Part shown: positions 1 to 39,398 of the stretch, one piece after another
Layout of the letters: the number at the start of each line of letters is the position of its first letter
Position numbering within the stretch: the first letter of the stretch is position 1
Virus record (IMG/VR): IMGVR_UViG_3300010167_000006
Location: 1-39,398 of that record
Source: a virus
DNA: 39,398 nucleotides
Direction: 5' to 3' (one strand)
Made by a program: the position numbers and the translations under genes
The notes under the pieces: generated by a model
The model's input: the letters and a program-made list of their open reading frames with translations, nothing else
Database searches by the model: none
Told to the model about the DNA's origin: nothing

Positions 1-123
1 TCGGCGCTCGGGCACGAACGCGGCGCGGGCATCGGCCGCACGAATTGGGAAACAGAGTATTATCCGGACAGGATGAGCAGGATAAAAAAGGCGGAATACG
101 ATGATATCCATTTTCGCAGTGAA
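1..123. repeat. Terminal direct repeat, identical to 39276..39398 (circularisation overlap or terminal redundancy)
   Basis: tcggcgctcgggcacgaacg...ccattttcgcagtgaa read at both ends with no mismatch. Confidence 0.95.
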
Positions 124-153
124 AAAACAGGAAACGCTGGTGAAGATGAATGA
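1..153 (+). CDS. 3' end of the PAPS-reductase-family gene that starts at 38637 (wraps the circular junction), stop TGA 151-153
   Basis: Position 1 corresponds to 39276, which is in frame with ATG 38637. The frame stays open to TGA at 151. Confidence 0.8.
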   Translation, partial: SALGHERGAGIGRTNWETEYYPDRMSRIKKAEYDDIHFRSEKTGNAGEDE

Positions 154-277
154 AAGCAATAACTATATATCAACCATGGGCATCACTTTTGGCTTGCAGT
201 GAAAAAAATATGAAACAAAACTGATTATATCAAGTAATGAAATAATATTAACGAATTAATGAAAGGAAGGTAAATCC

Positions 278-904
278 ATGATTTTAATTGGATACCAAGG
301 AATAGGCAAATCAACGATATCAAGTAAGGAAAATGGATTTTTAAACCTTGAAAGTGGTAGCTTTTGGGTAGAAGGTGTTCAGGCGGATAATTGGTATATA
401 TCATATAGTACAATAGCGGAACATCTTTCTGAGCAAGGCTATTCAGTTTTTACGTCATCTCATTTGGTTGTTAGAAATCAATTGAGAAACAGTTCGCAAA
501 GGAAAATTATTATATGTCCGGAACTTGGACTCGAAGATTTTTGGGTTAGCAAGCTGGAAAAGCGATATAACGAAACGCAAAATGAAAAGAATTATAAAGC
601 CTACATGAACGCCAAGGAAAGGTACGCCGAGAACATACAGGAGCTTTTGGACGATAAAGATTACGAGAAAATTGTGATTTCTTGTGAAATATACGATCTT
701 GCAAAACTAATAAATGAGTTCTGCGCATATGCAAAATGTCCTTTCTGCGGGGGTGAGGCAGTGATGTTATCGCGTTTTATAGGCGGGAGCTTTGGGCTTG
801 GTTCGCATGATGTGTTCTATATTCGCTGTAAAGATTGCAAAAATAAAACTGAAGAATTTAAGGATAAAGAAGAGGCGAAAATAATGTGGAGTAGGAGGGT
901 ATAA
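278..904 (+). CDS. Fusion protein: N-terminal P-loop NTPase/kinase-like domain plus C-terminal Lar-family (restriction alleviation) zinc ribbon
   Basis: GYQGIGKST Walker A at the N-terminus. The C-terminus CPFCGGEAVM...IRCKDCKNKTEEFKDKEEAKIMWSRRV matches the Lar-family pattern (CPFCGG...C..C...A..W..R). RBS aaggaagg lies upstream. Confidence 0.6.
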   Translation: MILIGYQGIGKSTISSKENGFLNLESGSFWVEGVQADNWYISYSTIAEHLSEQGYSVFTSSHLVVRNQLRNSSQRKIIICPELGLEDFWVSKLEKRYNETQNEKNYKAYMNAKERYAENIQELLDDKDYEKIVISCEIYDLAKLINEFCAYAKCPFCGGEAVMLSRFIGGSFGLGSHDVFYIRCKDCKNKTEEFKDKEEAKIMWSRRV

Positions 905-1013
905 ACTTTTTATCCACCGTGAAGATGTAAATGCCGAAAAAATAAAGCAACATGACCTTGTTTCCAGAGCCGGTTCCGGCGAAAGGACGGCAGGGATTGT
1001 GGGAGGTTGAATT

Positions 1014-1214
1014 ATGAGCAGGGACGAACGCGAATCGATCCGAACTTGGGTTAACGCTGGGGTTACGCCTTATTTGCGAGGACTTGGGAAAAACATTAAC
1101 GACGGCCTCCTCGACTACATTGACGACGCCGAGAAAAATATAAAATTGCTTTTGGACGCCCTGGAAAAGTTGGAACCCGACGGAATTTCCCTAAATGGTA
1201 AAAAGGAGGCGTAA
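1014..1214 (+). CDS. Hypothetical early protein
   Basis: ORF with RBS gggagg 6 nt upstream, tightly followed by the next ORF. Confidence 0.5.
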   Translation: MSRDERESIRTWVNAGVTPYLRGLGKNINDGLLDYIDDAEKNIKLLLDALEKLEPDGISLNGKKEA

Positions 1215-1694
1215 ATGAACAATAATAATATCAACGCTTTGTTAATATGGCTCGATGAGATCAATATGTTATATGACGTTTCGACTCCGGGTGAATGGTT
1301 TGTAAAAGACGGTAAAATCGTTACAAACTCCGGATACGAAATCGCCGGAAGCGTCGGCCTTGTTGAGGACGCCGAATTCATCGTCAGCGCGAGATCGAAC
1401 GTACACACTTTGATGGATACGATTCGAACACAGCACGAAAAAATATGTCAAATACAAAAATCCCTTAAAGACCAAAACATCGTAAACGAAATTATACTTA
1501 TGGCTGAAAATTTGCTCGAAGATACAAATGAGCTTCATAAAGACCTTAAAAAATTTATCAATAAAACATCCGTCTTATCCGGAGTGAATAAAACGGCGTA
1601 TACTGCAGGCAGCGAACGCCCGAAAATTACGCGTAAACCCCGCGTCGCTAAAAGCGTTTCATCGCATCGCGTTCCGCCGAAAGGCGGCGATTGA
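1215..1694 (+). CDS. Hypothetical early protein (possibly Ead/Ea22-like)
   Basis: ORF starts immediately after the previous stop and its end overlaps the next start (ATGA-type coupling at 1691). The TPGEW motif is only weakly suggestive. Confidence 0.5.
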   Translation: MNNNNINALLIWLDEINMLYDVSTPGEWFVKDGKIVTNSGYEIAGSVGLVEDAEFIVSARSNVHTLMDTIRTQHEKICQIQKSLKDQNIVNEIILMAENLLEDTNELHKDLKKFINKTSVLSGVNKTAYTAGSERPKITRKPRVAKSVSSHRVPPKGGD

Positions 1695-2269
1695 TGAACA
1701 CCGTCCAACCGATCCGGAGCAAGGCGCAGGTCCGGGACATCGCGGATTACCTGTTATCGTACAGTAAACGCGATTACATACTTTTTATGTTTGGCATATA
1801 CTCCGGCCTGCGGATATCCGACATCCTCCCCTTAAAAGCCCGCGACGTGCGAAACCGCAACCGCCTGACAATCCGCGAAAAAAAAACCGCGAAAGAAAAG
1901 GCGGTTTTTTTAAATGCGGAGCTACAAAAGGCTTTAAAACCTTACGTAGAAAATCTTAACGATTGGGATTATCTTTTTCCGAGTCGACAGCAAGCGAGTC
2001 GCACGAGCAAGGACAAGAACGCGAGGCCCCTCACCCGCCAACGCGCGATCCAGATACTCAAGGCCGCGGCAGCCCGTTTCGGCGTTGAGGACGTCGGGAC
2101 TCATACACTCCGTAAAACCTTTGGTTATCATATGTATAACGACACCAAAGACATCGCAACGTTGCAAACGATCTTTAACCACGCGTCGCCGTTGGTCACG
2201 CTGCGGTATATCGGGATCGACCAGGACCGAAAGGATAATCTCGTAAAAAATTTCAGTTTTACAAAATGA
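1691..2269 (+). CDS. Small tyrosine recombinase, catalytic domain only (192 aa)
   Basis: GLRISD (Arg I), HTLRKTFGYH (H-x-x-R), NHASPLVTLRYIG (His...Tyr nucleophile). No N-terminal core-binding domain. Confidence 0.7.
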   Translation: MMNTVQPIRSKAQVRDIADYLLSYSKRDYILFMFGIYSGLRISDILPLKARDVRNRNRLTIREKKTAKEKAVFLNAELQKALKPYVENLNDWDYLFPSRQQASRTSKDKNARPLTRQRAIQILKAAAARFGVEDVGTHTLRKTFGYHMYNDTKDIATLQTIFNHASPLVTLRYIGIDQDRKDNLVKNFSFTK

Positions 2270-2396
2270 TTAAAAGTAAACTCGAAATGTGTATATATAG
2301 AATATTAATGAAGAAAGATTTCGTTTTGAGTTTAACAGAATATAAAGATATGTAAAACTCGCCGGCGTTCGCCGGCCTATTCGGGGGTGATGAGGG

Positions 2397-2816
2397 TTGA
2401 CGATTGAAACCTATTTGTCAGATGTTTTCGCGTTGGATAAATTGCGCATAGCCCGCGAAACGCAGATCGCAGATTTGCGGGATAAGCTGGAGTATGTCGG
2501 TAAGTCGACCTGCGGCGTTGTTAATCGGAGTTTGTACAAAACTGACCGCGTCGGCGATTTGACGGCGAAGCTGCTGGACACGATAAAAGACTACGAAAGT
2601 GACCTCGACAGGCTTGTCGACGTAAAAAATCAAATAAAGTCGATGATAGACGATATCGAGGACGTACGGTATCAGCTGATCCTCACCGAGCGTTACATCA
2701 ACCTGCGTAGTTGGGACGAGATAGCAGACATGACCAACTACAACATAGATTATGTCATATACCGCCTTCATCCGGATGCGATAAAAAAAATTAAAGAAGT
2801 TAAAGAATATAAATAA
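2397..2816 (+). CDS. Late-gene transcriptional activator, sigma-70 region-4-like (RinA/ArpU/DUF1492-like)
   Basis: TTG start. C-terminal LTERYINLRSWDEIADMTNYNIDYVIYRLH is HTH-like. Lies directly upstream of HNH and terminase, as in RinA/ArpU-type phages. Confidence 0.5.
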   Translation: MTIETYLSDVFALDKLRIARETQIADLRDKLEYVGKSTCGVVNRSLYKTDRVGDLTAKLLDTIKDYESDLDRLVDVKNQIKSMIDDIEDVRYQLILTERYINLRSWDEIADMTNYNIDYVIYRLHPDAIKKIKEVKEYK

Positions 2817-2822
2817 TTCTAC

Positions 2823-3242
2823 ATGGTAATGTGTATCATCACATTTTTATGTTTAACGATAGCGATTGGAGTGTTAGTCATGGGCAGCCGGGCGTTGCAT
2901 GAGTGCTTGGCTATTGGCTGCCATACCCTTACAAAAGACAGCTACTGCGAACTGCATACCAAGGACAAGCCGCAGCCGGATTATCGAAAAGAAGCAGAAA
3001 CACGCAGACCGAGCGCACACAAAAGAGGATACAATGGTCGGTGGCAAAGGTACGCTAAGGTATATTTGGTTAACCACCCCCTATGCGTTACATGCCTTGA
3101 AGCCGGCAGAGCTGTCGCAGCAAACGTGGTCGACCATATCAAAGACCACAAAGGCGACGCCAGGTTGTTTTGGGATACGGAAAATCATCAAGCGTTGTGT
3201 CAGACGCATCACCATCAAAAAACCGCGCGAGAAAATAACTAA
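2823..3242 (+). CDS. HNH endonuclease (packaging-associated)
   Basis: CVTC...VDHIKDHKGD...NHQALCQTHHHQKT HNH/zinc motifs. Lies next to the terminase genes. The true start may be the internal ATG near 2880. Confidence 0.8.
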   Translation: MVMCIITFLCLTIAIGVLVMGSRALHECLAIGCHTLTKDSYCELHTKDKPQPDYRKEAETRRPSAHKRGYNGRWQRYAKVYLVNHPLCVTCLEAGRAVAANVVDHIKDHKGDARLFWDTENHQALCQTHHHQKTARENN

Positions 3243-3384
3243 GAATTAAGTTAAAACAGATTTGTACCCCCAGCAAGGGGGTATACCTATTTCTGGGCGG
3301 AAAAAAAATAGACCGCGGCCCCGTCTGAACTGTGAGAAATCATCCGAGAATGAAATTATATGGAAATGTCTGGGAGGTGGTGTT

Positions 3385-3909
3385 TTGGCCGGAAGAGCGG
3401 CAAAATCATATCTGCAGATCGTCGAAGAGAAGAAAAACCATATCACGAAGGCTGAACTCGACTTTCGGAAGGAACATGAAGAGAAGTTAAAATCGAAATT
3501 AAGGATACGGTGCAAATTTGACAAGAAGAGGTATCCGGAGGCGTACAAGGAATTCCGGCGGCGAATGGAGATCCTCCGGGCGATAGAAAAGGACGACGCG
3601 ATCTACGAAAACGCCGTCAACCGGTACGCCGTGATGTACCAGGAAGCGTTATGGCTGGAGAACGAAATATCCGAGTACAAGGCCGACGTCATGGAGATCA
3701 AGGACCTGGAAATGGCCCCGGACGAAAAGATACTCGCAAAGATAAAGATACAGGACGTCATCAACGCGCTGGACCGGAAGCTGATGGAGAAGCGCGACGC
3801 GATGCTGAAGATCGAGCGCGAGATGGCGATGACGATATCCGCGGCGTTGCGTGCGATACCGAAGAAACCGCCCGGGAAGCCGAAAAAGGATACGGACGAT
3901 TTATTTTAA
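3385..3909 (+). CDS. terS: Terminase small subunit (P27-like)
   Basis: Lies between HNH and TerL. TTG at 3385 has a GGGAGG RBS upstream and gives an N-terminus (M)AGRAAKSY typical of small terminases. The longer ORF from ATG 3262 is the alternative. Confidence 0.6.
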   Translation: MAGRAAKSYLQIVEEKKNHITKAELDFRKEHEEKLKSKLRIRCKFDKKRYPEAYKEFRRRMEILRAIEKDDAIYENAVNRYAVMYQEALWLENEISEYKADVMEIKDLEMAPDEKILAKIKIQDVINALDRKLMEKRDAMLKIEREMAMTISAALRAIPKKPPGKPKKDTDDLF

Positions 3910-3926
3910 AACGAAAACCCTATAGC

Positions 3927-3976
3927 GCCCGGAAACGGTATACGGCTGAGCCGGCTGAGTCGATCCGTTTCCGGGC
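3927..3976. other. Perfect 12-bp-stem hairpin between terS and terL (candidate packaging or regulatory element)
   Basis: GCCCGGAAACGG (3927-3938) and CCGTTTCCGGGC (3965-3976). The loop contains GGCTGAG-CC-GGCTGAG. Confidence 0.5.
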
Positions 3977-4074
3977 CACATGCCTATATAGCAATCCGTG
4001 ATAATTTGGTCTATGCGGCGGGCGTTTGCCGAAATTGAGGCCGGCGTCATGCCATAACCGAATATTCGAAATAT

Positions 4075-5925
4075 ATGGCGGGCAAGGTATCCGCCGAAAA
4101 TCGGGCGCGGAAAGGCGCTTTTTTTATGGACAAAGACGCGGGGTATAAACCCAAGAAAAATAAGCACCCGGCGACGGCGTACGCATTGTCCGTGGTCAAC
4201 GGGACCATCGGATGCAGGATAGGCGCGTGGGAACGGCTCGCGTGCGAACGGCACCTGAACGACCTGAAACGCCAGAAGTCGGCCGGGTTCCCGTACGTCT
4301 TCGACGAGACGCGGGCGAACCGAGTATACGACTGGTTCCAAAAGGTCTGCCGGCACGTGGAAGGCGTCTTCACCGGCCAGACGATACGGCTGATGCCGCA
4401 CCAGTTTTTCGACCTCGGGATGATCTTCGGCTGGGTGCACAAGGACACCGGTTACAGGCGGTTTCAAAATGTTTACAAGAAAGTCGCGAGGGGTAACGCC
4501 AAATCGATCGAGATGTCGGCTATATGCAATTACTCGATGTGCGGGGATTACTACTATCCGCCGTACAAGCCGCAGCTCAGGCGCAAGGGCGGGTATCCGG
4601 CGGTGGAGTGCGCGGCGGTCGACAGGGAGCAGGCGCGGATCGTATACGACAAGGCCAAGATAATGGCCGAGAACAGCCCGGAGATAATGGAGTTTTTGAC
4701 CGTCAGGCGCACTTACGTCGAGCACAAGGAGCTGCGCGGGCACATGAGGGCGCTCTCGAAGGATACGCGGAACAAGAACGGTCTGAACCCCGACCTGGTG
4801 GTGGTGGACGAATGGCACGAGCACCCGTCCCGTTTCATCGTGGACGTCTGCCGGTCCGCGTTTGGGAAGAAGCCGCAAAATTTGATGATAACCATCACCA
4901 CCGCGGGCGTGGACGCCGAAAACAACTCCTGTAAGGAGGAGGAGGACGCCATATGCAAGGCGATCCTAAGGGGCACGATAACGAACGAGACGTACTTCGT
5001 GATCATCCGCGAATGCGACGATGGCGACGACGTGCACGATTTCGCCAACCTGACGAAGTCCAACCCGATACTGCAGGCCGAAAACGCGTACTCCAAGAGG
5101 CTGCGGGAGGAGATCGTAAGCGAGCACGACACAGCGTACGACTCCAACATCCCGGATCTGATCCGCGAGTACCTGACGAAGCGAATAAACTGGTGGGCCG
5201 CCGGGAGCGAGGACAAATACTTCGACGAAGGCTTGATGGACCGGTTTAAGGGCCTCGCGGTAAGTCCTAAGGAATTGAGGGAACTTATCAAGGGGACGCA
5301 GTCGTGGATAGGCGCGGACCTTTCGAAATGCGAGGACCTGACCGCCGGGATATTCGTGCACGACCTCGGCATGGGGCGCATCGCGCTGAGCGCGAGGGGG
5401 TTCATTCCCGGGGAGGCCGTGAGGCGGCACGAAAAATCCGACCGAGTGCCGTACAAATCGTGGGCCGACGAAGGGTACTGCATCGCGACGTCGGGCGAGG
5501 TGACGGACACTAAGTACCTGGTCAAGTGGCTCACGGAATACCACAGGGAAAACGACCTGCGCTGCGGCGAGGTGGCGGCCGACCCCTACAACGCGTCGCA
5601 GTTTTTGAACGACATGGAAAACGAGGGGTATCAGCCGGTGGAGGTAAGGCAGGGCAAGTTTTCGCTTTCGGAGGCGACGAAGCTGTTCCGGCGGCTGGTG
5701 ATGGAGGGTAAAGTCGTCCACGACGGCAACCGGACGCTGGAATGGTGCATCTCCAACGCGTACCAGGAGCAGGACAGCAACGAAAATATAAAATTGTCCA
5801 AGAAAAACGCCAAGGACACGCAGAGGATTGACCTCGCGGCCGCGGTGATAAACGCCCTGACGAGATACGTCGCGCACGCGGCCAAGCCGTCGGTTTACGA
5901 GGCCAGGGGGGTGAGGGCCGTATGA
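4075..5925 (+). CDS. terL: Terminase large subunit
   Basis: 616 aa; LVVVDEWHEH Walker B-like motif; N-terminal ATPase plus C-terminal nuclease layout; lies downstream of terS. Confidence 0.85.
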   Translation: MAGKVSAENRARKGAFFMDKDAGYKPKKNKHPATAYALSVVNGTIGCRIGAWERLACERHLNDLKRQKSAGFPYVFDETRANRVYDWFQKVCRHVEGVFTGQTIRLMPHQFFDLGMIFGWVHKDTGYRRFQNVYKKVARGNAKSIEMSAICNYSMCGDYYYPPYKPQLRRKGGYPAVECAAVDREQARIVYDKAKIMAENSPEIMEFLTVRRTYVEHKELRGHMRALSKDTRNKNGLNPDLVVVDEWHEHPSRFIVDVCRSAFGKKPQNLMITITTAGVDAENNSCKEEEDAICKAILRGTITNETYFVIIRECDDGDDVHDFANLTKSNPILQAENAYSKRLREEIVSEHDTAYDSNIPDLIREYLTKRINWWAAGSEDKYFDEGLMDRFKGLAVSPKELRELIKGTQSWIGADLSKCEDLTAGIFVHDLGMGRIALSARGFIPGEAVRRHEKSDRVPYKSWADEGYCIATSGEVTDTKYLVKWLTEYHRENDLRCGEVAADPYNASQFLNDMENEGYQPVEVRQGKFSLSEATKLFRRLVMEGKVVHDGNRTLEWCISNAYQEQDSNENIKLSKKNAKDTQRIDLAAAVINALTRYVAHAAKPSVYEARGVRAV

Positions 5926-6245
5926 GGTATCTTAACGACATATTATTTTTGCTAGGGTTCGGCGCGTTCGTCTGCGGGGTCGGCTGCTACGACGTAAAGG
6001 CGGCGTTCGTCGCCGGCGGGTTGGTATTGATGGCCCTGGGGTGCCGCACGGCGCTGTCCTTCGGGACGGCGGACAACCGTCCGGACAACCGTCCGGCGAA
6101 CAACCGCCCGGAAAACCGTCCGGCGGACATTCGTCCGGATAAACGTCCGGACGGCGAGGATATTGGCGACGACCCGGGCGGACAGACAAGGAAAAGGCCG
6201 AAGAGGAGCAGACCGAAGAGGATTAGGGGCGGTGGGCCGTTTTGA
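5922..6245 (+). CDS. Small membrane protein with a tandem (D/E)NRP repeat tail
   Basis: Two hydrophobic segments, then DNRPDNRPANNRPENRPADIRPDKRPDG. ATGA overlap with the terL stop. Confidence 0.5.
   Translation: MRYLNDILFLLGFGAFVCGVGCYDVKAAFVAGGLVLMALGCRTALSFGTADNRPDNRPANNRPENRPADIRPDKRPDGEDIGDDPGGQTRKRPKRSRPKRIRGGGPF
6071..6152. repeat. Six tandem 12-15-nt units of GGAC-N4-GTCC type (GGACAACCGTCC consensus)
   Basis: ggacaaccgtcc ggacaaccgtcc ggcgaacaaccgccc ggaaaaccgtcc ggcggacattcgtcc ggataaacgtcc, read directly. Confidence 0.9.
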
Positions 6246-7597
6246 TATTGGAAAGGCTTTTTCGCGGAAGGGAACCGGATGCGCCGCAGGGCCCCGCGGC
6301 GAAGTCCATATCGCAGGAGGAGCAGCAGATATTCAACGCGAGCGCGCCCGGGATAAGCGCGCTTTTCGGTTACGGGGGCTCGGCGGCCGGCGTGGCCGTG
6401 ACGGAACAGACGTCTTTGCGGCTGTCGGCGGTCTACGCGTGCGTGCAGCTTTTGTCCCGCGTGATGGCGATGACGCCGTTGATACTGTACCGGGACCGCG
6501 GGATCGGCGATAAGGGCGCGTGTAAGGACAGGGCCCCGGACCATCCGTTATACCGAACGCTGAAAAGCGTGGCTTTCGGCTGGATGCCGGCATACCAACT
6601 TAAAGAGTGTATGATGATAAGCAACCTGCTGTCGGGCAACAGTTACGCGTACATACACCGGGACAGACAGGGCAGGTGCGTCGGGCTGCAGTACATGCCG
6701 CATAAATACGTCACGGTAAAGGTCGACGGGAAAAAAAGCGAGAAGGAGTACGCATACAGGGTAAACAACAGGGAGTACGTTTTCGGCGAGGACGAGGTCC
6801 TGCACGTGCCGGGCATGGGTTACGACGGGATACGCGGCCTGTCGCCGATCGAGATGGCGATGGACGCGATCGGCAAGGGTCTGGCGGTGCAGGAGTTCGG
6901 GAGCAAGTTTTTCGCCAACGGGATAAACCCGGGCGGGGTTTTCGAGCATCCGGGCGTTTTGGGCGAGGACGCGCACAACAGGCTGAAAGCCGATCTGGAT
7001 TCGCGGCGGGGCCCGGGGAATTCCGGGAAAACGCTGATTCTGGAAGAGGGCATGACGTACCACACGACTGCGATATCGCCCGAGCAGGCGCAGTTCATCG
7101 AGACCATGAAGTTCACCGTGACGGACATCGCGAGGATATTCGGGGTGCCGCCGCATATGATCGCGGATCTGGAGCGCGCGACGTTTTCGAACATTGAGCA
7201 GCAGGACATCGCGTTCGTAAAATACTCAATGCTTGCGTGGTTCATCCGGTTCGAGCAGTTCGTCAACATGAAATGTTTGACCGAGGAGGAACGCGCCGGT
7301 GGGCTGTTCTCCGAATTTTTAGTGGACAACCTCCTGCGCGGAGACAGCCAGGCGAGATCCAACTCGTACAGGAACATGCGGCAGAACGGCGTCATCAACG
7401 CCGACGAGTGGCGGGAGCTGGAAAATATGAACGAGATACCCGACGGATTAGGCAAGGCGTATCTGGTTAACGGAAACATGATCTCGGTACAGGCGGCGAT
7501 GGAGAACAGGCCGAGGAGCGCGGGCAACAGTCCGGACAACAGTCCGGACGGAAACTCGGGGGATGGGTCGGACGGAGGTAAGGGAAACACGGGTTGA
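6242..7597 (+). CDS. Portal protein (HK97 family-like)
   Basis: 451 aa, follows terL. Conserved-looking core (GNSYAYIHRD, VPPHMI). C-terminal low-complexity tail. Confidence 0.8.
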   Translation: MILERLFRGREPDAPQGPAAKSISQEEQQIFNASAPGISALFGYGGSAAGVAVTEQTSLRLSAVYACVQLLSRVMAMTPLILYRDRGIGDKGACKDRAPDHPLYRTLKSVAFGWMPAYQLKECMMISNLLSGNSYAYIHRDRQGRCVGLQYMPHKYVTVKVDGKKSEKEYAYRVNNREYVFGEDEVLHVPGMGYDGIRGLSPIEMAMDAIGKGLAVQEFGSKFFANGINPGGVFEHPGVLGEDAHNRLKADLDSRRGPGNSGKTLILEEGMTYHTTAISPEQAQFIETMKFTVTDIARIFGVPPHMIADLERATFSNIEQQDIAFVKYSMLAWFIRFEQFVNMKCLTEEERAGGLFSEFLVDNLLRGDSQARSNSYRNMRQNGVINADEWRELENMNEIPDGLGKAYLVNGNMISVQAAMENRPRSAGNSPDNSPDGNSGDGSDGGKGNTG

Positions 7598-7902
7598 AGC
7601 CCGTTATCGGCACGGGAACGGCGCAAAGAGGAGGGAACATGACATTGCTGGGCAGCAGGAAACTGGGATTTTACGAGGATAAAATGATGAGGGCCCGCCC
7701 GTCGGAAAGGCGGGACGTTTGCGCGGACGGAACGGAAACGCCGGTTAAACGCCCGGTTTATCGCGATCGCGGCGTTCATACGAAACGGACGGCGCCGGAC
7801 GGTCCGGGCAAAAGAAACGGAGGCGGATCGCCTTGAAGATAAAAGGCCGGAGGAACGAGAAAAGCCAAAACCGGCGCGCGCGAGGATCGGAGGAATGAGT
7901 TT

Positions 7903-8763
7903 TTGACAGCGGAGGAATTTAAAAAGCTGAACAAGGAAAAGAAAACGGGCGAAAACCCCGCGCTGCCCGAGCACAAGGGATTTAAGCAACTTGCGCAGGT
8001 AAGCGCGAAGGACATAAGGGAGACGGACGCGGGGCTGGAAATAGACTTTACGATATCGACTTCGGCTGTGGACCGCGAACAGGACACGATACGGGTCGAG
8101 GGATGGGAACTGGAGAACTACAGGAAAAACCCGGTCGTCATGTGGGCGCACCTGTACAGGGACCCGCCGGTCGCGAAGAGCCTGAAGGAGTGGGTCGAGG
8201 GCCAAAACCTCAAGAGCCGGGCGCTGTTTCCGTTGAAGGATGCCTACAGGTTCGGGCATATGATAGGCGAGATGTACAAGGGCGGGTTCCTTTCCGCCGT
8301 ATCGGTCGGGTTTCGTTCGATCGAAGCGCGCTGGGCCGCGGACGAAAACGAACGGCCCTGGGGCATAGACTACATGCGGCAGGAACTTTTGGAATACTCC
8401 TGCGTGCCGGTTCCCGCCAACCCGGAGGCGCTGGTGGAGGCGAGGGCCGCGGGGATCGACACGAAGGAATACCTGGAAATGACGGTGAGGTGCCTGGAAA
8501 CGGGCGACGACCTGATACCGGCCGAAATGGCCGAGAGGGTATACAAGGCGCTGAAGACGAAAAGCGCTTTTTTTATGCCGGGAAAACCGGGGAACTCTGA
8601 AGGCGAAACCGGGGACAAGACCGCGGACAAGTCCGGGGAACCGTCCGCGGATGAGTCCGCCAAGGCCGCAAACGCGGCCTCATGTTTGGCGGGAGTTTAT
8701 GCGGCGAGAGTGAAAATAAACGAAAACAGGAGGGGTTTGTATGAATTACAAAGAATTGGCTAA
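7903..8763 (+). CDS. Prohead maturation protease (HK97 family-like)
   Basis: TTG start with GGAGGA RBS. FTISTSAVDREQDTIRVEGWELENYRKNPVVMWAH is typical of HK97-type prohead proteases. Lies between portal and capsid. Confidence 0.75.
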   Translation: MTAEEFKKLNKEKKTGENPALPEHKGFKQLAQVSAKDIRETDAGLEIDFTISTSAVDREQDTIRVEGWELENYRKNPVVMWAHLYRDPPVAKSLKEWVEGQNLKSRALFPLKDAYRFGHMIGEMYKGGFLSAVSVGFRSIEARWAADENERPWGIDYMRQELLEYSCVPVPANPEALVEARAAGIDTKEYLEMTVRCLETGDDLIPAEMAERVYKALKTKSAFFMPGKPGNSEGETGDKTADKSGEPSADESAKAANAASCLAGVYAARVKINENRRGLYELQRIG

Positions 8764-10030
8764 GGCCAAATGGAAGGAATATGCGGAGCTGGTCGCGAAA
8801 CAGAAGGCTTTGCTGGATGCGAACAAGGACGGCCTGGACGAGGCGAAGGCCAAGGAGTTCGACGAGTTGCAAACGAAGCTGGACGCGCTGGCCAAGGAAA
8901 CCGAACGCTACGAAAAGATGGCGGAGAACGAGGAAAAGTCCAACGCGACCGTAACGAACCCGTTGCCTTTGCCCGTACCCGGAAACAACGACAAGCAGGC
9001 GGACGTATTGGACGACGGCGGGTTCGCCAGCCTCGGGGATTTCGTCAAGGCCGTGCGTTTCGGCGACTCCAAGGGCAGGCTGAACAAGGCCGACATGGTC
9101 GGCACGGACGACAACGGCAATAACGAGGGCGGGTTTCTGGTGCCCCCGAAGTATTCCGAGCAGATCCTATCGCTGGAAATAGAAGGCGCGTTCGTCAGGA
9201 ATTACGCGACCGTTTTGGGCGCGGATCCATCCACCCCGGACGCGAGGGTGACTATCCCCGCGATGGACTACTCCGTCAACAACTACGGCGGCGTGGCGGT
9301 GGACTGGGTGGAGGACGAAGGCGGGGAAAAGCCGCAGACGGACATGGCCATGACGATGGTAAACCTCGTCCCTCACGAGATCGCCGGATGGATAGCCGTA
9401 TCGGACAAGCTGCTGCGCAACAGCAGGGCCGCGGAGCCGATCATCACGCGAAATTTACGCGAGGCGCTGCTTTTCGCCGAACAGGACGCGTTTCTGCACG
9501 GCGACGGGGAGGGCAAACCTGCGGGCGTGCTCAGCGACGATAACAAGGCGCTGGTTTCCATAGCGCTCACCAAAGCCGGGACCGTCGGGTACAAGGACCT
9601 TATAACCATGCGCACGAGGATGACGCAGCCGAGCTACCAAAAGGCCGTATGGGTGGTCGACCAGTCGCAGATGCTGAACATATTGAGTTTGAAGGACGAC
9701 GCCGGCAACCTGATATACCTGCCCGGCACGATCACGACCGGAGGCGTGGACATGCTATTAGGCCGCCCGATCGTGTGGAGCAACGCAAACACGGGCATCG
9801 CCCTGATAGACTTCAGCGCGTACCTGGTACAGGACGGCGCGGGCATATACCTCGGCGCGTCGGAGCACGTCAGGTACACCAAAAACCAGACGGTAATCAA
9901 GATTTTCCGTTATGTGGACGGCGCGCCCTGGGTCGTGAACCTATTGAAGTTCCCCAACAAATTAGAGCTGTCGCCTTATGTATTGCTCAAGGGCACGATA
10001 ATAGAGGACGGGAAAAAGGCGGCGGAATAA
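8741..10030 (+). CDS. Major capsid protein (HK97 fold) with N-terminal coiled-coil delta domain
   Basis: 429 aa. Lys/Glu/Ala-rich helical N-terminus followed by the capsid body. Position after the protease. Confidence 0.85.
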   Translation: MNYKELAKAKWKEYAELVAKQKALLDANKDGLDEAKAKEFDELQTKLDALAKETERYEKMAENEEKSNATVTNPLPLPVPGNNDKQADVLDDGGFASLGDFVKAVRFGDSKGRLNKADMVGTDDNGNNEGGFLVPPKYSEQILSLEIEGAFVRNYATVLGADPSTPDARVTIPAMDYSVNNYGGVAVDWVEDEGGEKPQTDMAMTMVNLVPHEIAGWIAVSDKLLRNSRAAEPIITRNLREALLFAEQDAFLHGDGEGKPAGVLSDDNKALVSIALTKAGTVGYKDLITMRTRMTQPSYQKAVWVVDQSQMLNILSLKDDAGNLIYLPGTITTGGVDMLLGRPIVWSNANTGIALIDFSAYLVQDGAGIYLGASEHVRYTKNQTVIKIFRYVDGAPWVVNLLKFPNKLELSPYVLLKGTIIEDGKKAAE

Positions 10031-10057
10031 AACGAAGGCGGAAAGGCGGGCGGGCAT

Positions 10058-10471
10058 ATGCCGTTGAACGGGGATAGCGGAGATAAGGGCGGCATTGCCG
10101 CCGCGGTGAATCTGGAAACGGTCAAAAGGCATTGCCGCGTAGACCATGACGAGGACGACGAACTGTTGCTGGGATACCTGGAAGCTGCTGTCGAATACGC
10201 CGAAAAGTTCCAAACGAAAAACTACGAACGGACGTATGTAGATGGTAGACGGGCGGCATCGGGAACCGGGGGCGACGAGGGCGAAGCATCCACTGTTGAA
10301 GAAATGAGCTGGACGACAAGGCAAGCCGTGCTGATGATGGTTAACTACTGGTACGACAACAGGGATTTGAGCTGGACGAACACGGCTAATATATCTCAGA
10401 TGACGTCCCAGGACAGGACGATGCAGGCGGTACACAACCTGCTTTATTTTGACAGGACGGTACGGATATGA
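10058..10471 (+). CDS. Head-tail connector (gp6-like)
   Basis: LETVKRHCRVDHDEDDELLLGYLEAAVEYAE is the typical gp6-like connector N-terminal motif. Confidence 0.7.
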   Translation: MPLNGDSGDKGGIAAAVNLETVKRHCRVDHDEDDELLLGYLEAAVEYAEKFQTKNYERTYVDGRRAASGTGGDEGEASTVEEMSWTTRQAVLMMVNYWYDNRDLSWTNTANISQMTSQDRTMQAVHNLLYFDRTVRI

Positions 10472-10809
10472 CCACGGGGCAAATGCGCGAGATCATTTGC
10501 CTCATGGCTCCGAAGGATTCCGGGGACGCATATGTAAACGTGCCCGACGACCCGGATAATATGGAGTTGATCGCGAGGATCCGGGCGAAGAAGGAAGACA
10601 GGATATCGCCGGCGCTGTGGGGCCAGAAAGCGTTGGAAAGCAGGGACGCAAGACAATTCATCGTCAGGTACAGGGAACTTTACCGCAAGGGCGTAACGAA
10701 AATCGTACACGGTGAGGACGTCTACACGGTGACAGGAGACGCGGAGCTGGGCAACGGCAGGCAGTGGCTCGCGTTACTGGCGGAAAAGACGTCCTACAAG
10801 GGGATTTAA
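10468..10809 (+). CDS. Head closure / head-tail adaptor protein
   Basis: Size and position; ATGA-type overlap with the previous gene. Confidence 0.55.
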   Translation: MTTGQMREIICLMAPKDSGDAYVNVPDDPDNMELIARIRAKKEDRISPALWGQKALESRDARQFIVRYRELYRKGVTKIVHGEDVYTVTGDAELGNGRQWLALLAEKTSYKGI

Positions 10810-11228
10810 TGGGAAACAGCGTTACGTTTGACGAGGACGGGCTGGACCTTAACAGCTTTTTGTTGGGGATCGAAAACGAATGCGAAAAGTCGAGAGACGC
10901 TTGCTTGAAAGCGCTTGGCCAGGTCGCTATGGACAACGTAAAAAGAAACATGACTAAGTCCGAAAGGAAAGATAAAGAAGGCCAGGAAAGCGGAAGCGAA
11001 AGACCGCACATGAAAGACGACGTAAAGATGCAGATAAGATTTGACAAAATGGATTTAATAAAAAGTGCGGTAGTAAAGGGCGGCAAACGGACCGGAACGC
11101 TTTGGCATATCGTCAACGACGGGACGTACCGCAGCCGCGGCACGCATTTCATGGACCGCGCCCTCGCGGAGACCGATAACGTGGCGGAGGGGATAATCGA
11201 CGCCACGCTGGCGTTTTTGGAAGGCTAA
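10809..11228 (+). CDS. HK97 gp10-family head-tail joining protein
   Basis: TAATG overlap start at 10809. C-terminal WHIVNDGTYRSRGTHFMDRAL resembles the gp10-family motif. Confidence 0.6.
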   Translation: MGNSVTFDEDGLDLNSFLLGIENECEKSRDACLKALGQVAMDNVKRNMTKSERKDKEGQESGSERPHMKDDVKMQIRFDKMDLIKSAVVKGGKRTGTLWHIVNDGTYRSRGTHFMDRALAETDNVAEGIIDATLAFLEG

Positions 11229-11231
11229 AAT

Positions 11232-11621
11232 ATGGACCTTGTGGAATATTTTGAGGTGAAACTGAAAAAAATCGGGCTGCCGATCAAGTACCTTATCCGC
11301 CTGAAGCCGCCTTGCGTTTGTTTTGAGATATTCGACGAACAGGGCGCGCTTTTCGGCGACGGGACGGAAAAGGTAACTTCCGGCAGGCTGCAAGTGGATA
11401 TATTTTCGGCCAAAGCCAGCGATATGCGGGGTTTGCGAAAAAAAGCGATAAAGGCGGTGCTTGGGGAAGAAGAAGACGAAAATGTCAAAGCTTCCGAAAC
11501 CCTCGAAATTGTGATAATGAAGTCATATCCGGACGAAACGAAGTTTGAAGACGACGTGAAACTGTACCACCACGTCGTTGTTTTTAATTTTGAATATCTA
11601 ACCGAAAGCGAGGTTATATGA
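11232..11621 (+). CDS. Tail completion / tail terminator-like protein
   Basis: Position immediately upstream of the major tail protein; 129 aa. Confidence 0.5.
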   Translation: MDLVEYFEVKLKKIGLPIKYLIRLKPPCVCFEIFDEQGALFGDGTEKVTSGRLQVDIFSAKASDMRGLRKKAIKAVLGEEEDENVKASETLEIVIMKSYPDETKFEDDVKLYHHVVVFNFEYLTESEVI

Positions 11622-12298
11622 TGGACGATAAGACAAATCCGGGGTTTAGGATCAACGTAAAAAAAATGACGTTGTTCCCCCTTATAGAAGATTCGGAAGG
11701 GCAGGAAACGACGTACTCGGAGAAACCGGACACAATACCCGGAACTATGCAGCTGACCATAAAACCGAATCTGACCAGCGGAAAGCTGTACGGGGACGGC
11801 CATGTAAGGGACGAGCAGAACGTCGTCATGTCGTTGGATATAGATGTGGAGCACAATAAATGGCCATTGTCGTTAGTCGCGAAATACTCCGGCAGCGATA
11901 TTATAAAACACGGAGTACGAACTAACGTAAGCGACCAGCCTATAAATTTCGCGATGGGCTACTGCGTGGAACTGACCGGCGGAGGGGAAGAACTGACTTG
12001 GCTGTATAAGTGCAAGATCGCGCCGAGTGATAAAAACGCGCAGCAAAGGACCGAGAGTATAAATTATTCGACCGACAGATGGATCATAAAAGCTTTGCCC
12101 CTGGAGTATAACGGGGATATCAAATTTACAGTAGACACTTCGGACCCCGAAATGGGATTCACGACAGAAATGGCTAAAACATGGTTGGACGAGGTGCATG
12201 TCCTGCCGCCGAAGGGCGAGGAAACCGATCCGCCGGAAAGATACGCGACCGGACAAACGTCCGGACAAACGTCCGATAACGCCAAGATCGACGAGTAA
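11618..12298 (+). CDS. Major tail (tube) protein
   Basis: Position upstream of the chaperone pair and tape measure; 226 aa; no sheath gene present. Confidence 0.65.
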   Translation: MMDDKTNPGFRINVKKMTLFPLIEDSEGQETTYSEKPDTIPGTMQLTIKPNLTSGKLYGDGHVRDEQNVVMSLDIDVEHNKWPLSLVAKYSGSDIIKHGVRTNVSDQPINFAMGYCVELTGGGEELTWLYKCKIAPSDKNAQQRTESINYSTDRWIIKALPLEYNGDIKFTVDTSDPEMGFTTEMAKTWLDEVHVLPPKGEETDPPERYATGQTSGQTSDNAKIDE

Positions 12299-12306
12299 GC
12301 AGCCGG

Positions 12307-12708
12307 GTGCGAAAGGATATGACAGATAAAATGGCTAAAAGATTTGCGGTTAGGCCGGTGGAGCCTCTTATACTGGAGTTTGCGGACGGGACTGTCAAGG
12401 AGGCGGCGCTGACAAACGAAGCGTTGATGATTTTATTCGAGGAATTCGGCGATTTGGGCGATTTACTGGAATCCGAGATGACCAAGCCAATGGATTTTGC
12501 CGCGAAGATATTATACGCGGCGATGAAAGTGATGGATACCACGGTCACGCTGGAGATGGCCAAGACCGTGGTGCTGGGCGGCGGCGTGGAGTTGATGATG
12601 CAGGTATACGACATGTTTTCAGATAACCTCGGCACCATGTCCGAGGACGAGTTAAAAAAAAACTTGACGCCGATAGTGAACAAATACCTCAAAAAATTGC
12701 GCCAATAG
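12307..12708 (+). CDS. Tail assembly chaperone (gpG-like)
   Basis: Acidic 133-aa protein directly upstream of the tape measure. Contains a slippery heptamer near its 3' end. Confidence 0.7.
   Translation: MRKDMTDKMAKRFAVRPVEPLILEFADGTVKEAALTNEALMILFEEFGDLGDLLESEMTKPMDFAAKILYAAMKVMDTTVTLEMAKTVVLGGGVELMMQVYDMFSDNLGTMSEDELKKNLTPIVNKYLKKLRQ
12654..12660 (+). promoter_or_regulatory. Programmed -1 ribosomal frameshift slippery site A_AAA_AAA
   Basis: tt(A AAA AAA)aac in the zero frame of 12307..12708. The -1 frame is open from here through ATG 12711 to 12914. Confidence 0.65.
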
Positions 12709-12710
12709 AC

Positions 12711-12914
12711 ATGGACGCGCTGTACTACATCTACTGCGTCGTTTTGGGACAGCCGGAAGTCAGTTTTTATAAAGGATCGCTTAAAAAAGTAATTTACATG
12801 ATAGACAGGCACGCGGAGAGACTCGGGTATAACCCGCAAGGGTATTATCCTGACGGCGAAAGAATCATCGACGTAAACAGCATGCGCGATATAGACGCGC
12901 ACATAAGGGGTTAA
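12711..12914 (+). CDS. gpT-like extension, probably made as a G-T fusion by -1 frameshifting (fusion 12307..12660/12660..12914)
   Basis: The frame is -1 relative to the upstream chaperone and has no stop between 12654 and 12914. Canonical location before the tape measure. Confidence 0.6.
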   Translation: MDALYYIYCVVLGQPEVSFYKGSLKKVIYMIDRHAERLGYNPQGYYPDGERIIDVNSMRDIDAHIRG

Positions 12915-12918
12915 AAGC

Positions 12919-15105
12919 ATGGCCGGATCGAAGGGTTATTCCCGGACAATTACAATAAATTTTGATTATACGCAGGTCACGGGCGGCGTCAAGGACGTCA
13001 ACAAGCAAATGGCGCTGCTGGATTCCGAATACCGAAAAGCGTCCGAAGGCGCAAAGCTGTACGGAGGCGCGTCAGAACAAACCGTTATAAAACAGGAAGC
13101 CCTTACGCAAAAAGTAGGCCTCCAGTCCATTAAAGTGGACGAACTGAGAAAAAAATACGAGGAATACTCCGAAAAACTGGGCGAAAGCAATAACACCACT
13201 ATTAACGCCAAGACGAGTTACAATAACGCGGAAGCCGCGCTCGAAAAATTGAAGAAGCAGTTGGAGGCGGCCAACCGGGAAGTCGAGAAACAAGAGGGTT
13301 TTGTAGGAAACGTTATAACGAAGTTTAACGATTTTAAAACGAAGGCGAACGAAGTCGGAATAGACGTAGACAAATTGGCGGACAGTTTTTTAAAGGCGGG
13401 CACCATGCTGACGGGTGTCGGTATTTTATCAGCCAAGATGGCGATGGATTTTGACACCGAAATGGGTAAGGTAAGCGCGGCGACAGGCAGAACGGGCGAC
13501 GATCTGGATAAGCTCAAGGACATCGTCTTGAACACGTCGGACAAATACGGGATTGCAGCCGGGGAAATGGCCGCGGCAGCGCAGCGCGTCGCGTGGGATT
13601 GGGAAAACGCCGGGGAGAAGCTGGACAACGCCGCGAGGCTGTCAACCGTCAGCACGTCAAGTATGGTGGACTCGGTGAAGCTGCTGGAATCCGTGGCGAC
13701 GGCGTACGGGTCCACAATAGACGAACAGACCCAACTGGTGGACAAATTGGTGGTGGCGTACCAGCGCGGCGAGTTTTCGATGGGCGAACTGGGGCAGAGT
13801 TTCGGTCGGGTCGCATCCATCGCGGCGGAATCCGGGGTATCGATAGACGAATTGCTAGCCATAATATCGTCCGCGACGAACGTCGGGGCATCGGCGAGCG
13901 AAGCCGTGACAGGATTGAGGCAAGTCATCAGCTCAATTGTAAAACCATCGGCTGAAGCTAAAAAAATGGCGGATGAGCTCGGGATAGAATTCGACGCGCA
14001 GGCGCTAAAAAGCAAGGGACTCGCCGGGGTTTTGGATACCGTGCGCGTGGCGACGCGGGGCAATACGGACGATATGGCTAAATTATTCGGAAACGTCAAC
14101 GCATTGGCGCAAATCATGTCTATAGCCGGCAGCGACAACGCTTATTACAAGGATTCGCTTTTATTAATAAAAGACGCGGCGGGCCAAACGGATACGGTGC
14201 TCGAGGCGATGAACACGCCCGCAAAACATTTAAATGACGCGATAAACAGGCTGAAAAACGCTTTTATCGATACTGGCGGATCGCTCCAATGGATAGTGGA
14301 GGTCGCGGCGAAATTATTAAATAGATTAGCCAGCATATCGCCCGCCGCGGTTAAAACCGGCACGGCGATAGGACTTTTGTTAGTTGTATTAGGCGGGGGA
14401 TTTAAAGTATTGACTACTATGTCGACCATGCTTCAAACGCTTGCTACATTAAAAATGTTTTTTACAAAGCAGGTCATCGCAAACACGACGGCGCAAACGT
14501 TCAACACCGCCGCAAATACGGCCAACTCGACAAGTCAGGTTGTCGGCGCGGCAACTGGTAAAGTTTTAACGACTACGAACACGATGCTGGGTATCAGCTT
14601 TCAAAGGTTATTGATACCGATGCTTATAATTTTGGCAATTATCGCCGCGATAGTCACGGCTTACATACTTTTAAGTAAAAAATCGAAAAACGCGGCGAAC
14701 GACGTATCCAATTCAAACGATGAAATCAGAAAATCCATGGAGGATACGCAAAATTATTGGAAATATCAATCCTCCTCAAATCGCGGAGGCATTACCGGCG
14801 CACCGCAATGGTCCGGTTACAGCAACGCCAGGGGCACGTCATATTCGCGGGGCGAGCGGTCGCTGGTGGGCGAAGAAGGCCCGGAGCTGGTGGACCTGCC
14901 GCAGGGGTCGCAGGTGAGAACGGCTGCAGTTACACGCGGGATGATGTATAACAGATCGCTTGCCGGGAATAAAAACGCGTCCGGATCGGAAATGGTGCAG
15001 AATAATTATCTACAGGTAAAATTTGAGGATATCGACCAGGTATATAAACTGACGCAGCTTTTTGAGGATTTTGCGCATAACGTGATAGTGGTCGAAGGAG
15101 TGTAA
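12919..15105 (+). CDS. Tail tape measure protein
   Basis: 728 aa; helical N-terminus, Ala/Gly-rich core, hydrophobic segments; canonical position. Confidence 0.85.
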   Translation: MAGSKGYSRTITINFDYTQVTGGVKDVNKQMALLDSEYRKASEGAKLYGGASEQTVIKQEALTQKVGLQSIKVDELRKKYEEYSEKLGESNNTTINAKTSYNNAEAALEKLKKQLEAANREVEKQEGFVGNVITKFNDFKTKANEVGIDVDKLADSFLKAGTMLTGVGILSAKMAMDFDTEMGKVSAATGRTGDDLDKLKDIVLNTSDKYGIAAGEMAAAAQRVAWDWENAGEKLDNAARLSTVSTSSMVDSVKLLESVATAYGSTIDEQTQLVDKLVVAYQRGEFSMGELGQSFGRVASIAAESGVSIDELLAIISSATNVGASASEAVTGLRQVISSIVKPSAEAKKMADELGIEFDAQALKSKGLAGVLDTVRVATRGNTDDMAKLFGNVNALAQIMSIAGSDNAYYKDSLLLIKDAAGQTDTVLEAMNTPAKHLNDAINRLKNAFIDTGGSLQWIVEVAAKLLNRLASISPAAVKTGTAIGLLLVVLGGGFKVLTTMSTMLQTLATLKMFFTKQVIANTTAQTFNTAANTANSTSQVVGAATGKVLTTTNTMLGISFQRLLIPMLIILAIIAAIVTAYILLSKKSKNAANDVSNSNDEIRKSMEDTQNYWKYQSSSNRGGITGAPQWSGYSNARGTSYSRGERSLVGEEGPELVDLPQGSQVRTAAVTRGMMYNRSLAGNKNASGSEMVQNNYLQVKFEDIDQVYKLTQLFEDFAHNVIVVEGV

Positions 15106-15106
15106 T

Positions 15107-17119
15107 ATGGCGGTAATTACATGCCCGCGACAAGGCTGGACCAGCGGCAGGATTTACATGTCCCATGCGATGGTAAACGGCTCATGGACTTATATCTCGT
15201 ACGGCAGCCGGATCAATTTTGACATATCGCAGTTAAGCAACAAGGTTGTAAAACTGGACAGCCTGCGGCTGATAGGGCGGGCGACCGTAACATCCGTACT
15301 CGATAACAGTGTTTGGGGCCCGAGCCCCGCAAGGCCGACGGTAAACGTATTTTATAAAGACACGGGACGAAACACGTCTTTAATCACGAGTTATCAAAAG
15401 GGCACCATCGATATAAACGTCAATCTGACTTCGTTACTGCCGAAAGTTTCGTTTATACAAGACTCCATTCAAAGCATATGGAATGAGATAAATTTTAGCA
15501 ACCATCCGTTGGGGTGGAACGACAGCGTAACGTACCAAAACAATTTAGTTTTGGAGTTCACCGGCACCTTTGAAAATTACGCCCCGTTGGCGCCCACGTT
15601 TTTGTCGCCGACGGCTCCGCAAAGCCCCGTTTTATCAATCAGATTCTCCTGGATTTTTAACGACGTGCCCGGAAGCCCCTTCAAGCAGACCGGATCGCAA
15701 TTGGAATATACCGAATCCGGCAAGCAACCGGTCACGGTAAATATATCGGGCGCGACAAACCAATATACAATGCCGGCGAACACCTTTACCGCGGGTTCGG
15801 TATCCTTCCGCGTCCGCAGCAGCTGTAACGGCGTTTGGGGGCCGTGGTCCTCCACCGCTTCTTTTACCTTAACCGACGCGTCGCCTTTAAAACCGGTTTT
15901 GATTTATCCCCTGAACGTATCGGTAAACGGGGCGAATGGGGTTTTGCTGGAGTGGCGCTATAACAGCTCTTTCGATACGTTTCCGACGCGTTTCGATATA
16001 CGGTACAGGTTGGACGGCGGAAATTGGATAACTAAAACCAACAACAGCTCCGGAAGCACGCCCGCGAACAACTCCGTAATGACGGACCCGATCGTAACGC
16101 AAAACCGCGTCGAATGGCAGGTGCAGGCACGAGGCTTAACGGGCACCACAGGCCCGTGGTCTGACGTCGGGCAGTTTAACACCGTGGGCGTACCCGACGC
16201 GCCCGTTATAGTAAACGTCAGCAACTCAAACCTTCCGACAGTAACCTTTTCCGCGTCCAGCATAAGGAGCTGGGAACTCGAAGTTTTACAAAACAACAAC
16301 ATTTTTTACGCCACGGGCGTAAGAGCTTTTATAAATGAATTCACCCACAAGATAACCCGGATAATAGAAAACGGCAATTACCTCGCGCGTATGCGGGTAA
16401 CGAACGTGCACGGGTTAAATTCCGCGTGGGGATTTTTGGCTTTTAATATCGAGGCGTACGCGCCGGAGCCGTTAACGCTAAGTATCACATGCAATCAACG
16501 TCTTTTTATAAGGCTGCATTTTAATAACGCCGAAGAGAAGACGGTCTATGTTTACCGGTCCGTAACGGGGAAAAACGAATACCTGCGGATCGCAACATTA
16601 AGGCAAAGCGTGTTTGACGATTACACGGTAAGGCCCAAACAGCGCTATGAATACTTCGTCCGCGTTTTAAACGACGAGTATAATTTTGCGGACAGTAACA
16701 AAGTAACGGGATCTGTATCCTTTTCGGAAACGGTTATCGCCGAACAGGATAACCCGCATAAAATGATAAAATTCTTGTACCAACTGGACAACACGCCGAG
16801 TAAAAACGTGTCGTTCGACTTTAATAAAACGTTAACGAATTTTATTGGACGGGAAAGCCCCGTTTTACAAATCGGTAGTTTTTCGAGTAAGACCGCAAAT
16901 TTTGCATTTTTTTGTAAAGTTTCGGAATATGAAAAACTTGAAAATTTTCATAAAAACAAAAAAGTTTTAGTTTTGAGGGATCGGCGAGTTGGCGTTATCT
17001 ACGGGACGATAATCAGCCAAATAAGCGTTGCGATGAATACCAACCCAGCGTACAGGGACATGTGCTCGATATCCTTTTCATTCGTTCAGACGGATCATAT
17101 CGAGGAAGTGGAATTGTAA
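15107..17119 (+). CDS. Distal tail protein (Dit)-like with FN3/Ig-like repeat extensions
   Basis: First gene after the tape measure. Repeated W..W / GPWS motifs suggest FN3-like domains. Confidence 0.55.
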   Translation: MAVITCPRQGWTSGRIYMSHAMVNGSWTYISYGSRINFDISQLSNKVVKLDSLRLIGRATVTSVLDNSVWGPSPARPTVNVFYKDTGRNTSLITSYQKGTIDINVNLTSLLPKVSFIQDSIQSIWNEINFSNHPLGWNDSVTYQNNLVLEFTGTFENYAPLAPTFLSPTAPQSPVLSIRFSWIFNDVPGSPFKQTGSQLEYTESGKQPVTVNISGATNQYTMPANTFTAGSVSFRVRSSCNGVWGPWSSTASFTLTDASPLKPVLIYPLNVSVNGANGVLLEWRYNSSFDTFPTRFDIRYRLDGGNWITKTNNSSGSTPANNSVMTDPIVTQNRVEWQVQARGLTGTTGPWSDVGQFNTVGVPDAPVIVNVSNSNLPTVTFSASSIRSWELEVLQNNNIFYATGVRAFINEFTHKITRIIENGNYLARMRVTNVHGLNSAWGFLAFNIEAYAPEPLTLSITCNQRLFIRLHFNNAEEKTVYVYRSVTGKNEYLRIATLRQSVFDDYTVRPKQRYEYFVRVLNDEYNFADSNKVTGSVSFSETVIAEQDNPHKMIKFLYQLDNTPSKNVSFDFNKTLTNFIGRESPVLQIGSFSSKTANFAFFCKVSEYEKLENFHKNKKVLVLRDRRVGVIYGTIISQISVAMNTNPAYRDMCSISFSFVQTDHIEEVEL

Positions 17120-18234
17120 TGAATAACTTAAGCAATTATTCAAACAATCAAATAAAGGACGCTCTATTTTTTAAAGATGGAGTCAGAAATATATCGTTTA
17201 AGTATGACCTGATGGACCTTAACGATATAAAAATTGGCGAACTGGACGGGATAACCGGTAAAGTATCATTCGGCGAGTTTAGGACCATAAAAAGGTCAGC
17301 GACTTTTCAATTAAACGAGTATTTGCAAAAGGAAATTAACTATTTTACCGACCAGATACAGCCCTGGTTTATCCTTCATATGCCCGACGGCGGCGCGGTG
17401 GAGTGGCCGTTGGGGATTTTTATGTTGGAATCCCCAAACCGCATAACCAAGGACCATATATCCACAAGGGAGATAGGCGCATACGATAAAACGCTGGTGA
17501 TAGAAGAGGATAAGTTTATGAACCGTTACTTTATCGCATCGGGCGCTAACTATGTTGGGGCGATCGTAAGGATTTTGAATGAAACAGGTATAACCAAAGT
17601 ATCTATAACCAGCAGCAACTTTTCCCTTTCATCGGAAAGGGAATTTTCAATAGGTACGAAAAAAAAAGAAGCCATAAACGACTTACTACAGGAGATAAAC
17701 TACACGTCCATCGGAGTGGACGAAAACGGCTACTTTTTTTCCCGGCCATACATAGAACCGGCGTATAGACCGGTAACGCACGAATATAATGAAGAGAAAA
17801 ACAGCATATTCCACCCGGAATATACGGAAAACCTTGAAATTGCGGGCAGGGCGAACGTTTTTATCAGGATAGCCATGGATTTGACAAACGAACAGGAGTA
17901 CGTTTCGCAATTTATAAACGACGATATTTTATCTCCATTATCAACGGTCAACAGGGGTAGGCATATCGTGGATTTTGAGGAGGTGGACGGCATCGCAAAT
18001 CAAACAGTGCTCGACGATTTTGTAAAACGGATCGCAATCGAAAGCACGTCCGCGTACAGTCACCTAACCTTCGATACCGCGCTTATCCCGACGCACGGAA
18101 GCGCCGAAACCCTGTACTTAAATATTCCGTCCGTATTTGATACCCCGCAACTGTTTTCGGAAACGTCCTGGGATATGGACTTAACGTATGACGGTAAAAT
18201 GAAGCACGAAGCGCGAAAGGTCGTTTATCTGTGA
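17119..18234 (+). CDS. Tail-associated / baseplate hub (Tal-like) protein
   Basis: TAATG overlap start. Second gene after the tape measure. Confidence 0.5.
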   Translation: MNNLSNYSNNQIKDALFFKDGVRNISFKYDLMDLNDIKIGELDGITGKVSFGEFRTIKRSATFQLNEYLQKEINYFTDQIQPWFILHMPDGGAVEWPLGIFMLESPNRITKDHISTREIGAYDKTLVIEEDKFMNRYFIASGANYVGAIVRILNETGITKVSITSSNFSLSSEREFSIGTKKKEAINDLLQEINYTSIGVDENGYFFSRPYIEPAYRPVTHEYNEEKNSIFHPEYTENLEIAGRANVFIRIAMDLTNEQEYVSQFINDDILSPLSTVNRGRHIVDFEEVDGIANQTVLDDFVKRIAIESTSAYSHLTFDTALIPTHGSAETLYLNIPSVFDTPQLFSETSWDMDLTYDGKMKHEARKVVYL

Positions 18235-18467
18235 TACCCACAAAAAACCAGTTTTGGAAAGACCGTCTGTCAGGGAAAAGAAACAATAAAACGGTGAAGG
18301 TTGAATATGCTGAAGTTATGAGCATATCCAACGGAAACCCGACGATCAAGTTTATAGGAGAAGAATTGCCCAGCAGCAAAAAGTTTAAATTATTAAAAAG
18401 TTACACTCCGGCAATTGGCGAATGGGTACAGATAGTGGACGACGTAATACAGGGAGGATTGAAGTAA
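18231..18467 (+). CDS. Small tail-tip protein, unknown function
   Basis: Translationally coupled on both sides (overlaps at 18231 and 18467). Confidence 0.5.
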   Translation: MIPTKNQFWKDRLSGKRNNKTVKVEYAEVMSISNGNPTIKFIGEELPSSKKFKLLKSYTPAIGEWVQIVDDVIQGGLK

Positions 18468-20113
18468 TGATCGAAAAACTGATTGAACTGGATTTTGACG
18501 AACCGGCGCTGCAGAAAACCAATATTTTATTAAACCAAGCCAGCAGCGACAGTATAATTTTTCGGTTTCGGGTGTATAAAAACGCGACGGAAGTCGACTA
18601 TAACGACTTTATAAGGGCTGAGTTGGTTTTCCGGAAACAAAACGGGCAAAACGTTATAGACGACGGGAACATCGGCATATCCGGGATCACGTACGCGCTG
18701 CGGAATGAACTGCTCGATACGGTGGGAACCGTTTTAGGGTATGTCACGCTTATATCGATAACCGGCATAGAAGCGACGCTGCACTACAGTTTTTCGGTGG
18801 TATCCGATTTAATAGATTTTGAAAATGTAAGGAATTCCTATATAAAAAGGATTGAGGATTTTATTGAGGAAATCAAGAATGCGGCGTCGATGGAGGCAAT
18901 ACTACAGATAGTCGATGAAATAAACAGGATTGTAGCCGAAGCCCGCGAAATATTGGAAGGATTGCAATCGGACGCGTTTGTATCGGTAGAGCAGTTTAAC
19001 GAAAAAATAGGCGAATTAAACGAATTAATAAATAATATAAATGCCGAAAACATATCGGTTAACCCCGACGGAATGCTATTAATTAATAAAAATCCGCAAG
19101 ATGGTCTGTTAACCCCTATGATAAAAGAAAATTTTGTTGCCGTTACTGCGCAAATGGACCATATTGCGCAGGAGAATCTGTTAATAAATGGCAGTTTGCA
19201 AGTATGGCAACGCGGCGATACGTTTACAAATCCAAATAGACTGTATACCGCCGACCGGATGCTATGTAACGGCACGGGGATCGTGACGAAGCACGCGAAC
19301 GGAATGCAAATAACGGGTAATATTAATCTTCGTTACATCATGGAGGCGGCCGATTTTAAAGCCATCTCCGGGAAAACCGTTACATTGTCATACTCAAAGG
19401 ATGGCGTGACACAACCGCCGTTGACATATAATGCGGCGACTGCGAGGGTAGTTGATATAAATCTTACAGCGGGAATATATAATTGGTTTAAACTCGAAAA
19501 TGGTGATAAAAATACTCCTTATAAATCAAGGTTAATATCAAATGAAATAGCATTATGTCAACGGTATTACATAAGATATGGTGATAGATCCGGCAATTAT
19601 TTTTTTTCTTTATGTCAAATGTCAAGTAATATATATGCAGTAGCAATATTTCCATATTTTAGTCAATTAAGTACAATACCAACTTTACAAAGTTCAAATT
19701 TTGTATCAAACAATTTTTCACTTTTAATAGGAGCAACATTAATAGAAATTTCTGGTATTGCAAATTTACAACCAAACGATTCGTTCGCGCATGTTACATT
19801 TACGGCATCTGGTTTAACTATAGGTCAAGCAGGACGCATATTTTTTCAAAATAACGCCTGGTTAGCTTATGACGCGGAAGTACAGGATGTCGGGGTTTAT
19901 AACATTCATTACGTCAGATTGGACGAATCCGGCAGCGTCGCTTACGGTTTTTCGGACGCCTTCGAAGAGTCGCAACCGGGCGATATACTTATAACTGATA
20001 GAGGCGGTCGCCATTTTGAGATTGACGGCGAAATAAACCCGACGATGTCGGATTATGCCGGCGCGTATTTATACAAACACGAAAACGGACGGGTCGTGAA
20101 AAATAAGGATTAA
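18467..20113 (+). CDS. Tail fibre / receptor-binding protein: constant N-terminal part plus variable C-terminal cassette A
   Basis: GGAGG RBS and TAATG start at 18467 (ORF track start 18422 is less likely). Coiled-coil N-terminus. AT-rich C-terminal part. Contains IR-L at 19143-19170. Confidence 0.7.
   Translation: MIEKLIELDFDEPALQKTNILLNQASSDSIIFRFRVYKNATEVDYNDFIRAELVFRKQNGQNVIDDGNIGISGITYALRNELLDTVGTVLGYVTLISITGIEATLHYSFSVVSDLIDFENVRNSYIKRIEDFIEEIKNAASMEAILQIVDEINRIVAEAREILEGLQSDAFVSVEQFNEKIGELNELINNINAENISVNPDGMLLINKNPQDGLLTPMIKENFVAVTAQMDHIAQENLLINGSLQVWQRGDTFTNPNRLYTADRMLCNGTGIVTKHANGMQITGNINLRYIMEAADFKAISGKTVTLSYSKDGVTQPPLTYNAATARVVDINLTAGIYNWFKLENGDKNTPYKSRLISNEIALCQRYYIRYGDRSGNYFFSLCQMSSNIYAVAIFPYFSQLSTIPTLQSSNFVSNNFSLLIGATLIEISGIANLQPNDSFAHVTFTASGLTIGQAGRIFFQNNAWLAYDAEVQDVGVYNIHYVRLDESGSVAYGFSDAFEESQPGDILITDRGGRHFEIDGEINPTMSDYAGAYLYKHENGRVVKNKD
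19143..19170. repeat. Inverted repeat IR-L (candidate inversion crossover site) inside the tail fibre gene
   Basis: TTACTGCGCAAATGGACCATATTGCGCA. 27 of 28 nt match the reverse complement of 20762-20789. Confidence 0.9.
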
Positions 20114-20778
20114 ACATCCGTATCAACGATATTTTCAAATGTAGTTTCATCACCCCAAACTTTTAATATAATTTGTTGTATATCAATTTTATCTTTTAAT
20201 ATATCTTGTAGTTGCAAACGGCCAAAATCGGAATTCATAACAACAGAACGCCATTTGTTATTTGAATTTGTTTTTAAAATTTCTACGCAATTAATGGTTA
20301 AATTTTCAATTATTATTTCATCTTTTTTAGTTGTATTTTTTATATCAGGTAGACTACGTAAATAAACACCCGTACCGTATAAAACGCAAACGGCGGGCAT
20401 GCCTGTTATATCTACAAAAGCAGAGAGTGATGGTGAACTACGAAAAACTATTTGATTTGAGGTAAGGATAGAACCATTTATTGCAAAGACACTGTTAAAT
20501 GGTGTTGCGCGAGTTACGGTAATTGAATTTGCGTTACTATTGTACCAATCCCCATTCCAAACGTCATATGGTAAACTGTCAACCTGCATCCTGCCAGTTG
20601 GCGCGGTATTTATACTTTGTGTTTGTATCAAAAAGAATATTTGTACTAAATTTCCTATGGAAACGTATGCGCCAAATTGCGTAGTATAAGTTAAACTGCC
20701 GCGCACATCTGCTCCATGTAATGCAGGTGTCCAACTACCTACTTCATATGGCAATTGATTGTGCGCAATTTGGTCCAT
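20110..20778 (-). CDS. Alternative tail-fibre C-terminal cassette B (promoterless, expressed only after inversion)
   Basis: Convergent with the tail fibre gene. The N-terminus MDQIAHNQL mirrors QMDHIAQENL of the expressed gene. IR-R covers its start. AT-rich. Confidence 0.65.
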   Translation of the reverse strand: MDQIAHNQLPYEVGSWTPALHGADVRGSLTYTTQFGAYVSIGNLVQIFFLIQTQSINTAPTGRMQVDSLPYDVWNGDWYNSNANSITVTRATPFNSVFAINGSILTSNQIVFRSSPSLSAFVDITGMPAVCVLYGTGVYLRSLPDIKNTTKKDEIIIENLTINCVEILKTNSNNKWRSVVMNSDFGRLQLQDILKDKIDIQQIILKVWGDETTFENIVDTDV

Positions 20779-20789
20779 TTGCGCAGTAA
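20762..20789. repeat. Inverted repeat IR-R, partner of 19143-19170
   Basis: tgcgcaatttggtccatttgcgcagtaa, whose reverse complement is TTACTGCGCAAATGGACCAAATTGCGCA. Confidence 0.9.
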
Positions 20790-20848
20790 AAAAAGTTACT
20801 TTACGGCCGTTGTTATAATCCTCCCAAATAACCTTGGGAGGTTTTTAT

Positions 20849-21895
20849 ATGCCAATCGACCACGAAACCACCATCGCCCGTATAGCCGCGGCCCTGATCC
20901 GCCGCGGGGTAGACGACCCGCAACTTGTATCCGAGATACGCGACATCGTCCGGGACGGCTTTCGCTCAGAATTCGCCTTCCCTTCCGACCAAATTTTTTC
21001 AACCGAAGCCTCCGAAACCGCGTTTCCATTTATATCGTCCGACATTTGGCAAAAATCCGAAATGTTTCTCATGGCGAAACGTATCGACGGTCTGTCCGCC
21101 CTTACCCTCAAAAATTACAGACGCACGCTCCTGGCATTTTCCGCGGATCTCAACCGGTCAGTCAGCGTCGCGGACGTCACCGCGAACGACATCCGGTTTT
21201 TCGTCGCCCGCCTGGGCGAGACCCGCCGCGTCATGGACTCGACGCAGCAGTCGTACACGTACGTCCTCAAATCTTTTTTTAAATGGATGCACGTCGAGGA
21301 GATCATCCCGAAAAACCCGTGCAGCAAAATCAAGTCCCTCAAGATCGACTGGCGGCGGCGAAAGAAGGCCCTCGGCGCGGAGGACCTCGAACGGCTGCGC
21401 GGCGCGTGCGATACGCCGCGTAACAAGGCGATCGTGGAGTTCCTCTACTCCACCGGCTGCCGGCTGAGCGAGGCGGTCAACGCGGACGTCGACACGCTGG
21501 ACCTGCACTCGCGGTCTCTCCGGGTCGTAGGCAAGGGCGATAAGGAACGCACGGTCTATTTCAGCGCCCGCGCCAAGGTCTGCATCGAAAACTACCTGCG
21601 CGTCCGCAAAGGCGAAGGCGGGCACCTGTTCGCAAGCAGCCGCGCCCCGTTCGGCAGGCTGTGCGCCCGAACCGTGCAGACCGAGATCAAAACCGTCGGC
21701 GAGGCCGCGGGGATAAAACAGGCAATGCACCCTCACCTGCTCCGCCATACCTTCGCGACCCACGCGCTCAAAGCCGGCATGGACATCACCGTAATACAAA
21801 AACTGCTCGGCCACGCGAGGATCGGCACGACGCAGATATACGCGGACGTCGACCAGTCCATGGTCGCCCGCGAGTACGCAAAACTTAATTTTTAA
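20849..21895 (+). CDS. Tyrosine recombinase (XerC/D-like), candidate tail-fibre invertase
   Basis: HPHLLRHTFATHAL...LLGHARIGTTQIYADV catalytic motifs, and TGCRLSEA (Arg I). Starts 60 nt from IR-R. GGGAGG RBS. Confidence 0.75.
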   Translation: MPIDHETTIARIAAALIRRGVDDPQLVSEIRDIVRDGFRSEFAFPSDQIFSTEASETAFPFISSDIWQKSEMFLMAKRIDGLSALTLKNYRRTLLAFSADLNRSVSVADVTANDIRFFVARLGETRRVMDSTQQSYTYVLKSFFKWMHVEEIIPKNPCSKIKSLKIDWRRRKKALGAEDLERLRGACDTPRNKAIVEFLYSTGCRLSEAVNADVDTLDLHSRSLRVVGKGDKERTVYFSARAKVCIENYLRVRKGEGGHLFASSRAPFGRLCARTVQTEIKTVGEAAGIKQAMHPHLLRHTFATHALKAGMDITVIQKLLGHARIGTTQIYADVDQSMVAREYAKLNF

Positions 21896-21954
21896 GCAGC
21901 CCAACCGGGCACGCCCGGTCTCGCCCGGCGCGGGGATATATAAAGGAGGATTTT

Positions 21955-22299
21955 ATGAGATTCGTCAGAGGCTACAAGTCCGTCGCGCTGTTGCAAATAC
22001 TCATGTGCGCGGGCTTTTTCGTCAACCCCGGGACCGACGTTTACGGCACGGTTTTCGGCGTCGCCAATTTTTTCGGCGCGGGCCTGATCACCGTCGGGTC
22101 GGCCCTGGCGTACTTTAAGCCGAAAAAATTGATACTGCGGGCACTCGTCGCGACGATGACGGCGTTGATCGTCTTTAATTCCTGCTGGTTTATCCTCGCG
22201 GGCGTCTTTTTTACGACGGGTTTCCCCCTCATCGGCTACGACCTGCTTTTTGTGGTGACCAACCTGCATTTTTTGGGATGGGGGTTGGATGTCGTATGA
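21955..22299 (+). CDS. Membrane protein with about 4 TM segments (holin-like or exclusion protein)
   Basis: Hydrophobic segments throughout; RBS aaggagga; first gene of the lysis region. Confidence 0.5.
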   Translation: MRFVRGYKSVALLQILMCAGFFVNPGTDVYGTVFGVANFFGAGLITVGSALAYFKPKKLILRALVATMTALIVFNSCWFILAGVFFTTGFPLIGYDLLFVVTNLHFLGWGLDVV

Positions 22300-22583
22300 C
22301 GGGCGGAATCAGTATAGAGTATATAATCAGTATGCTCGGCGGCGGCCTGGGCATTTTTATTATAAATTTAATCAACGACTGGCGCAAAGCCAAACGCGGC
22401 GACACGCAGGATGTGATCGGCGCGTGGCAGGAGATCGCAAACAGGGAGGCCGTCCGGTCGGAGGTCAGGGAGACGCGCGAAAGGGAGCTCACGGCAGAGC
22501 TGTATTCGGCAAAAGAATATATCGGTCAACTACTGACATTTATTACCGAAGCCGGGTTGAAAGCGCCGAAACGGTCGAAATAA
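22296..22583 (+). CDS. Single-pass membrane protein of the lysis cassette
   Basis: ATGA overlap start. N-terminal TM (ISMLGGGLGIFIINLI) followed by a charged helical tail. Confidence 0.5.
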   Translation: MTGGISIEYIISMLGGGLGIFIINLINDWRKAKRGDTQDVIGAWQEIANREAVRSEVRETRERELTAELYSAKEYIGQLLTFITEAGLKAPKRSK

Positions 22584-22586
22584 GGA

Positions 22587-23408
22587 TTGCGGAAAGGGTG
22601 TTTTTGCGTGAAAAACGACGCTTTTATAAAAAAAGTACTGGATATTTTTGCGAATTATAAGACGGTATACATGTGGGGATGCTTCGGGCAGCCGGTCACG
22701 GACGCGCTTGTCGCCGAAAAAACGAGGCAGTACCCCACGTTTTATACGCAGGGCATACAGGACAAGCTGCGGTCGTTAGTCGGTAAAGGATACTTTGGCT
22801 TCGACTGCGTAAACCTGATAAAAGCCGTCGCGTGGGGCTGGTCCGGGGACGCAACGAAAGCCAACGGCGGCGCGGCGTATTCGACGAACGGGGTGCAGGA
22901 CGTCAATGCGGACATGATGATCAAGCTGTGCTTTAAGCTCACCGACGATTTTAAGGTGATCGTGCCGGGTTGCGCGGTGTGGATGCAGGGCCATATCGGC
23001 GTTTACATCGGCGACGGCAAGGTGGTCGAGGCGACGCCGAGCTGGGACAACCGGGTGCAGGTCACCTCGCTCGGAAACATCGGCAGCGTAGCCGGACTGC
23101 ACTCGCGGAAATGGACGATGCACGGCAGGCTGCCGTTTGTGGAGTACGAGCAAAAACCGGGGGAAACCGGGCAAGCGTCCACGCTACCGCCCGGCGGACA
23201 GGCGTCCGGGCAATCGCCCGAGGTGACGAAACCTGATATACTGCCGTCGGACGGATACCCCGCGGACTCTGATCAGCCCCATTGGGCTGAAGGGTTTTGG
23301 AAATCTCTTAACGACGCCGGGATCCGGATACACGAAAAACGGTTCGAGGACCCGATCAGGCGGGGTGAATTGTTCGCGCTTTTGGATCAAGTGGTAAATA
23401 AAAAATAA
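22587..23408 (+). CDS. Endolysin: NlpC/P60-like cysteine peptidase with a C-terminal SLH-like wall-binding segment
   Basis: FGFDCVNLIK (Cys) and QGHIGVYIGDGKVVEA (His) motifs. C-terminal HWAEGFWKSLNDAGI...RGELFALL resembles an S-layer homology motif. Start uncertain (TTG 22587 or GTG 22608). Confidence 0.65.
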   Translation: MRKGCFCVKNDAFIKKVLDIFANYKTVYMWGCFGQPVTDALVAEKTRQYPTFYTQGIQDKLRSLVGKGYFGFDCVNLIKAVAWGWSGDATKANGGAAYSTNGVQDVNADMMIKLCFKLTDDFKVIVPGCAVWMQGHIGVYIGDGKVVEATPSWDNRVQVTSLGNIGSVAGLHSRKWTMHGRLPFVEYEQKPGETGQASTLPPGGQASGQSPEVTKPDILPSDGYPADSDQPHWAEGFWKSLNDAGIRIHEKRFEDPIRRGELFALLDQVVNKK

Positions 23409-23421
23409 GGAGGCGATTTTT

Positions 23422-23622
23422 TTGGAAAAGATAAATTGGAAAGCGAAACTGAGCAGCAGGAAATTTTGGACCGCGCTGGCAGCCTGGGCGACGGCGCTGT
23501 TGTCGGCGTTTAATTTCGCGGACAACGAGATCGCGAGGGCGGCGCTGATCATTTCCGGCATCGGGGCGCTTACGGTTTATATGCTGGCCGAGGCGACGGC
23601 GGACCGGAGGAAAAACGGGTGA
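23422..23622 (+). CDS. Holin (phi LC3-like family)
   Basis: (M)EKINWKAKLSSRKFWTALAAW... N-terminus typical of that holin family; two TM segments; TTG start. Confidence 0.6.
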   Translation: MEKINWKAKLSSRKFWTALAAWATALLSAFNFADNEIARAALIISGIGALTVYMLAEATADRRKNG

Positions 23623-23711
23623 CGACGGCCGGCGGCGCGTTAGTGTTTTACTCGTGTCTATTATACATATCGGCGGTATAATATATAAAAAAGAACCATC
23701 TTTTTATATGA

Positions 23712-23743
23712 CCCTCCCGGATGCACCCGGGAGGGTTTTTTTT
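23712..23743 (+). terminator. Rho-independent terminator ending the late/lysis operon
   Basis: CCCTCCCGG-atgcac-CCGGGAGGG followed by T8. Confidence 0.85.
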
Positions 23744-24101
23744 ATTCCGCGAAATCGGGCGGCTCGGGGGTTTTAGACTCCACGAACCATCGCAGGGTGT
23801 GGCCCGAGGCGGTGGCGTACTCCAAAAACAGTTTACGCTCCCGGCCGCCGATCCGGACGGTATATTGCAACCCTATCCCGCCGACCTTTGTCGACGCGAG
23901 GGGAATGGAGTCCAAAACGGCGTCGACCGGGTAGCGCTGACCGATCCAGTATATGGCTGTCGGGACGATTCGCCCGTCGGGCTGAAATTGCGCGTCCACC
24001 TTGATATATGCCTTGCTGTATTTTTCCATCGCATCATTTATTTTTTTATTCCGTTTGCGCTCCGCGGTTAAGTGGTTATCAAAAGCGTACGGGTAACCCA
24101 T
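23742..24101 (-). CDS. Hypothetical protein (moron, reverse strand)
   Basis: 119-aa ORF on the opposite strand to the flanking operons, within the lower-GC island. Confidence 0.55.
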   Translation of the reverse strand: MGYPYAFDNHLTAERKRNKKINDAMEKYSKAYIKVDAQFQPDGRIVPTAIYWIGQRYPVDAVLDSIPLASTKVGGIGLQYTVRIGGRERKLFLEYATASGHTLRWFVESKTPEPPDFAE

Positions 24102-24185
24102 AGTATCACCGGGAGTAATGATAACATGGCGAACAAATGTTTGTATATAGTAACTTTTAGTAATATAATTGTAATGTAATATGTA

Positions 24186-24214
24186 TTTACAAACGTATTT
24201 ACATATGTTATACT
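24186..24214 (+). promoter_or_regulatory. Sigma-70-type promoter for the 24243-25286 moron operon
   Basis: TTTACA (24186-24191), 17-nt spacer, TATACT (24209-24214). GTATTTACA is duplicated in tandem across it. Confidence 0.55.
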
Positions 24215-24242
24215 AACATCATTAAAAAAGGAGGTGACGCAA

Positions 24243-24440
24243 ATGGCAGATTTGACAGAAACACGCAAAAAAAAATCGTATACGATACGTCTCTCAGAAA
24301 CGACTTTAAATGATATCGCATCAATCGCTGAAACCAAAAAATGTTCTCAAGCCGACGTAATAAACGTATTGATCCACGCTTACGTAAAAGGATACGAAAA
24401 AAAGGAAATCGAGGATGCGTTCGAATTAATGGGAAAGTAA
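24243..24440 (+). CDS. Ribbon-helix-helix (CopG/Arc-like) DNA-binding protein
   Basis: GGAGGTG RBS. SYTIRLSETTLNDIASIAETKKCSQADVINVLIHAY fits a beta-strand plus two-helix RHH pattern. Confidence 0.55.
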   Translation: MADLTETRKKKSYTIRLSETTLNDIASIAETKKCSQADVINVLIHAYVKGYEKKEIEDAFELMGK

Positions 24441-24452
24441 GGAGATGTTGAA

Positions 24453-25016
24453 ATGAAAATAACAAAATTGAACGGAATAATTTACGTAGAGTGTCCATAT
24501 AATGAGAATTTTGTCGAAAGGATTAAAAACGCCGGCGCAAGATGGGATGATATGAATAAAGCGTGGGTTATGGATGACAGACTCATTGAAACGGCGAGGT
24601 TACTGCTAAAAGAGATTTTCGGCGAAGACGATACCCCGTCAAAAAAAGTAAATGTCCGGGTCAAAGCAAAAAACGAAATCCATAAAACACAAGGCGATGT
24701 GATGATTTTCGGAAAAATCGTTAGCAGTGCGAAAGGGCGCGACACCGGCGCAAGAATCGGCGAAAAAGTATCTTATGTAAAAGGCGGTCCAAAATCGGGC
24801 GGAAGCGTTAAAAATTGGAAATCTATAGTGCCGGAAGGAAGTATTATTAGCCTGCTTGATGTGCCGGAACTGTCACTACAGCAAGAAGATCCAGATTTAC
24901 TTGAAAGTATAGATTATGAAGTATTTAACGCAATGCCAAATAAAATTGAATTAATTAACGAAAAAGAAATATTACTCGCGAGGATCGCAGAAATAGACGC
25001 CGAACTCGCAAAATAA
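24453..25016 (+). CDS. Hypothetical protein with an N-terminal GARWD...KAW motif (DUF5710-like)
   Basis: 187-aa ORF, RBS aaggag. The motif assignment is tentative. Confidence 0.5.
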   Translation: MKITKLNGIIYVECPYNENFVERIKNAGARWDDMNKAWVMDDRLIETARLLLKEIFGEDDTPSKKVNVRVKAKNEIHKTQGDVMIFGKIVSSAKGRDTGARIGEKVSYVKGGPKSGGSVKNWKSIVPEGSIISLLDVPELSLQQEDPDLLESIDYEVFNAMPNKIELINEKEILLARIAEIDAELAK

Positions 25017-25034
25017 AAAACGGAGGGATTACTA

Positions 25035-25286
25035 ATGAAAAAAATCGACTTGATCTACAGGGCGACAGGAGAAAAGGGAGCCATTGATGGCGGCGGTATC
25101 CGTAAGGCATTTAAGGCCTACTGTGAAAGCGTAAGTTATAGTCCTTTTACAGGTGATAGTGCAGAAATTGTCGGAATTGATGAGGAAGGTAAAAATTTCA
25201 TAAAAAATTGCCCGGTTGATTGCATAGTCGAAATCATCGGCGGCGATCCCGCCATATACCAGGCGGAGGTAAAGAAGTATAGTTAA
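25035..25286 (+). CDS. Hypothetical protein
   Basis: 83-aa ORF with RBS ggaggga, followed by a terminator. Confidence 0.5.
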   Translation: MKKIDLIYRATGEKGAIDGGGIRKAFKAYCESVSYSPFTGDSAEIVGIDEEGKNFIKNCPVDCIVEIIGGDPAIYQAEVKKYS

Positions 25287-25297
25287 AAATAACGTAA

Positions 25298-25330
25298 AAA
25301 CAGGCAACTATGAGTTGCCTGTTTTTATTT
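25298..25330 (+). terminator. Rho-independent terminator
   Basis: AAACAGGCAAC-tatga-GTTGCCTGTTT followed by a T-rich tail. Confidence 0.8.
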
Positions 25331-25465
25331 GATATTGTTTCATTAAACAAAAAGAATAAAAGTAAATTTCAATCCACAAGAAACATTAAAAAAATAATGA
25401 ATCTTGACTACGATACAAGTTTAATACTTTCGCTCCGTGTTGTCAAATCAATATATTAATTATTC

Positions 25466-25493
25466 CCGGTCCGATCATTCGGACCGGTTTTTT
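25466..25493 (+). terminator. Rho-independent terminator with no annotated upstream gene
   Basis: CCGGTCCGA-tcat-TCGGACCGG followed by T6. Confidence 0.7.
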
Positions 25494-25614
25494 ATAAAAA
25501 TTTGTCACCTTTTTGGCACCATCATTTCGCCACAAGTGCAAATCTATGTAAACTATTGCAAACAAGGGATCAATAAAAATACATATTATATTACCAAAAA
25601 ACCCCGATAAATAA

Positions 25615-25637
25615 GGAAAACCCCGTCTATTACGGGG
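25615..25637 (-). terminator. Terminator-like hairpin just downstream (minus strand) of the tRNA fragment
   Basis: On the minus strand: CCCCGT-aatag-ACGGGG followed by TTTTCC. Confidence 0.5.
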
Positions 25638-25648
25638 CTTTCCTTACA

Positions 25649-25695
25649 AGCGCGAAACGGGATTCGAACCCGCGGCCCTCGCCTTGGCAAGGCGA
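25649..25695 (-). other. attP core: 3' half of a tRNA-Gly(GCC) gene (anticodon arm to acceptor 3' strand), not a complete tRNA
   Basis: Minus strand reads TCGCC-TTGCCAA-GGCGA gggcc GCGGG-TTCGAAT-CCCGT TTCGCGC T. No matching 5' acceptor or D-arm upstream. Adjacent to the integrase. Confidence 0.7.
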
Positions 25696-25738
25696 ATGTC
25701 GGAACGGATTCAATCGCCGATAATAAAGGTTTTTTTAC

Positions 25739-26905
25739 TTATCTATCGAACAATGTGTCACCGTTTTGTCCCCTTGGTTTGTTTTTAATGGTAAAATAAT
25801 CATTGATTTGTTCTGCGGCCCGGGTAAAAGATTCGTCAGAAATCGCCCGGTATCCGTCCGTCACGTCATAGGATTTGTGACCCATAAAAAATTTTTGCTC
25901 CCGTTCGTGGACCCCGGCGGCGTGGATGTCCGTCGCGTATGTGTGACGGAGGTAATGCGGCGTGATCTCGTCGGCAAACGGCGACGTTTCTATTAAAATT
26001 TTATTCCTGTACATTTTAGCGCCGGCGCTTATGTGGCATTGCCGTTTAAAAGAGTCCCACCACTCGCGGACAGTTGTGCCCGTCGCCCTCGACCCGTCCA
26101 CTTTCGTAAAAACATGATCCTCCGGATTTTTACCCAGACATTGTTTTTCCAAAAATGGTATCAATATATCTGGTATCGGCGTTTCCCTTACGCCCGCCTC
26201 CGACTTGGGTTGTTTCAGCGAACCTTGATTTGATCTGAATCTAACTGCTTTTTGTACCGATAGCCGTTTTTTCGCAAAATCGACATTTTCAACCTTCAAT
26301 GCCACGCATTCGCCGCGGCGAAGCCCGCACAAGATCATCGTCAGGACATACGCGCCGTGTTTATGGACCTGCGCGACGTTAAAAACGGTTTTGCATTCAA
26401 AATCCGTTAACGGTCTGCGGGGTTCCTCATCTAAATTTTCCGGCAAGTTCAATTTTTTCGCTGGGTTCATTTCTATGATTCCCTCCATTTCGGCGCAATC
26501 GAAAATCTGTCGGATCGCGATCCTTATTTTTATGACGGTGCCCTTTGCCTTTTTGGATTCATTTAATAGTTTCACCAGATGGGACGCCCGAACGTCTTTT
26601 ATCTGCATGTGGCCGATAACGGGTACGATGTCCAGCCTTACCTTCGCGGCAAAATGGGATTTTAAATCGTTGGAGGCGTTGGTTTTATACGTTACGAGCC
26701 ATCGATCGCACCATTCCGCGACCGTAATATTATCCGTCGAAACTCCTTTTTTATACAGACGCTTCGCTTCATCCACTTTTTTTAAAAACAAGTTATAGTT
26801 TTTATCGCGTACCGTGATCCGGTCCTGTTTACCGTTTAGCTTTTTTCCGACGACCCAGGTTTCGCGATAATATCCGTCTTTATTTCGCGTATACTTTGTT
26901 TTCAT
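25739..26905 (-). CDS. int: Phage integrase (tyrosine recombinase with N-terminal SAM-like/core-binding domain)
   Basis: 388 aa. GLRRGE, HYLRHTYATD and GHKSYDVTDGY catalytic motifs. Next to the tRNA-derived attP. Confidence 0.85.
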   Translation of the reverse strand: MKTKYTRNKDGYYRETWVVGKKLNGKQDRITVRDKNYNLFLKKVDEAKRLYKKGVSTDNITVAEWCDRWLVTYKTNASNDLKSHFAAKVRLDIVPVIGHMQIKDVRASHLVKLLNESKKAKGTVIKIRIAIRQIFDCAEMEGIIEMNPAKKLNLPENLDEEPRRPLTDFECKTVFNVAQVHKHGAYVLTMILCGLRRGECVALKVENVDFAKKRLSVQKAVRFRSNQGSLKQPKSEAGVRETPIPDILIPFLEKQCLGKNPEDHVFTKVDGSRATGTTVREWWDSFKRQCHISAGAKMYRNKILIETSPFADEITPHYLRHTYATDIHAAGVHEREQKFFMGHKSYDVTDGYRAISDESFTRAAEQINDYFTIKNKPRGQNGDTLFDR

Positions 26906-27014
26906 GGTTTTTCACCAATTTCGACATCCACATGACAATACGTCCAGTAAGCTATTTGAATTTGTTGACTATTTCGAACGTTAGTTCTATCATAAAATTG
27001 TTTCGAGGTGACTA

Positions 27015-27149
27015 ATGGAAAATTCAAACGATAATGATGAATTGAAAATAGATGATATATACAGTATATTTTCTACGCTTTCATACATGGATAAGATTGC
27101 TATTTTGCGTTATTTGCTCGATCTCTTAAAAATTGCGCAAATACCGTAA
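27015..27149 (+). CDS. Possible 44-aa ORF antisense to the 3' end of the repressor gene
   Basis: TTGACT-17 nt-TATCAT promoter-like boxes (about 26967-26995), RBS gaggtga, ATG 27015. The peptide resembles the repressor C-terminal motif. Confidence 0.3.
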   Translation: MENSNDNDELKIDDIYSIFSTLSYMDKIAILRYLLDLLKIAQIP

Positions 27150-27498
27150 GCTTGTCCTTATCTTCCGAGGATAAAATTCGGAAAATTTTTTTAAGTTCGA
27201 CTTCGTTGATATTAATATCAAATCCATCCACTACGGACCCATCAGGTCCTTTTGTTTTTTCAATTGCATTTTCTATAGTTTCGATCGAATTAATGTAAGG
27301 CGTTGGATCGTCTATGCGCCCAAGTAAAAAATCCAAATTAACGTTAAAAAAATCCGCCATAAAGTTTAACGCTTCGCTGTCCGGGTCATGAAGTCCTCTT
27401 TCCCAGTTGGACAAAGTAGCCTGTGTTATATTCAATCTTTTGGCAAAATCTATTTGCCTTAATCCCTTTTTTTTCCTTAATAAACCAATGCGATTCAT
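27100..27498 (-). CDS. CI-like repressor (XRE-family HTH)
   Basis: LRQIDFAKRLNITQATLSNWERG HTH. Divergent from the cro-like gene across an operator-rich region. Confidence 0.8.
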   Translation of the reverse strand: MNRIGLLRKKKGLRQIDFAKRLNITQATLSNWERGLHDPDSEALNFMADFFNVNLDFLLGRIDDPTPYINSIETIENAIEKTKGPDGSVVDGFDININEVELKKIFRILSSEDKDKLTVFAQFLRDRANNAK

Positions 27499-27511
27499 TA
27501 TATCACCTAAT

Positions 27512-27641
27512 ATAAGTATATCTTATTTTTTTTATTAGACAATTTATATAAGATAAAATTATATTTTTTTTAAAATAGTATTGACAAATAAGATAATCTT
27601 ATTTATTTTATTAGATAAACTTATATAAAAGATTATCTTAT
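27512..27641. promoter_or_regulatory. Lysogeny switch: divergent promoters with three to four 15-bp palindromic operators (ATAAGAT-N-ATCTTAT)
   Basis: Operators: ATAAGTATATCTTAT (27512-27526), degenerate ATAAGATAAAATTAT (27548-27562), perfect ATAAGATAATCTTAT (27588-27602), AAAAGATTATCTTAT (27627-27641). Plus strand has -35 TTGACA at 27581-27586. Minus strand has -35 TTGTCT (27537-27542) and -10 TATACT (27515-27520). Confidence 0.7.
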
Positions 27642-27658
27642 ATCAGAGGTGGGCAGCA

Positions 27659-27865
27659 ATGAATCAGCTTAGAGATTTGAGAGAAAAAGCCGGGCTCAAA
27701 CAAAAAGACGTTGGTACTAAACTACGAGTAAGCCAAGGGGTTATTTCCCAGTGGGAACGCGGTTGTTGTTTTCCCAAGACGGAGCTGCTCCCAAAATTGG
27801 CGATAATTTATAACTGTACAATTGACGAGTTGATAAACCCGGAAAAAAAGCCTGACATTGCATGA
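27659..27865 (+). CDS. Cro-like XRE-family HTH regulator
   Basis: LKQKDVGTKLRVSQGVISQWERG HTH; 68 aa; divergent from the repressor. Confidence 0.8.
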   Translation: MNQLRDLREKAGLKQKDVGTKLRVSQGVISQWERGCCFPKTELLPKLAIIYNCTIDELINPEKKPDIA

Positions 27866-28004
27866 TTTTAGTTTATACCCTCAAGCTACTTTAATCTCAA
27901 GACCGAACAAAAATGAGTATTTATTCAACAAAAATACAAACCAAAAAAATAATGTAAAAAGTTTTGATAATCAAATAAACGTTACACGTTTAATTATTAA
28001 ACCG

Positions 28005-28826
28005 TTACCTGTATTCGTCATCGCCAAAAAGACGCCGGTTGACTACCCGATAACCGGTTTTATCGTAGAAGTCGACGCTATATCCGTTATCAAACGGGAT
28101 CTCATAATGATCGACCGCAACCCTTATAGCTTTTTCGGTCGTGCTTACAAAACTACGTTTATGGACATCGGAGACGGAATACCATGTATCCGCGACGACA
28201 ACGGAAAAGTTTTTAAAATCATCGGAATACTTAATTGAAACGATAACGCCGTCAGAATAATTAACTATAACGGATAAATTATTTTGCAATTTAGGCTTTA
28301 AATACGAAACGACCGTATTGCGGACATCGACGCGGGCTTTGGACTGGCCGATTTCGCCGGCTATCAGAAACACGGCGCATAGAATAAAACAAAATAACGT
28401 TATCAACCTGCGGTTAAATCGCGAGAGCAGTTTTTCGCCGAAAAGAGCGCCGGTAAAAACAAAAATCAAAAAAAGACATAAAAACAACGATAAAAGAGAC
28501 GCGGCGAACCGAATAAAAAAAGAAAATGCCAAAAAATCTACGGACGGATGCCCAGTTAAAAGTGGGTTATTGATTTGTCTGAATACTTCGTTATCTGGCG
28601 ACGCGAAGTCCATGATATCGGCGATGAAAAAAACGGATGTAAGTATTGCGGCGAAGATCCATACAACAATAACGAAACGGCAGTACCGCGAATACGTTTT
28701 ACCCCCGAGAATGGATATTACGCTCGGTCGGTTCGGCTCGCTGCGGACATTATAAAAAAGTATAAACGTGCAAATGATTACAATCGCATAAACGAAAACG
28801 CTGAAAAAAATGAAACCGTCACCCAC
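28005..28826 (-). CDS. Multi-pass membrane protein with a C-terminal soluble domain (moron, candidate superinfection exclusion)
   Basis: GTG start preceded by AAGGAGG. About 5 hydrophobic segments. Opposite orientation to the early operon. Low GC. Confidence 0.65.
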   Translation of the reverse strand: MGDGFIFFSVFVYAIVIICTFILFYNVRSEPNRPSVISILGGKTYSRYCRFVIVVWIFAAILTSVFFIADIMDFASPDNEVFRQINNPLLTGHPSVDFLAFSFFIRFAASLLSLFLCLFLIFVFTGALFGEKLLSRFNRRLITLFCFILCAVFLIAGEIGQSKARVDVRNTVVSYLKPKLQNNLSVIVNYSDGVIVSIKYSDDFKNFSVVVADTWYSVSDVHKRSFVSTTEKAIRVAVDHYEIPFDNGYSVDFYDKTGYRVVNRRLFGDDEYR

Positions 28827-28982
28827 TATACAACCTCCTTTTGTATAAACGGCGCTAATTTATTAAACATACAGGTTAAAACCCAGCGCCGTTTTCATCA
28901 TTAAATGTTAAGCCTTACACCAGCTATAAGGTCAAGTCCGAAAGCATTACGTTTTAAATACAATTTGACAGGAGCAAAAATC

Positions 28983-29324
28983 ATGAATCCGGTCACGAAT
29001 CCTTATGTAAGAGAAGAACTCGACAACCTGGAACGGCAGTTCGGCGCGAAAGCGTACCTTACGCTCGACGAGTACGCGGAATTTTACGGCACCAACCGGC
29101 GATGGGCGTCGCAGCATTTGAGGCGCAAGGGCATACCCTTCGCAAAGGAGGGTAAATCGCTCTACATATCCATGATCGACCTTGCGGTGTATAAGGCCAA
29201 GTGCAAGGCCGGGCCGGACGGCGCGATCACTTTAATGGGGATCAAGGAAAAGGATAATTCGGCGGAGATGAAGCGCCGCCGGGGCTTTTCGCAGATGGCC
29301 GAAAAACGCAGACTGGGCACGTAA
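28983..29324 (+). CDS. HTH DNA-binding protein (excisionase/MerR-like fold)
   Basis: LTLDEYAEFYGTNRRWASQHLRRKGIPFAKEGKSLYISMIDL matches the excisionase-type HTH pattern. Internal ATG 28983 with RBS aggag preferred over 28905. Confidence 0.55.
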   Translation: MNPVTNPYVREELDNLERQFGAKAYLTLDEYAEFYGTNRRWASQHLRRKGIPFAKEGKSLYISMIDLAVYKAKCKAGPDGAITLMGIKEKDNSAEMKRRRGFSQMAEKRRLGT

Positions 29325-29342
29325 TTGAAAAATTGAAAGGAC

Positions 29343-29690
29343 TTGATGAAAATGGAATTTAAGGCAGATGAATGGCAAGCCGAAGGAAAGCGGCGATTCG
29401 GCGATGATTATAAGAATTGGAAATTCGTATGTCCTGCATGTGGACGTATAAATACGGGGAGTGAATTTAATGAAGTAGGCGCAAAACCGAACGATATGTA
29501 TTCTACCTGCATTGGTCGTCATAACGGTAAAGGGTTAAAAATGGACGAATTGAAAAAAGATGAAATACCCGAATATGGTTGCGATTGGGCGGCTTTCGGG
29601 CTGTTAGGAACGTTAGGCCGTGGTGACACCATATTACGTGAGGACGGTAAAAAAACGGATGTATTCGCATTTGCTAAACCGGATCATTGA
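29343..29690 (+). CDS. Conserved phage protein with a CPACG zinc-ribbon motif (VVA0879-family-like)
   Basis: FGDDYKNWKFVCPACGRINTGSEF...CIGRH...GCDWAAFGLL. The family name is recalled from memory, not searched. Confidence 0.5.
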   Translation: MMKMEFKADEWQAEGKRRFGDDYKNWKFVCPACGRINTGSEFNEVGAKPNDMYSTCIGRHNGKGLKMDELKKDEIPEYGCDWAAFGLLGTLGRGDTILREDGKKTDVFAFAKPDH

Positions 29691-29710
29691 ATAAAAAAAA
29701 TGAAAGGGGG

Positions 29711-29911
29711 CGGTCCTATGAGGGTATTCAGCCGCACGACGAATCGGGCAAGTTGGGGGAACATAAAAAGAAACCGCCATATATAGGCGGCGAGAACCGG
29801 GCAAAGCCCGGCAAGAGACGGTCCTATTATACGGGATCGGCGGCGGATGTCAAGGGCGGGTCGGATTCCAGGGTTAATCTCCCGCCCGGGCATTCGTCCG
29901 GATAATACCCG
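29711..29911 (+). ncRNA. Candidate structured noncoding RNA or DNA element (GC-rich, nested helices), unknown class
   Basis: Local hairpins: CCGCC/GGCGG (29774-29790), CCGGGC/GCCCGG (29797-29811), GGGCGGG/CCCGCCC (29854-29887). Long-range pairs: GGGTATT (29722-29728) with AATACCC (29904-29910), and ACGAAT (29739-29744) with ATTCGT (29892-29897). Strand not established. Confidence 0.35.
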
Positions 29912-30055
29912 TAATATCCATTCAGCATACTCAATTTATTCGACTTTTACACGCGGAGGCATCACATGCGCCATACTTAGACGTTTATCGGTCTGAAAAT
30001 TTTGAAAAGTGGAATTACCTAAAAATAAATAGATAGAGCGGCCAAGGGATGAACC

Positions 30056-31105
30056 ATGGATTTTTTACGTCAGCTCGACGCGTTTTACGGCAGGATGGAG
30101 TACCGCGAACCGTTGACTTCGAGTGCTATCGCGCTCTATAGCGCGCTCTTGCAAGTAGATAGAAAACTCGGATGGCGGGAAACTTTCACTGCGTCGAATA
30201 AAACGCTGGAAGTCTTATCGGGATTATCCGGTATGTCCCTGCACAGGGCCAAGAACGAACTGGCCCGCAACGGGCTGCTTATCTATAAAGGGGGTAAAAA
30301 TCGGTATAAGGCGTCGTGGTACAGCCTGCCGGTTCTGTATGATACGGAATCCGGAGACGAAAACGGAGAAAATATTGTAGCGTCTCATATTGATACGGTA
30401 AACGATATGGTAAACGATATGGTAGACGATACGGTAAACGGTACGGTAGACGGTATGGTAAACGGTATGGTAAAAAAACCGGCTCCCGGAACGGCGGGCG
30501 ATGCCTATATCAAAAATAATATAAATAATAAAAAAAACAATAAAAACATAAATTTCAGTCATGTCAGTCATGTCAGTCAATCTTTGGATTTAGATCTAAA
30601 ACCGGACGGACAAAAACCCGACGGACGGGACGGACAGGACGGACAGAGTCCGGACGGACCATATCTGGACAAGGCGGATAATAACCAGAGAATCGTCGAA
30701 TCCGCCGGGGCGATCGTTTCGGACGTCCCGGACGACGCCGAAATGTCCCGGAAAATCGAGGATTACCGGGAGGCCGTCAAGGCCAACATCGAATATGACG
30801 GTTTGATAAACATATACCGCCACAAAACGGACCTTGTGGACGAGATCGTGGGGATCATCGTCGACACGAATTTTACCGAAAGGGCTTACTTTACCATTAA
30901 CCGCAGCTTTAAGCCGAAAGCGCTCGTAATTGATCAACTGTCAAAACTCACTTACAGCAACGTCGAGCTCGCGATCGACCAGTTTTTAGCCGTCGACGCG
31001 CCTATAAAAAACAAAAAGGGATACATCCTCACGACGCTGTACAACAGCGTGATGGAGACGGAGGCGCACTACTCCAATCTGTACGAGAGCAATAAATACA
31101 AATAA
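30056..31105 (+). CDS. Replication initiator / replisome organiser (N-terminal winged-helix, central repeat linker, conserved C-terminal domain)
   Basis: The N-terminus resembles DnaD/replisome-organiser HTH. Iterons and an AT-rich tract are embedded mid-gene. The C-terminus KKGYILTTLYNSV is DUF6017-like (recalled). Confidence 0.6.
   Translation: MDFLRQLDAFYGRMEYREPLTSSAIALYSALLQVDRKLGWRETFTASNKTLEVLSGLSGMSLHRAKNELARNGLLIYKGGKNRYKASWYSLPVLYDTESGDENGENIVASHIDTVNDMVNDMVDDTVNGTVDGMVNGMVKKPAPGTAGDAYIKNNINNKKNNKNINFSHVSHVSQSLDLDLKPDGQKPDGRDGQDGQSPDGPYLDKADNNQRIVESAGAIVSDVPDDAEMSRKIEDYREAVKANIEYDGLINIYRHKTDLVDEIVGIIVDTNFTERAYFTINRSFKPKALVIDQLSKLTYSNVELAIDQFLAVDAPIKNKKGYILTTLYNSVMETEAHYSNLYESNKYK
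30392..30475. repeat. Seven tandem 12-bp iterons (GRTAYGGTARAC), putative origin of replication
   Basis: gatacggtaaac gatatggtaaac gatatggtagac gatacggtaaac ggtacggtagac ggtatggtaaac ggtatggtaaaa. Followed by an AT-rich tract at about 30505-30555. Confidence 0.75.
30556..30582. repeat. Three tandem 9-bp repeats CAGTCATGT next to the AT-rich tract
   Basis: cagtcatgt cagtcatgt cagtcaatc, read directly. Confidence 0.85.
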
Positions 31106-31127
31106 CGTGACTTAAGGATAGATATAT

Positions 31128-31988
31128 ATGCCTAAGACAGCCCTGGAGGCCAAGCGCGGCAACATTTTTTTGATCGAGCCGGAGCGGCTCACCCTGGTGA
31201 CGGACAGGGGAAGCCCGTTGTTCGACCCGCGGGCGGAGGACGCGCCGGACGAGGCCATGGTGGCCAACGTCGCGATGTACGGGATCATCGAGCCGGTGGT
31301 CGTCCGCAAAAACGGCGAAAAGATAGAGGTCGTCGCGGGCCGGCGGCGGGTGGCCGCGGCGCTGGAGGCCAACCGGCGGCTTGCGGAAAACGGGATGAAG
31401 ACGATGTTGGTCCCGGTTATCATCCGCGGCGGCGAGGACGCGGACATTTTCGGCGTGATGATCTCGGAAAACGAGATCCGGCAAGACGACAGCATGGTAA
31501 GAAAAGGCGAAAAATGCCGAAAATTGTTGAATTTAGGTTACACCGTTAACTCCATAGCCGCGGTCTTCGGCGTGACGCGCCAGGCGGTGGATAACTGGCT
31601 CGCGGCGGACGAGCTGCCCGAGCCGATACGGACGGCCGTCGAAGGCGGCGAAGTTTCCGCGACCGCGGCGATAAAGTTGTCGGGTTTTTCGCGCGAAGAG
31701 CAGGAGCGAAGATTTGAGGATTTAAAGGATAAGGACGTAAAACCCACGGTGCAGGCGGTTAAGACCGCGGCGGCGTCCGCGGAAAACGTGCCCCTGCCGC
31801 GGATGCGGTCGCAGGCGGAGATTGCGAAAAAGTTGAAAAGGCGGTTTTTCGACGGGTCGGTGGTTGTGGACGGAGAAGACGTCGGGGACGAGGACGAAAC
31901 CGTGGATGAGGGCAAGAACGCAGACAATACCGACCGTTACGCGCAGGGATACCGCGCCGCGCTGCGGTGGGTGCTGGGGTTGGATTGA
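31128..31988 (+). CDS. ParB-like N-terminal domain protein with HTH
   Basis: GIIEPVVVRKNGEKIEVVAGRRRVAAA (ParB/Srx box) and YTVNSIAAVFGVTRQAVDNWL HTH. Confidence 0.7.
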   Translation: MPKTALEAKRGNIFLIEPERLTLVTDRGSPLFDPRAEDAPDEAMVANVAMYGIIEPVVVRKNGEKIEVVAGRRRVAAALEANRRLAENGMKTMLVPVIIRGGEDADIFGVMISENEIRQDDSMVRKGEKCRKLLNLGYTVNSIAAVFGVTRQAVDNWLAADELPEPIRTAVEGGEVSATAAIKLSGFSREEQERRFEDLKDKDVKPTVQAVKTAAASAENVPLPRMRSQAEIAKKLKRRFFDGSVVVDGEDVGDEDETVDEGKNADNTDRYAQGYRAALRWVLGLD

Positions 31989-32034
31989 TATAAGGCGACG
32001 CGGACGGAGTATAACCGTCGAGGGGTTGAGGGGA

Positions 32035-32229
32035 ATGAAGTTCGAGGCAATGGACAGAGAAGGAAAAGTAAAGATGAGCACGGAGGAGCCGGGGTGCGTT
32101 TACCCGGAGGACGTGCTGAGGGATATGGAAAAGGCTGGGTATACGTTTCGAATGGACGGAAGGAAATGCAGAGCGGGGGAAGTAACAATCAATTTTCCGT
32201 TTGAAGGGCAGATTGGGTTGTATGAATAA
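32035..32229 (+). CDS. Small hypothetical protein (64 aa)
   Basis: ATG 32035 with a purine-rich RBS. The longer track ORF from 31864 overlaps the parB-like gene. Confidence 0.4.
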   Translation: MKFEAMDREGKVKMSTEEPGCVYPEDVLRDMEKAGYTFRMDGRKCRAGEVTINFPFEGQIGLYE

Positions 32230-33079
32230 TTTAGTTCAAGTGATTCCAAGTAATAAATCTAAAATAACCAATATATTAAAATACCCCGGTAGCAAATGGA
32301 ATATCGCGGACTGGATCGTATCCCATTTTCCTATGGGCTACGAAAAAATGAACTACTTGGAACCATTTTTCGGATCCGGCAGCATATTTTTTACAAAAAA
32401 CAGGTCCGTTTTGGAAACGATAAACGATTTGGACGAAAACGTGGTCAACCTTTTTCGTGTATGCCGCGATTATCCGGAGCAGCTTGCCAAAGCAGTATAT
32501 CTTACCCCGTGGTCCCGCACGGAATATAAGCGTTCGTATGAAACAATAGATGAACCGGTCGAAAAGGCGAGGCGTTACCTCGTCCGGATGTGGCAAGCGA
32601 TAGGCGCAAAATCGAGTAATTCCACAGGCTGGCGGAAAAACATAAAAGGCGTCAACGGCAACGTAACAAGGTTTCATTTATCGTTGCCGGAAAATATTTT
32701 ATCGGTAGTGCAACGTTTAAAACATTCGGAAGGTAGTCATATCGTACAAATCGAAAACAAAAACGCCTTCGAACTTATTAAAAACCATAACGAATATAAC
32801 ACGTTGATATACGCCGACCCGCCTTACGTCTTAAAGACGCGCAACGGTCGAATTTATAAACACGAATTTACGGACGAAGATCATCGGTATTTACTCGATA
32901 TCCTGCGGAAACACAAGGGACCAGTCGTTATATCAGGGTATAAAAATGAGATATACGACGTAACCTTAAACGATTGGTTTCGATATGAAATTTCCGCGCG
33001 TACAGAGGCTCAAAAAATAAAGATTGAAGTTTTATGGTGTAACTATGAGGCGGATAGGCAGATAACGCTTGATGATTAA
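32222..33079 (+). CDS. dam: DNA N6-adenine methyltransferase (Dam / D12 class)
   Basis: YPGSKWNIADWI, EPFFGSGSIFF (SAM-binding) and ADPPYVL (DPPY) motifs. Confidence 0.8.
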   Translation: MNNLVQVIPSNKSKITNILKYPGSKWNIADWIVSHFPMGYEKMNYLEPFFGSGSIFFTKNRSVLETINDLDENVVNLFRVCRDYPEQLAKAVYLTPWSRTEYKRSYETIDEPVEKARRYLVRMWQAIGAKSSNSTGWRKNIKGVNGNVTRFHLSLPENILSVVQRLKHSEGSHIVQIENKNAFELIKNHNEYNTLIYADPPYVLKTRNGRIYKHEFTDEDHRYLLDILRKHKGPVVISGYKNEIYDVTLNDWFRYEISARTEAQKIKIEVLWCNYEADRQITLDD

Positions 33080-33178
33080 AACGTCCTGCGGAGGGACATA
33101 TCGGGTTATATGAATAGTCAACCCCAATGATTCTAAGAAATTTATCGAAGACAATTTCAAAAATGAGGGTTTTTTAAT

Positions 33179-33376
33179 ATGAGGTATGACTTTTATAAAG
33201 CATCTTCACCTTATGAAATAGGCGACACAATTATATATCAAGGGGAACATAAAATTATAACCGATATTTTATTTTTACATTTTACCAAGTCAAAAAAAAC
33301 AGATATTAAGTACGAACTCGATGATAATAAAACTTTTATTTCTTTATCTATAGATCAAAACGAAATAATTAGATGA
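33179..33376 (+). CDS. Hypothetical protein
   Basis: 65-aa AT-rich ORF. Confidence 0.4.
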   Translation: MRYDFYKASSPYEIGDTIIYQGEHKIITDILFLHFTKSKKTDIKYELDDNKTFISLSIDQNEIIR

Positions 33377-33384
33377 TTTAACAT

Positions 33385-33678
33385 TTGAAAACTTTCGGGA
33401 AGGAATTCCTTGCCGTGACAGATGCTGAAAAAATTAAAATGCTCGAAAAAATAACCGGAAAGAAGCCCCTCCACCGTCCCGACGGCAAAGAGACAATGCA
33501 GGAGCTCCACGGCGTACGTTCGGATAAAACGTGCAGGGAGTGCATACATTGCAAGAGATTGCTATACGGTAGGACGATTTACAAATGTGATTTATGGCAT
33601 GTTAACCACAGCCAAAAAACGGACATTAGGGTAACCGGCCCGGCCTGCGGGAAATTTAAGCCGCATGAGATAAAATAA
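33385..33678 (+). CDS. Hypothetical Cys-rich protein
   Basis: CRECIHC...C...C pattern. Immediately upstream of the cysH-like gene. Confidence 0.45.
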   Translation: MKTFGKEFLAVTDAEKIKMLEKITGKKPLHRPDGKETMQELHGVRSDKTCRECIHCKRLLYGRTIYKCDLWHVNHSQKTDIRVTGPACGKFKPHEIK

Positions 33679-33696
33679 GCGCGAAAGGATTAACAC

Positions 33697-35025
33697 GTGT
33701 TTATCTCTTTTAAAGAGCTTGAGCGCGAACAGGCGCAAGGCCTCGACTATAAAATAGCCTCCGCGGTTTCCGCGATACAAAAAGCGTACGGCGTCAGCAA
33801 ACACCGCGCCGCGATAGCGTTTTCCGGCGGCAAGGACTCGACCGTACTGTGGCACTTGATACGCACTAATTTCCCGGAGCAAGCTGCGAAAACTTACGTT
33901 ATCTATGGCAATACTGGCGTCGAGTATCCGGAGTGCCTCCGTTTCGCCCGCGCTCTCGGTAAAAACTGGGGACCGGGACTGTTTCACGAGGCGCACCCGG
34001 AAAAAACCGACACCTTCGGCCTTAAATACAAGGCGCAGAAAGCCGTATTGGATCATGTCGCGGAAACAGGACGACTCGGCGAGATACTCAAGCCCGACGG
34101 AAAGCTCAAAAGCACGTCCGCGCTCGAAAACGTCTGCCCGGCGGATATGATGGAAAAATTCGCAAGCGAAAAACTCGTCTGGCCGGTAGGCACGCGCAAA
34201 ACTTATTGGTGGTGCGTAGATCAATACGGCTGGCCCCTGCTCGGCAAGGCGGCGTCGATGCTCAAAGCCCGGCGGATAAATATTGATTGTTTTTTAAAAT
34301 ATTCGAATAGCGCGAGCGAAAAAGGGAAACTTTTGGCATATTACAAACTGCTCAAGCGTGTGAAATTTTCCCAGGCATGCTGCGATATACTCAAAAAGGA
34401 GCCGTCGGAGAAGCTGCAGGCCGAGTTAGACGTCGACGTGGTTTTCAAGGGCCTAATGGCCTCGGAGAGCAGATCGCGGCAGACGAACTTCGTCACCCGA
34501 GGGTATCTGTTTGAGTCGACCCGTGAACATTTACAGGGCGACAGTTTTTGGCATTGCAACCCGATGTCTATTTGGACGGATGACGATGTATGGGCGTACA
34601 TCCGCCGGTTCGGCGTGCCGTACTCGACGCTGTACGACATGGGTTACACCGACGCCGGCGGCGTCTGCCGAAAAATCAAGCGCAACGGCTGTATGGGCTG
34701 CGGTACGGATTTAATGTACCCAAATAATCATATGTCCATGCTCCGCCGGACTCATCCGAAACAATGGGACGCCTTCATGCGGCTTGGGATGGCCGCGGAG
34801 ATACAAAATTTACAGATTGAAAAACGTAACGGGCAGATGTCTATTTTCGACTTCGCGGCCGCGAATCCGGACCACGCGGATGAGGTTATCGGGCGGATCA
34901 TAGACGAGAGACCCTGCGTTTTCGACCGTATCGACAGATTAGTAATTGATGATGAGATGTGGCCCGGCGAAACGCCGGAGTATGACCCGGAGGTGGGGGA
35001 GGAAAGGATGATAAAACTCACATGA
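33697..35025 (+). CDS. cysH: PAPS reductase-family / CysH-like PP-loop enzyme (442 aa)
   Basis: AFSGGKDSTVLWHL PP-loop, YGNTGVEYPE and MASESRSRQ motifs. C-terminal Cys cluster CRKIKRNGCMGCG. GTG start. ATGA coupling to the next gene. Confidence 0.75.
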   Translation: MFISFKELEREQAQGLDYKIASAVSAIQKAYGVSKHRAAIAFSGGKDSTVLWHLIRTNFPEQAAKTYVIYGNTGVEYPECLRFARALGKNWGPGLFHEAHPEKTDTFGLKYKAQKAVLDHVAETGRLGEILKPDGKLKSTSALENVCPADMMEKFASEKLVWPVGTRKTYWWCVDQYGWPLLGKAASMLKARRINIDCFLKYSNSASEKGKLLAYYKLLKRVKFSQACCDILKKEPSEKLQAELDVDVVFKGLMASESRSRQTNFVTRGYLFESTREHLQGDSFWHCNPMSIWTDDDVWAYIRRFGVPYSTLYDMGYTDAGGVCRKIKRNGCMGCGTDLMYPNNHMSMLRRTHPKQWDAFMRLGMAAEIQNLQIEKRNGQMSIFDFAAANPDHADEVIGRIIDERPCVFDRIDRLVIDDEMWPGETPEYDPEVGEERMIKLT

Positions 35026-35726
35026 CCGCGTCCGAACTTTTTGCCGGGCCGGAGCGCAACCCGGGCCCGAACGTTTGCTACTACTGCGGCGCGCCCTGCG
35101 ACGATACTTATCTGACAAAAACTTACGTGCGGGACACGTTTACCAACCGGGACGTCGTCAAGTACCCATCGTCCGATCACGTGTGCCGGGGCTGCGTCCT
35201 GTCCATGGGCGACGGATGGGAGAACATGCCGATGCTGGACGGGAGCGTCAAGGGATTCGACCCGCAGACGACGAATCCGCGCAGCCTCGCGCCGAGGTTG
35301 TACTCCTGGCTGATTTCGGTCGAAAAACGTCTCGCTTTTACCAAAGCCCATATCGGGTTGATACGCGGGATCCTCACGGAGCCTGATAAACTTCCGGAGC
35401 CGCCCTTTACGGTTGTGCTGACCGACAGCGGACAAAAGCAGCTAATCTTTCGCGCGCCGGTCGCGCTCAAAAAAGACGCTTTCGAAGTGATGTTAGAGGA
35501 TCAAGCGATAGAGATAACGCCCGAAAAATTGAGCACGCGGCTACGCACCGCGAATCAGATATCGACGAAACTTGGTAAACCTATATTGTCGTCGCACATA
35601 AATATGAACACATATATCGCAGCGCGCAAATGGCATTTGGAACCTTTTCTTAACGAATGGCAGGCGCTGCGTAACGAGCCGTTGTCCCGGCTCGCGGCAT
35701 GGCTGGCGGAACCTAAAGAAAAATAA
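35022..35726 (+). CDS. csf1: Csf1-like (Cas8-like large subunit of type IV) zinc-finger protein
   Basis: N-terminal CYYCG...(38 aa)...CRGC zinc ribbon; 234 aa; position upstream of the Cas11/Cas7/Cas5-like genes. Confidence 0.45.
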   Translation: MTASELFAGPERNPGPNVCYYCGAPCDDTYLTKTYVRDTFTNRDVVKYPSSDHVCRGCVLSMGDGWENMPMLDGSVKGFDPQTTNPRSLAPRLYSWLISVEKRLAFTKAHIGLIRGILTEPDKLPEPPFTVVLTDSGQKQLIFRAPVALKKDAFEVMLEDQAIEITPEKLSTRLRTANQISTKLGKPILSSHINMNTYIAARKWHLEPFLNEWQALRNEPLSRLAAWLAEPKEK

Positions 35727-35740
35727 TGGGAGGCAAACGC

Positions 35741-35899
35741 ATGAAAATAATTGGACACATTGATTTTACACCGGTCGAAAATTGCAAAAACCCCGATACA
35801 TACGGTTATATTTGCGTTAAGTGCAATGATTGCGGGCGGTTTGATTCAAACGGAACTTTAAAATCGGAATCTAAAATAAAAGAGGAGGAGTGCACATGA
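35741..35899 (+). CDS. Small Cys-containing ORF (52 aa) inside the operon
   Basis: GGGAGG RBS 7 nt upstream. CVKCNDC motif. Its stop overlaps the next ATG (ATGA at 35896-35899). Below the ORF-track size cut-off. Confidence 0.4.
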   Translation: MKIIGHIDFTPVENCKNPDTYGYICVKCNDCGRFDSNGTLKSESKIKEEECT

Positions 35900-36402
35900 T
35901 CCAATTTTCCGCGGAGCAGTTTCGTCAACGCCTCGCCGGGTTGGAATCCCCCGAACGGCGTTTCGACGAGGACGAGATCGAGGACATGAAGACGGTAGCC
36001 GTCCTGATGATACGGGCGCTGCGCGACGTCTTCGGGGATTCGCTCGACCGTAAGACGGTTTGGGAGCGCATATCGGGAGGTATCGTCGTCGCCGCCGCGA
36101 AAACCGGCGGAAGCCAGTTTTCCATAGGCGACAAATTCATCGCGGCCCTGCTGGATCACGTTAAGGCAAGCGCCAACGCGGTGGTGGGCAGCGACAACCT
36201 AAAAGCCGCGACGGCGGCGGTCAATCAAATGTCCAGGGACGGACAAAGGCAGTTTATCCGGACATGCGTCGAGTACCGTATGATCCTTTGCCTGGAGGCG
36301 CGCGAATCAGTGCTGCTGGAAAGCGCCGGCAAAACGGCGAGGATCCCAGACGTCAATCCCCTAAAAACCGGCGAAGAAGAGGAGGCGGAAGGCGATGCAT
36401 GA
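35896..36402 (+). CDS. cas11: Cas11-like small subunit (predicted all-helical, 168 aa)
   Basis: Size, helix-favouring composition, and position between the Csf1-like and Cas7-like genes. Overlaps the next gene by 8 nt. Confidence 0.4.
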   Translation: MIQFSAEQFRQRLAGLESPERRFDEDEIEDMKTVAVLMIRALRDVFGDSLDRKTVWERISGGIVVAAAKTGGSQFSIGDKFIAALLDHVKASANAVVGSDNLKAATAAVNQMSRDGQRQFIRTCVEYRMILCLEARESVLLESAGKTARIPDVNPLKTGEEEEAEGDA

Positions 36403-37486
36403 GATAAAAACGGTGAAACTCCATGCGCTCTCCACGGCGCTGTCCCCACTGACGCACATGCAGGGCAATCAAGGCAACGAGGCGGTTATCAACCGCACGC
36501 GCGTCATGTACGTGGGCAGGGTTTGCGAGGTCCCGGCGTTGTCCGGCAACGCGATCCGGCACAAGATGGTCCGCGAACCCGGCGCCAATTTTTTGGTCAT
36601 GGAGTGCGGCTTGTACGGTAAGCTCAATATCGACCAGGCCAATTTTCTTTTTTACGGCGGAAGCCTGACGGAAAGCGCGATTTCGGACAACCTCGGAAAA
36701 ATCGCCGCGATGCAGGAGTTACTGCCACTCTACCGCCTGCTGGGCGGCAGCTTGAAAAACCAGGTGCTGGCCGGCAGCTTATTGGTCGGGATGGGAACGC
36801 TTATATGCGAGGAAAACCGGGACGTCCTGGAAAAATCGCTGCCGGAGGAATTGATTTACGGGATGCCGGAACTGCGCTCCTGCGAAGACTACGTCTCCGG
36901 GTACCAGTACACAAGGGGGGATGCTGCGAAACGTCCGGATTTACTCGCGACGGATATCTGCGACGCCGATGGGCGCGAAAAGTCCAACCAAATGATATAT
37001 GCGGGCCAGCACGTGATACCGGGCGCTGTTTTTTATCACAGGTTTATTTTACAAAACGTCAACCGTATTGAAGTCGGCGCGCTGTACGCGGCGCTCTTGG
37101 ACTGGGGCGCGAACGACGGCACCATGGGCGGGTCGGGGCGGATCGGGCACGGCAGCATTAAAACGGAGATATATGCCGATGGTACAAATTTTTTCGGCGA
37201 CGAGTTGGACCTAAAGGCTTACGCAGACGAATACCGCGAATATGTCAGGGACCATAAAAACGGCATAATCGCCTGGCTTAACGAAGCTTTCCCCGTATAC
37301 GACAGGGCGGCTAAGGCAAAAGCGAAACCGGCGGGGAAAACCGGCAGGAAAACCGGCGATCCGGTGAATACGCAATCGGACGCAGCTTTTGATACGTCCG
37401 CGGATCTATCCATGGAAAAATTTGCTTCGCAAATGGATTTTTTTGACGCCGCGGACTCTTTACCCGACGCGGATACGGAGGCATAA
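36395..37486 (+). CDS. csf2: Csf2 / Cas7-family RAMP backbone subunit
   Basis: Motifs LSTALSPLTH, PALSGNAIRHKMVRE, FLFYGGSL, LYRLLGGSL and the glycine-rich GGSGRIGHGSI, arranged as in Cas7 RAMPs; 363 aa. Confidence 0.6.
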   Translation: MHEIKTVKLHALSTALSPLTHMQGNQGNEAVINRTRVMYVGRVCEVPALSGNAIRHKMVREPGANFLVMECGLYGKLNIDQANFLFYGGSLTESAISDNLGKIAAMQELLPLYRLLGGSLKNQVLAGSLLVGMGTLICEENRDVLEKSLPEELIYGMPELRSCEDYVSGYQYTRGDAAKRPDLLATDICDADGREKSNQMIYAGQHVIPGAVFYHRFILQNVNRIEVGALYAALLDWGANDGTMGGSGRIGHGSIKTEIYADGTNFFGDELDLKAYADEYREYVRDHKNGIIAWLNEAFPVYDRAAKAKAKPAGKTGRKTGDPVNTQSDAAFDTSADLSMEKFASQMDFFDAADSLPDADTEA

Positions 37487-37489
37487 GCG

Positions 37490-38227
37490 ATGGGCGATTC
37501 GCATGGAAGGCATCCCCTCAAAAATTGGCTCGTTTCGGCGTGGCTGTCGACGCCGTTGTGCGGCGACCCGCCGCAGTTGGACGCCGTCCTGCAATGGGAG
37601 ATGGCCAACCGCCTGGGCCTTAAGCACGCCAAAAAAACCGGCAGGTGGACGCCGCCGGATGAGATCGAGGACGTGCCTATTAGCCTCGCGAAACGTACAG
37701 TCAACGGCAGGGACATACATTGTTGCAGTTCGCCCATCATCCCGCCTTTATATGCGCAGGAAGCCGGTTATATCGAAAAAATACCATCCGAGTGGGTGGA
37801 CCATACGGGCAAGCGTTTCGAATCGGCGAAAATGGCCGGGATAATAGCGCCGGAATACCGAAAATCGGTATTGACCGCCTCCGGACCGTATAAGCAAAGG
37901 TTCGTCCCGGAGCGCGTGCGGCTCGTACCGCGGGTTTGTTGGTTCCTCCGGGGAGACCGCGAGGGGATAAATAAACTGCTTATCCGGATTTATGCCTTGG
38001 GCCGACACAGGTCGATAGGGTACGGAGCGGTTTGGAAATGGACTTTTGACGAGGTCGCGAATGATTATTCTATTTTTACGCCGTGTAACGGCAAAATAAT
38101 ACTTATGAGGATTTTACCCGTTGGCGAGGATCTCAACAACGTTTGCGGGTACAGGCTTTCGTTCGGCGGATACCGTGCGCCGTACTGGCACCCGGCGTAT
38201 CAAACCGAGGTCGCGGTGCCTTGTTGA
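37490..38227 (+). CDS. csf3: Csf3 / Cas5-family RAMP subunit
   Basis: N-terminal LSTPLCGDPPQLDAVL and C-terminal glycine-rich loop ALGRHRSIGYGAV; 245 aa; 3-nt gap after the Cas7-like gene. Confidence 0.5.
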   Translation: MGDSHGRHPLKNWLVSAWLSTPLCGDPPQLDAVLQWEMANRLGLKHAKKTGRWTPPDEIEDVPISLAKRTVNGRDIHCCSSPIIPPLYAQEAGYIEKIPSEWVDHTGKRFESAKMAGIIAPEYRKSVLTASGPYKQRFVPERVRLVPRVCWFLRGDREGINKLLIRIYALGRHRSIGYGAVWKWTFDEVANDYSIFTPCNGKIILMRILPVGEDLNNVCGYRLSFGGYRAPYWHPAYQTEVAVPC

Positions 38228-38661
38228 GGACGGGGAAAAACGACCACGGACCCATACACGCGGCGAAGGTATGCGTCCTATGCGCTTTGCTCGGGGCAAA
38301 ATTGGAGCTTCCGATCGACAACATTTATATACTGATGTTCGCGGCGATCGCACACGATTCCGGCAGGACCGATAATAAGGACGACAGGAAACACGGGGCC
38401 TTGGGCGTAAAAACCCTTCTCTTCGCGGACATGGAAACGACGAGGGATTTGGTCGCACTGCATTCGCAGCCGGACTCGTATATTAACAAAATCGCCTCGG
38501 AAGAAATAGAATCACTCGCGATGATATTTAAGGACGCCGACGTGCTGGACAGGGTCCGAACCGGCGACCTGGAAGAAAAATACCTCCGGACGGACGAGGC
38601 CAAAAGCCTCGTCCGGTTCGCGCGGGAGTTGAATTTATGCTTATCGAAAGTGACCGATTGA
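38221..38661 (+). CDS. HD-domain metal-dependent phosphohydrolase
   Basis: IHAAKV...AAIAHDSGR...RKHGALG...FKDADVLDRV (H, HD, H, D). Start uncertain: TTG 38221/38224 overlapping the csf3-like stop, or ATG 38143. Confidence 0.6.
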   Translation: MLRTGKNDHGPIHAAKVCVLCALLGAKLELPIDNIYILMFAAIAHDSGRTDNKDDRKHGALGVKTLLFADMETTRDLVALHSQPDSYINKIASEEIESLAMIFKDADVLDRVRTGDLEEKYLRTDEAKSLVRFARELNLCLSKVTD

Positions 38662-39398
38662 CGGACGCCGATCGTTATCACTGGTACCAAATGCTTGAGC
38701 TGGACGAACTGCATTCCCGGACAGGTATGTACAAAACGCACGTTAAATTAACTATGGAAATAATTGTAAAGTTTATTGAAAAGAACCTGAACTACTATGT
38801 CGCCGTCTCCTGGGGTAAAGACAGCGTCGTTTTAGCCCATATGTTCCATTTTGCCAGCGCGAAATGCAAATATTACTATCTGCACAACATTTTTAGGGAA
38901 ACTGAAGGCTGCCTTGCTGTTCGGAATGAATTTTTAAGCAGATATCCGATCGAATACGAGGAAATCGTATACAATTACGCCGAAGCCGACGAAACCTATT
39001 TCGACTTAAAGGGAAGGCCCGCGAAATGGTACAACATCAGAAAAGGCTTGCATAAAAAACACGATATACACGTGACGGGTGTCAGAAGCGACGAAAGCGC
39101 GGAACGGAGGATGCGTTTTAAATATTTCGGGCTGGAAACGGAAAAAACCTTCGCGCCGTTTATGCATATGGAAGCGCGGGACATTTTCGCATATCTGTTG
39201 GTTAACGATTTGCCCACCCACCCGAATTACGCCATGACCGGCGGCGGCAGGTGGGACAAATACAGGATTCGAGTTTCGGCGCTCGGGCACGAACGCGGCG
39301 CGGGCATCGGCCGCACGAATTGGGAAACAGAGTATTATCCGGACAGGATGAGCAGGATAAAAAAGGCGGAATACGATGATATCCATTTTCGCAGTGAA
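38637..39398 (+). CDS. Second PAPS reductase-family PP-loop protein (continues to 153 across the junction, 264 aa in total)
   Basis: VAVSWGKDSVVLAHM PP-loop and VTGVRSDESAERR motifs. Overlaps the HD gene by 25 nt. Open to the window end. Confidence 0.7.
   Translation, partial: MLIESDRLTDADRYHWYQMLELDELHSRTGMYKTHVKLTMEIIVKFIEKNLNYYVAVSWGKDSVVLAHMFHFASAKCKYYYLHNIFRETEGCLAVRNEFLSRYPIEYEEIVYNYAEADETYFDLKGRPAKWYNIRKGLHKKHDIHVTGVRSDESAERRMRFKYFGLETEKTFAPFMHMEARDIFAYLLVNDLPTHPNYAMTGGGRWDKYRIRVSALGHERGAGIGRTNWETEYYPDRMSRIKKAEYDDIHFRSE
39276..39398. repeat. Terminal direct repeat, identical to 1..123
   Basis: Read directly, 123/123 identity. Confidence 0.95.

Follow-up and report, generated by a model that had tools for sequence, protein, structure and literature searches.

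Why should a phage carry, tail to tail with its tail-fibre gene, a second tail-fibre end on the opposite strand, with a recombinase gene close by? The question is raised by a viral DNA of 39,398 nucleotides (IMG/VR record IMGVR_UViG_3300010167_000006, positions 1 to 39,398; hereafter the window). Our analysis makes it likely that, in this temperate siphophage, site-specific inversion of the locus switches the distal end of the tail fibre, where receptors are bound. Every structural feature predicted for a Mu-G-like switch of C-terminal cassettes was found in the window.

In both public assemblies the tail-fibre gene is called as a 548-residue protein from the ATG at 18467. Its constant N-terminal part (18467..19142, plus strand) encodes a BppU_N baseplate-attachment domain (Pfam, residues 4-137, E 2.1e-6) followed by a helical stalk, and comprises 228 residues up to the junction or 233-234 with the junction included. 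The sole N-terminal homologue of the protein that we found (P0002) has a different C-terminus. Beyond the junction, 314 residues form cassette A (19171..20113, plus strand), the C-terminal module now expressed; residues 229-463 of the 548-residue protein match the 'tail fiber protein' family phrog_4492 (E 1.4e-20). The silent alternative module, cassette B (20110..20761, minus strand), belongs to an ORF of 222 codons (20110-20778, minus strand) with no Shine-Dalgarno sequence before its ATG and no promoter-like match between this ATG and the recombinase gene. The ORF is open throughout in DNA of 34.5% GC, whereas none of 20000 shuffles was free of in-frame stops, and thus cassette B has been maintained as coding sequence. 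Its residues 5-140 have 1614 remote homologues, which are placed C-terminally in longer proteins, and the profile of this domain matches residues 401-533 of a 538-residue tailspike (PDB 6f7d, E 1.9e-9). Cassette B also matches the 'tail fiber' family phrog_28473 (E 3.8e-5) and retains the conserved motifs of its domain; no Pfam family was found for it or for 47 homologues of the domain. Cassettes A and B have no homology to each other past the junction. They converge on the TTAA at 20110-20113, the plus-strand stop TAA being 20111-20113 and the minus-strand stop the reverse complement of 20110-20112. The GC content falls to 0.26 at 19500-19800 and 0.265 at 20100-20300, whereas the tail genes nearby have approx. 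0.4-0.5 and the recombinase gene has 0.53-0.65. A preliminary description of this DNA, made from the sequence alone, had listed a constant part of about 234 residues, a promoterless reverse-strand ORF, the shared palindromic stop and AT-rich stretches in both cassettes, all of which agree with these results.

Two candidate recombination sites flank the cassettes. The left one, IR-L (19143..19170, plus strand), lies within the expressed tail-fibre gene, and the right one is IR-R (20762..20789, minus strand). Each is 28 nt long and they are complementary at 27 of 28 positions; the pattern occurs twice in the window, with 0.00 copies expected from 100 dinucleotide shuffles. IR-L reads T-A-Q-M-D-H-I-A in the tail gene (18467-20113, plus strand). 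IR-R, on the minus strand, reads T-A-Q-M-D-Q-I-A at the head of the cassette B ORF, the repeat being translated in the same frame as in IR-L, and the ATG taken by ORF finders as the start of cassette B is located inside IR-R. Both copies contain an imperfect dyad, TGCGCAAAT-GGACCA-(T/A)ATTGCGCA, which in IR-L reads TGCGCAAAT-GGACCA-TATTGCGCA (19147-19170, plus strand). The single mismatch between the repeats falls in the cassette-proximal arm, outside the central 6 bp, and nucleotide identity ends abruptly at the edges of the dyad-symmetric site. No third or degenerate site above chance was found in the window, these two being the only full sites. Judged from its sequence, the core of the candidate site is a dif-like 9-6-9 arrangement placed within a coding linker. 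In silico inversion of 19143-20789 resulted in one unbroken ORF of 451 codons, composed of the 228 constant residues, the junction and cassette B. The coordinates and match of the repeats, their common frame and the in-frame fusion upon inversion, as first described, were thereby reproduced.

Just outside the segment lies the gene of the proposed invertase, a tyrosine recombinase of the armless, Xer-like type (20849..21895, plus strand). Its ATG at 20849 is preceded by GGGAGG and starts 59 nt past IR-R, one nucleotide closer than the 60 originally given. The protein matches Pfam Phage_integrase (PF00589, E 2.8e-39) together with the SAM-like N-terminal domains SAM_4 and SAM_1. Residues R205, K229, H296, R299, H322 and Y331 are invariant in an alignment of 30 homologues and provide the R-K-H-R-H/W pentad and the tyrosine nucleophile by which tyrosine recombinases are recognized. 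NF040815 (XerA-type/integron integrase), which denotes a sequence family and not a function, was the sole NCBIfam model whose cut-off was passed (240.2 bits, cut-off 220). The recombinase remained below the cut-offs for XerC (TIGR02224, 206 bits versus 335) and XerD (TIGR02225, 194 versus 330) and far below those of approx. 221 for the FimB/FimE-type models (NF007370, 38.5 bits; NF007371, 33.9 bits), and no Rci-type family was among its NCBIfam matches. Its top PDB match is XerD (1a0p). No match to a serine-recombinase family was obtained among the genes annotated in this analysis of the window. The lysogeny integrase is encoded elsewhere (25739..26905, minus strand; Pfam Phage_integrase, Phage_int_M and SAM_3), adjoining a CI-like repressor gene (27100-27498, HTH_3). 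Distinct from this integrase, the recombinase encoded at 20849 is a dedicated second enzyme. The phage itself is temperate, and its host is probably among gut Clostridia.

The region between IR-R and the recombinase gene contains an extended −10-like element, TGTTATAAT (20811..20819, plus strand), which was read from the sequence, was not flagged by a two-hexamer scan and is a possible promoter of the recombinase gene's own. It is followed by an 8-bp G+C-rich hairpin and five T residues (20820..20841, plus strand), detected by a terminator scan, with a predicted RNA folding energy of −19.2 kcal/mol (z = −2.9). The hairpin resembles a terminator, and the Shine-Dalgarno sequence GGGAGG of the recombinase gene forms its 3′ arm.

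Taken together, these elements suggest the following mechanism. The last structural gene would encode a BppU-type baseplate anchor and stalk of 228 residues, an 8-residue linker specified by the site, and cassette A, with cassette B lying tail-to-tail on the opposite strand and headed by the inverted copy of the site. The Xer-like recombinase would bind two 9-bp arms per site (TGCGCAAAT / TGCGCAAT[A/T]), pair both sites and exchange strands in the asymmetric 6-bp centre GGACCA. Because the site centres are oppositely oriented, the outcome would be inversion of 19143-20789. The constant part would then be joined to cassette B, a 451-residue protein would replace the one of 548 residues, and cassette A would be silenced. 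A lysogen population and the virions released from it would be mixtures of two receptor specificities, and inversion would probably swap the host range.

Does such a switch operate elsewhere? No INPHARED phage was matched by 17000-23500 in megablast, nor did IMG/VR yield anything when it was searched with the recombinase sequence alone; relatives surfaced only when an alignment served as query. Sufficient upstream sequence was available for 49 loci with a recombinase of 44% identity or more, and in 36 of them the right arm of an inverted repeat lies directly against the recombinase gene. Such a repeat accompanies 4 of 32 homologues that are more distant, and a control on the downstream side gave 1 of 26. 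Five of seven tested genes that span the left arm in related loci match tail-fibre, minor-tail or receptor-binding PHROGs. The loci with an abutting repeat, at least 36, can be grouped into approx. five co-varying site families and include natural inverted variants. Some relatives contain several sites or cassettes (L004, L033/L034 and L097). Clean inversions distinguish near-identical phages. For instance, loci L042 and L044 are 96-99% identical in their flanks, whereas the 1176-nt segment between their sites is inverted at 98.5% identity, so that the C-termini are exchanged (expressed protein of 421 versus 394 residues, silent ORF of 177 versus 144). Collinear flanks with an inverted middle were seen in 42 locus pairs, and both orientations occur among relatives whose recombinases are 44-50% identical to that of the window. 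Contig ends in related loci accumulate near the recombinase gene, 14 within 300 nt upstream versus 3 downstream, a pattern to be expected where a sample contains both orientations. The switch design thus recurs in related phages. The nearest homologue of the recombinase is 53-54% identical and the sites of the relatives differ in sequence from those of the window; activity of the enzyme on this exact site is therefore extrapolated. The nearest genomic relatives of the recombinase reside in Oscillospiraceae. Homologues of 603 residues with a 'fused' organization also exist. The cultured phages TPELB_ph1 and phiCp-D were considered as switch examples and rejected: their recombinases (38-41% identity) occupy the same position between tail and lysis genes, with no convincing inverted repeat. 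The tail-to-lysis position is by itself no proof of an invertase role.

For the phage of the window, a single orientation is on record. The two contigs with the exact recombinase are both arranged as in the window, and as they are 100% identical they are perhaps not independent. The predicted 451-residue chimera was absent from 5.8 billion protein clusters, where the native protein and a single N-terminal homologue were all that matched. When silent, cassette A would form an ORF of its own, for which an exact look-up gave no record, and the 28-bp repeat had 0 matches in IMG/VR and 0 in JGI metagenome contigs. One observed state is expected even of an active switch, since a consensus assembly shows the majority orientation only. 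As only one orientation is recorded, we infer for this phage the inversion of this copy and its effect on host range. The crossover position is likewise proposed, and cassettes A and B would recognize different receptors. The same record would suit a fossil, i.e. a descendant of a working inversion system with an inactive recombinase or site, locked in the cassette A state while cassette B decays. The mismatch between the arms and the AT-richness of the cassettes, unlike the recombinase gene, point in this direction too. However, all six catalytic residues are intact, the mismatch spares the central 6 bp, and cassette B displays no decay, its reading frame being fully open and its domain motifs kept. 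We therefore regard loss of function as improbable, though it is the most serious of the alternatives.

The enzyme could also serve another purpose: it might resolve dimers of a plasmid-like prophage in the manner of Xer, or act in a second kind of integration. The repeat and cassette B would then remain from a horizontal transfer in which homologous recombination at a conserved linker exchanged tail-fibre modules. The top-scoring model of the recombinase is indeed XerA-type, the GC content of the phage is mosaic, the 38-41% identical homologues hold their place between tail and lysis genes without a convincing repeat, and 13 of the 49 closer homologues also lack an abutting one, one of them (L007, identical to L096) being in a non-phage context. 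Yet an exchange should leave a direct repeat or no scar at all, not an in-frame inverted copy heading an intact convergent ORF, and the sharp limits of identity at the site edges, the layout common to 36 of the 49 closest homologues and the inversions among them make this explanation very unlikely. Least probable, and barely worth entertaining, is that cassette B is an independent gene for a 222-residue tail protein starting at the ATG at 20778 (minus strand), the 28 bp reflecting a conserved peptide motif. Gene callers do annotate a stand-alone ORF of 222 or 198 residues, and many homologues of the cassette B domain are short (140-200 residues). Against this stand the missing Shine-Dalgarno sequence and promoter-like match, the removal of the conserved GxWTP motif by the 198-residue start, and an identity of 27 of 28 nucleotides that extends to third codon positions, which conservation of a peptide does not need. 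The switch design in the window is real, and the switch is probably functional.

Switches of this type are already known. Tyrosine invertases exchange cassettes of receptor-binding proteins in the Rin shufflon of Bifidobacterium breve and B. longum prophages (Mavrich et al. 2018, PMC6109161), which also occurs in clade-1 prophages of Eggerthella lenta (PMC8778435). In a comparison of architecture, the window shares with Rin an armless Xer-like tyrosine recombinase, other than the lysogeny integrase, that is encoded beside the receptor-binding protein, a constant N-terminal region with mutually dissimilar alternative C-terminal cassettes in frame, crossover sites both within the gene and where each cassette begins, and a temperate siphophage with a gut Gram-positive host. 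With 3-5 cassettes and multiple short sites (11-bp TTCCCTAACCC or 8-bp TTCCGTAT), Rin is a true shufflon, whereas the window has exactly two 28-bp sites with a 9-6-9 dyad and two convergent cassettes, fewer than the at least three by which shufflons are defined; it is a two-cassette member of the known type. Moreover, Rin hosts are Actinobacteria, as opposed to the Oscillospiraceae that harbour the closest genomic relatives of the window's recombinase, and Rin inversion was observed in reads, while one orientation is on record for the window copy. The preliminary reading as a Mu-G-like switch driven by a tyrosine recombinase is upheld by the structural predictions and by relatives in both orientations, but its implied novelty was overstated given the earlier description of Rin.

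The G segment of Mu (Gin), the C segment of P1 (Cin), e14 (Pin) and p15B (Min) likewise fuse a constant tail-fibre N-terminus by inversion to one of at least two C-terminal modules, which converge between inverted repeats with the recombinase gene just outside the segment. Their enzymes belong to the serine recombinases and depend on Fis and an enhancer, in contrast to the tyrosine recombinase of the window, whose segment also lacks a tail-fibre assembly (U/U′) gene; the hosts differ as well. In the R64 shufflon the tyrosine recombinase Rci switches the C-terminus of the adhesin PilV by inversion at sites within the gene, but this is a plasmid-borne conjugative-pilus system with seven sfx sites and four segments. 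Xer/dif systems, above all the archaeal XerA-type ones with a single recombinase, are the best family match, and the candidate site of the window, with two inverted arms on either side of a 6-bp centre, resembles dif. Xer systems act at one site per replicon to resolve dimers of chromosomes or plasmids, whereas two inverted sites 1.6 kb apart in a coding region make inversion the expected product here. Bacteroides Tsr/PsrA and enterobacterial FimB/FimE are also tyrosine recombinases dedicated to inversion-based phase variation, but mostly flip promoters instead of coding cassettes.

More tentatively, and with slightly less than even confidence, we suggest that the window represents a large unnamed clade of XerA-like recombinases that phages and prophages of gut Clostridia, Oscillospiraceae among them, use as dedicated invertases of the tail fibre. 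The clade would comprise the at least 36 loci and approx. five co-varying site families described above, and its recruitment would have been independent of that of the actinobacterial Rin. The core site of the clade, dif-like in layout, would double as the coding linker between stalk and receptor-binding domain, and the hairpin, acting both as terminator and as mask of the ribosome-binding site, may keep the enzyme low and uncoupled from late transcription. With the concept established by Mu Gin and Rin, the value of the locus lies in the extension to another phylum and in a defined site, not in a new principle. The compact Xer-like invertase and its translatable site of 24-28 bp are a candidate tool for in-frame domain swapping. 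Such loci break assemblies and make gene callers yield truncated 'hypothetical' ORFs, and recognizing the pattern should improve annotation and host-range inference in metagenomics. To our knowledge, phages of Oscillospiraceae are almost uncultured. If the switch is active, one prophage would give rise to virions with two receptor-binding tips, a form of host-range bet-hedging in gut Oscillospiraceae.

The 28-bp inverted repeat claimed in the preliminary description is real: its arms, IR-L (19143-19170) and IR-R (20762-20789), match at 27 of 28 positions, and a scan of the window with the repeat pattern gave two hits, compared with 0.00 expected from shuffles. As had been proposed, IR-L lies inside a tail gene, where it reads TAQMDHIA within the last structural gene (18467-20113, 548 aa, called so in two public assemblies), and IR-R covers the start of an ORF on the reverse strand (20110-20778, 222 aa), in which it reads TAQMDQIA in the same frame. 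The two ORFs indeed converge on a shared TTAA at 20110-20113. The postulated in-frame fusion of the constant part to the silent C-terminal module, cassette B, was reproduced in silico, as flipping of 19143-20789 resulted in a single open ORF of 451 aa. The AT-rich stretches attributed to both cassettes are present in each (~26% GC vs 53-65% in the recombinase gene), and the recombinase, said to start 60 nt from IR-R, has its ATG at 20849, 59 nt from the repeat and preceded by GGGAGG. The preliminary description is confirmed in every element.

Within the repeat there is an imperfect dyad, TGCGCAAAT-GGACCA-(T/A)ATTGCGCA, whose two 9-bp arms flank an asymmetric 6-bp centre, resembling the minimal core sites on which Xer-type tyrosine recombinases act. 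These centres are oppositely oriented in the two copies, and inversion is thus predicted; no third site was found within the window. The sole mismatch between the copies, T or A at 19162 (H/Q codon), falls into the cassette-proximal arm outside the centre. Thus, the H or Q codon would move with its cassette if crossover occurs in GGACCA. In the window, the left and right junctions read ...GTTGCCGTTACTGCGCAAATGGACCATATTGCGCAGGAGAATCTG and CATATGGCAATTGATTGTGCGCAATTTGGTCCATTTGCGCAGTAAAAAAAG..., respectively; the inverted junctions are predicted to read ...GTTGCCGTTACTGCGCAAATGGACCAAATTGCGCACAATCAATTGCCATATG and CAGATTCTCCTGCGCAATATGGTCCATTTGCGCAGTAAAAAAAG.... A 12-bp palindrome, AATTGCGCAAAT (27131-27142), consists of two overlapping half-site copies, TGCGCAA(A/T)T, and is located close to where the CI-like repressor gene ends. 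Recombinase half-sites occur six times in the window (1.4 expected; six reached in 3 of 100 shuffles), and this palindrome is probably due to chance.

The constant part of the tail fibre carries a BppU_N baseplate-attachment domain (aa 4-137). Its only homologue among 5.8 billion protein clusters, P0002, originates from a phage without the recombinase and combines the same N-terminus with an unrelated short C-terminus, which makes the boundary between constant part and cassette a natural point of module exchange. Cassette A, the expressed C-terminal module, matches a tail-fibre PHROG at 1.4e-20 and shows no relatedness to cassette B past the 8-residue junction. Cassette B is clearly coding, because its 222 codons are open in DNA of 34.5% GC and none of 20000 shuffles remained open; neither a Shine-Dalgarno sequence nor an upstream promoter match was found for it. 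Its residues 5-140 constitute a domain covered by no Pfam family but with 1614 remote homologues, which is typically placed at the extreme C-terminus of longer proteins, e.g. residues 1165-1279 of 1295. Among solved structures, the domain profile matched a tailspike of 538 residues (PDB 6f7d) at positions 401-533 with E 1.9e-9. The homologues share the motif YEEGTWTP...G.TTAG..TYT.Q.G.Y.KIGN.V...APTGNL.I.GLPF. Among P0128-P0270 (A2, the alignment of these homologues), many are free-standing ORFs, 140-200 aa long and headed by a short, variable leader; some of these ORFs may represent silent inversion cassettes mistaken for genes.

The window is a temperate siphophage genome of 39.4 kb. Genes for terminase, portal, capsid and tape measure precede those of the distal tail, after which comes the holin/endolysin region. 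A megablast search of the region 17000-23500 found no nucleotide relatives in the INPHARED phage collection. The compositional mosaic is sharp. GC content drops to 26% in the cassette interiors (within 19500-20400), whereas the recombinase and lysis genes (20850-23400) have 53-65%, with 58-65% across 21100-21900; the head genes are at about 58-60% and the immunity region at about 35-37%. Acquisition of the receptor-binding modules from phages of lower GC content would account for this mosaic and is suggested by it. The early region also encodes a 442-aa protein with a PAPS-reductase domain (33697-35025); such proteins often belong to phage DNA-modification modules.

The recombinase (20849-21895) is distinct from the lysogeny integrase (25739-26905, minus strand), which adjoins the CI-like repressor gene. 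It consists of a Phage_integrase catalytic domain and SAM-like core-binding domains with all six catalytic residues present; no Pfam arm-binding domain was matched, and the first ~70 residues lie outside any assigned domain. The XerA-type cut-off was the only one passed among the NCBIfam models scored (240 bits vs 220), the protein remaining below those for XerC, XerD and FimB/E-type invertases, and XerD is its best solved relative. Between IR-R and the recombinase start, an extended -10-like element, TGTTATAAT (20811-20819), represents a putative promoter. It is followed by an 8-bp hairpin (fold −19.2 kcal/mol, z −2.9) and a run of five Ts, together spanning 20820-20846; the Shine-Dalgarno sequence of the recombinase, GGGAGG, forms the 3′ arm of this hairpin. 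A transcript initiated at the putative promoter would start in the left arm of the hairpin, so that its ribosome-binding site would stay accessible. In transcripts reading through from the tail operon, the hairpin would either cause termination or mask the ribosome-binding site. Such an arrangement may limit expression of the invertase to a low level and uncouple it from late transcription. Since IR-R occupies the place of a -35 element, autoregulation is conceivable.

Accessible data hold only one orientation for this phage. The exact recombinase is present on two contigs, both 100% identical to and collinear with the window. The chimeric constant-part/cassette-B protein is absent from 5.8 billion protein clusters, an exact look-up of a 'silent cassette A' ORF found none, and the 28-bp site had no match in IMG/VR or JGI metagenome contigs.

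As the nearest homologues of the recombinase are only 53-54% identical, invertase behaviour was asked of the clade as a whole. An alignment-based scan with the recombinase yielded 80 loci from IMG/VR and another 80 from genomes. Of the 49 loci at ≥44% identity with enough upstream sequence, 36 have an inverted repeat (≥17 matched bases) next to the recombinase, compared with 4 of 32 homologues of lower identity and 1 of 26 for a downstream control. The right arm is positioned directly 5′ of the recombinase gene at the head of a minus-strand ORF, and the left arm is found within a plus-strand gene, in most cases another 0.7-1.5 kb upstream, with a maximum of about 4 kb; five of seven such genes tested matched a tail-fibre, minor-tail or receptor-binding PHROG. 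The sites of these relatives belong to several sequence families, e.g. GACCGCTATGGCGGC, GGTTGCTATGGCGGC, AATAAGGCGRA and GGGCGCCTACGGCAAAGCG, all unlike the site of the window. All-against-all blastn revealed 42 locus pairs with collinear flanks and an inverted middle. The cleanest pair is L042 and L044, which share 96-99% identity in the flanks, whereas the 1176 nt between them, bounded by the sites, align in inverted orientation (98.5% identity). C-termini are exchanged between the expressed protein (421 vs 394 aa) and the silent ORF (177 vs 144 aa); the position of the recombinase is unchanged. Contig ends pile up just 5′ of the recombinase (14 within 300 nt vs 3 within 300 nt downstream), which is the expected effect of mixed orientations on assemblies. 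Two loci at 52% identity (L008, L009) contain reverse-strand cassettes, recombinase and candidate lysis genes in the order seen in the window. The closest genomic homologues reside in Oscillospiraceae (Oscillibacter, Faecousia, Bittarella, Angelakisella and Anaerotruncus).

Some homologous loci have more than two sites. In a prophage region of L004 (571-5902), whose recombinase P0014 is 50% identical to that of the window, at least five copies of TTCACCTTATTTGCC are distributed in both orientations over about 5 kb together with holin and amidase genes. L006 has the identical recombinase but differs from L004 and L005 in upstream content. These three loci look like a multi-site shufflon, although no tail-fibre content is obvious in it. 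L033, L034, L097 and L051 each have at least three sites (GGAAAATAAGGCGAAC or GTCGAATAAGGCGGA), and several nested inversions separate the 98-99% identical phages of L033 and L034. The latter four loci are true shufflons belonging to the recombinase clade of the window. L097 originates from a cultured isolate, Bittarella massiliensis GD6 (NZ_LN908977.1), and would be a convenient experimental model. Two cultured phages, Terrisporobacter phage TPELB_ph1 (PP197244.1; L170) and Clostridium phage phiCp-D of Clostridium perfringens (MW478291.1; L171), encode an 'integrase' with 38-41% identity to the recombinase in the same position as in the window, after the last tail gene and before the holin gene; in TPELB_ph1, a larger integrase is additionally encoded at another place. 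Neither of the two recombinases is accompanied by a convincing inverted repeat, and thus gene position alone is not diagnostic. A further group (L172-L174; P0045 and about 40 similar proteins of 583-606 aa), called as 603-aa proteins, has about 280 additional N-terminal residues before the recombinase domains. Three ORFs (925, 193 and 294 aa) without confident family match lie upstream, and cellular-enzyme Pfam domains (Lactamase_B/flavodoxin, glycosyltransferase) downstream. Either a genuine fusion or, given the high GC content of the DNA, an ORF called too long may explain these proteins.

The feature exists as described and is, in all likelihood, a working, or recently working, tail-fibre inversion switch. 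It follows the same logic as the G segment of Mu, but Gin is a serine recombinase whereas the enzyme of the window is a tyrosine recombinase. A tyrosine-invertase version has already been published as Rin, a shufflon of receptor-binding-protein cassettes in Bifidobacterium prophages (PMC6109161), and has subsequently been described for prophages of Eggerthella lenta (PMC8778435); a systematic survey (PMC9881135) likewise includes phage tail genes among those altered by inversions. Rin comprises 3-5 cassettes and 8-11-bp sites, in contrast to two cassettes and a 28-bp dyad site in the window. The host phylum, as indicated by the relatives of the window, differs as well. A full-text literature search of incomplete coverage found no description of the clostridial recombinase clade. 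Because the cassettes are of tail-fibre type, we infer that inversion would affect host range. While the principle of such a switch is established, a short follow-up is warranted by the recurrence of the clade, by the inverted variants that occur naturally in it and by a core site that is both defined and translated.

Follow-up and report, generated by a model that had tools for sequence, protein, structure and literature searches.

INTRODUCTION

Type IV-B CRISPR-Cas loci carried by phages and prophages have been described by Pinilla-Redondo et al. (2020, PMC7038947) and in the archaeal 'Fuxiviridae' (PMC10848311). These viral loci consist of effector genes accompanied by a CysH-like gene, and counter-defense or conflict between mobile genetic elements has been proposed as their role. 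The IV-B complex of Mycobacterium sp. JS623, encoded on a megaplasmid, binds RNA without a crRNA (PDB 7JHY; Zhou et al. 2021, PMC7937560). This binding was heterogeneous, the complex was expressed heterologously, and Csf1 and Csf3 were not resolved in it (PMC7937560); the natural RNA ligand of IV-B complexes may be a specific one. A 2024 review lists the IV-B target and mechanism as unknown (PMC11127173), and host crRNA loading, competition, counter-defense, and modification are all published IV-B hypotheses.

Here we analyze the window, a whole stretch of viral DNA of 39,398 nucleotides, and find in it a genuine type IV-B CRISPR-Cas module without a CRISPR array, in which csf1, cas11, csf2, and csf3 are followed by a gene for a CysH-like enzyme. 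As type IV-B systems on phages and prophages are already published, the present locus adds a member to them.

RESULTS

A temperate phage carries the module in its replication block

Alignment of the window ends shows that bases 1 to 123 are identical to bases 39276 to 39398, from which we conclude that the assembly is circular and 39,275 bp long. Genes of a temperate siphophage are present (integrase, repressor-like HTH, terminase, portal, capsid, and tape measure), and the integrase and repressor-like HTH beside structural genes bear out the view of the earlier note that the carrier is temperate, namely, a circular 39.3-kb siphophage genome. A tRNA search found no tRNA, and there is no Rfam match. 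The module is located in a rightward replication/DNA-modification block, where its neighbors are a ParB-like gene and a Dam methylase at one end and a Lar-like anti-restriction gene at the other, in agreement with the early-region position first proposed. Scans for consensus matches placed the strong promoter-like sites in a cluster at the 27-kb switch and found neither a strong promoter directly before the module nor a convincing + strand terminator within it.

This setting bears on the possibility that the module is a prophage-encoded host defense, a case of lysogenic conversion in which the lysogen is shielded from superinfecting phages or plasmids. The carrier is temperate, a Cas origin fits defense, as with other CRISPR-derived or PAPS-reductase-containing systems (Dnd, BREX type 4), and a 442-amino-acid (aa) protein of the locus is weakly similar to BrxP and DndC; moreover, a related module, in L003, stands at one end of a prophage, preceded by a sigma-factor gene of its own. 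However, the module is co-directional within a replication/methylase block both here and in L001, L005, L007, and L008, it lacks a strong promoter or terminator of its own in the consensus scan, and the genome has no partner genes for Dnd or BREX. It also occurs in Skermania phage SPI1, and type IV systems are known in lytic phages (PMC10848311). We therefore regard host defense as improbable.

The coupled genes extend across the assembly junction

The coupled gene string, all on the + strand, spans window positions 33697 through the assembly junction to 153, in the order 442-aa PAPS reductase, csf1, 52-aa zinc-knuckle open reading frame (ORF), cas11, cas7, cas5, HD, and CysH-like. The six ORFs at 33697 to 38227 from which the earlier note started were all found again in the ORF translations, with their sizes, overlaps, and motifs. 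There are ATGA overlaps at 35022, where the stop of the 442-aa gene is coupled to csf1, and at 35896, where the stop of the 52-aa ORF overlaps the cas11 start (read directly from the sequence); the overlap at 36395 is 8 nt, and the gap at 37487 to 37489 is 3 nt. The motifs seen are SGGKDS, CxxC...CxxC, PALSGNAIRHKMVRE, LYRLLGGSL, GGSGRIGHGSI, and LGRHRSIGYGAV. The operon end set at 38227 proved too short, as co-oriented, overlapping genes follow: the HD ORF and the end of cas5 share 7 nt, and the CysH-like ORF overlaps the HD gene by 25 nt.

The effector subunits are those of type IV-B

The profile search proposed earlier recovered Csf1, Cas11, Csf2, and Csf3 (PADLOC), while the NCBIfam Cas matches are Csf1, Csf2, and Csf3 only. 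The csf1 product (35022 to 35726; 234 aa) matches PADLOC typeIV_Cas8 PDLC01574 over its full length at 3.4e-60 and NCBIfam TIGR03114 at 1.6e-11, below the cutoff, and it is the large subunit, small and Cas8-like, with a zinc ribbon at its N terminus. The CxxC...CxxC ribbon already noticed corresponds to C19/C22 and C55/C58, which are kept in 27 to 28 of 28 family members. The cas11 product (35896 to 36402; 168 aa, or 170 aa from an alternative start at 35890), the type IV small subunit, matches PADLOC typeIV_Cas11 PDLC01573 at 1.8e-21, and cas11 stands directly 5' of cas7 in 41 loci. Inserted between csf1 and cas11 is the small ORF (35741 to 35899; 52 aa, or 57 aa from an alternative start at 35726), which has a GGGAGG Shine-Dalgarno sequence 7 nt before its ATG and a Cys-rich product (C...CxxCxxC). 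It has one homologue, at 77% identity on another contig, is missing from the other loci of our census, and has no family match in NCBIfam, Pfam, PADLOC, and PHROG searches.

The csf2 product (36395 to 37486; 363 aa) is the type IV Cas7 backbone subunit. It matches PADLOC typeIV_Cas7 at 4.4e-84 and phrog_22746 at 8e-70, and a Cas7 profile of 33 homologues matches PDB 7jhy Csf2 at 5.5e-10 and 11fs 'Cas7c' at 2.6e-13. An AF2 model (pLDDT 76.8), in which a C-terminal tail of ~60 aa is predicted to be disordered, was compared by Foldseek, as the earlier note had suggested; the best matches are solved type IV Csf2 subunits, ranks 1 to 22 all being chains of type IV complexes (8rc3, 7xg1, and 7jhy; E = 1e-8 to 7e-11). 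The csf3 product (37490 to 38227; 245 aa) matches PADLOC typeIV_Cas5 PDLC01727 at 1.3e-31, NCBIfam TIGR03116 at 5.2e-8 across residues 27 to 239, precomputed Pfam PF27782 Csf3, and PDB Csf3 7xfz_B at 0.0084, all of which assign it to type IV Cas5. Thus, the RAMP similarity claimed for the products starting at 36395 and 37490 is recovered by the Cas7 and Cas5 type IV profiles, and the full-length profile matches and the Cas7 fold match uphold a type IV-B effector module.

The predicted lack of a CRISPR array also held for the whole genome, as no CRISPR-like interspaced repeats were found in it by TRF, a repeat search, or our own k-mer scan. Neither cas6, cas1/2, nor a DinG/RecD helicase is present in the phage genome, and 52 related loci, like this genome itself, yielded no array, mini-array, or cas6. 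That array, adaptation genes, and nuclease are all missing might suggest a decaying, nonfunctional CRISPR-Cas remnant picked up by the phage. Yet no gene is broken, and start and stop codons overlap; the Cas7 family has 52 invariant columns among 33 sequences that are 44 to 69% identical to the window protein; the Csf1 Zn-ribbon cysteines and the PP-loop and HD residues are conserved; and public data hold 292 homologues. A remnant is thus very improbable.

Guide scavenging, in which the Csf complex loads crRNAs of a host or co-resident CRISPR-Cas system, is an unlikely, already published alternative. It would serve RNA-guided binding or silencing of rival plasmids, phages, or host genes, as in nuclease-independent type IV-A interference. 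The full Cascade-like subunit set, including homologues of Cas5 and the large subunit, the normal readers of crRNA handle and target, speaks for it, as does a Cas7 fold closest to crRNA-bound IV-A Csf2. Besides the missing arrays and cas6 here and in the related loci, two published results stand against it: the Mycobacterium IV-B complex left co-expressed I-E crRNAs unbound (PMC7937560), and IV-B co-occurs negatively with other CRISPR systems (PMC7038947). Scavenging also leaves the obligatory enzyme partner and its replacement in relatives by radical SAM enzymes unexplained.

A 263-aa protein is the CysH-like partner

The 442-aa PP-loop ORF (33697 to 35025; GTG start) had been taken for the cysH-like accessory, which our analysis refutes; the 263-aa ORF 3' of cas5 fits instead. 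The 442-aa protein scores 62 bits on the Cas-linked CysH profile, versus 350 for the 263-aa protein, and stands 5' of csf1 in this genome only, among about 40 loci. It matches Pfam PAPS_reduct (5.5e-25) and phrog_424 (4.8e-34), with weak PADLOC matches to BrxP and DndC, and falls far under the NCBIfam cutoffs (CysH, 59 versus 154 bits; DndC, 28 versus 290 bits). By tblastn it has homologues labelled 'PAPS reductase' in 41 records of phages, for the most part those of Bacillus and Clostridium, and it is a generic stand-alone PAPS reductase of Firmicutes phages; BLASTP between the two proteins gives E = 0.16.

The CysH-like gene crosses the circular junction, with the 5' 254 of its 263 codons at 38637 to 39398 and its 3' end at 1 to 153, where its stop codon ends at 153 and bases 1 to 123 are assembly redundancy. 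The part at 38637 to 39398 matches Pfam PAPS_reduct at 6.5e-9. The whole ORF was read on source contig L009 at 12243 to 13034, and the profile match of window positions 1 to 153 falls in the CysH family. About 27 distinct related loci have the gene in synteny, 3' of csf3, and its product is the canonical IV-B CysH-like partner. Its PP-loop, S-W-G-K-D-S, is near-invariant (S, G, K, D, and S in 22/22 and W in 20/22), and the alignment of 22 sequences has no conserved C-terminal Cys, both of which agree with the published CasCysH description (PMC8175902).

The HD-domain phosphohydrolase gene (38221 to 38661; 146 aa, TTG start) scores 24.0 bits against Pfam HD (cutoff, 22 bits). Invariant among 28 to 29 sequences are H45, D46, H58, H81, K104, D105, D107, R111, and R113. 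The folds nearest to its AF2 model (pLDDT 92.6) are generic HD hydrolases (2pq7, YpgQ, PPX/GppA, and HD-GYP), a nucleotide-phosphohydrolase fold; the HD domains of Cas3 and Cas10 are not among them. Homologues in L007, L050, L051, and L052 each lie between csf3 and the PAPS_reduct gene, so that this subfamily holds the place between csf3 and the CysH-like gene in five independent loci, making it a recurrent IV-B-linked accessory.

An enzyme gene follows csf3 in almost every related locus

The architecture census covered 49 loci, in which the conserved order is csf1-cas11-cas7-cas5-[slot]-CysH-like. The enzyme gene is translationally coupled to csf3 in almost every locus. In six distinct loci, class-B (B12-type) radical SAM genes stand in for CysH-like, and on a Cas7 neighbor-joining tree, built without support values, these loci interleave with CysH loci; we found no description of this replacement in the literature searched. 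The slot after csf3 holds HD, SpoU-like, HTH, or other genes, whose starts all lie 7 nt ahead of the csf3 stop. HD and SpoU-like genes occupy it in a minority of loci only, and the HTH genes suggest that the slot is partly regulatory or a cargo hot spot.

The clade comprises about 290 homologues and is bacterial, mostly on unannotated metagenomic contigs of 35 to 85 kb. In L001, L005, L007, and L008 the module lies among replication and methylase genes. In L003 it comes after the lysis genes, in a moron-like position that counts against the lytic-block role proposed below; an AcrVA2-like gene adjoins the module there.

DISCUSSION

If the phage complex behaves like its Mycobacterium IV-B homologue, Cas7 and Cas11 would polymerize on a non-CRISPR RNA of roughly 55 to 60 nt, with Csf3 and Csf1 capping the filament. 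Having no nuclease of its own, the complex would bind nucleic acid and serve as a platform for the enzyme whose gene stands just 3' of csf3, a coupling suggested by gene order and overlap only. Here that enzyme would be the CysH-like protein, of the ATP-pyrophosphatase (adenylating) type without a redox cysteine, and the HD phosphohydrolase, of the nucleotide type, would assist it. Some related modules have B12-dependent radical SAM enzymes where this one has the CysH-like protein, and the gene following csf3 can be that of a SpoU-like RNA methyltransferase. Rather than cleaving its target, the module would chemically modify or sequester it, the target being RNA or else a nucleotide or DNA. 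Because the module sits in the replication/DNA-modification block beside an anti-restriction gene, we infer expression in the lytic program and a role in phage counter-defense or inter-element conflict rather than host immunity. We thus propose a filament, bound to RNA and coupled to an enzyme that modifies nucleotides or nucleic acids, which probably serves phage counter-defense, and we hold this mechanism, with the type IV-B identity, to be the best explanation and a reasonably probable one.

A pure RNA sponge or anti-CRISPR would dispense with the enzymes, which would be passengers while the filament nonspecifically absorbs host guide RNAs, whether crRNAs or the small RNAs that guide other defenses, and so shields the infecting phage. 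This published hypothesis draws on the homologous complex, which binds RNA regardless of sequence, on the early-region position of a phage-borne module next to anti-restriction-type genes, and on the AcrVA2-like neighbor in L003. It seems about as doubtful as guide scavenging, since the csf3-coupled enzyme gene is kept in almost every locus, the invariant PP-loop and HD catalytic residues place the enzymes under selection, and a four-subunit stoichiometric sponge would be costly compared with known Acrs (also argued in PMC7038947).

Among known systems, that of JS623 shares csf1, cas11, csf2, csf3, and cysH-like with the phage module, and both are without array, cas6, adaptation genes, and helicase. 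Cas7 resembles 7jhy Csf2 both by sequence profile and in fold (1.2e-8); the sequences themselves have diverged strongly, with 14% identity by Foldseek. The JS623 carrier, however, is a megaplasmid, not a 39-kb temperate phage, and the phage module has in addition the HD gene between csf3 and cysH-like, the 52-aa ORF between csf1 and cas11, and the long PAPS reductase coupled to csf1. Type IV-A (7XG1, 8RC3) provides the best structural match to the Cas7 model (E about 1e-10) and a weakly similar Csf3, but at the sequence level the Cas7 profile has no match to IV-A Csf2 at E <= 1; type IV-A carries DinG, Cas6/Csf5, and an array, all absent from the phage module, which has Cas11. Stand-alone phage PAPS reductases (phrog_424; Bacillus, Clostridium, and Ruminococcus phages) have the PAPS_reduct domain and SGGKDS in common with the 442-aa ORF, yet these and the DndC/BrxP enzymes come without csf genes, whereas the 442-aa ORF is ATGA-coupled to csf1.

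In the Fuxivirus locus there is a mini-array of two repeats, and the gene order differs, while the phage module is without any repeat and belongs to a bacterial clade that also exchanges CysH-like for radical SAM. A cultured relative is Skermania phage SPI1 (KR011061.1), an actinophage in which Orf40 to Orf44, all annotated 'hypothetical protein', are colinear with the module: csf1, cas11, csf2, and csf3 (PADLOC, 2e-28, 6e-15, 1e-66, and 2e-36) and then a PP-loop gene. The latter product, Orf44 (239 aa), is 25% identical over its full length to the 263-aa CysH-like protein (E = 9e-8); SPI1 differs in having neither the HD gene nor the upstream long PAPS reductase.

A divergent type IV-B module

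[quoted passage not shown] From the sequence alone, an earlier note had proposed that positions 33697 to 38227 hold an array-less operon of this kind, and profile searches agree. PADLOC type IV models match four ORFs: Csf1, a small Cas8-like protein that serves as large subunit (typeIV_Cas8, 3.4e-60, residues 2-233), the small subunit Cas11 (typeIV_Cas11, 1.8e-21, full length), the csf2 product Cas7 (4.4e-84, full length), and the csf3 product Cas5 (1.3e-31, full length), and the only Cas matches of the module ORFs are to type IV effectors. In NCBIfam, Csf1, Csf2, and Csf3 are the sole Cas matches for the second, fifth, and sixth ORFs. Csf1 scores 44 bits against the TIGR03114 equivalog cutoff of 140 (1.6e-11) and is thus a divergent member; the Csf2 match of Cas7 (6.6e-8) and the TIGR03116 (Csf3) match of Cas5 (5.2e-8, over almost its whole length) also fall below their equivalog cutoffs. 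PADLOC, NCBIfam, and PHROGs are the only libraries whose models detect these four proteins. The 2025 copy of Pfam gives no significant match for any of them and picks up nothing beyond a PAPS-reductase domain in the first ORF; for Cas5, there is a precomputed assignment to PF27782. The CxxC...CxxC zinc-ribbon cysteines of Csf1 are kept in 27 to 28 of 28 relatives, and the position of cas11 is conserved in 41 loci.

Comparison with solved structures leads to the same assignment. A profile built from 33 Cas7 homologues matches, at the sequence level, the solved IV-B Csf2 (7jhy, 5.5e-10) and a "Cas7c" chain (11fs, 2.6e-13) and, among PDB sequences, finds no IV-A Csf2. The AlphaFold model of Cas7 (pLDDT 76.8) is closest in Foldseek to solved type IV Csf2 subunits, which make up the first 22 matches (IV-A 8rc3 and 7xg1 at ~1e-10 and IV-B 7jhy at 1.2e-8), with type III Csm3 next. 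PDB sequence searches with Csf1, Cas11, and the HD and CysH-like proteins described below gave no meaningful match. When another 39 ORFs of the window were scanned with PADLOC, the matches listed (25 of 32 families) were only to MTase, HTH, RmrA, and PD-Lambda-5_B models, and Cas6, Cas1/2/4, DinG, and RecD were not among them. Because Cas7 and Cas5 do show the expected similarity, the type IV-B call stands, and we hold it to be very nearly certain. Every defining feature examined is as expected for the subtype, and the locus is thus a divergent type IV-B module whose peculiarities lie among its accessory genes: an HD gene, another PAPS reductase, and an ORF of 52 aa. A blastn search of 50,697 phage records with the 4.5-kb module found nothing, and tblastn with Cas7 yielded Skermania phage SPI1 as the sole phage-record match, plus five distant plasmid matches.

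Extent of the operon

All six ORFs of the proposed operon are present on the plus strand: a 442-aa ORF (33697-35025), csf1 (234 aa, 35022-35726), the 52-aa ORF (35741-35899; 57 aa from an upstream ATG), cas11 (168 aa, 35896-36402), csf2 (363 aa, 36395-37486), and csf3 (245 aa, 37490-38227). Neighboring ORFs overlap by ATGA at 35022 and at 35896 (the second confirmed by direct reading) and by 8 nt at 36395, and 3 nt separate csf2 from csf3 (start, 37490), just as described; every motif quoted in the earlier note was found in the translations. A good Shine-Dalgarno sequence precedes the 52-aa Cys-rich ORF, which has a single homologue (77% identity) and is otherwise unique, a word-indexed homologue search returning practically the query alone.

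The operon end placed at 38227, however, is wrong. The gene string runs on through a 146-aa HD ORF (38221-38661, plus strand; Pfam HD), which starts with TTG in the sequence TTGTTGA that holds the csf3 stop, and then through a 263-aa CysH-like ORF (plus strand; PAPS_reduct, 6.5e-9), which overlaps the end of the HD ORF by 25 nt, begins at 38637, and is cut by the window end at 39398. Alignment of the window ends shows bases 1-123 to be identical to 39276-39398, and a second copy of the sequence, a 39,416-bp MEGAHIT contig (ENA ERZ27257304), has ends that overlap by 141 nt. It follows that the assembly is circular, with a true length of 39,275 bp, and with the 123-nt redundancy removed the CysH-like ORF continues across the junction at 124-153. 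Since the junction cuts this gene, gene callers working on the linear record would miss or truncate it. The corrected boundaries thus place the true CysH-like partner downstream, across the junction.

Absence of an array holds for the whole circular genome, in which TRF, a repeat search, and a k-mer scan find no CRISPR-like interspaced repeat; the window likewise has no Rfam family and no tRNA. The 125-nt gap 3' of the CysH-like gene was considered as an ncRNA or terminator and rejected, as it folds no better than shuffled sequences (z = +1.25). Elsewhere, a distant Csf2-encoding viral contig (L032, 27% identity) carries two copies of a 42-nt sequence that contains a palindrome (11280-11321 and 11378-11419), 98 nt apart and ~3 kb 3' of csf3, which could be a mini-array or a mere repeat.

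The phage that carries the module

The genome encodes terminase, portal, major head, tape measure, and tail proteins, a tyrosine integrase with divergent HTH repressor-like genes, a DnaD-like replication protein, a ParB-like protein, and a D12-class Dam methyltransferase; the phage is a temperate siphophage. To judge from TerL, whose closest cultured relatives are in Bacillus and Geobacillus phages (~37% identity), the host is probably a member of the Bacillota. Relatives of the locus come from termite-gut and other MAGs.

Several further genes deserve mention. The integrase gene (388 aa) lies at 25739-26905, and a second, short member of the Phage_integrase family (191 aa, 1691-2269, plus strand) is located between the module and the terminase gene. 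Within the DnaD-like replication gene, about seven copies of a 12-nt tandem repeat, GATATGGTAAAC (30392-30474), encode a (D/N)(M/T)V(N/D) peptide repeat and may be an iteron-like origin sequence inside the initiator gene. In the PADLOC scan, one ORF matches PD-Lambda-5_B (3e-17) and one matches several RmrA models (best, 3.9e-9). Just 5' of the 442-aa ORF is a 97-aa Cys-rich ORF (CRECIHC...C...C, 33385-33678), which matches no family and lacks homologues in the other loci. The first gene 3' of the module (278-904) encodes a 208-aa protein with a P-loop-like segment (GYQGIGKST) at the N terminus and a Lar-like restriction-alleviation zinc ribbon at the C terminus (phrog_599, 1.8e-6) and adds to the anti-restriction-type genes at the flanks of the module.

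The CysH-like partner lies 3' of csf3

The earlier note had assumed the cysH-like accessory to be the 442-aa ORF. The ORFs of 49 loci with Cas7 relatives were scanned with profiles seeded from the window proteins. The order csf1-cas11-cas7-cas5, followed by no or one small gene and a CysH-like gene of 230 to 280 aa, is conserved in ~27 distinct loci. On the profile of this CysH-like family, the 263-aa protein scores 350 bits, whereas the 442-aa protein scores 62, and the two can hardly be aligned with each other (E = 0.16). The 442-aa protein instead matches phrog_424 (4.8e-34), and its homologues occur as stand-alone "PAPS reductases" in 41 phage records, most of them from phages of Bacillus and Clostridium that lack csf genes. 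In the closest relative on a long contig (L007), a 410-aa homologue lies 6.5 kb from csf1. Synteny, profile scores, and stand-alone relatives together rule out the 442-aa ORF, which is a generic phage PAPS reductase that happens here to be ATGA-coupled to csf1; the canonical IV-B accessory is the 263-aa gene. A tblastn search of plasmids with its product gave one weak, unannotated match.

Assimilatory PAPS/APS reductase, CysH proper, uses a C-terminal catalytic cysteine. Among 22 members of the 263-aa family, the S-W-G-K-D-S PP-loop is near-invariant, and a C-terminal Cys is not conserved. Published Cas-associated CysH proteins have the PAPS-reductase fold and a PP-motif of the SGGxDS/T type and lack the catalytic C-terminal cysteine (PMC8175902); the 263-aa family has the same type of PP-loop and likewise no such cysteine. 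Other identities for the two proteins were rejected. Against CysH proper (NF002537, cutoff 154 bits), the 442-aa protein reaches 59 bits and the 263-aa protein 23.7. Against DndC of Dnd phosphorothioation (TIGR03183, cutoff 290), the 442-aa protein reaches 28 bits, and PADLOC matches to BrxP of BREX type 4 and to DndC are confined to the PP-loop region. No dndBDE or brx partner genes appear among the PADLOC matches listed for the 39 further window ORFs (25 of 32 families).

The HD protein

The HD protein passes the Pfam HD gathering threshold (24.0 versus 22 bits). A word-indexed search returned practically the query alone, so that exhaustive HMMER was needed; it found 642 relatives, of which the ~10 closest are stand-alone proteins of 133 to 148 aa. 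All three close relatives whose contigs were checked (L050-L052) have the gene in the same location with the same 7-nt and 25-nt overlaps, after csf3 or a csf3-sized gene (cut in L052) and before a further gene, called as PAPS_reduct in L052; L007 is arranged in the same way. The H...HD...H...H...D residues of the catalytic site show no variation across the 28 to 29 sequences compared, nor does a KDADxLDRxR motif. For the predicted structure (pLDDT 92.6), the nearest solved folds, all weak matches (E >= 0.012), are 2pq7, YpgQ, the PPX/GppA C-domain, HD-GYP proteins, and PDEs, with no Cas3 or Cas10 HD nuclease among the top 50. These fold neighbors rule out a Cas3- or Cas10-like nuclease, such as would make the locus IV-C-like. 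Nucleotide-type HD hydrolases as nearest folds, together with the shared IV-B position, point to a subfamily of small HD phosphohydrolases dedicated to IV-B loci and give no evidence for IV-C.

Exchange of the accessory enzyme

Six distinct relatives, all of them phage or prophage loci, have one or two genes for B12-binding (class B) radical SAM enzymes in place of the CysH-like gene. The radical SAM region lies directly 3' of csf3 in L003 (11654-14250), L008 (8819-10054), L012 (7227-8576), L017 (7945-9396), and L019 (7594-10304); in L014 (7833-9074), another gene intervenes. On a rough NJ tree of Cas7, drawn without support values, the radical SAM loci interleave with the CysH-like loci, which suggests that the two enzymes have been exchanged several times. 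We found no literature linking IV-B with radical SAM enzymes within the library searched.

Variation also affects the slot that follows csf3, before the CysH-like gene. Its genes always start 7 nt before the csf3 stop and include the HD gene, SpoU/TrmL-like methyltransferases, small HTH proteins, and unknowns; the SpoU/TrmL-like 2'-O-methyltransferase-like ORFs, in L023 (7555-7977) and L026 (7540-8019), match Pfam SpoU_methylase at 1.4e-6, just below the cutoff. A conserved guide-like RNA in the csf3-cysH-like gaps of relatives is ruled out, as every gap contains a coupled protein ORF.

The module lies in a replication/DNA-methylase block, with Dam nearby, and the same kind of block holds it in L001, L005, L007, and L008. 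In L003, a prophage of a Peptococcaceae MAG, the module is instead 3' of lysis genes and behind a sigma factor gene. That gene, of the sigma-70 family, is directly 5' of csf1, and an AcrVA2-like gene (PF26125; 14586-15596, minus strand) is immediately 3' of the Csf/radical SAM module.

A proposal for module function

To our knowledge, type IV-B is the sole widespread class 1 CRISPR-Cas subtype without a known function; in a review of 2024, its target and mechanism are still given as unknown (PMC11127173). Csf2 and Cas11 of the Mycobacterium IV-B system assemble into a type III-like filament on ~55- to 60-nt RNA that is heterogeneous and not CRISPR derived (PMC7937560), and by analogy such a filament would form in the window phage too. 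One rival account, crRNA scavenging, would have the complex load crRNAs made elsewhere, as the earlier note allowed for a phage with no array of its own; the Mycobacterium complex, in which Csf1 and Csf3 were not resolved, ignores co-expressed I-E crRNAs (PMC7937560). A pure RNA sponge, the second rival, would share the filament on heterogeneous RNA and dispense with chemistry. The complex has no nuclease, yet nearly every locus couples it in translation to an enzyme from a class that modifies nucleic acids or nucleotides (a PP-loop adenylating enzyme lacking the redox cysteine, class B radical SAM, HD, or SpoU-like). This favors a model in which the filament would present or capture RNA, or mark a target, with chemical modification or sequestration, and not cleavage, as the outcome. 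For a filament acting with a modifying enzyme in this way, our confidence is low, and we offer the mechanism tentatively, as a proposal from sequence and gene order. A decaying remnant, a further rival, would have to be set beside the intact, overlapping genes and the conserved zinc-ribbon, PP-loop, and HD residues.

The module lies between the ParB-like and Dam genes and the Lar-like restriction-alleviation gene. In a consensus-match scan, strong promoter-like sites cluster at the lysis-lysogeny switch at 27 kb, and the module has no strong promoter or terminator. These flanks and the lack of strong signals of its own suggest early-lytic expression and a counter-defense or inter-element role; another rival, a prophage-encoded defense, would place its activity in the lysogen, a state that the integrase and repressor-like genes would permit. 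Taking the counter-defense reading further, the IV-B Csf filament may be a generic RNA-binding chassis for interchangeable modifying enzymes, directing or templating modification by RNA against host defenses and not serving interference, with the HD and CysH-like proteins performing a two-step adenylation and hydrolysis on filament-bound RNA. We rate this extension as less likely than not, though the clade, which is large and mostly phage borne, does offer the partners: a cysteine-less CysH-like ATP-pyrophosphatase, a B12-dependent radical SAM enzyme, a small HD phosphohydrolase, and a SpoU-like 2'-O-methyltransferase. The analysis brings to light a IV-B clade that is large, unannotated, and for the most part carried by phages, and in which the signature enzyme can be exchanged, being either CysH-like or radical SAM. 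This exchange and the hot-spot slot 3' of csf3 (HD, SpoU-like, and HTH) are clues to nucleic-acid or nucleotide modification over cleavage, and the swap pattern is a usable lead on IV-B function.

Comparison with known systems

Type IV-A systems carry the DinG helicase, Cas6/Csf5, and a CRISPR array; the window has no array, and neither the helicase nor Cas6/Csf5 is among the PADLOC families listed (25 of 32). In type IV-C, a Cas10-like large subunit with a fused HD nuclease domain takes the place of Csf1; here, the large subunit is Csf1, and HD is a separate 146-aa protein with a predicted nucleotide-phosphohydrolase fold. Type IV-B has been reported mainly on plasmids and "sometimes prophages," Firmicutes included (PMC7038947), with lytic phages and an archaeal virus among further reported carriers of type IV systems (PMC10848311). 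IV-B on phages is thus already published, and the window locus adds a divergent case that leaves the classification unchanged. A counterpart exists in a cultured actinophage, Skermania phage SPI1 (KR011061.1, 2840-6473), in which Orf40 to Orf44 are, colinearly, csf1, cas11, csf2, csf3, and the CysH-like gene, all five annotated as "hypothetical protein" in GenBank. SPI1 carries an unannotated IV-B module, and it is a cultured phage in which IV-B could be tested genetically.

Follow-up and report, generated by a model that had tools for sequence, protein, structure and literature searches.

The window analysed here, the whole stretch of 39,398 nt, begins and ends with the same 123-bp direct repeat (1–123 = 39276–39398) and thus corresponds to a circular unit of 39,275 bp, the complete genome of a temperate siphovirus. 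Running across the circular junction on the plus strand are genes in the order csf1-cas11-csf2-csf3-HD-cysH (Table 1), preceded by a gene for a longer PAPS-reductase-like protein (CysH1) and followed by a Lar-domain gene. Scans for promoters and terminators, covering the surroundings of the operon and the junction, gave background-level signals and were uninformative. A Cys-rich ORF between csf1 and cas11 is of uncertain status: it matched no family in Pfam, NCBIfam, PHROG or PADLOC, and no homologue of it was found in any fetched locus.

Table 1 Genes of the csf locus and its flank in the window.
Feature	Position	Strand	Evidence
PAPS-reductase-like protein, 442 aa (CysH1, phrog_424 type)	33697..35025	+	PF01507 5.5e-25; phrog_424 4.8e-34
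csf1 (type IV large subunit, Cas8-like)	35022..35726	+	PADLOC typeIV_Cas8 3.4e-60; TIGR03114 1.6e-11, below cut-off
Cys-rich (zinc-ribbon-like) 57-aa ORF, uncertain status	35726..35899	+	ORF list
cas11 (type IV small subunit)	35890..36402	+	PADLOC typeIV_Cas11 1.8e-21; position kept in relatives
csf2 (Cas7 backbone subunit)	36395..37486	+	PADLOC typeIV_Cas7 4.4e-84; phrog_22746 8e-70
csf3 (Cas5 subunit)	37490..38227	+	PADLOC typeIV_Cas5 1.3e-31; phrog_34599 1.9e-32
HD-domain phosphohydrolase (predicted), ~146 aa	38221..38661	+	PF01966; maximal ORF from 38143
cysH-like PP-loop protein (CysH2), 263 aa	38637..39398, then 1..153 past the junction	+	PF01507 6.5e-9

As judged by homology, csf1-cas11-csf2-csf3 is a real type IV effector module. 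A profile of the Csf2 family matches the type IV-B Csf2 of PDB 7JHY at 1e-9, and the NCBIfam Csf equivalogs also match window proteins, at scores under their cut-offs. The locus resembles the type IV-B system of the Mycobacterium sp. JS623 plasmid (PDB 7JHY) in its four effector genes and their order, in its short cysH-like gene, in its location on a mobile element, and in being without an array, Cas6, adaptation genes or a helicase. Array-like repeats were absent from the window and an Rfam search of it gave no match, while searches of the window for Cas6 (for which not every small ORF was profiled), a DinG/RecD helicase and adaptation genes found none; the only window ORFs above 500 aa encode the terminase, tape measure, a structural protein and the tail fibre, and none is a helicase. 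The two systems differ in that one lies on an actinobacterial plasmid and the other in a temperate siphovirus, in the strong divergence of their proteins, and in the HD gene that separates csf3 from cysH in the window. From the homology between its Csf2 and the 7JHY chain, this phage is predicted to assemble a Csf filament on RNA as well; the RNA bound by type IV-B complexes is heterogeneous and non-CRISPR (PMC7937560). A viral scan with the single Csf2 sequence returned nothing, whereas a scan based on a Csf2 alignment succeeded, and tblastn with Csf2 against GenBank phages gave one distant match, Skermania phage SPI1. In all, 292 Csf2 homologues were found at E ≤ 0.001, and the clade-B form of the module occurs in Clostridioides difficile prophages (P0344 and P0346).

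The last gene of the operon encodes CysH2; it begins at ATG 38637, shares its first 25 nt with the end of the HD gene and reads through the junction to unit coordinate 153. The first-pass annotation had correctly reported its SWGKDS motif, this overlap and the crossing of the junction, but had given it 264 aa, where 263 were found. CysH2 scores 36.5 bits against PF01507 (cut-off 22.5), and SWGKDS is invariant in a three-sequence CysH2 alignment. Models of true PAPS/APS reductases are missed by a wide interval (NF002537, 23.7 bits vs 154; TIGR00434, 15.6 vs 165), and CysH2 has no cysteine after residue 92, in line with the description of type IV-B cysH-like proteins as having a PP-loop fold without the C-terminal catalytic cysteine (PMC8175902). 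By these features CysH2 is a predicted PP-loop enzyme of the ATP-pyrophosphatase type and not a bona fide CysH. Searched against PDB sequences, the short-CysH profile found nothing at E ≤ 0.01, and tblastn with the 263-aa protein against GenBank phages gave no match. Orthologues 57% and 54% identical follow csf3 in two related contigs (L001 and L004), and across the family the gene lies either after csf3 or between csf2 and csf3, a placement shared by a Rhodococcus type IV-B plasmid, a Thermococcus plasmid and Skermania phage SPI1. Overall, 54 of the 63 evaluable viral csf loci contain a PAPS-reductase gene inside the module, and the association of cysH with type IV-B has been called 'nearly invariant' (PMC7038947; also PMC8175902). 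Chiefly from its synteny and its size, CysH2 is thus assigned as the cysH-like partner that is canonical for type IV-B, and its earlier description as a second PP-loop enzyme appended to the operon is not upheld. Profiles of the CysH1 and CysH2 types run on plasmid type IV-B CysH proteins were weakly informative (Rhodococcus, 65 vs 46 bits; Thermococcus, 40 vs 40).

Between csf3 and cysH2, an ORF is open from TTG 38143 to a stop at 38661 (172 aa), within which homologues support a start at TTG 38221 or 38224 (146 or 145 aa). The csf3 stop codon is TGA at 38225–38227, so that a start at 38221 gives a 7-nt overlap, consistent with the overlap of HD start and preceding stop that had been noted before. 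Both the 7-nt csf3/HD and the 25-nt HD/cysH overlaps are common to the window and its closest relative (L001), in which an HD homologue of 56% identity occupies the same position; the overlaps suggest translational coupling of these genes. Pfam PF01966 matches the window protein at 24.0 bits (cut-off 22) and matches all 17 members of its family, with a best E value of 5e-14, far beyond chance. The H...HD...H...D signature read from this ORF at first pass is borne out by an alignment of these 17 sequences: IHAAKV, AIAHDSGR, KHGALG and KDADVLDRV are all present and fall on conserved columns, H12 occurs in every sequence that covers the position, and H44, D45, H57, G58, H80, D84, K103, D104, D106, R110, R112, D115 and R122 are invariant. 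The resulting family pattern is an extended H..HD..H..H..D motif followed by a DRxRxxD...R signature. An AF2 model of the protein (pLDDT 93, pTM 0.88) is all-helical, an eight-helix bundle. As predicted from sequence, the protein is a member of the HD superfamily with its metal-binding residues intact, and since HD enzymes with the extended motif are dinuclear and mostly phosphodiesterases (PMC8177086), we infer that it would be a two-metal phosphodiesterase.

Sequence and model comparisons place small phosphohydrolases and phosphodiesterases, not Cas3, as the nearest characterised relatives of the HD protein. Its best full-length PDB sequence matches are like the nucleotide pyrophosphohydrolases of the YpgQ family (3dto at 1.5e-4, then 2pq7, 3b57 and 5dqv; E 1.5e-4 to 5e-3), and its Foldseek neighbours include YqeK-like Ap4A hydrolases, PgpH, HD-GYP proteins and PDEases; a PPX/GppA domain is also among the sequence and fold neighbours, and TM-scores are ~0.5–0.6. 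Down to rank 49 the Foldseek PDB matches, which are weak (E ≥ 0.015), are HD-fold or related phosphohydrolases and phosphodiesterases, with the exception of a tRNA-synthetase chain at rank 35. Pfam PDEase_I also matches 8 of the 17 family members, at best with 8.8e-7. No Cas3_HD or Cas10 model of Pfam or NCBIfam matched the window protein or the 17 family members at E ≤ 1, and Cas3 was absent from the PDB sequence matches at E ≤ 1 and from the top 50 Foldseek matches; a profile search gave a weak match to a type III-D Cas10 (8bmw_K, E = 0.041). With the YpgQ family (5DQV, 3DTO, 2PQ7, 3B57) and YqeK the protein has in common a small all-helical HD core and a 'DA/CD-LD' motif. YpgQ is, however, a mononuclear (H..HD..D), chromosomal protein of about 205 aa (PMC8177086), whereas the family described here is ~140 aa long, has two extra conserved histidines and a DRxRTxDLxxxYLR tail, and is confined to csf/cysH loci as far as its context could be read. 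The additional histidines, which are invariant, hint at two metals in the site where YpgQ has one.

A word-indexed protein search with the HD protein returned only itself, and an exhaustive HMMER search was needed to find homologues; tblastn against GenBank phages gave no match. Homologues were found in 12 contigs besides the window: L001 (= L006 = L084), L140 (= L222), L220, L221, L223, L320, L321, the P0128 contig, L089, L090, L091 and L322, the last of which, at 582 bp, is too short for its neighbours to be read. Wherever the context could be read it was a csf/cysH locus, although many of these contigs are short and four contexts stop within or just past the module. The HD gene or domain adjoins cysH in 10 contigs and in the window, that is, wherever the flank is present, and it does so in four gene orders: csf3-HD-cysH, csf2-HD-cysH, cysH-HD-csf3 and cysH-HD::csf3. 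The link of the HD protein to the Cas-like operon that had been suggested from the window is therefore sustained, the gene not being freely separated from csf/cysH in homologous phages. A neighbour-joining tree was built from 207 HD domains; it is distance-based and carries no support values. In it the csf-linked HDs and small representatives form a clade of 21 that includes no cellular sequence; midpoint rooting left this clade unresolved, and re-rooting on the most distant sequence resolved it. The 80 best cellular cousins are at most 39% identical to the HD protein and have no csf genes nearby. At the same time, the HD gene occurs in 0 of the 63 evaluable csf2-seeded viral loci, with one more locus (L006) that has it, and its absence from the 63 indicates that the type IV-B module works without it. 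As far as these sequences go, csf/cysH loci rarely have the HD gene, yet the gene is dedicated to them as an accessory.

In a distant csf clade, an HD domain is fused to Csf3 in proteins of 385–402 aa. Two such HD::Csf3 proteins, of 402 aa in L090 and 387 aa in L091, are 92% identical to one another, and a database cluster of the same architecture (P0272; 385 aa, PF01966 + PF27782) has 47 member sequences. The fused HD domains of L090 and L091 fall outside the csf-HD clade, nearer to ~450-aa proteins with a C-terminal HD, and may for that reason not be orthologous to the HD protein of the window. Those ~450-aa proteins were considered as CCA-adding enzymes and rejected as such, as they have the HD only and no nucleotidyltransferase domain. 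L090 also carries a Cas6 gene, near which no CRISPR array was found within 16.9 kb.

In the window, csf1 and the gene of the 442-aa CysH1 share 4 nt, and the locus had been proposed to hold two PP-loop enzymes that bracket the effector genes. A three-enzyme output module, in which the 442-aa and 263-aa PP-loop enzymes would act together with the HD protein, could draw on this overlap, on the presence of both PAPS genes on a single contig in the closest relative, and on the 5 of 63 viral csf loci in which a longer PAPS-reductase gene stands beside the short one. In that closest relative (L001/L006), however, ~7.7 kb and about seventeen genes separate the CysH1 homologue from csf1 downstream of it, a distance that by the first-pass annotation's own measure refutes its tie to the system. 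Homologues 45.6–67% identical to CysH1 were found in 16 other viral contigs (L224–L239), whose available flanks, up to 8 kb long, contain neither csf genes nor an HD or short cysH gene, which tells against the bracketing pair as a unit. The longer PAPS genes of the five loci (L020, L027, L029, L046, L081) likewise gave no significant match to CysH1 in a direct search. The solitary homologues and the distance in the closest relative indicate that CysH1 is independent of the Csf system; it probably belongs to a free-standing phage PAPS-reductase family that merely abuts csf1 here, and a three-enzyme module is highly improbable.

Taken together, the observations are best explained, with a probability of about 75%, by a type IV-B operon with an ordinary CysH2 and a dedicated HD phosphohydrolase accessory, CysH1 being separate. 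The csf1-cas11-csf2-csf3 operon of the phage and its usual CysH2 partner would be supplemented by the HD protein as an optional extra subunit, which would dock beside CysH where the Csf filament on its RNA ends in Csf3 (Cas5), and would complement the activity of CysH, whatever that is, with the hydrolysis of a phosphoester. Its substrate would be nucleic acid held by the complex, with trimming or processing of RNA ends or cleavage of the bound strand as the outcome. For nucleic acid as the substrate we would put the chances a little short of even; a nucleotide or the CysH product is a possible substrate to which we give rather less credence. Small-molecule hydrolases and cyclic-nucleotide phosphodiesterases among the neighbours of the protein nonetheless favour a nucleotide at least as much as nucleic acid, and the earlier caveat that the HD protein could be a nucleotidase instead of a nuclease fits the lack of a Cas3 match. 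A chance insertion of an unrelated HD moron between csf3 and cysH would agree with the rarity of the gene among csf loci and with the many stand-alone HD genes of phages. The recurrence of the HD gene next to cysH, in some ten distinct loci and four gene orders, together with the dedicated clade, the conserved gene overlaps and the HD–Csf3 fusion in a distant clade, makes such an accident exceedingly improbable.

The identity of the hydrolysed substrate bears on two further readings. HD domains are the nucleases of Cas3, Cas10 and the Cas10-like large subunit of type IV-C (PMC8175902; PMC7038947), and a stand-alone Cas3''-like or Cas10-HD-like DNA nuclease would serve Csf-guided degradation of target DNA. 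The extended H..HD..H..H..D motif is common to Cas3/Cas10 and the HD family, the Csf3 fusion puts an HD domain on the effector complex, and the weak Cas10 match points the same way. Against this, Cas3_HD and Cas10 models are unmatched at E ≤ 1 and Cas3 structures are absent from the PDB sequence matches at E ≤ 1 and the top 50 Foldseek matches, a CRISPR array, Cas6 and a helicase are all missing from the window, the constant neighbour of the HD gene is cysH and not a large subunit, and the RNA taken up by type IV-B complexes is heterogeneous and not of CRISPR origin (PMC7937560), all of which render a Cas nuclease quite unlikely. A small-molecule nucleotide phosphohydrolase coupled to CysH-like chemistry or to counter-defence, which would clear a product of the PP-loop enzyme (an AMP adduct, PPi-like or PAP-like) or degrade a signalling nucleotide or dNTP, is somewhat unlikely. 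It finds support in the YpgQ-family sequence matches (3dto foremost; YpgQ is 5DQV in PMC8177086), in the YqeK-like, PgpH, HD-GYP and PDEase structural neighbours and the PDEase_I matches, in the adjacency to cysH wherever the flank is present, and in counter-defence-like surroundings (the Lar-domain gene of the window and an AcrVA2-like gene close to the csf module in L002). These similarities are all weak, however, the protein is a bare ~140-aa HD core that lacks the additional lid or regulatory elements which HD enzymes specific for nucleotides usually have, and an enzyme of free metabolites would hardly be expected as a fusion to Cas5, a structural subunit.

Two known arrangements come close to the one preferred here, a type IV-B operon with an HD accessory. 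Type IV-C likewise combines a type IV effector with an HD domain on a subunit of the complex, as in the fused clade, but its HD lies in a Cas10-like large subunit that replaces Csf1, is Cas3-HD-like, and occurs where cysH is absent (PMC8175902); the window keeps Csf1, and its HD is a separate protein of ~146 aa beside cysH with no specific similarity to Cas3 or Cas10 HD domains. With Cas3''/Cas3 nucleases the protein has in common the HD superfamily, the extended motif and a class 1 cas operon; it differs from them in being unmatched by Cas3 HD models and structures, in having no helicase partner or array, and in being much shorter.

To our knowledge, type IV-B is the one CRISPR-Cas subtype still without a known function. 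Reviews place the key to that function in the cysH-like partner (PMC7038947, PMC8175902). What is new here is the HD accessory of type IV-B, the csf genes and the cysH-like partner being known; no such accessory was found in the literature searched, consistent with the first-pass view of an undescribed variant. By analogy with other class 1 complexes, the Cas5 end would hold the RNA 5' end. The position of HD beside cysH and the fusion of an HD to Cas5 in one lineage suggest that accessory enzymes likely act at this end, and the accessory itself points to phosphoester chemistry in type IV-B. The compact, expressible set csf1-cas11-csf2-csf3-HD-cysH, about 4.4 kb, is suited to reconstitution. 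HD and other enzymes at the same slot support nucleic-acid modification or processing over classical interference. A broader and, taken as a whole, unlikely proposal is that phage Csf filaments would be RNA-scaffolded platforms for interchangeable enzymes that modify or process nucleic acid, the HD variant being a hydrolase-armed subtype that would cut or trim captured nucleic acid, such as host crRNAs and further small RNAs, in counter-defence by the phage. In this proposal the near-universal CysH-like PP-loop ATPase would be supplemented or replaced, depending on the lineage, by the HD phosphodiesterase, SPOUT methyltransferases, B12/radical-SAM enzymes, an N6/N4-type methyltransferase or a glycosyltransferase.

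The 3′ end of the window is a 123-bp copy of its start, and the assembly is circular (39,275 bp). Since it encodes a large terminase, portal, major head protein, tape measure and tail fibre, together with an integrase, a DnaD-like loader, a ParB-like protein and a Dam-type methyltransferase, it is a complete temperate siphovirus genome. A 12-nt tandem repeat (×6.9; 30392-30474) lies within the DnaD-like replication gene and encodes a repeated DMVN-type peptide, and a coding 27-nt tandem repeat (×3.1; 6067-6150) lies between the terminase and portal genes. From position 33697 on, the plus strand carries a tightly packed run of genes, most of which overlap.

Genes of the csf-cysH run, in genomic order
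Feature	Position	Strand	Evidence
442-aa PAPS-reductase-like protein	33697-35025	+	ORF list
csf1 (large subunit)	35022-35726	+	PADLOC Csf1 3.4e-60
57-aa Cys-rich ORF	35726-35899	+	ORF list
cas11 (small subunit)	35890-36402	+	PADLOC Cas11 1.8e-21
csf2 (Cas7)	36395-37486	+	PADLOC Cas7 4.4e-84
csf3 (Cas5)	37490-38227	+	PADLOC Cas5 1.3e-31
HD ORF	between csf3 and the 263-aa gene; open from TTG 38143	+	ORF list
263-aa PAPS-reductase-like ORF	38637 to unit coordinate 153, crossing the junction	+	PF01507

All four effector genes were unambiguous by the PADLOC models, and the NCBIfam Csf equivalogs matched the window proteins only below their cut-offs, so these Csf proteins are divergent. Within the window, no array-like repeats indicative of a CRISPR array were found, an Rfam search returned zero matches, and helicase-sized ORFs were absent besides the phage structural and packaging genes. 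This architecture is that described for type IV-B (PMC7038947, PMC8175902), to which the system belongs by every testable criterion; type IV-B in prophages and viruses has already been reported (PMC7038947; PMC10848311), and its association with cysH is likewise known. The small ORF in the csf1/cas11 gap encodes CxxC-type cysteine pairs and is zinc-ribbon-like; it matched no family, and the related loci, in which cas11 comes directly after csf1, all lack a counterpart.

The first-pass annotation had noted an HD-domain ORF overlapped by a PAPS-reductase ORF that crosses the circular junction. This was confirmed, the sole correction being that the second protein, with its SWGKDS PP-loop and a PF01507 score above threshold, has 263 aa and not 264, and the four HD motifs then quoted all occupy conserved positions in the family alignment. 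The closest homologue of the HD protein begins at the equivalent of TTG 38221, with a 7-nt overlap of the csf3 stop in both phages, and the window and its relative L001 share a 25-nt HD/cysH overlap; HD is probably translationally coupled within the csf-cysH operon. The Pfam HD model matched the window protein just above its cut-off (24.0 bits versus 22) and 17/17 family members (best 5e-14), and a confident AlphaFold2 model built from 28 sequences (pLDDT 93, pTM 0.88) gave an eight-helix bundle.

A word-indexed search with the HD protein returned only the query itself; exhaustive HMMER searching yielded 639 relatives (E ≤ 0.001), roughly a dozen of them small (130-148 aa) and close. Among the retrieved contigs, the order csf1-cas11-csf2-csf3-HD-cysH was found in full in L001 (= L006, L084), whose HD is 56% identical to that of the window, in L221 (protein P0123) and in L320/L321 (P0126). 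Shorter or altered versions were csf1-cas11-csf2-csf3-HD up to the contig end in L140 (= L222; P0124), csf3-HD-cysH in L220 (P0122), csf2-HD-cysH in L223 (P0125), HD-PAPS reductase-next gene on the contig encoding P0128, and csf1-cas11-csf2-cysH-HD-csf3 in L089. The earlier reading of HD as part of the Cas-like operon thus stood, as close homologues with readable context sit in csf/cysH loci and, despite four different gene orders, the HD gene or domain adjoins cysH wherever that flank is present in the retrieved contexts. No csf genes were found near the best 80 relatives in species-representative genomes (Anaerococcus, Bacillaceae and various MAGs; ≤39% identical), nor near the remaining metagenomic and viral matches retrieved. 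Neighbour joining of 207 HD domains grouped the csf-linked domains (except those fused to Csf3) with the small representatives in a clade of 21 that contains no cellular sequence. The gene is rare, being present in 0/63 evaluable csf2-seeded viral loci; L006, the same contig as L001, has HD and was left out of these 63 because it holds too little sequence 3′ of csf3. By its conserved residues, the protein appears to be a catalytically intact hydrolase and a dedicated member of the csf-cysH operon, and we put the probability that it serves the type IV-B/CysH module as a dedicated functional accessory at roughly 75%.

Two loci, L090 and L091, encode HD and Csf3 in one protein (402 aa and 387 aa, respectively; L090:6434-7642, L091:2998-4158), with Pfam HD at residues 19-130 and the Csf3 PHROG at residues 234-375. 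These proteins are 92% identical and come from two independent assemblies, and the matching database cluster (P0272; PF01966 + PF27782) holds 47 sequences. Because the fused HD lies nearer in the tree to a ~450-aa protein family whose HD is C-terminal than to the csf-HD clade, HD may have been recruited twice to the Csf3/CysH junction. The HD half is most closely related to similarly built cellular proteins of ~450 aa, for example an HD-domain protein of Bacillus cereus. Human-gut viral contigs (L093-L139, e.g. L103:8939-10468) encode roughly 470-510-aa phage proteins with a related C-terminal HD, whose N-terminal region matches phrog_4776 only and which have no csf genes nearby. Directly 3′ of the fusion gene is a genuine Cas6 gene (L090:7593-8312; PF01881 1.4e-16, PF21350 1.8e-8), so cysH, HD-Cas5 and Cas6 are combined in that clade; the 16.9 kb of L090 showed no CRISPR-like repeat array.

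The conserved residues of the HD family (H12, H44-D45, H57, H80, D104/D106) fit the extended 'H..HD..H..H..D' pattern, which marks dinuclear sites in phosphodiesterases (Cas3, Cas10, PDEases, HD-GYP) and in YqeK, YpgQ being mononuclear (PMC8177086). Against PDB sequences, the family profile matched the HD-GYP cGAMP phosphodiesterase V-cGAP3 (2e-7) in the N-terminal motif alone and, over its full length, YpgQ-like small HD hydrolases (3dto, 1.5e-4; 2pq7, 3b57, 5dqv). Foldseek with the model returned 2pq7, the PPX/GppA C-terminal domain, YqeK-like proteins, PgpH, PDEases and HD-GYP at TM-scores of about 0.5-0.6, and the viral structure library only uncharacterised phage HD proteins. An invariant basic tail, DRxRTxDLxxxYLR, is particular to the family and is plausibly a phosphate-binding surface. 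As the protein is a bare HD core of about 140 aa, it probably relies on a partner protein for substrate specificity.

In class 1 complexes, the 5′ end of the bound RNA is capped by Cas5, so an HD attached to Csf3, to which it is covalently joined in the other lineage, would sit at the RNA 5′-end side of the filament; its motif would make it a two-metal phosphodiesterase. On this placement and motif we favour, at slightly under even odds, an accessory subunit that would hydrolyse a phosphoester on nucleic acid held by the complex, together with the CysH-like ATP-pyrophosphatase. An appreciable, if lesser, chance is that HD instead acts on the nucleotide substrate or product of CysH, or on a signalling nucleotide; the cyclic-nucleotide PDEase_I model is also matched by 8/17 family members. 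A Cas3-like processive DNA nuclease would share the extended pattern and seems less likely: the Cas3 HD and Cas10 models of Pfam and NCBIfam matched neither the window protein nor family members at E ≤ 1, type III-D Cas10 reached only E = 0.041 in the PDB profile search, and Cas3 was absent among the best 50 Foldseek matches.

A search of open-access papers and bioRxiv preprints gave no account of a type IV-B system with an HD accessory or with HD fused to Cas5. For type IV, an HD has been described solely in the Cas10-like large subunit of IV-C (PMC8175902); it differs from the window HD in position, size and similarity, and IV-C lacks cysH. The HD-bearing locus is therefore a previously undescribed variant within that literature.

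The cysH partner was identified by profiling the ORFs of 78 viral loci with Csf2 relatives, several metagenomic contigs and the annotated records of two plasmids (one from Rhodococcus, one from Thermococcus) and of Skermania phage SPI1 in searches seeded with the window proteins. A PAPS-reductase-family gene of about 220-300 aa lay inside the module in 54/63 distinct evaluable viral loci, directly 3′ of csf3 or, in a more distant clade, in the csf2/csf3 interval. Those of the near clade are clear orthologues of the 263-aa protein (E-values 1e-28 to 1e-96; identity 57% with the L001 gene and 54% with that of L004), and the annotated plasmid IV-B loci carry genes of the same kind (264 aa and 224 aa); the 263-aa gene is therefore the canonical type IV-B cysH-like partner. 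It encodes no cysteine after residue 92, matching the description of 'CasCysH' (PMC8175902). The 442-aa protein falls into another family (phrog_424) and weakly resembles DndC and BrxP at their N-termini. Its homologues (45.6-67% identity) on 16 viral contigs had no csf, HD or short cysH genes in flanks of up to 8 kb, and that of the nearest relative is found about 7.7 kb upstream of csf1, with some seventeen unrelated genes between, so the abutment with csf1 is not conserved. The proposal of two PP-loop enzymes bracketing the effector genes therefore fails the separation test that came with it. The 442-aa protein has a roughly 100-residue insertion between the PP-loop and the remaining domain and a C-terminal cysteine cluster (CRKIKRNGCMGC), and is conserved as a stand-alone gene on at least 16 viral contigs.

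Among related phages, the enzyme encoded in the slot after csf3, or in the csf3/cysH interval, varies with the lineage. SpoU/SPOUT methylase-like genes occur at L022:10636-11061 and L026:11597-12016 (PF00588, 32.3 and 29.5 bits; cut-off 29.7), and ~125-140-aa SPOUT-like sequences were seen by eye only in L018, L023 and L065. An N6/N4 DNA-methylase-like gene (L029:11498-12061) is followed by a ~375-aa PAPS reductase and then a short cysH; the arrangement in L027 looks similar, with a protein without a Pfam match. A B12-binding and radical-SAM pair replaces cysH at L002:9654-12250 (duplicates L003, L007; Pfam confirmed), as sequence similarity alone suggests for L008, L010, L013 and L015. The slot holds a ~500-aa ORF in L074 and a family-2 glycosyltransferase at L056:1562-2272. 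The variable enzymes, together with the two neighbouring genes that follow, fit, and do not prove, a role of phage type IV-B modules in nucleic-acid modification or counter-defence. The first gene after the cysH-like gene of the window (278-904, plus strand), set off from the operon by a 125-bp spacer, encodes a 208-aa protein with a putative N-terminal P-loop (GIGKST, by eye) and a C-terminal Lar restriction-alleviation domain (PF14354, 30.8 bits; cut-off 28.6). In a Peptococcaceae MAG prophage, about 340 bp separate the csf module from an AcrVA2-like gene downstream of it (PF26125; L002:12586-13596, minus strand).
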